Made by a program: the position numbers and the translations under genes
Assembly (NCBI GenBank): GCA_965637545.1
Contig: OZ281496.1
Coordinates: forward strand, 13,516,001-13,580,000
Source of the DNA: Phallusia mammillata
Lineage: Eukaryota
DNA: 64,000 nucleotides
Direction: 5' to 3'
Shown here: piece by piece, positions 1 through 64,000 of the stretch
How the letters are laid out: each line of letters opens with the position of its first letter
How positions within the stretch are numbered: position 1 is the first letter of the stretch
Notes under the pieces: generated by a model
The model's database searches: none
Seen by the model: only the letters and a program-made list of their open reading frames with translations
Told to the model about the DNA's origin: nothing

Positions 1-475
1 ATAAAGAGAATGAGTGCATAGCTCCATTAAATAATGCACTTACTGATGTTGAGGTTGACCCAGTGTCAGTATCTGCCAACACAGATTCAGGCATGAAAGA
101 TTTTTTTTTCACCTGAAACACTAAAAAAATGTCAAACAATTATAAACCAGCCAGCTATTTAAACATATGAAAAAGTTTCAATACCTGTCCATGGTATCCG
201 CAATTGCATTTAACCAAAGAACCAAACAAATCTTTACCAGACACATTTGTCAATCTTTTCTAACACCTTTGCCCATTTAGAGCCAGGTTTCGGCCTTTGG
301 CCACGCTGAAACTTGAATGAGCCATTGATATAGTGCTCTATACGCACATTCCATTGCTTGTCAGATGGTCCTGATTTAGGCATGTCTATTGTAAATTTGT
401 AAGTCTATAATGCAAACCCAAGGTGTTCAGTAAAAAGTAACACAACTTTAGCACATATACCAAAACAACTTTTGC

Positions 476-851
476 TGGCACTGGCAGTTAACATTTGTAG
501 AAAATTTCTCTAACAAACTTGACAAAAACTAATGCACAGAGAAAACTTTGTAGAACTCGAGCACATACCAAAACACTTTTCCTGCCCTTGTCTGTAATAG
601 CACCTCACATTTGTCAAAAGAACTTAAAAAATAAAGGATTACAGTAAAAGCTTTGATTGTTGGCACTGGCAGTTAACATTTAAAAAAAAATTCTCTAACA
701 AACTTGACATAAATTAATGCACACAGACTAACAGAGAAAACTTTAAAGAACTCGAGCACACACCAAAACACTATTCCTGCCCTTGTCTATAATAGAACCT
801 CACATTTGTCAAGAGAACTTAAAAAATAAAGGGTTACAGTAAAAGCTTTGA
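476..851. repeat. Tandem duplication, two ~185-190 bp diverged units
   Basis: tggcactggcagttaacattt...ctcgagcaca...acagtaaaagctttga occurs at ~476-655 and ~661-851. Confidence 0.8.
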
Positions 852-1505
852 ACAATTATGGCAGCAGCACAAACCATTCTGGTTTAACCAGCAGAACAAC
901 TATTTCTGTCAAAGCATAAAGCAGTTTGCAGCACATAAACTTGAAATGTGAATGAAGCTATTCTAAGCTGTCTTTTCAAACATCTCAAGTCTTTTTTTGT
1001 TAATTAAGAGGCCAGGAAGTTGTAGTACATCAAGCTACGGGAGATCACACTATTTTACACAAGCTTCCCGCCTTTCTGTCTACAAGCTTAATTACTCTGA
1101 GCGCAAAACTACAGGGAAAAGAGCATGACGTCAGTTAAACTACTCTCCATCATGTAATAACCTTAAACAAAGCGATTTCACACCCTAAAAAGCCGCGACG
1201 GCCTAGTTCTGCGGCGTTGCCAAGGTCGCACCGGCTTCGCGTAACGACAATTCCCAAATTCCCAATACTGTTTCAGTCACGTGATATTTGGACCAATCAG
1301 ATCGCGAATCCCAATATTCCCAATTTTGTTTCAATATTGGAGACGAACGGTCGCGCACGTCTAACTCAATTGCAAACCACTTTGACTTGTTAGATGCCAT
1401 CTTGTGTAACAGGTCGCTGACACAACCGCAAGTATTGGAATCTGGCTCAGTCCAAGGTTGTTAGACTAGGGCTTCGATGTTACAGTGTGTATTTGTTTTT
1501 GTTAG

Positions 1506-2160
1506 ATTATGTTCTGGAGGCATGCGAGGAAGATATTTTTGTGACTGGTAGTGTAGATGAAGCACAAAGATCTTTTACTGATAGTGAAAAAGAAAACCAG
1601 GGACCTCCATCTAAACGAAAGAAATGTGGGTTTCTGGCTAAAATGTTTTTAAGCTAACTTTCTTTTTTTAAAAACCCTTTTTTGCAGTAATTAAACAAAA
1701 AAAAAATGAGCAAATACTACAGAATGTGTGTGGAATGATGAAAGGATTTTTAGAAGAACAGAAAAAAAATCATGATGAAAGGCTTAAGATGTGAATGAAC
1801 TTTCAGGTTTAAAATTTTTCAAATCTTAATGTTTTATTTATATTGTTTTAAAGCAAAAATATGTTAAAACAGATTTAAGGAAAGACAGCTTCAAAAGGAA
1901 AGAGACCATGATTATCGAATGATGCAGCTTATGAGGTATGGTATATTGCATTTCAACTAAACAACTAGTACCTTCAAGTAAAACTCTAAAAACGCATGCT
2001 AGATCAAATTTGTGGAATATATATTTTCCCTAAATGTTGCAGGGAAACTTCACAACCAGCCCCCAAACGCAGTTCTCCAGACAGCTTCTCTTCAAGTACC
2101 AGTGAGCACACATGGAGGAATTTTGCGTCGGAAAATTAATTTGTCATTGATTTCATGTGC
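1506..2160 (+). pseudogene. Multi-exon relic, probably the accessory (Myb/SANT-type) ORF of the adjacent Harbinger element
   Basis: Short AG/GT-bounded exons encode EACEEDIF...KENQGPPSKRKKC and ERQLQKERDHDYRMMQLM. They converge on a Harbinger transposase, the usual two-ORF layout. The Myb domain itself is not seen. Confidence 0.35.
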
Positions 2161-2559
2161 TGCATAACAAATAGCCAAATACAAACTGATTTTATTCTTA
2201 CATCTTTTAATTTATTGCAAATACAGATATTCAGTTTGTTAAAATACATAGTTAACACAAGTAGTTAATCACGAATTTGAGTGCCATTTGTTGCATCATT
2301 TTCGGTTATGCTAGAATCTAGTTCTCGCATTCGGTCCATCTTATCTTGGTTAGTGTCATCAATGAAATCATTGCAACTCTCACAAAGATCTCCAATAAGG
2401 TAATAAGGAAGTACTCTATCTAAAATCAGTGTTGTGCTCTGTATTTTTAAAATTATATGAGTTATTTTACTATTGAAAACAAATAAATCTGAAACATCTT
2501 GCCTTTGAAAGCAGTTGGCCATTCTCAGCCTTTTTACAGATCAGAATTAAACAGAAGAA

Positions 2560-3650
2560 CCCTTGCATCATGTGCCTTTCCAGGCCAGCCAATGTTCACA
2601 TTAATAAAGCTAAAACAAAGTTACAAAACAAATTCATAAAAAAATTTGAAAGTTGCTTACTGAAAATACAGGTGCATGGTAAAAATACATACCGTCCAGT
2701 TTGATCAACAACAGCTTGCATATTGATTGAGTAAAATGACTTTCTGTTCCAGTAATCTTCACCATTTTGTTGGGGTTTTGGAATGACTATATGGCAACCA
2801 TCGATGGCACCGACATAGTTTGGCATTCCTTTTTCCATAGCAAATGCCATGGCAACCTCTCCAATGGAGTCATGTTTGGGGAATTTTACCACAGAAGGCA
2901 TGAGCACTACAACAATAGATTCACACACTTCCATTGTGATTTGTTCAACAAAATAAAGTAAATTAACATTAAATTCACAAAAGGTTTCATACATTTTACA
3001 GAATACAACCGTAGTAGACAACAATCAAAAGCACTAACAATCACAGTCATGTTTAGTAAATACAAATTTTAAAAAAATAGACAGCTTTTTTTTGTTTACA
3101 GCTGTGCTGTAACTTATTTCCATCACAATAAATTATATTTTATCATACTGAACCATTTTTTTCTGAAGATTATATTTATTTTATGATGTACTGCGTATCT
3201 TTTATCAAATCACCATAAATAAGCAATTGATTACACATGCTTTTACCACATGTACAGTTGACTTTCCAAGTCCAAAGTGTTCCCCCAATGAACGGTAATC
3301 AATTCCACTTCGCAATCGCCAAAGTGCAACCGACATTTGACAGAAATTGTTATTCGCCAATGTGTTATCTTTTTCTTGATGTTGTTGCTCAATTTTTCAT
3401 ATAACAAGTCAAAAGTAACTCAACAAAAATGGACTGACTGTGTTGTTAGTTTTGCAAATGCATTACAAATATTTTGGCATTAAATGGTTACCATTGGACT
3501 CTGAGATGATATGGATAATCACTATCAGTCCATTGAAGTAAGACTCGCTCCCAGTATCCAAAATTTGTCCTTGTTGTCACCGATCTTAATTTTATGTTTG
3601 TTTGAGCTTACACTGCAGCAGGCAAAGTGAATGAACGCTTCAGTAAAAAT
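2560..3650 (-). mobile_element. Degenerate PIF/Harbinger (HARBI1-like, DDE_Tnp_4) transposase
   Basis: ORF 2596-3024 has GMPNYVGAIDGCHIVIPKP...YWNRKSFYSINMQAVVD. About 3235-3335 encodes VALWRLRSGIDYRSLGEHFGLGKSTV (HTH). Fragmented. Confidence 0.85.
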
Positions 3651-5951
3651 TAGTGTCTATCTTTAGTATGTTTGCAACGTAAAAAAGGCCGGAAGAGAGG
3701 TTGATGTCGTGTGCCGAATTAGACACATTCGTCCTTTAGGTCAGTTTTTGCTCCAAACATAAAACTAAACTAATTAATTTAACGTTACGCGACAAAAGGT
3801 GAGGCATTTGTTAAAAGTTGAATACTGAGTTTTGTGTTTAGAATGTCAAAATAGTTGTATTTTTTAGTTTAAATCTGCAATTACCATCATGGTATATTAC
3901 AGTAGTTTAAATAAGCCAGGCTTGGAGTATAATTAAACATACCTTTGTTGACTAACAGGCTGTTTGTTAATTTAATTGTTTTCTTTTGTGACAACGCAAC
4001 CTTTGATAATATTGTTTTTGTTTACTCTGGAGTCAATCAAAAACATATTTTTTTGCACCTTGTCCAAACATAAAACACCGTGAAGTAAAAAATGAATCCT
4101 AAGCGGTTTTATAGTGAAAGTACAAACTACATAGTGCGATTGCCACCTGATTATGATAGTGAAGACAGTATGCTGTGAAGATAGTAAGTTGCTACCACTG
4201 ATCTCTATAAACACTGGATTGCGCTACTCCGTTGAACGGTTTGGAAATTTTTGAAGCAAATTGAAGCGTAATGGCGGCTGAAAAGGAAGCCCCAAAAATG
4301 CATTGCGGGCAATGGGGAGAGAGTGGAAAAATGACGATAATTTTTATTTTAGGCATTTGTGTAGCGATTTTTGCAGATATGATTTGTAGATTAATAGGAC
4401 GCATGTATTCCAGTGTGTAATAACCAATAAATATGCGTAGACTGATTGTGATGAGTATTAGTGTATGTGTACTGGGAATACATTATTCAGTTAATGTTGA
4501 AATAAATCATTATTAAGTGGTAATAAATGTTTTATTGTGCAATATAAGTAGTTTACATGCATTTATTATTATTTAAGACACAAATCCAACAAGAACGGCT
4601 ATTTTCTTCACACAAGACGATGTGATACTTTATTTAGCATCACCCGTGCTGATCCAAACTGCTGTTTTTGATTGTCAGCAAAGTCTTGGAGCTAAAATAT
4701 GGCTGTTTAAAAGTTTTTTTGTAGTAGGTTCAACATTATTTTGCTTTTATGTTACAAACCATAAATCTAGTAAGCTCACAATTAGCTCATTCAATCTACC
4801 CTTTTCAGTTTGCAACCAACATTTGTTAATTTTTTCTAATGTTGTGAATTCTCAAACTACAAACTCTTAACAAAATTCTAATATCTCAAAGAGATACATG
4901 TGCATATAAATGCATTTACGACAACATAGCAGTTAGGGTGGACAAGTTTAACTACCCAAATGAGTTGCCTATTTATGTACTATTTTAGTCAGAATCATGA
5001 AATATTGTTTTTATTCTACTTAATAAGCAATTTTCTGCAAAAATACACCTGCACACCAGTTATCACTTAAATTCTTGCTAAACAGGACTGAAGGCAACAA
5101 ATACACCAGCCAAGTTCATACAGATATCCTGTATTTTTTGTCAGATGATCACCATCATAACAGATTCACAAAATAAAAAAAAACTCATATCATGTTACAG
5201 GCAGTGTCAAAAATGATTACAAAAAATACACAGTGGAAGTAGAACAGTATACACACAAAAAAATATTTAATCTGATTCCAATCCCTCTGCAGTGTATTTG
5301 TTGTCGAACAAGGCTGGATTGTAATCTTGCAGTGTCATAAAGCTAGAGGGTTTGGGAGGAGACTGAAACAGTGCAGTGGAATTTTACCAGAGACAATAAA
5401 GGTTGCTTATTGGAAAAATATAAACCCTATTATGTCTGAAATGTTTGGAAACAAATTTATCATAAATGTAAAATGGAATTGCAAAATTTCATAATATCAC
5501 CATGGCAAGATGATAAAGACCCAAACCAAATGCACGCTCAATCGAGAAAAAAAGTCAAATAGTGTTAAAATAGTTGAAATATTATTTTAGTTTTTTGTGA
5601 TTTTAATTAAAACGTTATTCCACATGTTGGTCAGAATTTCCTGAAGTTTGATAACAGTCAAAAACAGCAGTTTGGATTAGCACAAAATGTCACACAACGA
5701 ATTACATCATCTTATGTGAAGGAAGTAGCCAAACTAGCCATCTTGTTGGATTCATGTTTAAAATACGTAAAAAAGCACGCAAACCACTTATATTGCATAA
5801 TAAATCATTTATTTCCACTTAGTAATGATTTGTTTCAACACTAACTTAATAACGTATATCCAGTACACATACACATTACAGTCAATCTACGCATATTTAT
5901 AGGTTATTACACACTCGAATACATGCGTCCTATTACTCTACACATCATATC

Positions 5952-6400
5952 CAGGCCCCACGAGAGGGGGGTGCAGCCGGTGCGCCGCACCGGGCCCCAT
6001 GAGAGTCTAGGGGGCCCATAATTATTAAGTTGAAGATTCCAGGGTGAAATGTGTACTTTTAAAATTTTAAAACTAAAAAATGTTGATGCTGATTGCCGAA
6101 TGTGGAGTTTGATTTGTTTGTAATGCAATTCTATGCAACAAGTTTTGTGATTGTTAGGTTGGTGCATGCGCGAATTGCAGCGAGATCTCTTTTTGATGTT
6201 TCTCCTTTTTTGTGCCACGGTTGTGTCCGTTGTTTGGTAAGAATTTTGCACATTTGCGCTGACTACATAGTGCTGGTGAGTTTTTTTGGACGTTATAATA
6301 GCATTTGTTACACGTATTTGATTTGGTCACAGCTTTGGTAGTGAGCGAGGTACTTTATTGGACCATATTTGTTAAAGTACATAAGCGATAAAGCGACAGT

Positions 6401-6434
<34 letters not shown>

Positions 6435-7582
6435 TGCCTTCGACCCTACGTATGAACATTTTTAATTGGTCTGTACGTACCTATGTGAAAATTACCGTCA
6501 AAGCAGTTATTATTTTAAACAAATTAGCAGTAATGGGGTCTCGTGTCCGACTTGAGTCACATTTTTCGAAAGCTTGACGTGAGTCTTCTCAGCTGTGAAA
6601 AGACTTGACTTGACTCGGTATACCAACAAAAACAGGAAATATTTTGCCAGATAACCTGTTCAGTTGGCTTTAACCAAACAATAGCAAAACTTTACTGTGC
6701 AATTTTTTGTTGGTATACCGAGTATATATATATTTGAGGTCATTTCATGCGGCCCTCGACCATATTTTTTGGTTTGCGAAATCGTATTGATGACTTCGTA
6801 ACATTCAAAAATTAAACTACTCCCTAAGAAAGTTTTCCTGTCGCGATATGTGGAATTGATATTACCTAGTTTCATAAGATTACATCGCCTATGATTGATT
6901 CAAAGCCAGTTTGTTACGTCACAGACAAGACTACAAGTGCTGATTGTGCGCAAACAATTGCCTTCCTAGGTTAATTATGACGTAATATACAAGCATTGCT
7001 AGTAAGATGAAACGATACCAGGGGACTGCAACCACTGGCTCGCGCCGCTCCCGTGTCAAGGTTGGCACGCTAGGTGTTTTTTATGACACGCCAACCGATT
7101 TGTGTGTTATTTTGAAGTATCAATTTAACTTGTTACACTGCTTGTTTATAGTTTTTATCATGCCACGGTCTTCAATTCAGTCGTTGGCACGCGTCGCCTA
7201 AAAGGTTGCCGATCCTCGAACTATACAGTTTAACAGTCGCATTACCCGATTTTGGGATTTTAGAAATACCATGTCTTGGCGCTGCAAAAGGTTGTGGTGA
7301 CCCCTGGTTTAAGAGAACACAGTACATGTCAAGACCAATATTTTCTTTTGAGCGTTTACTTTGCTGTACGAACGCTATAGTGCATGCAGTAAAAAGAAAG
7401 GAATTTTAGGTTTTTAAACCTGTAAAGGTTGACGTTATTGTCCAAGCTGTTTAATGAGTGCGGCTAGCTTGCTTTTGGCGAATGAACTTATTAAACGCTT
7501 GATCATCAGCACACAAATAGACTTCAAAGAGGGGCCCAGAAATTGACTTGCACCAGCATATTTTTTTCTCTCCAGGGCCCTG
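5952..7582. mobile_element. Non-autonomous hAT element inserted in the right TIR of the foldback-like element
   Basis: Imperfect TIRs caggccccacgagag / ctctccagggccctg; perfect 8-bp TSD atcatatc at 5944-5951 and 7583-7590. Confidence 0.85.
6403..6433. repeat. (TG)n microsatellite
   Basis: About 15 TG units. Confidence 0.95.
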
Positions 7583-7789
7583 ATCATATCTGCAGAAATC
7601 GCTATACAAATGCCTAAAACAAAAATTATCGTCGATTTTCCACACTCTCCCCATTGCCCGCAATGCATTTTTGGGGCTTCCTTTTCAGCCGCCATTACGC
7701 TTCAATTTTCTTCAACCGTGACGGCCAGTAGCGCAATCCAGGGTTTATAGAGATCAGTGGTTGCTACTGCAAGTACAACAAATATAGGC

Positions 7790-10700
7790 AACGAATTTTA
7801 GAAAAATCTGAGAAGCGTTTTGGAGAACCCTTGATGAAGTTAATCACACAGGACAGAACTTCAAGTGCTGTAACTGCGTGGTGATTTTGGCTGAAGCACT
7901 CCTGAACAACTAAATTAATTTGGTGTCCAGCGCAATACACATATGTTGCCAAGGGATTTATTTCTGTGAATCTTTTCTGCACCCCGCTTATATGGCCTCT
8001 CATATTAGCTAGACTGTCCTCTGCACATCTGTATGTCTATGTTTAAAGACAACAAGGCTTGCTGTATGGTGTTAAAAATGTTCAAAGCCGTAGTTGTCTC
8101 CACCGAGTAAAAGCCGATGAAATCTTCGTGCACTAAGAGCGAATCATCAACGTGATGTAAACAAATCGATAATTGTTCTTTTCTGCTAATGTCGGCAGTC
8201 TCATCAGCAATAACACTGTATCATTTCGATTTATGAATTTTTTTCACCAAATTTCGTGACAACTTTGGTTTAAAAATTCATTCTGAATTTCCGGTCCAGT
8301 CCACTTAAACTTACTCGGCCTGTTAATCCATCCCTTAATTTCCTGGTTATACTTAGAACAAAATTTTAACAGCTGTTTAAAATTTGATTCTTCTTCAGTG
8401 TGCCCTCTCAGTGATTGACCTTGTCTTGCCAAGTACAAAACTGCACCAAATATTGCTTTTAATCCTCGTCTATTCTCCTCTTTCGATTTTACAGATTTGC
8501 GACAAATGGTATTAATCATGTCCTGGCTTCCGTCTTCATTTAATTTAGCACTGAGGCATTCGTTGTGATGGCTGCTCTCATTACGCTTCTGTATAGCGCA
8601 GGCATGTCGCTTTGGTGCGGCCCCAACGATTTTTTTGTTGAGTTGACTTCTACTGTTGTGAAGCTTCAGTGATTTAAAAGTTCATCAATAATCCAGTTTA
8701 TTTCCTTGATTTGAAATGTTTTTAATACAAGAAAATACATACGGTAAAAAATATTATGTTGTAGCCATTAAAACCGCACCTTGTAAACCAACAACGATGG
8801 GTTGTGTAGTATGGCACAATCAAGCGTGACTACTGGCTGTAATGCAACTGAGCGTGACATGGGCTGCGTAACAGAGGACAGATTAATGGGTATGTCATAA
8901 CGCCGAGTGCACTCGTCAATGGGGCTGTAAAAAATAGTACTTTTAACATGGATGCGCCTATCCTTCAAGTGACCAGTGCTATTCCAGCTAAGAAAAAAAG
9001 AAAATTAGCCGAGGAGAGGCGATTGTTTAATGAAAGATGGGAATTGCAGTATTTCTGTACAAGTTTAAATGGTAAGATACATTGTTTAATTTGCAATAAC
9101 AGCATCAACACGCCAAAAGAGTACAATTTGAAAAGACATTATGAAGCAAAACGTCGATCTTATGATAAATTTGAAGGTCTTCTGCGTGTTTCAAAACTAA
9201 ACGAATTCAAGGCAAACTTGACACAACACCTGCTTTAGGCAAATTTACAAACACAATGTTGCTTCGGTTACTGCAAGTTATGAACTCTGTAGAATGATTG
9301 CCATGAAAGGGAAATCTTACATTGAAGGAGAATTTGTAAAACAGTGCTGTGTAAAAACAGCTGAGATCGTTTGTCCAGAGAAGGCACATTTGTTCAAGGA
9401 GATATCATTAACCAGAAACACTGTTGCTGAGCGAATAGATGAATTGGCAGATGATTTGAAACAACAACTTAAGTCAGTTTCACCCAAATTTGAACATTTT
9501 TCTATTGCTATTGATGAGAGCGTCGACCTCAGTGGAATAGCACAGCTTGCAGTCTACATCAGAGCCTGTGACAGTGAATTCAACATTATTGAGGAAATTA
9601 TTGAGCTGATCCCCATGCATGACACTACAACAAGTCAGGATATCTTTGAGAAAGTTGAGCAAGTTCTAGATGACTATAATCTTGACTTGAGTAAACTTGC
9701 ATGCTTATCTACTGATGGTGCTGCAAATATGGTTGGCCGACATAATGGTGTTGCTGCCAAGTTAAGAAAAAAGGTAGAAGAGTTGCATCCTGGCTCATCA
9801 ATGGCACATTTTCACTGTATAATTCTTCAGCAAAATTTGTGTTCGAAAATGTTAAAACTGGATCATGTGCTTAGTTTGGTCACAAAGAAAGTGAACTATA
9901 TTAAAGGTCGTGCTCTCAATCACCGCCAGTTCAGCCAATTGTTGGAAGATATGGGTAATCATGTTCCATTCTACACAGAAGTCCGCTGGTTATCATGTCA
10001 AAAAGTTCTAAAAAGATTTTATTTGTTGAGAAAAGAAATAATCATATTTTTGGAAATGAAAGGTCAAAACACTGATGAATTAAAAGATGAAAACTGGCTC
10101 CAAGATCTTGCTTTTGCTGTGGATATTATGGAACAATTGACTGATCTTCTAAAATTGCAAGGTAAAAACAAACTTATTACTCAGTTGTATGATGACATTA
10201 AGTGCTTTATTGCCAAGTTAAGCCTATGGAAGTCACAGCTGTCAAAGGAAAATTTGGTTCATTTTCCTACATGTGAAGAGCTGAAAAAGGCTACCACTAC
10301 TTGTGTACTTGAATTTGCCAAGTATAGCAGTCATCTTCACTTGTTGTCAAATGAATTTCAGAAAAGATTTTATGATTTTTCATCTTTTGAACTTCAATTT
10401 TTATTATTTTCTGCGCCATTCACCTTCGATGTTACTAAAGCTGAAGAAAGTCTGCAGATGGAATTATTAGAAATGCAGTCAGATTCTACACTCCGATCAA
10501 AGTATCTTGAAGTAGGAATACCTGGCTTTTTTCATATCTTCCTGAAAATTTTAAGAACTTTAGAAAGTTTGCCACTAAAATTATGTCCATGTTTGGTTCC
10601 ACTTATGTGTGTGAACAGCTGTTTTCCTTTATGAAAACAGCTAAAACCACCCAAAGAACAAGGCTGACAGATCGGCATTTGTCATCACTAATCAAAGTTG

Positions 10701-11400
10701 GAGTTGCACAGACACTTCAGCCCGATATACCAAAAATTGTCTGCAAAAAAAGATGTCAAACCTCGGGACAAAGCACTAATACTAACTGATAAGTAGCAAA
10801 TACCTGCTGCAGTTTTAAAATATAGTCTGTTTAGAATGATGTTCATAATACTGTTGGTCAGAACAAGTAGTGTAATTACTTCGTTGTCTGGTATTGATAA
10901 GTGTGATTAAAACAATTGTTTGCATCAAACACGAAATTGTGTGTCAAGGTATATAGCAAATTATCGATGAACAAATAGTTTGACATTACTGTATATGTGC
11001 CATTAGCTTGTGTGCTGCCCGGATGATTACATAACATGACGCATGCGGCCCTTGGAGGACTGTGAGTTTGACATGCCTGGTATAGCGTACATTGCTTTTC
11101 GCCACGAATTGAAACCCTCGATCCACTTTTTTCCCTGGCCGTCTAAAATATTTTTAACCCCTGGCCTTACGCGGTTATTTGCAAGAGCCCACGAACACAC
11201 GCTGCATGTCATTGCATCTTTTTCAGGATCATATTGGACCCATGTAAATTCTTTAGACAATTTTTCTTGAAACTTTCGGCCACCGGTTGATTCCTTTACG
11301 TAACCGCGGGCGGCGTCAGTGGTCATGGGCTGTGTGAGCAGAGTCATAGAAACAATAGAAGAACTTTCGGCTGTTTCTGCACCAGGCTGACTTGTATCTG
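7790..11400 (-). mobile_element. Degenerate ZMYM1-like (Tip100-group) hAT transposase, split by a Buster element
   Basis: Fragments RKFQEKLSKEFTWVQYDPEKDAMTCSVC (11027-11347), LYLARQGQSLRGHTEEESNF (8244-8519), SVIADETADISRKEQLSICL (~8160-8220) and YVYCAGHQINLVV (7764-8003). The frame rejoins as WRKAMYAIQKRNESSHH once the insertion is removed. Confidence 0.85.
8599..11079 (+). mobile_element. hAT Buster/SPIN-type element with frameshifted GTF2IRD2-like transposase
   Basis: TIR caggcatgtc / gacatgcctg; TSD gtatagcg (8591-8598, 11080-11087, central TA). ORFs 8948-9238 (CLIC..KEYNLKRHY), 9294-10634 (SIAIDES, TDGAANM, HCI, EVRWLS) and 10583-10789 (FGSTYVCEQLFS). Confidence 0.92.
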
Positions 11401-12079
11401 CCCTTTTCTCATCTTCCTCTGATTTTGCGCCGCACCCCCGTACTCTACGCCAGTGATTGCACTTATAGGTAACGAAGAGTGATTGGGGTATCTAGTGTTG
11501 CTGTGCCAAAGCCTCAAAACACGCTTTTTATATTCGTCCTGAATGTCATTAGTATCCTTTTTCCATGTAATGTTATTATACGTTCCCTTTCAAACGCAAA
11601 AAGCTTGTTCAAACTGTCACATGGGGAGAGTATGATTTTTCCAAAATAAGTTTATTTTGAAAAGGTTATTAGCGGATGTGTCATCAAACCCAATAAGAAC
11701 ATGGTTTTTAAACTACAAAGCAATTGCTTTTGCCAAATGATTTATCGCGTTTTCATTTGGCCCGCCAATTTTAATTTAAGGGTTGTTGCAAACTACATGT
11801 GAGCAAATTTGATTGTTTGAACCATTTTTATAATTGTTTTAGCACACACAAGATGCATAGGTAGGCAGAGAGAAGACACACATAAAGAAAGGAAGGAACA
11901 GCTGAGTCCTGTGGATTAGTAAAAACCCACGGCTAGTATTCATTCCTCTTGTCTGTATGCCTTGAACGTTGTTAGCTTTGTCGGAGCCGTTACCTTCACC
12001 GACGAAGGAGCTACCTTCGTTGGAGCTGTATTTTTTTTAGCTTTACTCTTTTACTATCTACGTTGGCGCAAAGTCTGCT

Positions 12080-12750
12080 TCTGTTGACTTTCCACGTTCA
12101 ATTGATTGCACAGGATTATGCTTGCGGACAGCAACTTCTCGACCTGATATTTGAGGATACTCGTGTATTGATAAAGCCCCAAATCGGAAAGATGGAAGTT
12201 CCCATTGCAGCAATCATCGAGGTCTTGCCAACTACTGTTCGAGAATTACGTTGGAACCGGCAACGCATTCCATATGGTCTCCCGCCTGCTGGAGGATAGC
12301 TGAAACAGCAATCTACACAGAAAAAAATCTTGTACAAATTCATAAAAAATCATCAATGCAGTGTCAACAAAACACCTTGGCCTGTGGATAGGATTTCTTG
12401 CACGCGTCAATCAGTTTCTCTCCTTTATCGATGTGGTGGGTAAAACGACACTGCCCAGATGCAATGTCGTTTGTTCCCAGGGCAAGAATAACTAGGTCCA
12501 CAACAATGAAGCGGCTTCCTCCAGTTAGCTCCAAACACCCTTGCTTCATTTTTCCACCTGGAAGAGAGACTGCAGATAGAGTGAAGAGTTACTCTGATTA
12601 CTCACCACGCGAGGACTGTGCCGTTGCTGTCCGTCACTAGCAACACAAAAGGAAGTGGCGACTTCGCAGCACAGGGATACCGTCTGCTTCTCGCTGACAC
12701 CAAATGGATAATCCACAGGACGTGTCCTCTTTCCTCGTCATTGAGCCATA
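12080..12750 (-). pseudogene. SGNH/GDSL hydrolase-like gene relic (copy 1)
   Basis: Blocks LLVTDSNG (~12620-12650), SLPGG, DLVILALGTNDI, an intron after YPQAK, then GNFHLSDLGLYQY; stops and frameshifts present. Confidence 0.7.
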
Positions 12751-13213
12751 TTGCTTCTTCATTTCTTTTCACTAGTCTTCACTTTAACGTTATGAAACAC
12801 TGTTTTACACAAAGAAATTTCATGAGTCATAATTTTCCCAATTTATTTTTCATTTATGGGTAAATTTCGTTCTTATGGAAATCAATGCTTACATAATGGG
12901 GTTGTTCAGCCGAAACCAAAAAATTCGCTAGGTGGCAGCACCTTCCGGCCATAAAGTGCACTTGTTATAGTTTGGCTGGTGTTTTTTAGTCCGAAATGTT
13001 TCTAACGTTTTATTAGACTAACAAATATTGTAATGTACGACGAATTTGGATTAATAGCGGGATTACTGTGCGTACTTCTGGCTAAAATAATGTTTATTTC
13101 TCTCTGCCCAAAGCATTGCAGCTGAACAGTAGTTTCATTAGATGTGAGTGGACTAAAACTTTTGATGGAAGCTTTGCAATAGTGTTGTAGGAATGCCATC
13201 ATACTGTTGTGTT

Positions 13214-16078
13214 CAGACTTGGACAACTAGATAATTCTAGTTGTCTAATTGGGCAAATTAGAGCAAAATGGCGGTAATTCTAATTCTAATCTAGTTTGGA
13301 AATATCGAGTAAGCTCTAGTTCTAATTCTAATCTAATTTACATTTTTCAAAAAATCGCTAGTTTGTCCAACGACATTTACAAGCATGCGTTTCTTGTCCA
13401 AATCGCACAGAGACATGTTGCTAACAAAACCCATCCCTTATTGAAACATGTTTCTGTCACACTCGGCATTGTGACGAACAATACCTACCCCATGAGCTGT
13501 TGCAACACAATGTAGTCTGGTACCAAATAGAAACACAGTTTGTCTGCCAGTTGTATTACGCATTGATGTTCAATTGCCTAAATCAGTTAGTATTTTCAGT
13601 CATGGAGATTTGCAGTTTAGGGAAAATTTAGTTTTAGCTGTGTTGTTAGTTCTTCTTTTAGAGCACTGCAGGCCAAACTAGCGTAGGTATTATAGTCTTA
13701 AAATCCAAAACTATGTTTTTATTTTTTGCTTAGAGTAGTACTTATTTACAAAAAGGTTTGCACTAAGGTTGAAAATGAACATAGCTCCAGAAGAATCAAG
13801 TATCAAAACAAGTGTAGGTGAGAAACAGCTTCCAGCATCGCTTCGCCCATTTTTTGAATTATTAGATCCAGATTCAGAACATCCAATAGCGCAATGTTTG
13901 CTATGTGTGAAGAAAAAAACAAAAAACTCCAAGTATAAGGGTTTCAAAAATTCCTTGTCCAACTGGGAAGCGCATTTGTCCTGTATGCACCCGAAGGAAA
14001 ACCGAAAGTACCGGGATGCGAAAGCTGAGGAAGCTGCTAAAATAGCAAAGGGTCAACACGATGGCAATTGTTTTTGTCCGTCAAAGTCAAAAAGTCAAGC
14101 CTCGCAAAAATCTCTAGTAAAAATAACAGACCATTTTCGCAAAGATGCTGCGAAAAAATATTCCAAACATCACCCGAAACAAAGGCAAATAACCCAGCTG
14201 TTGCTGAAAAGCATTGCTTGTGATTCATTGCCAATCTCAATTGTTGACAAACCAAGCTTTCGGGGACTTTTAGGCGAACTTAATGAGAGCTATGCGATAC
14301 CTCATCGGCAAACGATTAAAGAAACCCACCTCCCCTTTACAGAAAAGCTAGTCATAAACGGAATCAAAGCTGAAATGAAAAGTTTGACCAGCGTGTATGT
14401 CACTGTTGACATTTGGACTAACTGTCAAATGCGTTCTTTTATAGGATTTACTGTACATTTTGTGGACGACGAATTTAATCTTAAGTCTCGACTTCTATGT
14501 TGTGAACATTTCGCCGAGAGACACACAGCGGTCAATATAGCTAACAGATATGAAGATGTTGTCATGCGATATCAAATCGATGGCAAAGTTCGACGTGTCA
14601 TAAGCGACAACGCTAGCTCAATGAAAAAAGCCTTTGACTTTTCGCTAATAGATATAAAGACGACTGAAATGAAAGTTGGAAACGACGAAGACATACAATT
14701 CAGCGACAAGGAAGATTTTCATGACCCAAATGTAGACCTTGATACACTTTTAGCACTGCTGCCAAAGAGGGTGTCTTGCTTTGCGCATACTATGCAACTG
14801 TGTATCGTCCACGCACTAGAAAACATAAATACCAAGCTACCCAATGAAGCAGAAGATCATGTCTCTAAGCGAGTTGTGATCCACTCTACGATTACAAAAG
14901 TGGCGAAGGTGGCCCGGACACTACGAGCCAGTACAACGGCAAGCGAGTTTTTACACAAAAAGAATGTCTACTTATTGATGAAAAACCAGACGAGATGGAA
15001 TTCGTCTCTTAAAATGTTTCGCTCGTTTGTAAAGGCAGGCAAGGATGTGTTAAATGCGGCCATCGACGAGTTGGCTAAGTCTCAGAAAGAAAAGAGTGCA
15101 TTGAAATTAAGCTCTACAGAGCTTGTTGTGATCACGGAACTCGTCGATGTGCTAAGCCCATTTGAAGCTGCAATGTCTCAAGTTGAAGGGGAAAAGAATG
15201 TAACAATAAGCAATGTGTGCGCTGTTGTCATCGGCCTGAAGAAATCACTGGAAGGAATGGCACTGAAACTGCACATTTGCCAAGTCTTGTCTCGTATTCT
15301 AGTTGAACAAGTTAACATAAGGCTAAATCCTTATCTTGAACAAGAAGATTTTCGATTCGCTACATTTTTAGATCCAAGATTTAAAACCGACTGGTTGCAA
15401 ACCGAAGAAGAAAGAGATTTACTTAAACAACTTTCTGCGCAATTGACGAAGGAACTTCTGAAAAGAAAAGCGGCTATTGATGCCGAGAACCGTGACAGTC
15501 CTTTGGATAGTGCTGGATCCGACCACGACCAGACCAGTAGCTCGTCTGAAGAGAAAGAGAACGCTCACCGAGGCTTGTTTTCGTTCATGCGGTCAAGTAT
15601 GTCCAAGAAAAAGAGAAAAATTGCGGGTCCGACGCAAGAAAAGATTCTGGAAGATGAAGTAGAAAAGTACTTTGCAGGGGATTGTGAGAGTTTGGACTGT
15701 GATGTATTAGGGTACTGGAAAAACGAACAACGTTTTCCTCATCTTAAGATTGCTGCTCGGGAACTACTTGGAATGACAGCCACATCAGCTCCGTCTGAAC
15801 GTGTTTTCAGCCACGCCGGCGAATTATACCGTGCTAAACGTGCCAATCTTGGTGTTAAAATTTTCGCCATTCTTATGCTTATGAGAATAAATTCCGATTT
15901 GATATAAACTGAAGTTGCTTGGTTTAAATCTAATTCTAGTTGGAATTCTAGTTTAGTTTCCAGTTTTTAAAATAGTGGTAATTCTAATTCTAATCTAATT
16001 TGAAAATAACCGAGATGCTCTAATTTTAATTCTAATCTAATTTAAAAAACCGAAAAAAGATCTAGTTGTCCAAGTCTG
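13214..16078 (+). mobile_element. Full-length hAT (Ac/ZBED-type) DNA transposon
   Basis: Perfect 19-bp TIR cagacttggacaactagat; subterminal aattctaattctaatcta repeats at both ends; intact transposase; no matching TSD. Confidence 0.93.
13769..15907 (+). CDS. hAT transposase, BED zinc finger + DDE + C-terminal dimerisation domain (ZBED1/4-like), intact, about 712 aa
   Basis: AQCLLC...WEAHLSCMH, VTVDIWT, ISDNASSM, CFAHTMQL, TRWNS, FLDPRFK, SAPSERVFS. The true ATG may be at 13776. Confidence 0.92.
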   Translation: MKMNIAPEESSIKTSVGEKQLPASLRPFFELLDPDSEHPIAQCLLCVKKKTKNSKYKGFKNSLSNWEAHLSCMHPKENRKYRDAKAEEAAKIAKGQHDGNCFCPSKSKSQASQKSLVKITDHFRKDAAKKYSKHHPKQRQITQLLLKSIACDSLPISIVDKPSFRGLLGELNESYAIPHRQTIKETHLPFTEKLVINGIKAEMKSLTSVYVTVDIWTNCQMRSFIGFTVHFVDDEFNLKSRLLCCEHFAERHTAVNIANRYEDVVMRYQIDGKVRRVISDNASSMKKAFDFSLIDIKTTEMKVGNDEDIQFSDKEDFHDPNVDLDTLLALLPKRVSCFAHTMQLCIVHALENINTKLPNEAEDHVSKRVVIHSTITKVAKVARTLRASTTASEFLHKKNVYLLMKNQTRWNSSLKMFRSFVKAGKDVLNAAIDELAKSQKEKSALKLSSTELVVITELVDVLSPFEAAMSQVEGEKNVTISNVCAVVIGLKKSLEGMALKLHICQVLSRILVEQVNIRLNPYLEQEDFRFATFLDPRFKTDWLQTEEERDLLKQLSAQLTKELLKRKAAIDAENRDSPLDSAGSDHDQTSSSSEEKENAHRGLFSFMRSSMSKKKRKIAGPTQEKILEDEVEKYFAGDCESLDCDVLGYWKNEQRFPHLKIAARELLGMTATSAPSERVFSHAGELYRAKRANLGVKIFAILMLMRINSDLI

Positions 16079-16360
16079 GCAATTTCCAACTGCAAGAGTT
16101 ATTTTGGATGTAACAGAAATTCCTATTGAAAGACCTATTTATCTAAACTCACAATCAAGTACATTTTCTACATACAAGAATAAAAACACAATCAAAAACT
16201 ATGGTGGGTATAACACCAAGAGGAACAGTTTCATTTGTGAGTGATAGCTTTGGGGGAGCAGCAAGCGAAAGACAGAATATCGAAGATTGTGAATTGTACT
16301 TAGAAGCTGCCATCCGGTTTGAACCAAAAGATAGCATAATGGCAGATCGTGGAATGATGG

Positions 16361-17366
16361 CACTGATCTCTATAAACACTGGATTGCGCTACTCCGTTGA
16401 ACGGTTGGGTGATTTTTGAAGCAAATTGAAGCGTAATGGCGGCTGAAAAGGAAGCCCAAAAAATGCATTGCTGGCAATGGGGAGAGAGTGGAAAAATAAC
16501 GATAATTTATTTTAGGCATTTGTGTAGCGATTTTTGCAGATATGATTTGTAGATTAAAAGGACGCAAGTATTCCAGTGTGTAATAACCAATAAATATGCG
16601 TAGATTGATTGTGATGTGTATTAGTGTAGGTGTACTGGATATACATTGATCAGTTAATGTTGAAATAAATCATTATTAAGTGGTAATAAATGTGCATTCA
16701 TTAATATTTAAGACAAAATTCCAACAACGATGACTATTTTCTTCACACAAGACGATGTGATACTTTATTTAGCATCACCTTGTGCTGATCCAAACTGCTG
16801 TTTTTGTCAGCAAAATCTTGGAGCTAAAATATGGCTATTCAAAAGTTTTTTTGTAGTAGGTTCAACATTATTTTGCTTCTATGTTACAAACCTTAAATCT
16901 AGTAAGCTCACAATTAGCTCATTTAATCTACCCTTTTCAGTTTGCAACCAACATGTGCTGAATATTTTTTTTCTAATGTTGTGAATTCTCAAACAACAAA
17001 CTCTTCTAATATCTCAAAGGGATACATGTGCATATAAATGCATTTAAGACATCATAGCAGTTAAGGTGGACAAGTTTAACTACCCAAATGAATTGCCTAT
17101 TTATGTACTATTTCAGTTAGAATCATGAAATATTGTTTTTATTCTTTTTAATAAGCAATTTTCTGCAAAAACACACCTGTACACTAGTTATCACTTAAAT
17201 TCTTGCTAAACAGGACTGAAGGCAACAAATACACCAGCCAAGTTCATACAGATATCCTGTATTTTTTGTCAGATGATCACCATTATAACAGATGGTGCAT
17301 TCACAAAATAAAAAAACAACCTCAAAGATGTTTAAGTTTAAAATGTGCAGCATATCATGTTACAGG
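16361..17366. mobile_element. Second, truncated copy of the foldback-like element at 4196-7759
   Basis: Starts cactgatctctataaacactgg and aligns with 4196-~5201; ends exactly at the next hAT TIR. Confidence 0.88.
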
Positions 17367-17659
17367 CAAGGATGGCAGTACGGTACGGTACGCTGCAAAT
17401 TTTATCAAAAAGTACGGTACGTAGGTACGGTACGTGGTACGGTGCTTCACCACAGCGTACCACCGTACCAAAAAGCGTACCGTACCACGTACTGATACGC
17501 AACTTCAATGTTTACAGAACTTTCCAATTTTATACATTTTTTTGCTAAACAATTTGGTTTATGTTTAGGGTATTTGATTAAGGTTGCTTAAGCTTGAGTA
17601 TAGATAGAAAATTTAGTGTTCTGCATGGGTGATTTTTTTGCGTTTTTAATTAACATATT

Positions 17660-17850
17660 TGTTGTATTCGCCACTCACGCGGCCATGCCGTAATTCGAAT
17701 AAAGCAAAAGGTCACACATAGTGAAATGCGGTAGAACGCAATCATGCGTATCAATAATAAATCATGCGTAAAATAATATATATGACGCTAACGTTACGGT
17801 CACAGCAATAAATAATGCGGTAACAAAAGTAAATATACAATAACACAACA
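17660..17850 (-). repeat. 3' LTR
   Basis: tgttgtattcgcc...taacacaaca next to polypurine tract aaaagggagg (minus strand). Confidence 0.95.
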
Positions 17851-20800
17851 CCTCCCTTTTGACTCTTTTTATCACGAAAAAGAGTAAACACATAATAATT
17901 ACAACTAGAGTATATTTGCGGTTGCGAAGATTATAACCGCCAGTGGAGCTAGGATCAAGCCCCATATTATCACATAGATTCTCATCATGTCCGGAATATC
18001 TGGGTTGAAGCTGGTCACAGTGTCGCCTCCATTTTAAACCTTCTGGAATGGTCTTGACCTTATAGCTTCTTTCACCAAATACTTTTGTAACCACCGCAGG
18101 CATCCATTTAGAATCAAGGGGTTGTCTTGGACCTGCCAATAGCGCGTAACACAAACTACCAATTTTATACTTGTCTGGTTCACATCCCGGTCTCCTCGAC
18201 TGTCTTCCCTGAGCTATGTGAGCCGGGGAAGGAAGCAATGTATCGATTTTCGTTCGAATTTGTCGTCCATTCAACAATTCGCTGGGTGAAAATCCACTGG
18301 ATAATGGAGTTCTTCTATATTGCATCAAGAACTCTTGAAGTGCTGCTCTTGGCAGTAACTTGGACTTTTTCAAAGCTTGTTTAAAAGATTGAACCAATCT
18401 TTCAGCTGCCCCATTAGTTGCAGGGTGATATGGTGCACCAGTAAGGTGAGTAATTCCCCTCTCACGGCACCAATCTTGAAATTCTTCTGACTTGAATGAT
18501 GTAGCATTGTCAGACACAATGGTATGCGGATATCCAAAATGTGAAAAGTCGTGTTCCAACAAAACTGTTGTACTTTTGGATGACACAGAATTCGTTGGAT
18601 GTATGCATGGATATTTAGAGTATGCATCCACAAGAACTAACCAATTACTTCCCATAAAATTAACAGCATGGTCTATATGAACTCTGCTCCAAGGTTTCTC
18701 TGGAAGCATCCAAGGATGATTAACAGGCTTTGCAGGTTTATTCTGCTGTAACATGCAGCTAGAACAATTTTTGCATGTCCTGGCAATATCAACATCAATT
18801 CTTGGCCAATAAACCACTGTACGGGTCAACTGTTTCATTCTTTGGATTCCAAAGTGACCCAAATGAAGTAATTGTAGCACTGGTTCTCTAAGCTTGTAAG
18901 GAATAACCACACGAGCTCCATAAAGTAAACATCCATTGGTTGTAGATAAATAACTGGAAAGTTTTCGAAAATCTTTCACTTGGTATCCTTCTTTTTTAGG
19001 TTGTTCTGTTGGCTCAACAGTCAATGGCCATCCCTCTCGGGTATACCTCATTACCGTAGAGACAACAGAGTCTTTTGAAGATTCTTTAATTAAAATTCTA
19101 GGATCTGTTGGAACTATCTGCATGCTAACCATATTAATGGTGTTTACCACATGGGTATTTTCCTCATCTTCTTCATTATCGAAGGTAGCATCAGGTCCTA
19201 CAGGCATCCTACTTAAAGCATCAGCATTTCCATGATCTGCAGTTTTGCGATATTCAATAGAATAATTATATTGGCCTAGCAATAATGCCCATCTGGCCAA
19301 TCGATTGGCTGCTAAAGCTGGTGTTGCTTTAGTCGGTCCAAATAATGCAAGCAATGGCTTATGATCAGTCACCAAAATAAATTTTCTTCCATAAAGAAAT
19401 TGGTGAAACTTTTGAAGTGCAAAAATAATGGAAAGCGCTTCTTTTTGAATTTGACTGTACTTTCTTTGTGTCTTCGTCAGTGTTTTCGATGCAGTTGCAA
19501 TAGGTCGTTCCTTCCCATCATGAAATCTATGAAATAGAACTGTCCCAATACCTACACTAGACGCATCACAAGAAATCCCTATTGGCACAGTAGGGTCAAA
19601 ATGAGCAAGTACAGTATCTGCACATAGCATTTCTTTCAGTGTCCGAAAAGCAACATCCTGGCTCTTACCCCATTTCCATTTAATTCCCTTCTGCGTAAGA
19701 AGATAAAGAGGCTCGGACACCGTAGACAAATTAGGTAAGAATTTGCTGTAAAATTGTACACAACCAAGAAAAGATCGCAAAGTAGCAACATCTGTGGGTG
19801 CAGGCATTTGTAGCACTGCACTCACCTTTTTTCCTTTCCTTATTCCCTCTGGTGACAGTTGATGTCCCAAATATTCAACACTTGATTTGGCAAATTCACA
19901 CTTTTCACGTCGACACCTTAATCCTTTGTCTTGCAGTCTCTGTAAAAGTGCACGAAGATTCTTCAAGTGATCTTCTGCATTGGCTCCGCTCACTAATATA
20001 TCATCCAAGTAAACTGCAACACCTGTAAGATCTGCCGTTAATTGTCCCATAATTTCTTGGAAGTAACCTGGTGCAGAACTTATCCCAAAAGGTAGTCTCT
20101 TTTAAAGTAAAACTCCTTGATGGGTGCTTAATGCAAGTTTTCTTTGACTTTCAGGACTTAAGGGTATTTGATTATATGCGTCTGCTAGGTCAATTTTAGT
20201 AAAACCATGTCCGCCTCGTAGTTTGCGCATTAGATCTTCAGGTAAAGGTAAGGGTTGGCGATGTGTTTCCAGTTGTGCATTCACTGTCACAGAATAGTCA
20301 CCACATACACGTATAGGTGGATTAACCTGTCCTGGTAAACACTTTTTCCATATAGGTACTACAGGAGTGCCATAATCATTAAATTGAACTTTTTCCCAAA
20401 CTCCTTTTGCAATACCAGCTGCATAAGCTTGTGACAGACTGTCCTGTAGGGCAAATGGGACTGGTCTGGGCTTGCAAAAAATTGGTTTGGCACTTTTCTT
20501 AAATTGTACATCAAGTTCAAAATTCTTTAAACATCCCAATTCATTTTTAAAAAGATCATGAAACTCATCACATAGTTGTGTACATGCCTTCTGTAGGGAT
20601 ATATTCGGTCCACCATTAACATGAAAATACTGTGGCATTTATCATTTGCTTCGTCAATTAGGGAATCAACTGAAAATCCCAATTTAGCAATTCCATCTCT
20701 GCCAAGTAGATTCAGATTTGGCACATCAGTTACAATAAAATTAATGTGACTCTTCATTAGCATATTTGAAGCAAGGCTTACTTGTTTTGGACAAATTTTT

Positions 20801-21946
20801 CCAAGTGTGGGCAACTTGTGTCCAGTAGCAGACTCAAAACAGACTTTAGTTGATTGAAGTGAAGGTCTTCCCAGCTTAATCCATCTGTCTTTGGTGATGA
20901 AATTTTCACCAGCACCAGTATCTACTTCAAAATCATAAACATTACCATTAATGTTAATTTTCTGATTAAGTTTAGAAGTAGCATTTACAGCTTTAACAGT
21001 TTGGAAAGAATTAACAATGGAATGAACTGGAATTTGTTTCCTCTTCTTCCAACAAGCTGTAGTGATATGACCTTTCATCTTGCAGTAATGACATATAGAC
21101 TCTTTATGAAAACATGTCTTTCCAGTATGTCCCTTCTTTCCACAACGACCACATTTGAGGTTTTTGGGAACGGTGACTGGAACTTTCTGCTGCTGCTGCT
21201 TATTTACTCTAATGGAAAATGCTTGATTTCCACTTGAAGTACCGGCAGTTTCTTTTGCAACTTTTGCTGCATCTTCTGTTTCGAGTGCTATTTTTTATGG
21301 CTTTAGGGAATGTTAACCCATCTTCTACTTTGAAAAGAGATTTAAGAACAGCTTCATTGCTAACTGAGCAAATGAAACGTGTGCACATAGCTTCATCTTG
21401 GGGATTGGTAATTGATGCAAAATCACAAGTAACTGCATCTTGGCGTATTCTTGCAGCTAGTTCACTTACAGTTTCACCAAGTTTGCGCCCCATATCACTC
21501 CAAAATTTATATCTTTCTCTTATCACAAACCTCTTTGGATTGTATTGTTCAGCCATAAAAGATGTTATTTGCTCAAATTTTAGATCATTGATTTTAATAG
21601 ATGGATCTTGTTGCGCTGCTAGATTTTGCAGCAACTTGTACACTTCTGAAGATTGATTTGTTAGAAAAACTTGTGGTATTTTATTTTCTGGCACAGAGTG
21701 TGCTCCTATGAAGGTCAGAAATCTATTATTATAATCAGTCCATAGTTCTGCAGTAGGATCAAAGGCAGTAAAATTTGGTACCGTACTCGTAGTAACAGAT
21801 CCTGTAGTTGTACTGCTGGACATTTTGTGCAAAGTTTCCATAAAACTATTCATCTGTTCATCGTGGCGTTGAGATTGCTGTTCCATAAGAACTTTCTGTT
21901 GTTCAAGTTGTTGCCTTAGAATTTCGACCAGTTCCTTCGTTGTCAT
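17762..21946 (-). pseudogene. Gypsy gag-pol polyprotein with two frameshifts and one in-frame stop
   Basis: Gag 21209-21946 with two CCHC knuckles at ~21055-21155; protease FEVDTGA; RT KIDLADAYNQ / YLDD; RNase H CDAS..YSQIQKEAL; integrase H..H..C..C, IDHA, SDNA, GAAER. TAA at 20102-20104; frameshifts near 21295 and 20625. Confidence 0.93.
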
Positions 21947-22019
21947 CGTGTGATACTTTAGTTGAAGAAAAGTAGCATAAACAAATTGCTTAAAACGTGA
22001 TCACTTAGATCGATCCGTA

Positions 22020-22032
22020 ATCCTCGTCGCCA
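22020..22032 (-). promoter_or_regulatory. Primer binding site, complementary to the tRNA-Ser(GCU) 3' end
   Basis: TGGCGACGAGGAT lies 3 nt inside the 5' LTR; animal tRNA-Ser(GCU) ends ...AUCCUCGUCGCCA (recalled). Confidence 0.85.
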
Positions 22033-22035
22033 ATC

Positions 22036-22226
22036 TGTTGTATTCGCCACTCACGCGGCCATGCCGTAATTCGAATAAAGCAAAAGGTCACACATAGTGA
22101 AATGCGGTAGAACGCAATCATGCCTATCAATAATAAATCATGCGTAAAATAATATATATGATGCTAACGTTACGGTCACAGCAATAAATAATGCGGTAAC
22201 AAAAGTAAATATACAATAACACAACA
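22036..22226 (-). repeat. 5' LTR
   Basis: Direct repeat of 17660-17850, next to the PBS. Confidence 0.95.
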
Positions 22227-22909
22227 ATATTCATCCGCGTGTAAGAATGTGCTTTGAACGCCACGTTTTTGTCAGTTCTGTTTGTTGGTAGAGTTTGCAA
22301 TCAGAACGATTTGTTCAAGATTAATTTCTTTGTGTTTATCGTTTAGTTAAATAATATATTGAAAAAACGAATATTTTATTTGCCAGATTGTCATTGTTAG
22401 ACCGTTACCCACTGATCAGTATAGCCTTGGCTACCAAACCCAACAGTCGGCAAATTCTAAATTCATTCGTGTTTAGCCAGTGTAAAGGTGTGTGTGAACC
22501 TAAACCAGTTTTGTAGTCAGTATTTTGAGGCCGTTTTTGTGTGCAAAGTAGCCGATTAACGGAGATTATATTAGATTGCACGACTTGAAACCCTGAACTG
22601 TTGATTCTGTTCTGCTGCAGCGGCTATGACGTCATAATCGTTGTGTTAGTTTATTTATTCTCTGTTCTCCTTATATTATTTTTACTGCTGCACTCTGCGT
22701 TTAGACTAAAGTAGAGATTGTTTTGATATACTTGTGAGGTGCCTGAGGTCAATAACAATAAAGTCTTAAAAAACTGCAAGGTAGTTTGCCAATTCAGTTT
22801 ATAATTGTACGCGAAAACTGGGCATCTATAAGTGCATTTTTTAATTCCCAATGTTTTAATATTATTTTGATATTTAGTCCGACGTTTCTTCAACTAGCTG
22901 AAACAAAAC

Positions 22910-24919
22910 ATGTCGGCCTCAAAACGTAAATTTATCGGTAACGAATATTTTACCGTTGTTAATTGCATTAATGGTTATGGGAAATGTGACGTTCAAGGCT
23001 GTGACTACAAGTACACACCATTGACAGCAAGCGGAGTACATTCAAAGCCTCTGGCTGACCATTTTAGACGAAAGCATTTCGAAATGTATGAAAAATGTGA
23101 AGAGAAAGCTAAGCGAAAAAGAGGGCAAGATCCGAGTGCAAGTGGTTCAATATCAGGACACTTTAATAGACCTCAAGGCAGAAAAGAAACTTCCCGTAAA
23201 AATACGACAATAAATTTCCAAACTTCTCCAGAAAAAATTCAAAACCTTGCCATTGAAGCGGTGACAAAAAAAGGTTTGCCCTTTTCAGTGTTTGAAAAAT
23301 CAGCTATCCAAAACCTGCTCAGCCCCATATTGAGAAAGACCGAAGTTTGCCTGAATCGTAGATCACTTCGTGAAATGACAATAAAAAAGGCACAGGAGCG
23401 AATTATCGAAATGCAGAATGAACTCAAAGGTCGACTGATATGCTTAAAAGTTGATCTGTGCACTCGAAAAGGTCGCCATTTTCTTGGAGTTAATGTACAA
23501 ACTATCGTGAACGGCAATTTAAAAGTATTTACGTTGACCGTGAAAGAAATGTTTGTGGAATCTACAGCGGAAGACTTAAAAGCAATGATAATTAAAACTC
23601 TGCGTACGATATCAGCAGACGAATCACAGATTTATACCATCACTACTGACAACGGATCAAATGTTTTAAAAAGTTCATGTCTTTTGAGGGACGATGCAGA
23701 AGCATGCGAAAAACCCCGGCTCTTAGATATTTACATCGGTGACACGTCCGACGAAAGTGATTGCTCCGACGACGAGTTTGTGCAAAACTCTGAAGCCACT
23801 CAGGACGTCGCAAGTCAAATTAACGTCGATGCAACGGTCGAAGTCATTTTGGATAATGCTGCAGGAAATATCGCAAATCAATCTAACTTGGATCAAAGTT
23901 TCAGCGTAGGTGTCATTAAGTGTGCAGCACATACTTTGCAGCTGGCAGTAAACGATGTTTTGAAAGAAAAATGTTTTCTGAGCGTTATCGAAAGAGTAAG
24001 AAAGGTTGTAAAGAAAACTCGTAACCAAAATCTGCGACTGGTCTTCCGCAGGCACAAACAGCCATTGCCCACTTTGGACTGTGAAACTCGCTGGGGTTCA
24101 ACATACTTAATGCTAAGTAGTGTGCTACGATGTAAAGAGTTTTTAGGAAATTTGGCGTTAACTAACGAGACCCTTCTTTTGAGTGATGAAGACTGGCTTT
24201 GTGTCGAAGGAATGATTTCCGCCCTAAAGCACATTTATTCCCTTACCAAAGTTCTTCAGTACAAATGCCTCACTGCTGGTTACTTTTTTGGTCAATGGAT
24301 CAAAACTAAATTACTGTTAAACTCAATGGATTCTTCCATTAGCTCTTATCTATTGCGAACAATGACCAGACGTGAACCGTCAATAATTGAAAATCCTCCT
24401 TTTCTTGGAGCAGTGTTTTTAGATCTTCGATTCCAAGGCTTGCTAAGTGAAGAACAAAAGAACATTGCCCATCGCCACGTCTTAACTGTTTGGAAAAAGC
24501 TTAAACGTATCGCTGCGGATGAAGAAAACCAAGTGCCACAACGCACCGCCCATGAAAGTCCCGACCACAATCTTGATTTTATTGCAGTAAGCGACGAAGA
24601 GGTTGCAGAAGGTTTGTTGGAGAATTTACTGCAAAGTAAAGAATCGCAAAGTAAAGATGGAAACCAGTCAATTTTGGAAACCATTAAATCATTCGGAAAT
24701 GGGTCGCGACTTCCAAAAGATGCGGACTTACTTTCATGGTGGGTCCACAACGGACCACCTGAGTTGTTACATGTAGCAAGCGCTGTTTTGGCGCTACCAG
24801 TTACCCAAGTTAGCGTCGAGCGCACCTTTTCGGGATTAAGATACATCCTGGATGAATTAAGAATGCAACTCAAAGACGACATTGTTGATGCAGTAATGAT
24901 ACTGCGTTGTAATACGTAA
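22910..24919 (+). CDS. hAT transposase (BED finger + DDE), intact, 669 aa
   Basis: GKCDVQGC..LADHFRRKH, LKVDLCT, TTDNGSNV, CAAHTLQL, TRWGS, TQVSVERTFS. Confidence 0.92.
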   Translation: MSASKRKFIGNEYFTVVNCINGYGKCDVQGCDYKYTPLTASGVHSKPLADHFRRKHFEMYEKCEEKAKRKRGQDPSASGSISGHFNRPQGRKETSRKNTTINFQTSPEKIQNLAIEAVTKKGLPFSVFEKSAIQNLLSPILRKTEVCLNRRSLREMTIKKAQERIIEMQNELKGRLICLKVDLCTRKGRHFLGVNVQTIVNGNLKVFTLTVKEMFVESTAEDLKAMIIKTLRTISADESQIYTITTDNGSNVLKSSCLLRDDAEACEKPRLLDIYIGDTSDESDCSDDEFVQNSEATQDVASQINVDATVEVILDNAAGNIANQSNLDQSFSVGVIKCAAHTLQLAVNDVLKEKCFLSVIERVRKVVKKTRNQNLRLVFRRHKQPLPTLDCETRWGSTYLMLSSVLRCKEFLGNLALTNETLLLSDEDWLCVEGMISALKHIYSLTKVLQYKCLTAGYFFGQWIKTKLLLNSMDSSISSYLLRTMTRREPSIIENPPFLGAVFLDLRFQGLLSEEQKNIAHRHVLTVWKKLKRIAADEENQVPQRTAHESPDHNLDFIAVSDEEVAEGLLENLLQSKESQSKDGNQSILETIKSFGNGSRLPKDADLLSWWVHNGPPELLHVASAVLALPVTQVSVERTFSGLRYILDELRMQLKDDIVDAVMILRCNT

Positions 24920-25689
24920 CTTTCGCGTGACGTGTAATTGTCTTTACGTTCTTTTATGTTTAAGTTATTCGGAACCGGTCACCTTTTTTATTTAAACTGA
25001 TGCAACGAAGCGTAGTTTTGGAAAACATTACGTTTGCGAGAATTGGATTTTCGTTTGTTACGACTTGTGTTTGCTATTTGTTGCTTCTAATTTTAAAAAG
25101 TTATTAAATTAGTGGAATGTAATTGAATTTCATATTTCACCAACAAAATAAAACCAACTGATGACTCATTAGCAATGCATATTGAACAAACCCATGTTGG
25201 GCTACATTTTAGATACCGCTTTTATCAAAGTTAATTAAATTAGATTTTAATCCGCCTTTTTCTAGGTACGGTACGCAAAAAACGTACCGTACCCCAGGTA
25301 CGGTACGGTGGTACGGTTCCGTTTTTTACATTTGGTACGGTACGCCCTTCGTAACGAGGTACGTACAACTGTAGGCGTACCGTACCGTACTGACATCCTT
25401 GCACAGGAGTATGTAAGACTGCCATTGTATGCCAAAATATAGGTATTTAAATATAAACATAGGTAAGCCGTGTTTGAGTATTTTGGGCAACCCATACAGG
25501 GTGGGCGTGATGGCCGAGGTGGGATGTATCTCCAGCGGTTTCCCAAATAAGCAAATATGGCTATTTTTGGGTATTTAAATGAAACACTTGCGGTCTCTTA
25601 AAACTACTTAGCGGTCACCAAAACCAAACTAAAAAAAACCTGTCTGCATATTTAAACTTTTGCAAAATTACCAATTTGTTAGTTTAGCC

Positions 25690-26490
25690 ATGTACTCAGG
25701 TGATTTTGAAAAGGCTGTAAAAATGTCCAGACTGGCAGAAGAAACTTGAAATTTAGAAAGTGGAGATGGGGACGAGGAAGTGTCAAGATCTAGGAAAAGG
25801 CCCACAAGGTTTGATACCTCTGATGAGGAAGAAAGTGTACCCCAAAAAAGGATGAACACTGTTGATGAACTGATGTTTTATCTGATGTTTGTTCTATTGT
25901 AGACCGAAATAAAAAGGGACCAGTGTTCAGCCAGGATCTTACAGATTCATTTCAAGGTTCGGGTGTGTCTAAGATTGTATAGCAAATGCTTTGTAAAAAC
26001 TTTTTATGCAGTGCATTTTGTACAGATGTCACAAATGAGGAAATGGATAGTATGGTACAAGCAGGAACTATTGAAAAAAGAATTGAACCAATAACTAGAT
26101 GTACTATTCATGGGTGATTGTACTGTTTTTGTTTGTCTGTTTCTGTCAAATTATGGCTGACATGTGTGGCCATTGTAACTCATCAGTTTATTTGTGTAGC
26201 CTAAAAGTATACACCACAAACCCTTAAAAGGTAACAACTGAACTTGTTGATTTCACCCTTGTTTTTTGTGCAGTATGAAATATGTGAAGAATTGTCTATG
26301 TTTCATTTATACTTGCAGAAAAAATTGATACAGTACTGGCACAACAAAAAAAATAATGGAAATGCTGCGGGCGAAGCAGCAGGATAGTGAAGATGCCAAT
26401 ATTTTGTTCGAAAATCAAATGAATACACAGGAAGATTTTGATCGATTGGAAATTAAACTAGAAGAAAGACAATTCCGCAATGCATCAGTA
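25690..26490 (+). pseudogene. Multi-exon relic resembling DUF4806-type transposon accessory proteins
   Basis: Exons DFEKAVKMSRLAEET*NLES..RKRPTRFDTSDEEES and QMNTQEDFDRLEIKLEERQFRNA; the family assignment is from recall only. Confidence 0.35.
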
Positions 26491-26880
26491 AGTGGATGCT
26501 GTTTCTCTTCCACGGGGTCATATTGACCATGGACGTTTGGGCGAAAGTTCGGCAACGTCGACTTTGTGGTGTTAGCACTTGGCTCTAACGACGTTGATTC
26601 AGGCAAATCCATCGCCAGCGTCGAAGCAGCTTACCGAAGCTTGGTTGAGGCGTCTTGCAGCGTGTATCCCCAAGCGCAGGTAGAATTGAGATAAAGTGAT
26701 TTACGTATACACAACAGTCAAGTGTTAAATGATCAATATAGACGTTCTTCCTGGACTTATCATCGGCCATAATCGAGAGCTTTGGCACGACCGCCTTCAC
26801 TTGTCTGACGTCGGTTTGCGTCATTACATGGCCAGTCTTGAGGCTCATATTCATGCCCTTCTTGCTGCTTCCAGCGTGCC
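26490..26880 (+). pseudogene. SGNH/GDSL hydrolase-like gene relic (copy 2)
   Basis: DAVSLPRG, DFVVLALGSNDV, GT donor after YPQAQ, then LWHDRLHLSDVGLRHY; homologous to the 12 kb copy. Confidence 0.7.
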
Positions 26881-26927
26881 AAGTAAATACTCATTAAATA
26901 CTTTTGTCTCAACAAGAGGTTTGATGG

Positions 26928-27416
26928 ATGATCCCGAAATATAGTCCTAAGATATTTCAATTTTTAGAGAAGTTATCCGATTTTGCCGAAAACAACGCGA
27001 CAAAGGAAACAAAAAAGAAGAAATTCCGAAGTCGGCTGTGTTTTGGATGTGTGGCTGATCACATTCGCCCCTCACCCAGAAAGGTCAATTTGCGGATTTC
27101 CCAGACGCCTTCTTCCATCTTTGGTGCCATCACAAGAGTTTCTGTTGGTGGAGCACAGGGTAAGGTGACCTTGGTTGCTGGACCCCCGCGCAAAGCCGAC
27201 AGTGGAGCAAAGGGTAATGTGACCTTGGTTGCTGGACCCCCGCGCAAAGCCAACCGTGGAGCGACAAATACAGAAAAGAGTTCAAGAGTTGTGTCATTTC
27301 TGGTACCCATACTCAACGTCCTCGTACTTGCAATAATCTGTCTTGGCCTGTTTACTTTGTTTTATTTCGCATTTATACTTGTGATCTGCCACGTCGGTTT
27401 CGTGGATCAGTGTTGA
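26928..27416 (+). CDS. Small basic protein with 18-aa repeats and a C-terminal hydrophobic (TM-like) segment
   Basis: 162-aa ORF with GA(Q/K)G(K/N)VTLVAGPPRKA twice and the hydrophobic tail FLVPILNVLVLAIICLGLFTLFYFAFILVIC. Confidence 0.35.
   Translation: MIPKYSPKIFQFLEKLSDFAENNATKETKKKKFRSRLCFGCVADHIRPSPRKVNLRISQTPSSIFGAITRVSVGGAQGKVTLVAGPPRKADSGAKGNVTLVAGPPRKANRGATNTEKSSRVVSFLVPILNVLVLAIICLGLFTLFYFAFILVICHVGFVDQC
27148..27262. repeat. 54-bp tandem repeat (about 2.1 units)
   Basis: gtggagca.agggtaa.gtgaccttggttgctggacccccgcgcaaagcc repeated. Confidence 0.9.
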
Positions 27417-27449
27417 AGCGAAAGCAAAGTGGTCAAAGAAAACATCATC

Positions 27450-28545
27450 GGAGAAAGAAATATTTAAAACAACAACCAGGTGTCAATTTGCATTTTTGTT
27501 CTCGTTTGCTACAACTGCCGACATTTTTTAAAACTGGGGGTGGGCCACATTTACACATTACTTATACGAAACCCGACAGCAGGCGGCACACCACTGCCAG
27601 TTGCAAAGGGTGTAACGAGTCACCACGACGCCAATACAATTAGCCACTTTTTGTAAAACTTTTTATTTGATGCGGTAAAAGTGTGTGGGACAGCAAGAAA
27701 ACCAAAATTAGTAGTAATGGATGGCTCAATGGCAATGTTACAGAGTTGTAAGAGGTGTACCTGGCGATTCCGACCTGCAAAAAACATTTGTTACCAATTG
27801 CTATAGCCACCCTATGAAAGCAGCAAAAATTTTACAAAACTTTAGTTACAACCTATTTTTTTTGGATAAACGTCATGTTTTCGTGCTCGACCGTTAAAGA
27901 GTTAGACGAAGCATTAGAAAGTTTTTTTTTATTTTAACCAACAGTGAAGCTTCTTCCTCATTGGTCCAATTACATTTCAAAAGGCTTAAGTCGTTCGGTT
28001 CGACAATGACGGTGAAACAGTTACAGAGGAAACCGACTATTTTTTTTACTGCAAAAGCATTGGACAAATTACAGGAACGCCATTCGCCATTTTACATCAG
28101 ATACTGACGTAAATTAGATACCGTTCTAGAAACGATATCTGATTCTATGCCTTTGACACCGAAACATAAAAATGTGTACAAAAATTCTGAAATTTCTAAC
28201 AAGGTTTTGGAAATAACTTTAAGCAGAATGTGTTCAACTTCAAAATTAATGCTTGGAGATATGTCCATACATATGCACAAAGGCACAACGTCAAATGACC
28301 AATCGCAAATGTACAAACAACATAGTGATCACTGCAATAACCTTAAACAACTGGGCCATCAAACTATTTTGCAAAACAACCGGACGCAGGGGATTATTGA
28401 ACAACATTTTGGAGATTTAAAAACAAATGTGATAGACGGGAAACGAATAGCTAGAATTGATGATTTTGTTGTAAAGTATTATCAAGCCATACTGATTTTG
28501 CAAAAACTTTTTTCTGATTCTTACATTTACCTCATGTCCAAATAG
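27450..28545 (+). mobile_element. Degenerate Mutator-superfamily transposase of NOF/Foldback type (copy A)
   Basis: YTLLIRNP..PLPVAKGVTSHHDANTISHFL, PKLVVMDGSMAML (D), CYSHPMKAAK (CxxH), NNRTQGIIEQHFGDLK (E); many stops and frameshifts. Confidence 0.7.
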
Positions 28546-28899
28546 AAATCATCAAATTTGTCGAGCAAGAAACTATTGACGCCTGTGGTGGAATCCAAGT
28601 TTTTTTTTCAAAAATAAACGCAAAGCCACAAGTTATTATTCTTCAGATTCTGCTTTAAAGCAGTTACAATACCGCTATGAACCGACGCTATGAACCGATG
28701 TACAATACCGATGTGCTTTTTGCCCTTTTTTTGACCCGGAAATAATGATTTCAATTTGCAAACCTGTTGTAGATTTTATTTGGCACCAAATTCTCCACAA
28801 CACCCACTCCATATTTGATACAGCCATAATCACCAAACGGCGCCATTCATTGTCATCTTTGGGCAAAACGTATTCCGCTTACTGAAAATTTTGCGCGTT

Positions 28900-30263
28900 C
28901 TCACAACGATGCGATGCTTGTGTGGTTAACAGATAAAGTTGTAGATTGCTATTGTTACTAGAACTGTCGCTATATGTAATTCTGTTTTACCAGGTAAATT
29001 TGCATGTGTGTCAAGTGTTTTAGCTGCTGAAATTTTGAATGGAAAAACATTGAGAAACTTGCAACGGACTTTGGGTTGAATAATAAACAATGACGGACAG
29101 ATATGTGAAAATGTTGTTTTACCGGTTTTGTACGAAAATCATTTTGTTGTGCTGTGGTTCAGTCAGCTGACTAATACACTGTTTTTTTACGATTCAAACG
29201 TTCGTGCTAACGATAAATTGAAACGTTTAATTAGACAACACATGATTCCAGCGTTTAAATCCCTTACCAGCCAAGACGTTTTATTGAAAGGTGATTGCAA
29301 AGTTTTCCAGCAAGATCAGTCTAGTTGCGGGTTGTGCGTCTGTTACACAGTTGATCGCCTTGCATCAGTCATTCTTAATATGGGCCATGCGAACTTTGAC
29401 GTTACAAATTATCGAATTTGGGTGGTGTACGCATTAGTTCAAGACTCGTTAAGTTGTAGTTTAAAAATTAGGACCTCTACGAAACAAAAAGTTATTGTTT
29501 CAGTTGGTTTGCCGAACAAGTTTAATAACTGCTGGATGAACTCTGTACTGCAGAGTATGCGAAGCTGTTTTGTTGATTTGCCCAATGATAATAATCTCGA
29601 AGAGAGAGTCGCGAACGTAATTTGTGACCTCCGACTCGGCAAAGTAGAAGAGGCTGCTTACTTTGGATTGGTTCGCGATATGTGTTGTCATCTTGGTTGG
29701 GTTCTGTAACTTTTTGATTTCCAATCTGTTTTTAAAACTTGTAATTTGGATTGTACGTTTCAATTTCACACAACGAAAACTTGCAAGTCATGTGGCAGAG
29801 AATCTAAATTTGTTAATGACCAGTCAGTGTTAGCTCTACCAGTTTTTGAAACAATTCCAGACAACAGCAACATAAGCGCATATTGTAAAAGGAATTTAGT
29901 GGAATAAGTCTCGGCTACTGTTGTTGTTGTAACGTAGAAAATGAAATCGTCTTTGAATCGCGACTTGATGATCTATCCGACATTTTGTGTATTGTATTGC
30001 ACAGAAACGCGACAGGTCAAAAAATAAACAGACCCGTAAAGACGACGAAAACTTTGTCATTTTGTTCCGCATCCGAAACGCATGTTTATCAGTTGTTGTC
30101 GGTTGTAATTCACGTCGGATCGAAAGTTGATTCAGGTCATTACATCATTTATGAATTTAATGGCGATAACGTGACTGAACTGAACGATTTGTCGGTCATG
30201 GATATGTCTTTGGACTGTGTTGGGGACAAAATTTCTACTGGAGTTTGCATTTTGTATTATTGA
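28900..30263 (+). pseudogene. Ulp1/C48 SUMO protease domain fused to a USP/C19 deubiquitinase domain (transposon cargo)
   Basis: WLTDKVVD; NHFVVL..FFYDS..QQDQSSCG (H-D-Q-C) and GLPNKFNNCWMNSVLQ (USP Cys box) lie in one ORF (29128-29709); CKSC finger; YQLLSVVIHVGSKVDSGHY..ELND (His box) in 29985-30263. Confidence 0.8.
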
Positions 30264-30739
30264 AGACGTGCAATAAATTCTGATGGTCACTCCAGTGAAA
30301 GTGACGATAGTCAACCTACGATTAAGGTAGTGCCTAGGAAGCGTCGTCGCCTCCACGCATCAACCGTTGAAACAACGGAACGAATAGTTTACAGGAATAT
30401 AGATTTTACGCAGTCAGACAAGGAAGAGGTAGTGGCGCTTTCTGGTCCAGAGATACTTGAAGCTTCCGTAGCAGAAGTTTACGAATTTGTCCGCTATGTC
30501 AAAGTCGTTTGAGGTCGGCAAACATGAACTTGAGTGTTTTAAAATGTAAATTTATTACATGTAAATTTATACCATTTTTTGTTATGTGAATTGGCATTTA
30601 TACATTTCAAAAACATCTTAACCCTGAAATATTGAATGAATGTATATTGGAGATTGTGTGTTAATTAGTTTGCACTGTTGCGGTAAATCAACCGTGCACA
30701 TCGATACTGCTGAACATTATATAAGTATTCGATAAACAT

Positions 30740-31255
30740 ATTATTCGCTGAAAATTCTTCGCTCCAAAACTTCATTATTACTATATTGTTACCTATGCTC
30801 TGGTGTACATCTGTGCCCAATTTTATAAATTTCTCATTTTCGGACAGTGTTTGAATTAAGTTGCAAACGTCAATAAGTTGTGTCACAGGGCGATTATGCT
30901 GTGCTTGTTAAAATACAAGTGCTGAAGAAAAAGTTATTTTGCTGAAAATTCTTTAATCGCTCCAAATATTCATTATTACTATGTTGTTAAGTATGCTCTG
31001 GTGTACCTCTGTGCCAAATTTTATACATTTCTTATTTTCGGAAAGTGTTTAAATTAAGTTGCAAACGTCAATAAGTCGTTTGTTATGTCACAAGGCGATA
31101 ATGCTGTTCTTGCTAAAATACATGTCTTGAAGAAAAAGTTATTTTGCTGAAAATTCGTTAATCACTTCTAATATTCATTATTACTAAATTGTTAAGTATG
31201 CTCTGGTGTACATCTGTGCCAAATTTTATAAATTTCTTATTTTCGGAAAGTGTTT
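30740..31255. repeat. Tandem repeat, about 2.6 units of ~190-200 bp
   Basis: gctgaaaattc..ttcattattacta..tatgctctggtgtac.tctgtgcc.aattttata..ttttcgga.agtgttt recurs near 30745, 30940 and 31145. Confidence 0.85.
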
Positions 31256-31399
31256 ATTTGAGCAGCAAGTGCGGAAAACGCTAAAAAATAAAAAGACCAT
31301 GCGTGTATGTAATGATTTTTTTTGTTCTTTGCATGTGATTTGCGACTAATACAATCTGACGGCATTGCATTTGAAGCTTGACTTCAGCCATTATCAAAA

Positions 31400-32366
31400 A
31401 GGCCACAAAAACTACCATTCGATTGTTGTAAAAAGGTCATTAACGGCTATTTAAAGCCTTGTGCAGTGGAGCGTATAAAAATTCTCTTTTGGGCACAGTT
31501 TATTCTGCCAGAATGACAATAGTATGTGTTTGCCACCAACACTTCACACGCAGTTTGGAAATTGCCAAAACTGGTCGAAATCTTCGGCAATTTTAACCAA
31601 TCTTGCCTAGATGGAATAGACATGACCTCGTTTAGCAATGTCTCCTATATAGCAGCACATGTTTCCGGTACAGCATGGCATATTATCGATTTTGATGTTC
31701 GGAAGGATGCGGCAAATGTGGAATAAGAATCGCCAGTGGCTAAAAAACTACAAAACAGCAGAACGGCTTTATAATCGCAGGCTGATTGTAATTTTTTAAA
31801 GCCCACCGAAACGTCAGTGCAAGGTGTTCTTCAACGGAAATGCATGTTCATAAATGAGTTGTTTGTTTCTTTATCTTACGTCCAATTTTTTGCGCTAAAA
31901 ATCAAACGCTTCTGGCGTCATTCGAAAATAGGTCCAAAACTCGGAAAGTCTTTCAAAGCGTAACCCCAAAATTAAACGAGGAAATTCACCTAAAAGAAGT
32001 ATGATTAGCTTAAAAAATCAAACTGTTTTTTCTGTATGAAACCTTTCTTAACTTACCAAGTTCGGTCCCTCGCTGCAAAATCGGATGGACTCGCCACCGA
32101 CGCGCCCGTCGTTTTTTAGAGCCATTCTCCTAGCTATCAATAGCAAGGCTACGTTTCTATTTTTTGCACTAACCATAATACAAATATGTGTTCGTCTTTT
32201 ATTGTGTCAGTAAAAAGAACTATGAATGACAATGCTTCTTGTGCGACAATAAACAACTAATAAGCTTGCAATATGCAAGTCACGCGAAATTGTTACCAAT
32301 AGTGCAAACAGTTGATCACTTGCGCGGCGTGCCGCATTGCGTCCTGTGTTTTGTGTCAACGCACCT
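31400..32366 (-). mobile_element. Degenerate Harbinger element (HARBI1-like transposase plus one TIR)
   Basis: FLATGDSYSTFAASFRTSKSIICHAVPETCAAI..IPSRQDW at ~31540-31745; end gtgtcaacgcacct followed by taa (Harbinger-like TIR and TWA target). Confidence 0.7.
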
Positions 32367-33989
32367 TAATTCCGACCAGTCTGTCTGAAATGCAGAGCGC
32401 GTGATGAGCGAAAACATTTTTTTTCCTTCCAATGTAAATTAACGTAAACGCTTCCAAGGCATATCTTCACGTGAAAACTTGAAACTCACACGTCCCTTTA
32501 TCTTTATGCTGTTTTGTTACCTTATTCGTACGCTGCTAAACGTTCTGTTCTAACAAAAAATTTTGCATTATTTGTAAGCTGTTAAACATTTGTGCCGTGC
32601 TGTTTTACCAAAATAGGAAAAATACGTATTACTTTAATTTGGGGCCGACACAACACGAATGATACGTCCTGGCGCCACTGGGTCTCCTTTTTGATTTATC
32701 ACATGAAGAACCATTAAACGATTGCTGGTTTCAGGTCCCTGAAATCGAAAAATTCCCCATTTCAGGCCCAGTTGTCACCATAGCAGGCGATGGGGCAGGA
32801 CAGTCATTGCGTTTGACCCCAGTGATTGTTACAATCTAAAAATCTGAGCCTCCATTGCTAAAAAATGTACTGATTGATTACGCAAACAAAAACAAATGGG
32901 CTGCCACACACCAGTGAGATTGGTTATGGGATTAAAATGGTACACATTATTTTAGATTCATAAGGACACAACAGTAAACTAAACCATCAACTTCAAACTA
33001 CTAATTTTTTTTAGTCAAATTAACTTTACGTCATTCTATTGTCATATTTTTATACTCATGAGTATACTGTGGTTAAACCGTTCATTGTTATGTCATACAT
33101 TCAACAGATAACCAACACATGTAAAAGAATTTTCGCACCGAACACACATACATCGCATTCACCGTGTGGTCTAGCTGTCGTTTTGGAAGCGATGCTACAA
33201 ACTTTGTGCGACAAAATATCTCTGGTTCCATTGCATTTAATGGGAAAGTTAGAATACGGGTGTTGGGAATGATTGTAAACACGCAAGGGAGGTGCGTGCC
33301 AGCTAAATATGGTAAACTGATTAAGAATATATCACCACACTTTAAACTGCTGGCTTTTCCCTGTGCGTCAAAATTACTTTTATACCACAAGTAAAGAAAC
33401 TGTTCTAATATTATCTTTTAACAGTATTCCTTCAGCAGCTAAGATATGACATCTTCACGCGAGTCCGATTCTGGAACTGATGTTTCAAGTTTGGACGTTC
33501 CTTCGGAATCATCAGATTTTGATGTTTGTTTCAGACATACAAAAATTGTTATATATATATATATATCCAATATATATATAGAAGTGTGTGCAATAGCATG
33601 TATGTTTGTTTGTGGTACAGGCTATCAAAGAAAAAAGAAGGTTCATTGTAAAAGGTATGCCATCTGTTCTGTAAGGTTAAATAATCCATCTGTCCCCTTC
33701 TAATGTTTACATTTGTGCAGAAAATGCACATGCAATACTGTACTTGTATTTTGCTTCGTGTAGTTTGCACATTCGCAGTTCCTTCATTATTTTATGACGG
33801 AATGGGTCCTGTGCAGTAGTAGCAGTGGAGGCGGTAGAAGATTGCAAAAACCGCGGTCAGCGATATATAAATGTAACACATCACAGAAAAAACAACATCC
33901 TAATATAAAGAAAGAGGAGTTCCTGTATGATAGCCAGCTAAAAGTAACAATTGAAAATTTTGCAGGTTTTCATTGCTGTTAGGGTTGTA

Positions 33990-35000
33990 AAATGGCTAGA
34001 GAGCCACATAAAAACATGCATAAGAAGATGATGATGTTAAATAACTCAGAAATAAAGAAGATGAGAAGTGGGTGCGATCTTGGACAAAGCAGACTAAAAT
34101 CTATTTTGGCAAGATATCAAATATGCATGATGGAAATCGGCAGTGGAAAGAGACAGGCAATAGATGAAAGCACAGCAAAAATTTACTGTAAAAAATATCT
34201 TGCTTGCTGCAAGATATAAACACTTTACACCATCCCTTACAGGTTTATAGAAATTTGTGTGAAAGGGTGAACCGTGAGGGGAAGGATGGTACAAAATATG
34301 TCTATTTGTCTACCATTTTAAATTTTTGGATTTTCTCCAATTGGAATATAATGAATGCAACAAAGGTGCAGTAAAGGGAATGAAAGTGTATGTAAAGGAC
34401 TGGTTGTTAAAACAGAGAAAGTTATATGAAGAAGAAAGCACGAATAAACCTTGAAGGCTTGGAATTTCCATTGAATAGTGAACATAAAAAGGAAGTGGAA
34501 AAATTGATGCACAAAAGCCTTCTTAAACTGGACTCGACAAAACAATATGTGGCAGCATGTTTTCACGCATAATATGTAGACTTGCATGCACACATAGGTT
34601 GTAGACATGTCGTTCATCATTATTTACTGGAATGAAAATCAAAGAACTTCATGAAGCTAAAACAGTTGAAGAAGGGATGTGGCGAATATTGGTGGAAGAA
34701 CAAAAACGACATGGGGCATAGTTATATCTGAAGAATTAAATGCTTTATATTAATACCCGCATTTGGGTGTATTCAAAAAGCAACTGCGAGGAGCGAGGCT
34801 TTGTTTTCCCATCATTCTTTGGAAAAAATGCTAGCAAAACATGTCATCCTCCCAATTCAATGCAATATTTTTGAAAACAACCCCACACATTTTCGACAAG
34901 GCACTAACTGTGACAGAAATCAGAAAACTGATAGCCACGAGGATGAACCATATCCGCGCTGAGTTTGAATTCTTGTCAAAAATCCGACTCAAGCAGAAGC
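33990..35000 (+). pseudogene. Tyrosine-recombinase-like relic
   Basis: CRSSLFTGMKIKELHEAK..WRILVEEQK, GFVFPSFFGK..MSSSQF..LTVTEIRKLIAT resemble the R, K and xxxRK boxes of animal YR proteins; the terminal H/Y box is missing. Confidence 0.5.
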
Positions 35001-35149
35001 TGATGACGCTGTACGGCCGTTATACTTCGTGCATGAGCGAGAAAAGCACCTTTCTGCACTATGAAAGTATTGTGAAATGAATACACACAAGAACTAGAGT
35101 CAAACAACACTATCCATTAAATTTGCTGGTAACTAGTTCACCCAACGGC

Positions 35150-35581
35150 ATAGTCACAACTACCTACCGCAAGCCCACCCGCAGTGGACTCTAAAGCAAG
35201 TGGGATAGTTTCGTACCACACCACCATAAACGCAACGTCGTTAATTGCCTCCTTGAACGGGCATATAACATCTCAAGTTCCTTCAAATTTATGGACCTAG
35301 AGTTTGGAACAGTAAAATCCATACTTGCATTCAATGGATACCCTGCACCTTCCTTGACGGATGTATCAAAGGATTTCTCAACAAATGCCACCATCACACC
35401 ACAATTCGATCGGAAATCACACATTTTGTGACCATGCGTCTGCCATTTGTAGGCTCTACTTCATACAACATAGCGCGAGAGTTGAAGTGATTTGTGAAAC
35501 ACACGATACCTAATGTGGGGCTAAGTGTTATCCACAAACCGACAAAACTTGCAACAACCTTCGCTGTAGTGTTGCATACTG
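35150..35581 (+). mobile_element. Penelope-like element fragment (RT C-terminal region)
   Basis: TYRKPTRSGL*SKWDSFVPHHHKRNVVNCLLERAYNISSSFKFMDLEFGTVKSILAFNGYP. Confidence 0.75.
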
Positions 35582-36910
35582 CAGGGGTGTGCAACCTTTA
35601 TTACAGGAGGGCATAGGCTTTCTGGCAGTTGCAGACACAAAACTAGTTTCTTAACGCTATTGATCTGATGGCATCGTTATGGGGTAACCTCCTTGCAAAA
35701 ATAATAAGTTAAGACGCATAAAATACTGAAGAAAACTGCTATCCAAATTTGTTGTCACACCAATTTAGTGAGAAATTTGCAGCTGACTTCTTTTCCCGCC
35801 GAAAAATTTGTTTTAATGGATGTGCTTGCAATTCGAAGTCTATTTTTAAGTGTTCGTCTGTCAAAGCCGATCGATAGGGGGATTTCATGACGACCATTTT
35901 TGAAAAAAAGTTGTTCGCACAAATACGTTAAGCCAAAAAGGGCCATTTTTGAAGGCATAAATTTGTTTAAGTGTGGAAAGTTTCCTGGGTTGAGATGTTT
36001 TCGGTAAAAATCGCCAAGATTCATTTCTAGATACTTTGCTTTCAAATAAGTATTCTCAAAAGATGATTAATCAGTCCAAGTTGGATATCAACTGGTGCTT
36101 TGTCAACGTCTGTGTTGAATGGCGAAGAGAATATTTTGAACAGATGTTCATGAGATTTGAAGTTTGTCACACGAGACAAAGCTTCATACAACAATTTTTC
36201 AAGTTGGTCTGCAAATTCAGTTTTTTTCTAAGGATGCATTCCACAGTTTCTCAAAGTTGGATATTGGAAAAGATTTCCTGTCTGTATGTGAGCTTTGCAC
36301 AGTAGTAATTTGTTCATGAAACCTTTTATGTGACCATACATTTCATTTCCATACTCGCTTTTTCGCTGGAATCTTGTATTAAGTTCATCTGGGTGCGTTG
36401 TTATATCAACTAAGAAAGCTAGATCACATAACCAATTTTCGTCTAACATTTCATCTACTGGGTGCCTTTGAAGTTTCAAAAAAATCGCGACTTCTTTCCG
36501 CAGTTAAAAATCGTCGCAACATGCAGCCCTTGCTTAACCAACGTACTACGGAAAAGTACACTAGATCTTGATGTGTAGTGTTGAGGTCATCCAGAAATTT
36601 TGGAAACTAACGCCCGCGTGCTCGAATGAAATTTACTGCCTTCATTACCGGGGTCAAGACGTGTTTGAATTTTGAGGACTTTGCACACAATCATTTTAGG
36701 GCACGTTTCTTGTGCTTATCGATAAGACACTGCTTTACAAAATTACCTTCGGAATATTGTTTCATAGTTTGAGCTATTTTCTGTGCAATTAAGTAACTAC
36801 ATCGGTCTGCTTTTTCGTTATCGCTATTTATTTTTTGAATCATCGAACGCTGGCTTTTTAATTCTTCCTGCATTTGCTTTGCTTTCATCTTTCTGTTTTG
36901 TCTGTCTAGC

Positions 36911-39014
36911 CAGGGTTGCCAATTTGGCGGTTTTGCCGCCAAATACCTCAAAATTGGCGTTTTTTGAAAGTAGTTGGCACCAAAAATAGCAACTGGCGGT
37001 TTGGCGGATATTTTTGTAAAATTTGGCGGTTTATGGAAATGGTTGGCACCTAATTGTTTTATTTGGCGTTTTTGCTTTTTTGCAAAGGTTTGCGCTTCTG
37101 ATACTACAAATTACGGCTTAAACCCGCTAATTGCGCCATTACAATGGGTAGGTTCTGTTTCATTGAATTCCCGTATACGTCACACAAGCCCTTTTTGACA
37201 AATCAATGCAACAATTAAGAAAAAAAATATTGATTGTGGGCTAAAGGCAGAGCTTGTTTGACATCATAAAGTTTGTGTTCCAGAAAACGTGTCAGCGCCG
37301 GCAAGTACCATCGAGTTTATTTAGTTTAAAAAATTCAACAATGTCGCCAATCAGTAACGCCGTGGCTGGGAGGATTTTTTCCCTTGTAACATCTATTAAA
37401 ACCAAAACTAGGAATCGAATGCAGTTGTACCTTCTTGATGCCATTGTAAGAATCAGAGCGGAGTTGATACTGTCTGGTAAATATTGTAAAGACTTTGCTG
37501 CATCGCCAAAAATGTTACATGACTTTACTTCAGATAAATATTCTACTGAATATGGCAGTAATTGATGTCACTGGTCTTGAAACTTTAATGTAATAATATC
37601 ACCAAACTTGTTGTTGTTGTGTCGTTAATAGATCATGTTATAAAAGTGAGTGTCTGTGCTGTAAGGAGACGGATTGTTTGTGGCAAAACTGGCCATGTTA
37701 GGGAAAAAGTATCATCGCCAAATAAAATGCTTAATTGTGGGTAAACAAAATCCTTAAGGCGGCATTTTGTGCGTATGCAGGGTTCAGGGCAAAAACGTTG
37801 TTTTATAGTGATTTTTAAAGAATTGTTGGTAAAATTAATTTAAAATGTATACCGCCAGGTGGTGCTCTTAGAACTTTCTGGTTCTGGCCGTGCTGGAGAA
37901 TAAAGTTGCCTAACAATGATGGTGATTACTATACATACGACGAACTTGCTCTTAAGTTTAACTTTCAGCCAACAAATCAAGATTTCACCTATTTTATCAA
38001 ATTAGTCGCCGCAATTCCAGACAATTGGGATATATATGACCAACAAACCAACAGAGTACCCACTGAAACTAAACCAACTTGGTTGCATACCATAGCCCTG
38101 CGCGGCACAGTTAAAGAAACTTACAACTTCGTAAAAGAGCACACATCAGAACCGCCAACACAAGAACAGAAAAAATGGGAAACCGACATAGGGATTAGTA
38201 CAGAAAAGCCCAACTGGAGGGAGGTGTACAGGAACACGTATAACTGTACCTTAGAAACAAAATTAAGGGCGTTTCAAATCAAATTAAACTTAAGAGCGGT
38301 AATAACAAATAATAAACTATACACAATTTTGGCATAGTAACTTCAGAAAAGTGCGTTTTCTGTGAAAGTTTCCCTGAAACCATTTCTCAGTTGTTTTACA
38401 CTTGCAAAGTTGTCGCCCATTATTGGGAAAATGTTACTTCTTGGATCTCTCGCAAACTATTACTGAATATTAAACCGAATATAGCGTTATGTTTATTTGG
38501 AACCTATTCGTACAGTTCTGTTACACCACTGCTAAATTGTATTTTTCTATGTGCCCGGTTTGTAATATACCAATGTAAATATGCACAAAACAAACCTACT
38601 GTGAACAGATTTATTAACGCATTAAAAATGACGAAACAGTCCGAACTAATTATTGCTACTAAAAGGAAAAAACGTGCAGAGTGCTTAGTAAAGTGGTCTG
38701 GCCTCTGAATGCCGTTAAATACTTAGCGTTTGTCTGTTTGTTCTGTTGTACTTTCATGTATCTGTCTTTCTTCAAGGAGAATAAAGTTGCTTTTTTTGTA
38801 ACTGCACGGCAACGGTTATGCGTAGATATAATTATAAATTCTCTACTGACCAGATTTTAAGTATGGACCAGTTTATAATACCTATTTAGCAATATATATA
38901 GATGATAATACTCGTCATATTGCTATTTCTGTAAAATTGGTTTGGCGGTATTTTTGGTTTGGCACTTTTTTGTTGTGTTTGGCGCTATTCTGCGTTTTTT
39001 ATCTGGCAACCCTG
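36911..39014 (+). mobile_element. Internally deleted hAT element (CAGGGTTGCCA TIR) nested in the Buster transposase
   Basis: TIR cagggttgcca / tggcaaccctg; TSD tgtctagc at 36903-36910 and 39015-39022; dimerisation-domain remnant PISNAVAGRIFSLVTSIKTKTRNRM. Confidence 0.88.
37910..38775 (+). mobile_element. 5'-truncated L1/Tx1-type LINE (ORF2 C-terminus, zf-RVT) with 15-bp TSD
   Basis: WREVY..ETKLRAFQIKL..SEKCVFCESFPETISQLFYTC..YW; ggagaataaagttgc at 37895-37909 and 38776-38790. Confidence 0.82.
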
Positions 39015-41069
39015 TGTCTAGCTTTCCATAAACACCTTCAGAATGCTTTAAGTGTCGCTTAACGTTGTATTCTTTAGCAACATTAACAGTTTGTTTGCAA
39101 ATAAGACATAAAGGCCTTTTATCTGAATTTTCAATGAAGAAATACTCAAAGGTCCATTTTGTCTGAAACATGCGTTTCTCTTCCTCTACCTTTCTCTTAT
39201 TTGCATTCTGCAAATTTGCTACAGGGTTTGCCATTCCAGAGTGTAAAACAGTTTACAGTAAATCAGCAGACTAGATTTAGAAATGCTCACTGCTTTGCAA
39301 TTGAATGCTTTGTGAATTGCTTTGTTCGCTTCACACAAGCTATCCTGGTAGAGCGTTGTTACGTCATAGGCGTAGACAACAAGTTGAGTTCACTTTCAAA
39401 ATTGGCACATCTCCGCGGGCCGCACAATTTTTTTTCGCAGGTCGTAGGTTTTACACCCCTGGGTTAATATTCACCTGCATGATCTAGTGCAGTTGCTGTA
39501 CTTATATTAGCGCTTTGTCACGTTGCACAAGGTACGATTTGGGTGGTTGGGTTTGGTTAAACGTTTACATTGGTCTTTGTTGGCTTTAGCTTAGAACTGT
39601 ATCCAGGCTGTGCACATTGCGGGAGGTGACTTGTTGTATGAGGTAACAGCGATGTTGCAAGTTGATGAATTTTTGCACCTAAGACTTTATATTGGCCTGA
39701 CATGACCCCTTAGTCACTTGCTTTGTCAGTGACATACCTACAAAATGCACCTAGACCAACCAGGCAAATAATTTAGCATTAAATCATTACCCCCTTCAGT
39801 TATGTTATGTACACTGGAAGGGGCTCTCACACAAATGCTGCCCTTTTGTGCATGACATGCATTTTGCAGGTTGTACTTGAACTTCTGAGACAGAATTTGG
39901 TTGAAGTTTAACCTTGAAGTGTTTTGCTGTTGTCTAAAAGTCGTTTGCTTTTAAAGCTTGTAGTTAATATGTTGTTGTTCATACATGCGTAATGCCAGTG
40001 ATCTGAAAACGCGTGAATGTTATTTGAGCACGCCAACACGTTCAAGGTAATCCGTTCACCACACGGTTTTCTGCAAGGAAAACGTTTTTTCAAAAATGGG
40101 AAACAGAAATTAATTTTATGCCGGCAGAATTAAAGCTTAACCACATCTTGACATCGTCAGAAAGCATTCTACAGTGTAGAATCTACACACATATAAAAAA
40201 TATAATTCAAAGGTACGGCGTATTGTGCAAAATCAAGCTCACCTTGCAAAGGTAACATTATTCTTTTTCATTCGAGTTATAAAGTTTATAAAGCACTACC
40301 ATCTGTCTAATGGCAAACAAATTTTATTTAGTTCTCAAGCCAGCAACTAACGAAATACACGTGGCTTAAACGCAATACTAAATGGCCACAGCATAAAGAA
40401 AAAAAACTACAAGGACATTGTTACACAATAGGGAATTCTGGCATTGTGGTGCAATCCTACCATCCAAGATTTGGCGTATTGAGTGACAACATGTATTATT
40501 TTAAAGAAGTTTAGTTTCTCAGGATATTGTTTGCCTTGCAAGTCAAACCAAGACAGAAAAAAACAATGAGACCACTTTCATTGCCCAAGATGTAACTCCG
40601 TTTTGACATGCAACCTAAACCAAAGGGTGTTGCAAGTCTACAACAAAACAAGGTAGTAAAGAATGTTAGAAATAACTTGAACCTAGAATATCGCATAAGC
40701 TTAAGCGAATTGTCGCGAAAAACATCACAGTTATTTGTGAGACGAACAAAGATGGAAAAAGAGGACTTTGACAGTTACCAAAGGCATATGTACCTCGTGT
40801 GCAAAGCATTGGTAAGAACCTCCACATGGCCAATGTCATAGACATAGGTATGCTGTACCACACCGTAGGTGTAAAATCGACGGATTCATCATCATGTTTC
40901 AGCCGAGTGTTTCCATCGCAATATCAAACCGGCTTTGTTCAAAACCCACAAACTGGCACCACAACAACTGCAGCTTGCCAAGTGCTGAGATATTCGGTAC
41001 ATGCGGCGGGAATTACATCTCTGTCACGCATCGCAGCACTACTGGAGTACCTGCTTAAACCGGCCAGTC

Positions 41070-42750
41070 AAGCCTTTGTTTTGTAACATCAGGAAAAGTA
41101 CATTTTAGCTCTTTGTGTTCGCATGGAACAAGTTTAGATAAAATCAACTGATCGTAAGGGCTATACTCCGCATCAGGGGCGCTGTCATAAACAACAATCG
41201 TTTGTTTGTTTGTTTGTTGAAAAAATATTAGATACAGTTACTCAGTGATTTCCGTGTATATACCGGGTTTCTATCCGCAAACTTGGAGGAAGCCAAACAA
41301 CTTTGTAAACCCATAACATTCGGAAACTGCTGTGCCAACATGTGCATTGCCGAGTCGATGCGCGAACCATCTAACCATTCATCTGCTTGCAGCAAATCCG
41401 AAAGCTTGTCAGCATAGCAGCGTCTCGCCAAACAGTCTTTCGGCATGCGACAGCTACAACTATCGTGTTTGTTTGTCTAAAATCTGTTTTCTTTTACTCG
41501 TACAACCCCGACGGTCGTTTACAAGGGCTTGCATATACTTGCCTACATTCTTATTTGGAGTCGCTACTCTTGTTCGCTTGCTCCACCTTTGCTCAAGCTC
41601 TGACGACTCTGTTGTTGTTCTCTTACGTTTTGCTCCTACTCTGAACCCATCTTCATACACTGCTGAACAAGTCCAAGATGCGTATCTGCATAAAGCTGTG
41701 CAAACTCATGCAGGCACTTGAACCACACAAAACACAAATGCAGAAACGGCTTTGCAAGCATTTCTGCGGTTGCCTTCCCTGTTACAACATGAAAACCACG
41801 AGTAAAATAGGTTTCCAAAGTTTTCTGAAAAAACTCAGCCAAAACAGATTGAATCAGGGGAACACTACCGTCGCAAATTAAAGGGCTGGGCGCGTTTTCC
41901 CACAAATGTTGTTTGCGTATCTTAAAAAAGGCCATAAAAAATGTTTAATTGATGTTGCATTGTGAGAATTTGCGATATACGTTCCTACAGCAATCGGTAC
42001 TCTACTTTTGTGTGGATGGCGTACGACGATTTCGTACGGCGTAAAGTGGTTTTAGCAACACCTGTGATTGTACCACATCCTGTTGCATCAATGTAGGCTG
42101 CATAAAAAGTCAAAACCTGCATCTTTTGGGCTTTCTTTTAAATCTCTCCCAAAATTTGCAGTTGAATCACTGTTGCCTGACACAAAAGCATTATGAGATA
42201 TAACATGCCGCAAAATTTTTTTCAAGTCAGCGCGATGCGAACCTTTCAGTAATCATTCGTTGTTTGATTCCATTTTTGTCTCGATACGAAAGTATTGTTT
42301 TCGTTACGGTTTGATGAAAAGTAAATTGGTTTGCTATCCGAAATAACGGTATTGGTCACGCGCTTAGCCTCACATGAATTATTTCTAGATAAAAAGATAT
42401 ATTTTCAACAACAAGTTCTCGATGTCGTCAAGACCAAAAATAATCTGTAACCGTACCTTTGGCTTGATGGCTTTTCACCGTCTTTAGCTGATGCTCTGGA
42501 ATATCGGTGTTTGTTTCTTTGAGCAATTAATATGGACGTCAAAAACTTACATATCGTTCCATATGTCAAATGTGTTGTCAACAGCTTTTTGCATCAGGAA
42601 GCCCTGCTCAATGGGACTTAGCGAGGTTGACCGAGTATTGATAAGAGGAGGCTCTTCTTCTTCGAACCAACCTTCCGCTATCTCATTGTGGGGACCCTTG
42701 CTCGCACTGCAATATAGGAATATGTCAACTGAATAAGCACAGTTGCTCAA
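41070..42750 (-). mobile_element. Degenerate NOF/Foldback-type Mutator transposase with Ulp1 domain (copy B)
   Basis: YIDATG, YEIVVRHPHKSRVPIAVGTYIANSHNATSIKHF, PLICDGSVPL, FLHLC; then DEWLDGSRIDSAMHMLAQQFPNVMGLQ and IVVYDS..DVTKQ (Ulp1, truncated before the Cys). Confidence 0.7.
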
Positions 42751-43199
42751 TGAACAGGTTAGAGGTCAGCATCACCGGGGGTACCTTGTCACCCTCCCTA
42801 GGGCTACCGCTATCTTAAGATGTCGCGACCTTGTTTGGCGGAATTTCGATGTCACTGAACAATTGCAAATAAAATCACCAAATACAATCAGAACAAGACA
42901 ACTACCTTTGGTCCGATGTAGTCCGATTCGATCTCCGATTTTTAACCTGCCTGTCGGTCCGTCTCCATTTATTCCACCTTGCAGCAGCACTGTCCTTGAA
43001 AAATACAAAGCAACGAGCCTCACCACTTTTCAGAGCCGTAGCCGGGGTGGAATAGCAGTCGACGATTTCAAATTCAAGAGTAAAAACTACAATAAAAAAG
43101 GTATAAGAAAACTTACACAATTCCACGAGGGCATAATCGAGCATCTGTTGACCTGTTGGGCTTTTGAGACACTTTGTTTTCACATAACACCGTAGTGTC

Positions 43200-43594
43200 T
43201 TTGTCGAGAGTCTGTACCAGATCAGACTTATTAGATTTTAAATACAACGCATGTCGCAATAGCCATACTTGAAAATGGACAAACGTGAAGCTTGCGCAAC
43301 AAAGCCGGACATTCGCAAAAATCGATGGCTTGCAAAAAATGGGGCCTAAAGATAAACCCTTCGAAATGCGCAACCATGTCTCCAGAAGAACAGGAAGACA
43401 TCACAATAAACGAACGCATAGTCCCCAAAGTAAGAGAGTTAAAGTTCCTTGGCAGTTTGATCCCTAACTGTGCCTCTGACGTCCAACACAGAATATCCAT
43501 GGCGTCACAAACCTTTGGTCGTCTAAGAAGTAACATTAGAACCTCTAGAGATATGTCCAGAACCCTAAAACTCAGGTTATACAGGGCTATATAA
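43200..43594 (+). mobile_element. RTE/Jockey-type LINE reverse transcriptase fragment
   Basis: WGLKINPSKC..VRELKFLGSLI..DVQHRISMASQTFGRL..TLKLRLYRAI. Confidence 0.8.
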
Positions 43595-43999
43595 ATACCA
43601 TCAAATAACACTTTTGGAAATAGGTGATCCCATCCTGGACTTGGTCATATGTGCACACTCGCTGGTCAGACGTTGAAAAACAGGTGTTTGCACCACGAAC
43701 GTTTACCTTAGCTTTAAGAACTTCATTATATTTCTGAAGAGATACGAGGTTTTGCGAATACTTTTGCGATGGTGGTTGCAAGACTCGGCTGGAAACCAGT
43801 GGTGAATAGAAATTATGACGCAGTTAAGGAGGGTAAATGACCTCATCAAGCGAAAAAGCCGCCATGAACACCGAATCGGTATCCATTTGAACTAAATGAA
43901 AATCGGAATGGTCTAGAGGTCAAGACAATCCTAACAAAACTCATACAAAGTTTTGCGTTTTGATAGACAAAATACCGAACTTAAATGGGCCGGTCGTGA

Positions 44000-45700
44000 A
44001 TAAAGCTACGCTTTCGGGATTGGACATAAAAAAATTTCGTCAATTTCCTCTAATTTTATTACCTTCTCCTCATTGCAATAGAAAATGTGGCTGTGCTTGA
44101 GCTTGTTACAGACTACCTTTTCGTAACTCGAGTTGCCTACCAACTTCATTGAGTCACGATTATTGACAGGCAGCAGAGATGTTGTGAGCGAAAGAGGCAA
44201 AACAAGCATTTGGTTCATAGCATATCACACGGTAGAAATGGGTGACAACCAGGCCATGCTTTAGATATCATTGTGAAAGAGGGTTGGTGAGTACAATCTT
44301 TCGCCTTTCATGCTGATCAGGCATCCATTGTTGATCGCATGATTACGAATACACTGAAGTGCCAAACCGCCTTTTTGCACACCTACGCTGAGCTAACCAC
44401 ATTTCCACCAATTCATAAGCGAGTGAAAGGCTGTGTTAGCTTTTTTCTCGTTTTTTAGAGGCCTACCTAGGATGTCTACGCAAAGTTGAACAGAAAATTT
44501 GCCCAAACCGTGGAACTGGTAAACGGTGTTGGTCTCCCGACAGACCCGTCAACTGAAAGATTACGCTGAGAAAAAAAAAACTTTACAATTCAATGCACAC
44601 TCTTTACTCGTTAAATAAAAACACATTTACTTGATGATAGTAGTTCGACAGCTTGCCCAATCAAAGCCCCATTGAGAAAGTACACGTAAAACGTTAAATT
44701 AACCAACTGGTACACCGTCCAGGAGCTGTTCTCGCGCTAAAGCTGTCGCGTTCTAAAACGTCAGACGCATTAGTGCCTCAAGACCTTGCCGCACAAGCCG
44801 AAAACATTAAAATTGTTGTTTTGCAACATGAAAAAAAAAAACGTTCCTTGTTGTCAAGATCCAGCAAGACCTTTAGATTCTAAAGGCTCCTGGCCGTTTA
44901 TTGGCAGTCGGTAATTGAAATGTACCATTTTACGCTACTAATGCGATGGTGGGAACGGATGTCATTCCACAGTGTCGCGGTCGGTGTCTCGTGATTAAGG
45001 AATTTGTATTCAGCATGTAGAACGCAAGTATAATCGAGAGCAAGTGTTGGAAATGATACAACTACAGCTGGTAGGCCGGTTAGTCTAATTCTCAAAAACT
45101 TTAAGTTTACTTTGAATTCCTGAGGCTGATATGTTTTTAGAGTTTGGGGTTTCTTGTCTTTTTCCATTGTTAGAAAACAACTGGTTATTACTTTGCGTAA
45201 TGTACAACCAAGTCGAGCAATGGTTTTTGTTTAAATTTCATTGGCACTTAAGGTACCAAATAAAACTTGGACAATCTTATTTCTCACTGCCTTCGTAAGT
45301 GGTTTGCCTTCAGCAATCACATTTTTTATCATTTTTCGGCAATTTAAGTTCTGCAACCCATGTTAATTCTTTATCTTGCTGCTGAACGTGATCACTGCTG
45401 CTACTATTCGATGCAGCTTTACCATTGCTAGAAGTATCGCCACCTGTGTAGTAACATCGGTATGTTATTATATTACTATTTACATTTCAACTAACTAATT
45501 GTCAAGGTGTTTTAAAGTACTTACGTTTTGTTAGCCTGTTTGCGGATCTTGCAGACGTTCGTCTTGTGACGGCGTAGGTTACACATTCGGGTAAAGCTGA
45601 AAAAAGACAAATCGTAAGTGAGAAAGCAAAATTAAAAATAGAAAAAAAATACAAAACAAGCTTGGTGTCTTACCTCCTCCCACATGCACAAACCATAAGA
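44000..45700 (-). mobile_element. Possible CACTA/EnSpm relic (zinc-finger accessory exons plus transposase fragments)
   Basis: Spliced MVCACGRS/FTRMCNLRRHKTNVC; KPLTKAVRNKIVQVL; FNVFGLCGK and FTRL*IGGNVVSS give only weak CACTA-like motifs. Confidence 0.35.
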
Positions 45701-45894
45701 TTTGCGCAAATTTTCTGATGCGACTTGAATTGGTTTGCATAGCCATAATGTTGTTTAAGAATTTCCATTTTCTTGTAACAACAGTGTGTGCATCTTTTCT
45801 TCGGTTTTATAGCCAACGAATGGCAAGAGTCTTATTAGGCATCGGCTGTCCATCACACGTGGGAGCGACCGGTCGCGGATTGCTGTTAAGACTC

Positions 45895-46140
45895 TTATGC
45901 CATGTTTAGCAACACTTTTAGTTGCTTTATTTCTGCCACTTGTTTCTTTTTTGAATATTCTACTCTGCCTTCCATACGAACACACCCTTTCTCAAAGCTT
46001 CGCCCTTATCTGCACTGCCCCTGAAGGATTTCTTGTGGTTTGTTTCAAAATGTCGCTTTCTGAATACAACGTTTTCACACGCATACTGCTCTATTGAGAA
46101 ACAAATCCTTAGGCAGCTATCCAGGATTCTTTAAATGATC
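45895..46140 (-). mobile_element. Short Buster/hAT transposase N-terminal fragment
   Basis: RKRHFETNHKK...QSRIFKK..KATKSVAKHG. Confidence 0.5.
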
Positions 46141-47193
46141 TCATGTCAAAAATATTTAAATACTTTCTCAGAAGATGCCATGATCAGGGGCGTATCCAGA
46201 AATTTTTAAAGGGGGGGGGGGGGGGGGTCCAACGATTTATTTTGGGAAATTCCCTAATGACGGCATTGCTTTGAAAAATTTTCCACACAGAAGTGCTTAA
46301 CCGCACGAGACTGAATACGTAATTATAACATGTCAAAATGCCACTAAAATGTCGCTTATTTCGTTTTCTCGTTCAAAACGACGCATTAAGCGGCAAAACG
46401 CTTTGTCCAAAATTGTAAGCAGGCCCGAAACCGTAACCCGGTCCAACTTTCGACTTTGGCGGTTTCTCTACCCGTCCAATTGACAGAATGACAAACTATT
46501 TTAGCAGAAGCTTTGTAGTTTTCTGATCCCGCCGCTGCTATTTAGCTTACTCAGCAAAACTGCAGCCAGGCAATCAAAATCGTTGCTTAAAAAACGGGCA
46601 GCAATTTCTAAAGAACTGAACGCCTTTCTGAAGCGGCAATCCTACTGTTAAGTTGTGCAATGTTACGGACGCACTAAAGTTGGTAACAGCACAAGGCAAA
46701 AATTGTGCCTGGCGAGTAACAAATTACGTTTACCTGTGTGTGGCAAAGTAATACGACGTGTTTGTCAGGTCGAAACTGTTAAGTTAGTTTATTATTAACA
46801 AAGTTAACAGAAACAATACAACAATAAACGTTTTTAACCATTTTTACTCAGTTTACGTTGTTTTACTGCAAAAACAGTTGCATTTAGCACATTTAACACT
46901 AACAAAAACAAATTAAAACCAGCGTTCTAACCGGAACGTAACTTTTCGCTTGTTAGCGCATAAAACTCCTTGTTAAACCCTTGTTACGTCACAATTGGCG
47001 ATTAGATAACAAGCGAATACAAGAGATTGAAAGCTCATAGCTTAGGGATAACGACTCCCTGTTATCACGCAACGGTAGCGGAACGATTTGAGCCTATTTA
47101 ATTAACGCACATAACAAACAGTAGAAATGAATGTTTTCAGTTTATTGAGATGGTGCAGGATCCACATTATCCAGGCAATCGTCCTTGACAAAC

Positions 47194-47519
47194 AGGACAA
47201 ATTGTTTTGCCTCCCTTAACAACATCCTCAACATAAGGCCAGGCAAAGGCTCGTCTTTAACCGCTGCCTCTTCAACTTCCTGTTTAAATTTAATAAACTC
47301 CATTCTCACCCTTCTTTGGCTCGTATGTATATTGACAAACATTAGGATAAAACAATGTTGAAAGGAAAGCAAATAACAACAAGGACAAATTGTTTTGCCT
47401 CCCTTAACAACATCCTCAACATAAGGCCAGGCAAAGGCTCGTCTTTAACCGCTGCCTCTTCAACTTCCTGTTTAAATTTAATAAACTCCATTCTCACCCT
47501 TCTTTGGCTCGTATGTATA
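47194..47519. repeat. 138-bp direct duplication with a 50-bp spacer
   Basis: 47194-47331 matches 47382-47519 (aggacaaattgttttgcc...ctcgtatgtata). Confidence 0.92.
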
Positions 47520-47816
47520 AAGTTTCAATTGCTTACAGTCTCATTTACTTCTTGGAAATGTTTGCTGGAAATTGTTCGGAAGGCTAGTTCGGGAGGCGCG
47601 CTGCACGTGTTTGCTGGGGCACTGCGGAATGACGTAGCGTAGCAGAGCAATGCGGCTCTGAGCAAGCATGGGGTGCACGAAATGGCGACAAGACGGTTTC
47701 TTTTTCAGCCAAATAATGAAGATCAGTCGGATCCTGCGACAAGACAGGTGCCGTCACGTGGCGTCACCGCAAGTAGCTGATGGATAAATACCAAAGGCGA
47801 AACCGAACCTGCACTA

Positions 47817-48110
47817 CACTGTTAAAAAAATTTCGGTAAAATTTACTGCAAAAGGACTGGCAGCAGTTTTTACGGAATGACGCGGCAATTTCTACAATGC
47901 ATTTTTACTGTTGTTTAATGTAAATGTACGTAAACTGCCGTAAAAATCACGGGTTGAATCACTTTGTTTACCTTTAAATTAACTGTAAGTGCCAGTAAAA
48001 TTTACAGGTAACTTATTTTCTTACATACTACGTACTTTTACTGATATCTGGAGTAAAATTGCTCATTTTCGGAGTAGATTTAAAGTAACAAGCTCGGGCT
48101 TCCAGTAGAT
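47817..48110 (+). mobile_element. Left end of an EnSpm/CACTA-like element (CACTG terminus, subterminal repeats)
   Basis: ta|cactgttaaaaaaatttcggtaaaatttactg..ctggcagcag followed by repeated gtaaaatttac-like motifs; partner end not found. Confidence 0.55.
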
Positions 48111-49068
48111 TTTACACAAAATGCACTTAAAAAAGAAAACCAGTGTTTTATTAGCAATGAAAAAACACTTTTCCTACAATCTCAGTCAAAATATGTTTCA
48201 CCCATTTTGAGTAAGAACAAAAAATTATTAGCAAAACTAATCGAGAGGAACATAATTTTCGAACACAAAAACGCTGAAATTGGGCAAGTTTATACATTAC
48301 ACTTTTCATATTATCTTAAGTGACACACAAAACGACACGATCAGGGATACTGATGTGCAGCAAAACTACGCAGAAAAGGCAGTGTTCCGAAAACTCTTTA
48401 AGATTACAATAGATAAATCCAAAATAACAGACCAAGTACTTTAATAGTGATAGAAATCACTGCAGTTTAACAGCGAAAAATAATTTCTAAACTTTTGCTT
48501 TTCTCTATCTAAAAACAATTAGGCCCATCTTATACATTGAAAACACAAAAACTCAATAAAAATTTTTTTTTTGCTAAATGTCAGGTAATGCACCCCACCA
48601 AAAATGGTATCACAGCCTAGACCAACATATTTACAGAATTTACATGTACACAGAAGCCGTGCCAGTCAACCGGCCACTTTACTCAATTCAGGCTATACAC
48701 TAATGGTAAACAGGAAACAATTCCCATATCTCACCTTACATAAACGAATAAGCAACACCAAAATACATACTAAAAGCTTATCCTAATGCAAGGGTTTATG
48801 CACAAACGGCTTAAAGCACTGAATCATATCGCTTCATAGCCTTCACCAGCGTTAGCACTTTTGGACTGGCCTTCAGTAGCAGTTGAATTTCCTGAATAAA
48901 TATTAATTTTTTTATTAATTTTGATATACATCCAAAACTCGTAATTGAAACTTAAAGCTTAAAGCTCGAATCACCCAGTCCGTTGCTTGGTGGGTGAAGA
49001 CTAAAAATCCTTATAGCAATAGATGTAAGTTCCGACAAATCACTTAGTCGTTCACCCTTTGGTTTTAA

Positions 49069-49107
49069 AGATATATATATTTCGCTATTACAGCATCGTC
49101 AGTATCT
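49069..49107 (-). ncRNA. Minimal type I hammerhead ribozyme in the Penelope pLTR
   Basis: Minus strand AGATA CTGACGA T GCTG-TAA-TAGC GAA A-TATA-T A TATCT: conserved core, stem II, palindromic stem III, stem I AGATA/TATCT. Confidence 0.78.
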
Positions 49108-49435
49108 ACGAACAAGCAGAAAGATTCATAAAAAATTAATGAAAACAGTATGCATAAAAGACCTACTAATAAAAGTGTAAAATGGAATGTTAAAAACGTT
49201 AAAAAACGTTACTCAAGCTGCAGCGGCAACCAACGCACCGAGTGAACCACTACCGCATCAAACAAGCGAACAGACAAGAAAAAGAAAAAATGCATTACAG
49301 GTGCGCGGCCGGAGGGAGGAAACAAGGCAACTTGTATATTATCGTCCGATAAAAATCCACAGGCAGAGAAAACACGCTGGTTGACGAGATAAGGCGATAT
49401 AAACACAAACAAACTGGAGGGGAAGGCAAAGGACG

Positions 49436-50632
49436 TTATTTTACTCTAGGAAGAACCATTTTTTGGATGTTTATGCTTGCACCACTTTTGTTTAGCCATT
49501 TGTCCTCGTAAATGTCCAATAAATGAACCGGTGGTTTTTGTACGAACTGCACAAAAAAACATAGAGCGATGTCTAAATGTTCTTCAAATATGTCGCTGTG
49601 TGCGATAGCGTAGTGGTGCGCCAAAGCCGTTTTGTCGTCGTTTGCGTTGTGTTGATGAGTCTTCCATACCGACCTGTGGCTATTCCAACGGATGGAAAAT
49701 CGGTTTTTCGTCTGGCCGACATACTGCGCATTGCAAATTCGACATGTTGCCACATAAATGCCGAAATCCCTACATGTTAGATGGGACGCTAATCTGAACA
49801 TCCCGTTTGGTGTAGTGAGGCTGTCGGATGCGTCCACCATAGACATGTGGTTACCGAAGTGGCCACACAATGCACAATGGCCGCATGGAAAAGAACCCGG
49901 CAGTGATGAAATGTTGGTCAAAAAACTGCTTTGCGCGATAGTTCTGTATCTTGTGAGGATCCTAGCCAGAGTCGGTGGCTTTCTGTAGGAAATCATCACA
50001 TTTGGTTGCAGCAATCGTTCTTTTTCACTAGCCTTCAGTAGATGAGGAAAACTAGTCGCCCAAACGTCCCTTTGAGCCCCAAACATTGTGGACGGGTTTG
50101 TCGGAAATCTTTCTGTCCATTTTCCTGCTTTACCAATGATGTCGTGGACCATGTTTTTTGGAAAATTTGACAATATGGCCTTTTGCTGAAGGTGTCGCAG
50201 ACTCTTTGAGTAATCTTCGTCTCTTTCATTAAGCCGACGCATCCTTTTCGCCTCACCATGCAGAATCGATTTAAAAACTGATATTGGATGGTGAGACCTT
50301 CCGTCCAGAAAACGGCGGTTGACAGCAGTTTTCTTTACGTGATTTTTTGTTACAAACTGGAACACGTCATAATTGCAGATGACGTGTTCCACGTCTAGAA
50401 AAGAAATGTGCCCCTTCTTCTGATCGGTAGCAATTAGCTGAAATGTCAATGCAAGACCAGATTCAGCAAATGATTTTCTTAAGCCGTCATTTATCTGTTC
50501 AGCTTTCTTTTTACCCAGACATATGTACGCAATGTCATCAATAAAACGAAATAAAGCGATCAAACTGATCCCGCCGCGTCTTAACCGTGCAGCAGCAAGT
50601 CGGTCCATAGAACATAGCATGACGAAATACAC
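49436..50632 (-). mobile_element. Penelope-like element (Neptune-like), 5'-truncated RT + Cys linker + GIY-YIG endonuclease
   Basis: FRFIDD, FLDV, SHHPISVFKSILHGEAKRMRR, PCGHCALC, GIYVATCRICNAQYVGQTKNRFSIRWNSHR. Confidence 0.92.
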
Positions 50633-50944
50633 ACGAAACTGTAGATGATTTCATCCAGCGAATTGTGTCTTCACAAGGCGAATTCGAAGCGTTCCAAAGC
50701 AGATCTTTCCTCCCACTAGTGTTGAAGCTAAACGCTCTTTTTCTGGGGCTGTTAATTTTGTTTTGTGTAGTCGATTGCACTTAAATTACATGCGAATTAC
50801 GACAATAGACCATGGCTCTTCAACCGGGGTTCCGTACAACTTTCTCAGGGGTTCCGTGAACTTTAAGGGTTCCACAGTGGTTCCCCGAGCTTTCTTGTAC
50901 CAATTCAAAAATGATTCATAATACAGCAACGCTGGCTTGTACAA

Positions 50945-52990
50945 CAGGGGTGCAAAATTTGTTTCGGAATGTGGTAGCGCGCAAAAATTTTTAGTAGCAC
51001 ATACCGTTTTGTGTATGCGTCTTGTTCCACCTAATGCACAACCATTTCGCTACTAACAGGCCGTATCACAGGTCCCTATTTCACAAACTGCCACCAAATG
51101 TATCAAATTGTTCATAATCTAGTGATTTGAAGAATTTTATGTCTAATCCATAGATTTTTTATTTTTTCAAAAAGTTTATGCCCAATCCATAGATTGAACT
51201 GTACAGCTTTAATGATTTGTTTCAATTGTTAAGTTGTTTGTTGCCTGCTGACATTTGGCATTGTTTGCACACAATAGCGTACAAAAAGTTCGTCACGTAT
51301 TGCTACCGAGAGTAGCCCCGAAAAATCTATTTATACTACCGTAATTTTCCAAGTATAGTGCGCCCCCGTACATAATACGCACCCTAAAAATGGCATGTCA
51401 ATGCTGGAAAAAAGCCTGTACCCATGTATAATACGCACCCAAATTTTTACTCTTAAATCCGTAAACGTGAAATTATTTCAGAAAAAAGATCATCTTTTGA
51501 AACAACCGGATGTTATTCTGCCGGTCAGTATCAATGCGCATGCGCTCGCAAACTCGATAGCGAAAAATGTTTAGGATTTGTGTAGGGTACATCGTGACAG
51601 CAAACGAGATCTTAGTGGTTGCGTTCAAGCGGAACCGATCTTAATAATTGCAGAGAATATTTTTATTTTTAAAACACAAATGAAGTTTAATATGTGTATC
51701 AGATTAAAATACCTAAAAATCAGAATATATAAATTCAAATTTGTATTCAAAATTTTAGTTCGATCCGTTGCATATCGGCAATGATCACCCCAATTACGTT
51801 GTCGCTAAATGGGCAGTGTGCAATATTTGACAATAACACACCATCAAGGATTGCACCATCACATCAAACGATGTGTCGTCAATTATGAATTTTGCTGACT
51901 AAGTGTGTTGGGCAGATGGCTAAATGTGATGCGCGATTGACAACAAACAAGAAGAAAGGTGTGATTTCAAGTTTTATTTCGAGGAAGATTTTCTTCAAAA
52001 ATTGTTGTACCCATGCATAATGCGCAACCCAGATTTTAGGACAATAAATTAAGTAAATTTTGCGCATTATACACGGAAAATTAATGTAGTCTTTTAAAAT
52101 TAAGTTTAAATCAACGCTGTACCGCCCACACATTTACTTCCATATACGATTTCGCGGTCGCATCTCTGAGTAGCATACGGCGACAGGTTGTGGAGCACTG
52201 CTTCAGTAACATCACGGCATAGTCTATTGATAGGTTTTGGAATTGGGGTTTGCCCGATATCTAGTTTTTATCCCGACGCCTGACAAATCGTCGTTAAAAT
52301 TGCTGATTCGGCAAATCGGTCTTTCGGCTCGTCTCATACGTTCTCAGATAGGAACAGGAAACGTCCAAACCTGACGCAGAGATTGTGTTTTAACTAGGCC
52401 TACCATATTTCAATCCCCAAAGAGGAGGACACATTGTTGAAAAGAACATAAACAAAAAAAAAACCGTTGAAAATGTGTGTGCGGCGTGAGTGACGTGTTG
52501 TTGAGTGCATGTGCGTTGCTAATTCTTTTTGAGACACGTGTGCGATTGCACCATACCCACGACTATCAGCATCACATTCGGGCCCAATGTGTAAGAATGC
52601 TTATTATGATAGTGAAAAGTAAATGTTCTTTTTAGGTTTTAAAAACGTTTGCGGAAATCATTACTTCAACAGATGACAGACACAGTCACGTCATGTCATG
52701 TCAATTGATGATTGCACATTTTACACAGTTACATCGCGATAGTGCCATATAAAATATGCAATTAACGTAATTCGGTCGCCGCTTGACTCCAGCGTGTTTT
52801 TCGCGAAAACAATATTGTTAGATCGTTGCCTACTCTCTATTTTTGTGCCACTTTATCATTGCTTTGTTATTATTCTGAGAATTAATTACAAAAATATAGA
52901 CCACCTTTAATTGTGACTACAAACTGCGGTCGCGCACGCAAGTTTATTGGTCGCGCGGCGCGACCGTGCGACCGCATTTTTGCACCCCTG
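50945..52990. mobile_element. Non-autonomous hAT element
   Basis: TIR caggggtgcaaaa / ttttgcacccctg; degenerate TSD ttgtacaa / ctttacaa. Confidence 0.65.
51339..52086. mobile_element. pogo/Tigger-type MITE
   Basis: ta|ccgtaattttccaagtatagtgcgc ... gcgcattatacacggaaaattaatg|ta; TA flanks. Confidence 0.7.
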
Positions 52991-53371
52991 CTTTACAATC
53001 TTACTTGCGTGTTGATCAAGTATTTATAATTTTATGACAAGTGGCAAATTACAAAACGTCTGTTGAACTATTAAAAAAGTCCATTGACAGTAAGCAGTAA
53101 TGCAAACCGGTTCGCTGATCTCTTTTTGTGTGACGGTTCTATAAAACCGGTGCAAACCGGCAGAATCCCACCACTGGATATATGGGTGTGGTTTAAAGTT
53201 TCATTAATTTTCCTTTGTTGAACATTCGACGGGTAAGTAAAACAATAAAAAATTGGGTCATATTTCACAAGATTTTAATATTTTTTTTATTTGCTATTGA
53301 CCCAGCGGCCATGGAATATTGCCTCGCGGGCCACGTGATGGATCTCCCTGGCGTAAGATTACAAGGACTGT

Positions 53372-53490
53372 AGGAAAGGCTTGGCCGAATGGTCTGGCGC
53401 GCCTGACCCACATACAGACATAAAAAAACCTTGATCGGGATTCGTCCCCGGGAGTGTCCTGGGTTCGAACCCCGTGAGGGCAGCTTGGTT
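53372..53490 (+). mobile_element. tRNA-derived SINE head or tRNA pseudogene
   Basis: A box tggccgaatggt (~53382) and B box ggttcgaaccc (~53462); no clean cloverleaf. Confidence 0.55.
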
Positions 53491-53654
53491 TAAGAAAGAT
53501 TGGTTAGTCGACAGCGCAAATATGCCCATATTTGCTGGACTTTCTGCAAAACACTCCGATTGCAAAACAATTTCAAAACCAGATGAAAAAGAAGGGCTCT
53601 CCACACAGGAATTTTTTCTCATTATTTTATCGGCTAAAAAACGATTTTTTAAAC

Positions 53655-54030
53655 CAGCGCTTCCCAACCGGTGGGCCGCGAAGCTTTTCAAACTACTATC
53701 ATGCCAATATAGAGGTTAACAAAAGTTGCACAATTTGTGTGAACGCACTTTCAAATTTAACCATTTTTCTCAAAAATATGATACTATATGAAAGGCGCAT
53801 GGCGCTTAAGATTTCACGTTAAACAAACTTGTCGCGTCACAACAGTACCTGTACTAGTTATAAAATCTTGTTGCTGCAACTCTCTTTGTTAACTTTATTT
53901 GGTCTTTGCGTAGCTACAAAATGGATAGTTTTTTTCATTATGGTTTTCTCGTAATATTATACGGTGGTCCGCCAAAAAAAAAAAAAAATTTTTAAGTGGG
54001 CCGCGAGCTGGAAAAGGTTGGGAAGCACTG
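53655..54030. mobile_element. hAT (Charlie/Buster) MITE
   Basis: TIR cagcgcttcccaacc / ggttgggaagcactg; perfect TSD ttttaaac. Confidence 0.9.
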
Positions 54031-54716
54031 TTTTAAACCGTTGGTCAGCATCAAAAAACACATTTGATTTCTGAGATTATTGTCTTCCGGATATGCGACT
54101 TGACCCAGCCGAAAAAGCTCTATAATAAACATTCTGTCTGTTTCTTCAACTTTCTGGGTCCGCGCTACCAGGTCTTGTTTGGCCTTGTTCCTGAACACAT
54201 TGCCGCTGGTTCATTTAATTCCAAGTGCCTTTAGGTCTTTGTAATCAGCCGTGTACGAGTCACTGCTGATTTGTCCCATAATCGAGTGACGGAATAAAAA
54301 TTCCTTTTGGTATGCTTTAAACAGTAATATACTGCACCGCAAGCTTTTTTAGACTACGTCATAGTCATGATACAATAGGACACTAAGCACATCAAATGGG
54401 TAATCCTACTCTACCATTGACAAGTTAGTTCCTGTAATTGTTATGTCGTGCGCTCGCTGTTTGCATTTTGACAATGGTTCTAAAACACCGCTTAGCAGAT
54501 TGTCAAATACTGCAACTGCTGGTTATAAATTTATTGTTAATTACACCGTGCACAGTGTGAAGCTTAAATAACTCGATGCTGTTGACGAAATGCATTTCAA
54601 ATACAATTTAAATCTGAAAAAGGTTCGTAGCATGTTCGTTGTTACTACATGTTAGTCCTACAGCAGTTCAGCACACAGAAGATTGTGACCGTTTTTTGCA
54701 GAGTATCGGGACCACA

Positions 54717-56598
54717 ATGAACAGACTAGAGCTGTGTCGTATTGGTTTTATTATTTCAGTTTTTCTGTCATTGACTTCAATATGTTTTCTGCTTTCGGAT
54801 GCTGCCGCTAAAATATTCCAATGCTTTTGTTTTGGTACTGCTTAGATTTATAAGAACCAACTTGCATTGTATGATTTCACTCAAATTTTTTGCGCTTGTG
54901 CGACAAAAGTTTTTCTCGAGGACCTTGAAATGTTTTGTGTTATGCAGGCCTGTTTTTAGGGACTACGAATCAACAAAATGGTGTACCAACAGTCACATTT
55001 GAATGGTTTGCCTCAGTTACATTCTATTTAAATCACACCGTTTCCTTTAGATACTATAGGTTCTGCATCATATGGTTAACATTTTGCAGTTGCAGACTGC
55101 GGAATTTCCGATTGGCTTAGTAGGAGGATATCCTGGCCGTTTCAAGTGCAAGTTTAGTTTTCCAAAAGGATCTGCAATTAATATTAATCACGTGAGGTTT
55201 GATGCAGATGAAATGAAAAGATGTTTTCATCCCGATACAAGGTATATACTCGTTAAGTTGCCCATTTTATGTCGTGTAGTAATGTTGAGTAAACTAATAT
55301 CGCGTACAAGTGGAAAATACCAACAAATATTTTACTTTAGGTATTTTACAATAATTCGAAAGCCATACGACAATTTTCTTCTTACAACTTTTTCCCCAAA
55401 CTGAAAGCGCCTTCGTTCCACTGCGATCAAATGCCATCAATTTACGTCAACCAGGGTGCAGACGCCAACACTCCTCAATTCCTTTCAAAAGCTGTATTAT
55501 TGCTCAATGTTATTGTCGGTTCCTTTCTATTTCAGGTGAGATTTGCCCCAATGCGGCAAACAAATTGTTTGAATACGATGAAATGACTTCTGGATCTGTC
55601 ACAAACACTCGATTAAAACGAAACCCACTTTTGTGTTCAGGTACCGAAATTCTCAGTCATATGATTTAGGAATTGACTCGATGATGGACGATGACAAAGA
55701 AATTAAAAGAGAGATACGAGAATTGGATAAAAACATGGATCTAGTTATGCTGCTTGAATATCTTGAGGAGTCTCTCATACTCCTAAAGGCTTGTTTGAGA
55801 TGCAAACTTCTATTTAACATGTTCTAACTTGAAATGTAACCAACAACGACTTCTTTTAAAAGGGTTGTGAATAGATTTGATGCTAATCATCAAAGATAAT
55901 TGTTTGTTTTTTTGCAAGAATATTTCAATGTTAAACTTTGAACCGAAAAATATCTTTTTTGTGTTAGGATCTACTGTGTTGCGATTGGGATGTTGTAAGC
56001 AATTTTGCCTATTTGAACAAAAATTTGTACAATCGAAAATCGCTAATTGATGAACAGGAGAAGGAAAACTTTCAGCAACTCTATAACATTGTACGGAAGC
56101 ACAGAAAAAGTTTTGTAACGCTCTTTCTGGAATCCGATATTATGTATAACACACTGTTACTCGCTTCGCAGTAAGCTTCTACACGTTAAGTCGCATGACT
56201 TGGCAGGAGTAGTAAACTTATGTTGTTATTTAAGAAGCGTCAAGCGATTGTTTATAGATTCGAATACCGCGCATTCTTATTTCTAGGCTTGATTTGGGTT
56301 AAAGTAACGTTGTGTTCCGTAACAGTTTGGTTTCTTTTGTGTTCAGGATATTGTACTTTACGATTACTTCAACAAAACCCTTTGGAAACGGGTTGACGCA
56401 TACGGACGGGAGAAAATGGCAAAGGATTTGGAAATACTGCGCAAAAGACAAACCAAGCCGTCAGCTGTAGGACCAAATCGTTTACCTCCAGAAGTAATTA
56501 TAAATTCCTCATTAAAAGCGGAGTTGCAAAATTATATGTTCAAAAATAACGGAAAATGCATACTTCCCGGTTGGAAAGAGCCCCTGCACATTCCTTAG
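54717..56598 (+). pseudogene. Galactose-3-O-sulfotransferase-like gene (multi-exon, apparently damaged)
   Basis: N-terminal TM; NHVRFD..YFTIIRKP; RNSQSYDLG..DLVMLLEYLEESLILLK/DLLCCDW; DIVLYDYFNKTLWKRVDAYGREKM. Frameshift near 55380 and no KTHKTAS PAPS-binding exon found. Confidence 0.72.
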
Positions 56599-56981
56599 AT
56601 GAGTGGTCGGCAAACTTTACATAAGAAAAGTTTATAAATGAAGAAAGATTCAAGTGAGAAAAAGTACAATCGAAATTAGTATTTGACAAACCAGTTCTTG
56701 CATCATGCACGCGTTTCTGTTTTCTCAATTGTAATTTAGTTTGATGGAGCGTCATTTTTGTCCTCTCATGACTAACCAACAGAGTTTTTCTGAATAAGTT
56801 TTGCTACATTTTTTCCGTTGGTTATTAATTCTTGCGTGTAACAATTTAAATACTAATATGATGTCATTGACACTTAAAGCACCCTAACGTCACCAACATT
56901 ATTGTCGAAAAGTGGTGTTTCAAAAAAAACATGACGAAGTAAAGACTGCCACTGTACGCTCAGTGACGACAGGAGTTAAAC

Positions 56982-57865
56982 CAGGGGTCTCCAACACGCT
57001 GCCCGCATGTGGCCCGCCAGGCAATTTTCCGTGACCCACGGCGTAATTAGCAATGAAAAATATATTGTAAAATTTAAAGGATGTGTTTGTTTTTTATTTT
57101 CCCTTTAAAGTATTTCATAATTCAAAATTATATATCAGTAAATTAAAATACCAAATTTAACCGTTGTGATACATTATTATTATTATTGTGATGAAATAAT
57201 GCATATCATGAAAGCGTTAAAATCCGTTAAGTTTTTTGTGTAGACTATTTTTGTTTAGCTTGGAGGTAAGGAAATTTTAAGTTGATTAGAGCCAACCAAC
57301 ATTTTAGTGACACTTATGCTGGTCGCATTGACTTTTTCAGAAGTGTATAGCCCAGTGGTTTCCAAGCCATTTAATTTAAATAACAGACGTCTCGTCATTT
57401 TTCGCGGTCCACGCCTAATTCAATGCTAAAACCAATTAATCAGCTTAAGCTACTAAATGTAATTTAACCTTTTGCCACTACAGCTTTATGATTTATTTTA
57501 CCTACATATTATCAATTGGTTACGCATATCAATGATCTAAGAGCGGATTGAGACATAACAGACAAAACTAAGATATGAAATTATGTGCAAACAATTGCTT
57601 TCTTTGTTGAATTTTATGATTTATAAAAACCATTGATGAACACGCAAGTAAGATTAAAAAGTCATGAGCTCTTGGAGGTCAACAAAAATAACGCCGTTAG
57701 CCACTAAGGGACCATGAACTATCTAGTTTGGAAACATCTGGCGTGGAGTGTTAAATCCACAGTAATGTAATCACATATTTTTCTATGATTGGTAGCGTGT
57801 AGTATTTAGTGGCCCGTGGCCACTAGAAAATTAGCCTTGGACAACCGTTGAGTTGTAGACCCCTG
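56982..57865. mobile_element. hAT (Buster-type) MITE
   Basis: TIR caggggtctccaac / gttgtagacccctg; perfect TSD agttaaac. Confidence 0.88.
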
Positions 57866-58129
57866 AGTTAAACTATATCTACGCCATTAGGAGTAGCAGA
57901 CTGCACTAAATCTTTGTATATATTGTTTTTTTGTGCTCTACAGTTTGATGCTTATAGACAAATTAGATCAAATGCACCGAAGCAAATTATACTTTTTGTC
58001 TATTGTGGTAGTTAACAGCACTGCCCTTTTCCCTTCGGTACGACGAAGAGGAAGCTGGCTTATTGCATTGTTCTGTACGTACCACAGAGTACACGCAATT
58101 TATCCAGCAATATGGAGACGATGCGACTC

Positions 58130-58470
58130 GACCGGTCTAATTGCAAAAGCTTGTTCATATCACATCAGATATTGCCGCAGCTTTAATCAAACAAGAGGAA
58201 GGGGTATAGTCCTTAAACGACTTTTTAACGCAAAATATTAACAAATCGGGAAACCGACGTATGCTCCCCCAACATTTTTATACTGCTAATTCGACGATGT
58301 TACTCAAATAAGCGGAGAGTACTTTAAAGACTGTGCTCGAAAGGAACTGTGGGAGTTTGCCAAGGATGAGGTTTTCGGAGAAAAATTATGGAACGAAAGT
58401 GTCGCGTTTACAAAAAAGTATCTTCCTCGGGAACTCAAATGTAGCGAAAATGTCATTATCGACTTTAAAT
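58130..58470 (+). pseudogene. Short-chain dehydrogenase/reductase (retinol dehydrogenase-like) C-terminal remnant
   Basis: FDDVTQISGEYFKDCARKELWEFAKDEVFGEKLWNES resembles the SDR SGxYFxDC..AxD..KLW..S tail; stops upstream. Confidence 0.55.
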
Positions 58471-59774
58471 ATCATTGTCGAATTTCGGGGACGAACAGAA
58501 TTAACTTGAACAACACACGCATAGGCAGATAAGGCAGCTTCGTTACAATAAGTTTTTTTTTGTGAATATTGTACTGATTGTACATTGTGGCAATCTGTGT
58601 TATAAAGTGCGCAATTCAACCAAACTGTTAGTTGCTAGCACCATGAATACGTTGAAACGCTGAACCAAGTGTAACAAGTAAAAACTCACTTTTCAGTTAA
58701 TATGTAAATAAAACTGAATTCGATTTTTTAAATCAGCTAGTCATTCACTATTACTTGAACGTCATCAATACAATCCTGTGTTTTAATTTCAAGCGACGCA
58801 TGTTTAAACAAAGCGCTAATATTCCATATCGCAACAATTACAGCAGCCAACGCAATTTTCACGTCAGAATGTTTGATCATATTATAATTAATACAACAGA
58901 ACAAGTATAATTAATAGAACATCCATCTATCTTTCGAATACTTCAATACATAGCCGTACTACATGACACACAGTTGTACGACGCGGCGTTTCCGCTTCTC
59001 AGTGACGTAACAATCAGTCGAACCTGCAAATGACTCCCGCAGGTGTTGTGTTTTGATTTAAACGTTTCAGACATCGAACAGTGTGTAAACTCGTGGTTGT
59101 ATTGTGCTTGCTGTTATAAGAAAAAGCCATTCACAGGCGAAGTTGTGCAGTCTGTTATTAGGATATTTCGTAAAAAAAGAAAATTTGTTAAGTTGGTGTA
59201 AACGACAATGTATATTGCGATTCCATTTTATGATATAAAGCAAGAGTCATATGTTGCGGTTGGAATAAGTTTGCAATAACTTTTTGTTTTTGACACTATT
59301 GTGTGGCATTTAGTAACCACAATAAAAACGACACTGACAGTTATGCAAATTGCATGTATGATGTTGTGTGCCTAGATGCCGCTTAACAGTTTTATGCCAT
59401 TGTTAGTTTACTTCTGATACCCGTCCACTTTGCGTTTACCGGCAGAGCGTCACAGGAAGTATGACGTCATCTAGAACAATGGTAACACAGCTTTACAACC
59501 TCCCATGTCCATATTATACTAGTTCACATTGAAGCAAAGCGTGTAAAAGAAGCATGCACTCAAGTAGCAGCCATGCAAAGAATCTAAAAGCTTGTAAAGA
59601 AAGTGTTTAATTTTTTTATTTTGATTTGGACGCTCTTTCTGAGACAGGTAAAAACAAGTGCAGCCTTTCAGGTTTTATTCAACGTAAAGCGCGATGCAAA
59701 CAAATATGTTACTTTTTTAGGTTGCATTTTCTTAGGCTAAGTAAAACTTTATTAGTTCGGTGGATTCAAACCTG

Positions 59775-61111
59775 ATGATGTCATACAATTTAGGAGTTTC
59801 TCGTAGTGATGATGGTTTACAAGCAGGGGAAGATCCCTATTCAGAAGTGGGAGTCCCATCTGCAAAACCTATTCCTGTTCAGGGTTATGTGAATTACAAT
59901 TTTGAGGTAGGAAAAACATACCCATATCTTGCTAATTTTGTTCATTGAAATCTATCCAACTTTCGCTAATGTAAAAACATTGATGTGGAGTTTGCATTAC
60001 TAAGTTGATTAGTTTAACTTAAACCACAAACACTTTATAGGTGGGGAGAAAAGGAAAGGCCCCAGGTCAGTTCGGGGGCTGGGTACAACATTTTACCACT
60101 AGCAAGGATGGCAGTTAAAGCGAAAACCAATGTGAGTAGCTTTAAAACACTGAAGATTACGATAGTTACGAACTCTAATTCCACAGTTGTTAATTGTTGG
60201 GGTAAAAAAAATAATTAATTTTAAAAAATGTATGATCTTGGTCTCGCATTCTCTCTTCTTTACAGTAGTTCCTTTCCGACCACTATGGAAGGATTTAACT
60301 TCCAAGCGCAAGGTGTCCAGGTTTTTAGGGACGGAAACTTATGTGTTAATTGCGTTGGTTTTGATGGGACTTCGAGGATTGGGATTTTCTCTCCCGAAGG
60401 CCGAAAAATAAGCAGCTTCGGACCGGGTGTGATCGGTTCAACATCTTGTATCGCTGTAGACAATATGGACCGAGTCGTTGCTATTGACAGGTAAGTTTGA
60501 AATGAAGAGCACATTCAATTAAGTTTGTACATTCGCTGAAATATAAACTTAGCCATCTATAAGTCTGGATAACGAATATAAGAATGATTTGTAAAGAATG
60601 TTGAACTTATAACGTAACATTATTGCAGTTGTAGGAAGATAAGGTTGAACATTTGATTTTTCTGTCATGCAGACGCAAGATGCGGATTTCTACGTGTTCA
60701 AAAGATGGCAGACTCTTGGAAAGTTTTAACCCGGGCATCAAGGGCGATCTCCTGCAGATTTGCTGCAACAGCAAAGGCCACGTGGTGGTGCCAAACCACC
60801 TTGAAAACCAGGTGGTAGTTTTTGACCCTTATGGGAACCCTATACACCTGATCCGCCCCCTAAGCGGTTGTGGGTACGAGATGAAGTACCCGGCCGGCGT
60901 CACGTGCGATTGTAATGACAACGTGTTTGTTTGTGATGTGGGGAATCACCGAGTTTTGCAGTTTAACTCTGATTGTGAGTTCAGGGCAGCGACATTAACC
61001 AAGCGTGACCACAAGCTATGGCGACCTCATGACGTCACTGCGACAAATTTGGGCGATTTAATTGTCAGCGAAGTTTCCGAAACTTTCAATTTTTCGCCAA
61101 AAGTGTATTAG
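59775..61111 (+). CDS. NHL-repeat (beta-propeller) protein, TRIM2/3/71 NHL-like, multi-exon
   Basis: VGRKGKAPGQF, CIAVDNMDRVVAID, MKYPAGVTCDCNDNVFVCDVGNHRVLQF, WRPHDV. The splice phase near 60115-60265 could not be resolved. Confidence 0.72.
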
Positions 61112-62290
61112 AATTTGCTTTCTGTAAAATCTCATTTTTGCTTTTGTTTGTTGTTGAACGAACTTATTTGAATTGTGTTTGTATGTTACCAGTTTAGTAT
61201 GTATATATCGCTACGGAAATTATAAACCGAAACATTTAATTAAGACGTAAAAATCACCTAAAATCCCACAGTTGACTTCATGAAGGTAAAAGCGGTTAAA
61301 TAATTTCTCTTCCTCATTTTTCTGTTATTATATAACACCTTAAACAGATTCGGGAGATCTACTCAGAAGTAGTAAATAAACAAATGTTACAAGTGTCATA
61401 ATAAAGCTATACTGAGTTGACACCTCAAAAGAATGGGTATAACCAGCATATGGCCACAAACAAAGCAAACTATCATCGTCTAACAGAGTTTAAAATGTAT
61501 TTCTTCATATGCTTTCGACACTAAGTGTGGTCAGAAACGGGCAACTGAATTGCTTCCGATTGTATAACTGCTACACAAACGCGATATATTGCGTGACTGA
61601 AGACCGAGTTCATGAAATCCGTATGCTATTTATAACATGGTTGAAAATATTAATGCTTTTCATACTTACAGCCATACTAAAGCGTAAGGTTTACATCGCT
61701 GTCGTATTGGTATTTTAAACCATGTTAAGAATAATTATAGGAGTTTCGAATTTCACGTTAAAGTTTGTTGAAGTTAAAATAATGTTTTTGGCAAAAAATG
61801 ACCACAAAGCTTGCACTTACGGCCACTTTTACAATAAAAGCACAGTTTTATTCCAAAGAACATACTGTGTGAGGAGATGGTACGAAACAACTTTATAGGT
61901 TAACGTGTAGTGAAAAATATAAATGCATTGGAAAACAGACCAGTTGACCACTAGACGTGCCATGGAAATTCACTCAACATACCACCGTTCATTTGACGGC
62001 CGCTGCTTTAATCCGCCCACATTATGTGCTCTGGTTTCCAACAGGAAGTTAAATTGCTTCCTGTCTGACAAGAACGCCTGCGTTCGCCGCACAACAATAG
62101 ACTTATTATGTGTGGAATGGCAAGGAAAGGCTTTGGAAAACTTTACTACATAGAAAATCGAGTTGGATGTAAGTTGCATGAAACTTAGACATACGATATG
62201 ACTTTGCAAATGCGTACGCAACGATATGCGAAGTACCACTTGAATACCCGATGGAGCAGTTATTTTCGAAATGACTTAGTTGGTCTACGA

Positions 62291-64000
62291 CAGGGGTCGC
62301 CAACCTTTACTACTTAAAGAGCCATTCTGACCCGTTTTACGCAGTACAGAAAACACTGGGAGCCGCAAATTTTTTTTTGGATTTGCCTTTCCAAATCAAT
62401 GAACGAAAGCAGAAGAACGAAATAAAATGTATGCATGCAACAAAATTACGAAAAAAGACGTTGGGCAAAAGGCCGAAATGCCTAGTGTGATTTCTGCCCC
62501 TGAACCTCAGAGCATAGCAACTGCACATCGGGGATGTATGTCGTCACCTTCATCTTTAAACAGGATTGTATGCTGTCATCTGTAAAGCGTGTGCGATGTT
62601 TGTTTTTAATAAAGTTCATGTTGGAGAACACCTGCTCACATACATATGTGGACCCAAAAATCGACAGTACTCCAAATGCAAACTTTTTCATGTTTTCATA
62701 TATGCCGGGGATAGCATTCCAAGTTTCAAACACAAGTTTGTCTGGTTTGGGGAGGCTTTCAATATCGCGCCATTTGTGATTCTGAGCCAAAACCGCCTTC
62801 GGACGTAAAACATCTTCGAGGTCCGCTGTTAAATTCTTAAACTTGGAAACCCACATTTCTTTGTCGGCAATGTCAGCCAGATCCATGTCAAGATCAGGAG
62901 GACTCGTACCTGGAAATGCAGTTAAGTTACACAGGGATGGATCGATACTTAAAGGAGTGACAGGGAAGGATAATGTGTTTTTTCCTCTCTGAACTCACTA
63001 AATCGTTTTCCAATCATTTATTTCGTGAGCTTCTCTAAATTCTCTTAAACTAGGGAAGTGTGACAGTGTACTTTTCTGTAAATCTCTTGCAAGGATTGTC
63101 AACTTCCGCTCGAATGCTAAAACCTCTTCCAACATGTGCAGGGCTGTGCGTCCTTTACCCTGAAGAGCTGTGTTCAGCGTATTTAAGTATGCTGTCATGT
63201 CTACCAAGAAATATAGCTTTTCTAGCCACTCTGGCTGTTCCAGCTCTGGAAATTTGAGCCCTTTGCTGACCAGGAAGGATTTTACTTCTTGCAGACACGC
63301 AGCAAAGCGTTTTAGCACCTCGCCTCTGGACAGCCATCGAACTTTGTTGTGCAGCAATAGATCAGAATAAGTGCTTTCCAGCTCGTCCAGTAACGAACGG
63401 AATTGGCGGTGATTCAATCCTTTTGCCAATATTTTATTGACAATCTGAATTACAACATTCATTACTTCTGTGCATTCTGAAGGAAATGTTTGAGCACACA
63501 GTGCCTCTTGGTGCAAGATGCAGTGAAATGCCAGTAACTTTCTATTCAGCGATTTCTGCAGTAAAGCTACAAAGCCCTTGTGTGCTCCTGTCATGCTAGG
63601 TGCCCCGTCTGTAGCCACTGACAGCAGGTGTGTGGTGTTTATTCCGTTGGTTCTTAAACAACTCAAGACAGCTTCACATACGTCTTCACCCCGTGTTTGG
63701 CCTTTTAGTGGTATCAACTCAATTAATTCTTCCTGTGGTCCAGTGGAGTTCACGTACCGGCAAAACAGCGCTATTTGTTCGATATCACCCCTGTCTTTTG
63801 ATTCATCGCAGGCGATTGAATAAGCCACTGCTGAATTGATGTCTTTTAGTTGCTTCCTGGTTATGTCTTTTGACATTTTTATGGTTCTGTCTTTGACGGT
63901 CTGTGATGAGAGGGGCATATCCCTTATTTTCTGCAAAATTTCTGTTTTGTTTTTAAAGTCCATAAAAAGATGTTCTGAAATCTTAATAAAAGACGCTTTC
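62291..64000 (-). mobile_element. Buster-type hAT with GTF2IRD2-like transposase (runs off the window)
   Basis: TIR caggggtcgccaacc at 62291; ORFs 62998-63963 (SIACDES, TDGAPSM, HCILHQ, KVRWLSRG) and 62482-62886 (FGSTYVCEQVFS) are separated by a frameshift. Confidence 0.9.

Follow-up and report, generated by a model that had tools for sequence, protein, structure and literature searches.

Single proteases of the Ulp1 or OTU type have been known from transposons since about 2006-2010, and to our knowledge their role there has never been demonstrated. In plant Mutator-like elements (MULEs) it is encoded by a gene of its own or by a captured one and does not lie within one giant open reading frame (ORF). 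Ulp1-like protease genes have been described from MULEs of melon, rice and Arabidopsis (KI-MULEs), and Ulp1 from Mutator elements of hydra and lancelet (PMC2836005). The family represented in the 64,000-nt stretch of DNA analyzed here (the window) resembles these as a putative Mutator-superfamily element with a C48-type protease; in contrast, those elements carry a single type of protease, lack a USP and occur in other hosts. Ginger1 transposases (Bao, Kapitonov, Jurka 2010, PMC2836005), in which an OTU or Ulp1 domain lies at the C-terminus, share with the window family the fusion of a transposase to a deconjugating cysteine protease in one ORF. They occur in marine and freshwater invertebrates, and their authors proposed that the ubiquitin and SUMO pathways take part in transposition (PMC2836005). 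However, their integrase-like DDE domain places them in another superfamily, and OTU or Ulp1 occur singly, never in tandem. From Trichomonas vaginalis, a fusion of an IS5-like transposase to a Peptidase C19 domain was reported (XP_001314237.1; PMC2836005). This protein likewise combines a DDE transposase with a USP-type deubiquitinase, but it differs in its transposase superfamily, its protist host and the lack of a C48 domain. Within the open literature searched, no transposon with both Ulp1 and USP was found described, and to this extent the statement of an earlier, sequence-only reading of the window that such a tandem is not on record holds.

With regard to overall architecture, FB-NOF of Drosophila (RepeatMasker class MULE-NOF) consists of a large coding core between long inverted arms of tandem repeats, and NOF is not known to contain protease domains. 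By description, its foldback architecture is shared with two relatives of the window copy, the elements L003 and L002. Rehavkus, a MULE-related group of DNA transposons in Repbase (PMC6446971; bioRxiv 10.1101/2024.12.02.626372), was also compared by its published description and is similar to the window family in its MULE-near DDE core and single ORF. Its long inverted termini, which bear subterminal tandem repeats, are matched by L003 and L002, and its PHD finger by the proteins P0048, P0056, P0016 and P0046. What these two reports give for Rehavkus is a PHD finger and a minisatellite only, no proteases, and arthropod or annelid hosts (PMC6446971; bioRxiv 10.1101/2024.12.02.626372). The combination of a PHD finger with repeat-built arms fits the Rehavkus descriptions and the foldback/NOF type equally well, and the NOF-type assignment of the sequence-only reading is therefore a candidate one.

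The window copy and its flanks

On the plus strand, positions 27468-30509 are collinear in tblastn with residues 993-2072 of P0016, a single ORF of 2074 aa from a marine metagenome contig that served as reference, and collinearity was also found with P0051, P0045, P0030, P0008 and P0013. The transposase, Ulp1/C48 and USP parts which the sequence-only reading had located on this strand were all recovered there by motif coordinates and profiles (Table 1). We consider it very probable that 27468-30512 (+) is a dead copy, truncated at its 5′ end, of a large DNA transposon of the cut-and-paste type in the Mutator (MULE) superfamily, the superfamily placement being weakly supported by sequence.

Table 1. 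Coordinates of the features identified in the window, with the evidence for each.
Feature	Position	Strand	Evidence and remarks
Transposase core, first piece	27468-27653	+	tblastn with P0016 993-1071; A4 profile E 4e-13; conserved HIYTLLIRNP block after the N/D position
First catalytic D position (N in the relic)	27513-27515	+	
Transposase core, two overlapping frames	27657-27894	+	second D, CxxH; A4 profile E 1e-7 and 3e-13 (the latter 27718-27894); frame change ~27733-27755
Second catalytic D	27720-27722	+	within VVMDGSMAM (27711-27737)
CxxH	C 27799-27801, H 27808-27810	+	within NCYSHPMK (27796-27828)
Insertion domain and catalytic E	27898-28542	+	bounded by stops 27895 and 28543; internal stop 28105; tblastn with P0051, P0045, P0016; A4 profile E 2e-34 (28108-28542)
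Catalytic E	28399-28401	+	within NNRTQGIIEQHF (28375-28410)
Basic linker motif, KRK..YYSS block	28580-28690	+	third frame; tblastn with P0016 1404-1424, P0051 388-410
Ulp1/C48-fold cysteine protease domain	28830-29480	+	exhaustive HMMER, 28 relatives; PDB profile; predicted structure
C48-like catalytic set	His 29140-29142, Asp 29191-29193, Gln 29308-29310, Cys 29326-29328	+	
USP/C19 deubiquitinase domain	29497-30260	+	Pfam UCH; tblastn with P0051 578-876, E 1e-24; predicted structure
USP Cys box	29506-29553	+	Cys 29530-29532; same frame as the C48-like domain
USP zinc-ribbon CxxC	29782-29796	+	
USP His box	30087-30152	+	His 30138-30140
USP Asp	30186-30188	+	
C-terminal acidic/basic tail	30264-30512	+	NLS-like PRKRRR 30333-30350; 30510-30512 probably the original stop codon; tblastn alignments extend to 30371 (P0016 residue 2072) and 30407 (P0008 residue 614)
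Tandem array of ~205 bp, 2.5 copies	30744-31256	.	~235 bp 3′ of the ORF
Second short transposase relic, same family	41639-42051	-	region around second D; tblastn with P0016 1004-1107; A4 profile E 4e-10 and 3e-9

Detectable homology of the relic has its 5′ limit at ~27507-27519. Since the N-terminal ~990 residues (the N-terminal half) and the left arm are missing, the first catalytic D is replaced by N, and the coding sequence is broken by at least seven stops (the seven at 27654, 27895, 28105, 28543, 29077, 29707 and 30261) and at least five frame changes, this copy is incapable of the activity proposed for the family below; it is a fossil which adds one further locus only. All searches were run on stop-free pieces, none of them joined across stops, and the window contains no N bases. 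Self-comparison of the 64,000 nt revealed no second copy of the protease part. Upstream of the relic a GDSL match was obtained with Pfam, and transposon debris lies near the relic.

L003 and L002 are of the foldback type, with kilobase-long inverted arms of tandem repeats (207-bp and 194-bp units, respectively). In L003, positions 4560-7121 pair with 16223-13662 over 2565 nt at 91.7%, enclosing the transposase and protease ORFs, and the 207-bp units form inverted arrays of 13.8 and 11.4 copies; in L002, inverted 194-bp arrays lie on both sides. At the termini of L003 no target-site duplication (9-11 bp in MULEs) was readable, the flanking 9 bp being different. In L001, the 13.6-kb contig encoding P0016, no TIR bracketing the ORF was found; this contig also contains a palindromic region (11272-11728) and an unrelated small TIR element (33-2209). 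Inverted repeats searched around the relic (22000-36000) were chance-level pairs only, and no TIR or target-site duplication was found in the window. In DNA comparisons of L001, L002, L003 and the window only the coding cores align, at ~65%, and the copies consequently do not define the termini.

The ~205-bp array may be a remnant of the right repeat-built arm of the window element, as it immediately follows the ORF on the 3′ side and is built of units similar in length to the arm units in L002 and L003 (194 and 207 bp). The chance that it is instead a different repeat, i.e., a satellite or an element with an SGNH-hydrolase cassette, with the MULE fragment lying in or beside it, is only slightly short of even. 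This reading is favored by a contig form which joins 27122 to 30960, skipping the whole relic, and which appeared in two runs, by a word depth of the array ~25x that of the relic, by the lack of an inverted partner in the window, and by the finding that its unit has no sequence in common with the arm repeats of L002 and L003. However, shared arm sequence is not expected between members with ~65% coding identity, and high depth is also consistent with an expanded repeat-built arm, as described for Rehavkus in Tribolium.

Transposase, C48-like and USP domains

P0016 contains a DDE triad in which the second D is followed by a CxxH motif and the E is preceded by a long insertion (D986, D1060, C1106/H1109, E1327), and the blocks of the window follow in this order, with N at the first D. 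The CxxH motif also occurs in some other superfamilies and is thus supportive rather than exclusive. The matches to profile A4 given in Table 1 were obtained with a transposase profile built from relatives only, the window rows having been left out. Against the Pfam MULE profile (PF10551), residues 930-1250 of P0016 reached 15.8 bits (E 0.019) and P0046 reached 14.8 bits (E 0.041), both on profile positions 25-85 and both below the 27.6-bit cut-off, and the separate window pieces yielded no match to it even at E up to 10. A word search with A4 reached family members and the distant P0072 only, with no named MULE, NOF or Rehavkus protein among them, and its comparison with PDB sequences yielded nothing meaningful, i.e., no solved relative of the transposase. 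Among language-model neighbors, a method used for leads, the ten best with Pfam annotation were all MULE or ZSWIM1-3 RNaseH-like (10/10; top score 0.91). Downstream of the transposase, the KRK..YYSS linker motif is kept in P0016, P0030, P0024 and P0012.

In the C48-like domain, the N-terminal helical part is split across frames (WLTDKVVDCY, 28923-28952) and followed by the stop at 29077, whereas the catalytic half is intact in frame. The window piece matches a profile built without window rows at E 7e-45, and the H, D, Q and C are kept across 18 aligned relatives, with Asp occasionally replaced by Asn. The best match to Pfam Peptidase_C48 (PF02902) was 18.4 bits (E 0.002; P0008:1-290), followed by P0001 with 16.7 bits, at a cut-off of 20.7; the window pieces alone gave no match to this profile even at E up to 10. 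A match to the Pfam profile ElaD/SseL-like_C was also obtained (E 0.0019). When the profile of the domain was compared with the PDB, the NEDD8 protease SENP8 was the best sequence match (E 0.0017), its residues being aligned to the H, D, Q and C of the domain. The predicted structure of P0016:1490-1755 (pLDDT 87.8, pTM 0.88) matched Ulp1 (1euv) at E 2e-8 with TM 0.73, SENP2 with TM 0.73 and SENP8 with TM 0.77, the range for Ulp1, SENP2, SENP1 and SENP8 being 0.72-0.77. Altogether, the fold match is about equal to Ulp1, SENP1/2, SENP8 and XopD, i.e., to SUMO, NEDD8 and dual-specificity enzymes, so that the deSUMOylase of the sequence-only reading is a putative one, and in the ESM Atlas every one of the nearest clusters is Peptidase_C48. 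A C48-like identity of this putative protease is supported by the SENP8 profile match together with the confident model resembling yeast Ulp1.

The USP part of the window is interrupted by the stop at 29707 and by a frame change at ~29890-29905, with a further stop (29905) in the frame that is left. Positions 29889-30260 match Pfam UCH (PF00443) at E 3.8e-8 with 33.7 bits and so exceed the cut-off (23.9); on its own the Cys box reaches 17.1 bits, and relatives reach 63-89 bits against the full profile. Profile support at Pfam cut-offs was hence obtained for C19, but for neither C48 nor MULE. A model of P0013 matches USP46, USP30, USP35 and USP12 at E ~1e-18, with TM by target of 0.68-0.74 (USP46, USP30 and USP12 at E 2e-18 and TM ~0.70).

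As the sequence-only reading had proposed, the C48-like domain continues without a change of frame into the Cys box of the USP: the stop-free stretch 29080-29706 holds all four C48-like catalytic residues as well as this box. In an exhaustive search the same junction was found to be spanned by P0001-P0005, P0008, P0010, P0012, P0013, P0015, P0016 and P0022. One frame spans the junction both in the window and in at least eight independent proteins, so a neighboring host gene is not the source of the USP. All full-length members retain the N, C, H and D of the USP as well as the H, D(N), Q and C of the CE domain.

Intact relatives and possible roles of the protease tandem

The ancestral transposase-Ulp1-USP polyprotein postulated from the window has a counterpart in P0016, where a PHD finger (504-534), the DDE transposase, the Ulp1/C48-fold domain and the USP/C19 domain (UCH 1752-2032, E 9e-20) follow one another in one uninterrupted ORF. 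This order is repeated in P0051, P0030 and P0045 (the latter together with its downstream ORFs), and the protease pair is also present in P0008, P0013, P0060 and P0061. Pfam matches to PHD were obtained for P0048 (E 2.7e-5; 24.5 bits, passing the cut-off of 24), P0056 (E 7e-5), P0016 (E 1.4e-4) and P0046 (E 0.004); the corresponding part is absent from the truncated window copy. In intact relatives the ORF of ~2000 codons begins with a low-complexity N-terminus containing the PHD finger and continues with a Cys/His-rich region and the DDE transposase with its CxxH and long insertion domain. After a basic linker, a protease of the Ulp1/SENP fold (clan CE, C48-like) follows, leading directly into the USP (C19) and an NLS-like tail.

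Two types of enzyme thus stand in one frame with a transposase, and both catalytic sets are conserved across members which share only ~30% identity. The one-frame fusion and the retention of both active sites over such deep divergence argue that the deconjugating activities are part of the life cycle of the element and not captured cargo. Both proteases would enter the nucleus together with the transposase and might there remove ubiquitin-like and ubiquitin modifications; the targets would be chromatin, factors of silencing or repair, or the transposase, and expression, excision or repair of the element would be favored. We infer such deconjugation by both proteases as their main role only tentatively, at a likelihood below even, and the anti-silencing or anti-degradation device envisaged in the sequence-only reading is likewise hypothetical. 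A more specific proposal, which appears rather unlikely, is that the tandem is a counter-silencing module which would take SUMO off the SUMO-dependent heterochromatin/piRNA silencing machinery and ubiquitin off histones or repair factors at its own locus, the PHD finger and the DNA binding of the transposase bringing it to chromatin. If true, the tandem would correspond in animals to the VANDAL anti-silencing proteins of plants, and no other transposon is known in which a single protein combines two different deconjugating enzymes. The role of transposon proteases is directly accessible to experiment through intact natural copies, e.g., P0016.

Alternatively, the CE-clan protease might mainly cut its own polyprotein and thereby free the transposase and the USP, in which case deconjugation of SUMO from host proteins would not be its main role. 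Polyprotein processing is known from this clan (peptidase families C5, C57 and C63), with adenovirus adenain and the CE-clan proteases of ASFV and poxviruses processing viral polyproteins; the ORF of the family is very long and multi-domain, and its linker holds an invariant pair of a small and then an aromatic position (G/S, then YY/FY) in P0016, P0030, P0024, P0012 and the window. Nevertheless, self-processing appears quite improbable, as in fold and sequence the protease is closest to cellular Ulp1, SENP and DEN1 and not to viral processing enzymes, and the domain borders of the sequences examined lack a conserved Gly-Gly site. Moreover, the CE Cys and the USP Cys are only ~70 residues apart and the linker is short and of low confidence, which suggests a fixed tandem.

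Mobile element or host gene

It is very improbable that the family is a domesticated host gene, such as a chromatin regulator with PHD, transposase and protease parts, and the window locus its decayed paralog. In the sea squirt Styela clava, a RefSeq gene model (LOC120329920; P0056) does contain the PHD and transposase parts, and the long-term conservation of both protease active sites would also be in line with a host function. However, the ORFs of L003 and L002 are flanked by foldback arms, the family is multi-copy (90%-identity clusters of 18-45 member sequences), and two relics of the transposase family lie within the one window. In a DNA run at contig level, numerous near-identical and diverged contig pieces cover the relic stretch, and the neighboring transposon debris likewise argues against a domesticated gene.

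That the USP, or both proteases, derive from a host gene unrelated to the element or from an independent insertion beside a MULE relic would be in keeping with the fragmentation of the window copy, with stops between its pieces, and with the lack of TIRs bracketing it, but this is already contradicted and has a practically negligible probability: among 1.84 billion representatives none of the canonical host SENPs reached E 0.001, the only host USP recovered was USP38, via the Cys box alone, the arms of L003 surround transposase and protease ORFs alike, and the one-frame junction, the recurring domain order and protease pair, and P0016 with all parts in one ORF rule out such a separate origin.

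The decayed gene and its intact relatives

Stop-free pieces spread over three frames at 27468-30512 (+) form a single decayed gene, located in AT-rich (36-42% GC), eukaryote-like DNA without any N. The features identified in this relic are compiled in the table. A transposase profile built from relatives only (A4) matched four of the pieces with E-values from 2e-34 to 1e-7, a C48 profile without window rows matched 29080-29706 (E 7e-45), and Pfam UCH exceeded its gathering score of 23.9 with the His-box piece by itself (33.7 bits, E 3.8e-8). The domain matches in the window exceed chance.

Features of the relic and their positions in the window
Feature	Motif	Position	Strand
First catalytic D position (reads N)	CYNCRH	27513-27515	+
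Second catalytic D	VVMDGSMAM	27711-27737	+
CxxH	NCYSHPMK	27796-27828	+
Catalytic E	NNRTQGIIEQHF	28375-28410	+
C48 start	WLTDKVVDCY	28923-28952	+
C48 His	ENHF	29140-29142	+
C48 Asp	FYDSN	29191-29193	+
C48 Gln, Cys	Q.D.SSCG	29308-29310 (Gln), 29326-29328 (Cys)	+
USP Cys box		29506-29553	+
USP His box		30087-30152	+
USP Asp		30186-30188	+
NLS-like tail	PRKRRR	30333-30350	+
Likely original stop codon		30510-30512	+

The window copy is dead. It contains internal stops at 27654, 27895, 28105, 28543, 29077, 29707, and 30261 as well as at least five frame changes, and its first catalytic D is replaced by N. Detectable homology begins near 27507-27519, and the window lacks the 350 conserved N-terminal profile positions, the PHD finger, and any left arm.

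An exhaustive HMMER search over 1.84 billion representative proteins using the 209-aa junction piece as query yielded only 28 proteins with E ≤ 0.001; in at least a dozen of these, the alignment extends from the C48 part into the USP Cys box. The most informative relative, P0016, is encoded without interruption by a 2074-aa ORF of a Tara metagenome scaffold 13.6 kb in length. It comprises a PHD finger (residues 504-534), a DDE core (D986, D1060, C1106/H1109, E1327), a basic linker around residue 1398, the C48 residues H1625, D1642, Q1681, and C1687, and a complete UCH domain (1752-2032, Pfam E 9e-20; C1760, H1991, D2008). The window copy is colinear with its residues 993-2072. The sequence-only reading had proposed an in-frame C48-USP fusion derived from an ancestral transposase-Ulp1-USP polyprotein. 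Both proposals hold, as one stop-free stretch in the window (29080-29706) runs from the catalytic half of C48 into the USP Cys box and all parts occur in the one intact ORF of P0016. Transposase, C48, and USP were also found in the same order in P0051, P0030, and P0045 (with downstream ORFs), and the C48-USP pair in P0008, P0013, P0060, and P0061. Identity within the protease part is only ~30-35% among members, with all catalytic residues of both proteases being kept. The 90%-identity clusters contain 18-45 member sequences, which indicates that the family consists of multi-copy elements. One relative is named, a RefSeq protein from the sea squirt Styela clava that is listed as uncharacterised and comprises the PHD and transposase parts. 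Every member covering the region between transposase and C48 contains a conserved basic linker, ESKFRK..KRR..G-YY..S (P0016 1398-1425; window 28580-28690), a candidate NLS or processing site.

Identity of the three domains

The USP identity is secure by sequence and fold, with the structure model of P0013 matching USP46, USP30, and USP12 (E ~1e-18, TM ~0.70). For the C48 part, the best relative reached 18.4 bits with Pfam Peptidase_C48, just under the cut-off of 20.7, and a match to ElaD/SseL-like_C was obtained at E 0.0019. The family profile matched SENP8/DEN1 in the PDB (E 0.0017), and the alignment paired all four residues, His, Asp, Gln, and Cys. The AlphaFold model of the P0016 domain (pLDDT 87.8, pTM 0.88) matched yeast Ulp1 (E 2e-8, TM 0.73), SENP8 (TM 0.77), SENP1, SENP2, and XopD. 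In the ESM Atlas, the nearest clusters were without exception Peptidase_C48, and several of these derive from other fusions with transposons. These results confirm, at the level of profile and model, an Ulp1 fold with its active site. The putative substrate of the domain may be SUMO, NEDD8 or ubiquitin.

The transposase very probably belongs to the MULE superfamily, judging from its D-D-CxxH-E layout, which is consistent with MULE, and from its language-model neighbours, which are uniformly MULE/ZSWIM. Pfam MULE gave weak matches in two members, in the same profile region. A comparison of the A4 profile with PDB sequences found no related solved structure, and a profile word search with the transposase alignment found no named relative.

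Element architecture and putative function

The related elements are of foldback-type architecture. On contig L003, a pair of inverted arms made of 207-bp tandem repeats (4560-7121 and 16223-13662; 2565 nt aligned, 91.7%) encloses the ORFs, and the positions of these arms give an element size of ~11.7 kb; no target-site duplication was readable at its termini. On contig L002, arrays of 194-bp repeats, inverted relative to each other, stand on either side, the left one being interrupted by an LTR-retrotransposon insertion. No arms bracketing the P0016 ORF were found on its contig, L001. Rehavkus elements are MULE-related, encode a PHD finger, have long inverted termini with tandem repeats in subterminal position, and are flanked by a 9-bp TSD (PMC6446971; bioRxiv 10.1101/2024.12.02.626372). 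The PHD finger and foldback architecture of the family fit this published description, and the foldback/NOF type fits at least as well, both likenesses being by description. Ulp1 is already known from Mutator, Ginger1, and hAT-type elements and OTU from Ginger1 and Helitrons (PMC2836005; ESM Atlas clusters), as is a C19 fusion to an IS5-like transposase (PMC2836005). For a C48-USP tandem fused to a transposase, no published description was found in the open literature (Repbase/Dfam being outside the search).

Downstream of the ORF, the window contains a 205-bp tandem array (2.5 copies, 30744-31256), whose position and unit length fit a stump of the element's right arm. However, a contig form that occurs elsewhere in the organism and is represented in two public runs connects 27122 with 30960 through seven other letters, skipping the whole relic, and the word depth of the 205-bp unit (30969-31115) is ~25-fold that of the relic, a satellite-like abundance. 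A right-arm stump and an array unrelated to the element appear about equally probable.

The element would be a cut-and-paste foldback MULE, whose transposase would take two deconjugating proteases along into the nucleus. Both active sites, encoded within the element in one frame with the transposase, have been conserved over deep divergence, which indicates that the two predicted activities are of use to the element. Tentatively, they might act mainly on ubiquitin and ubiquitin-like modifications carried by chromatin, by proteins of silencing or repair, or by the transposase itself. The main rival explanation, in which the CE-clan domain would self-process the polyprotein, seems rather unlikely.

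Additional repeats and relics

On L003, a 123-bp tandem repeat (9468-9818; 2.9 copies, 92% matches) in the coding region between the transposase and protease parts is an expansion inside the linker. L001 contains a ~450-bp near-perfect palindrome downstream of the intact ORF (11272-11728; arms 11393-11437 and 11563-11607, 98%) and an unrelated 2.2-kb element with 59-nt TIRs upstream of it (33-2209). In the window, the region adjoining the relic on its 5′ side (26329-27416, +) is a different cassette. One of its parts (26527-26691, +) resembles GDSL/SGNH hydrolases (Pfam Lipase_GDSL_2 E 3.9e-4); another is a basic ORF of 162 aa (26928-27416, +) that has a hydrophobic tail (TM) and holds a 54-bp tandem repeat (2.1 copies, 27148-27262). 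The similarity of 18198-20585 to the LTR-retrotransposon pol (RVT_1, RNase H, integrase) of L002 (2843-5206; 66-70% at the DNA level) is indicative of a pol relic of Ty3/gypsy type. The transposase family of the 27468-30512 copy is represented by a further short relic at 41639-42051 (-), which spans the surroundings of the second catalytic D, with A4 profile E-values of 4e-10 and 3e-9 and 30-36% identity to P0016 1004-1107.
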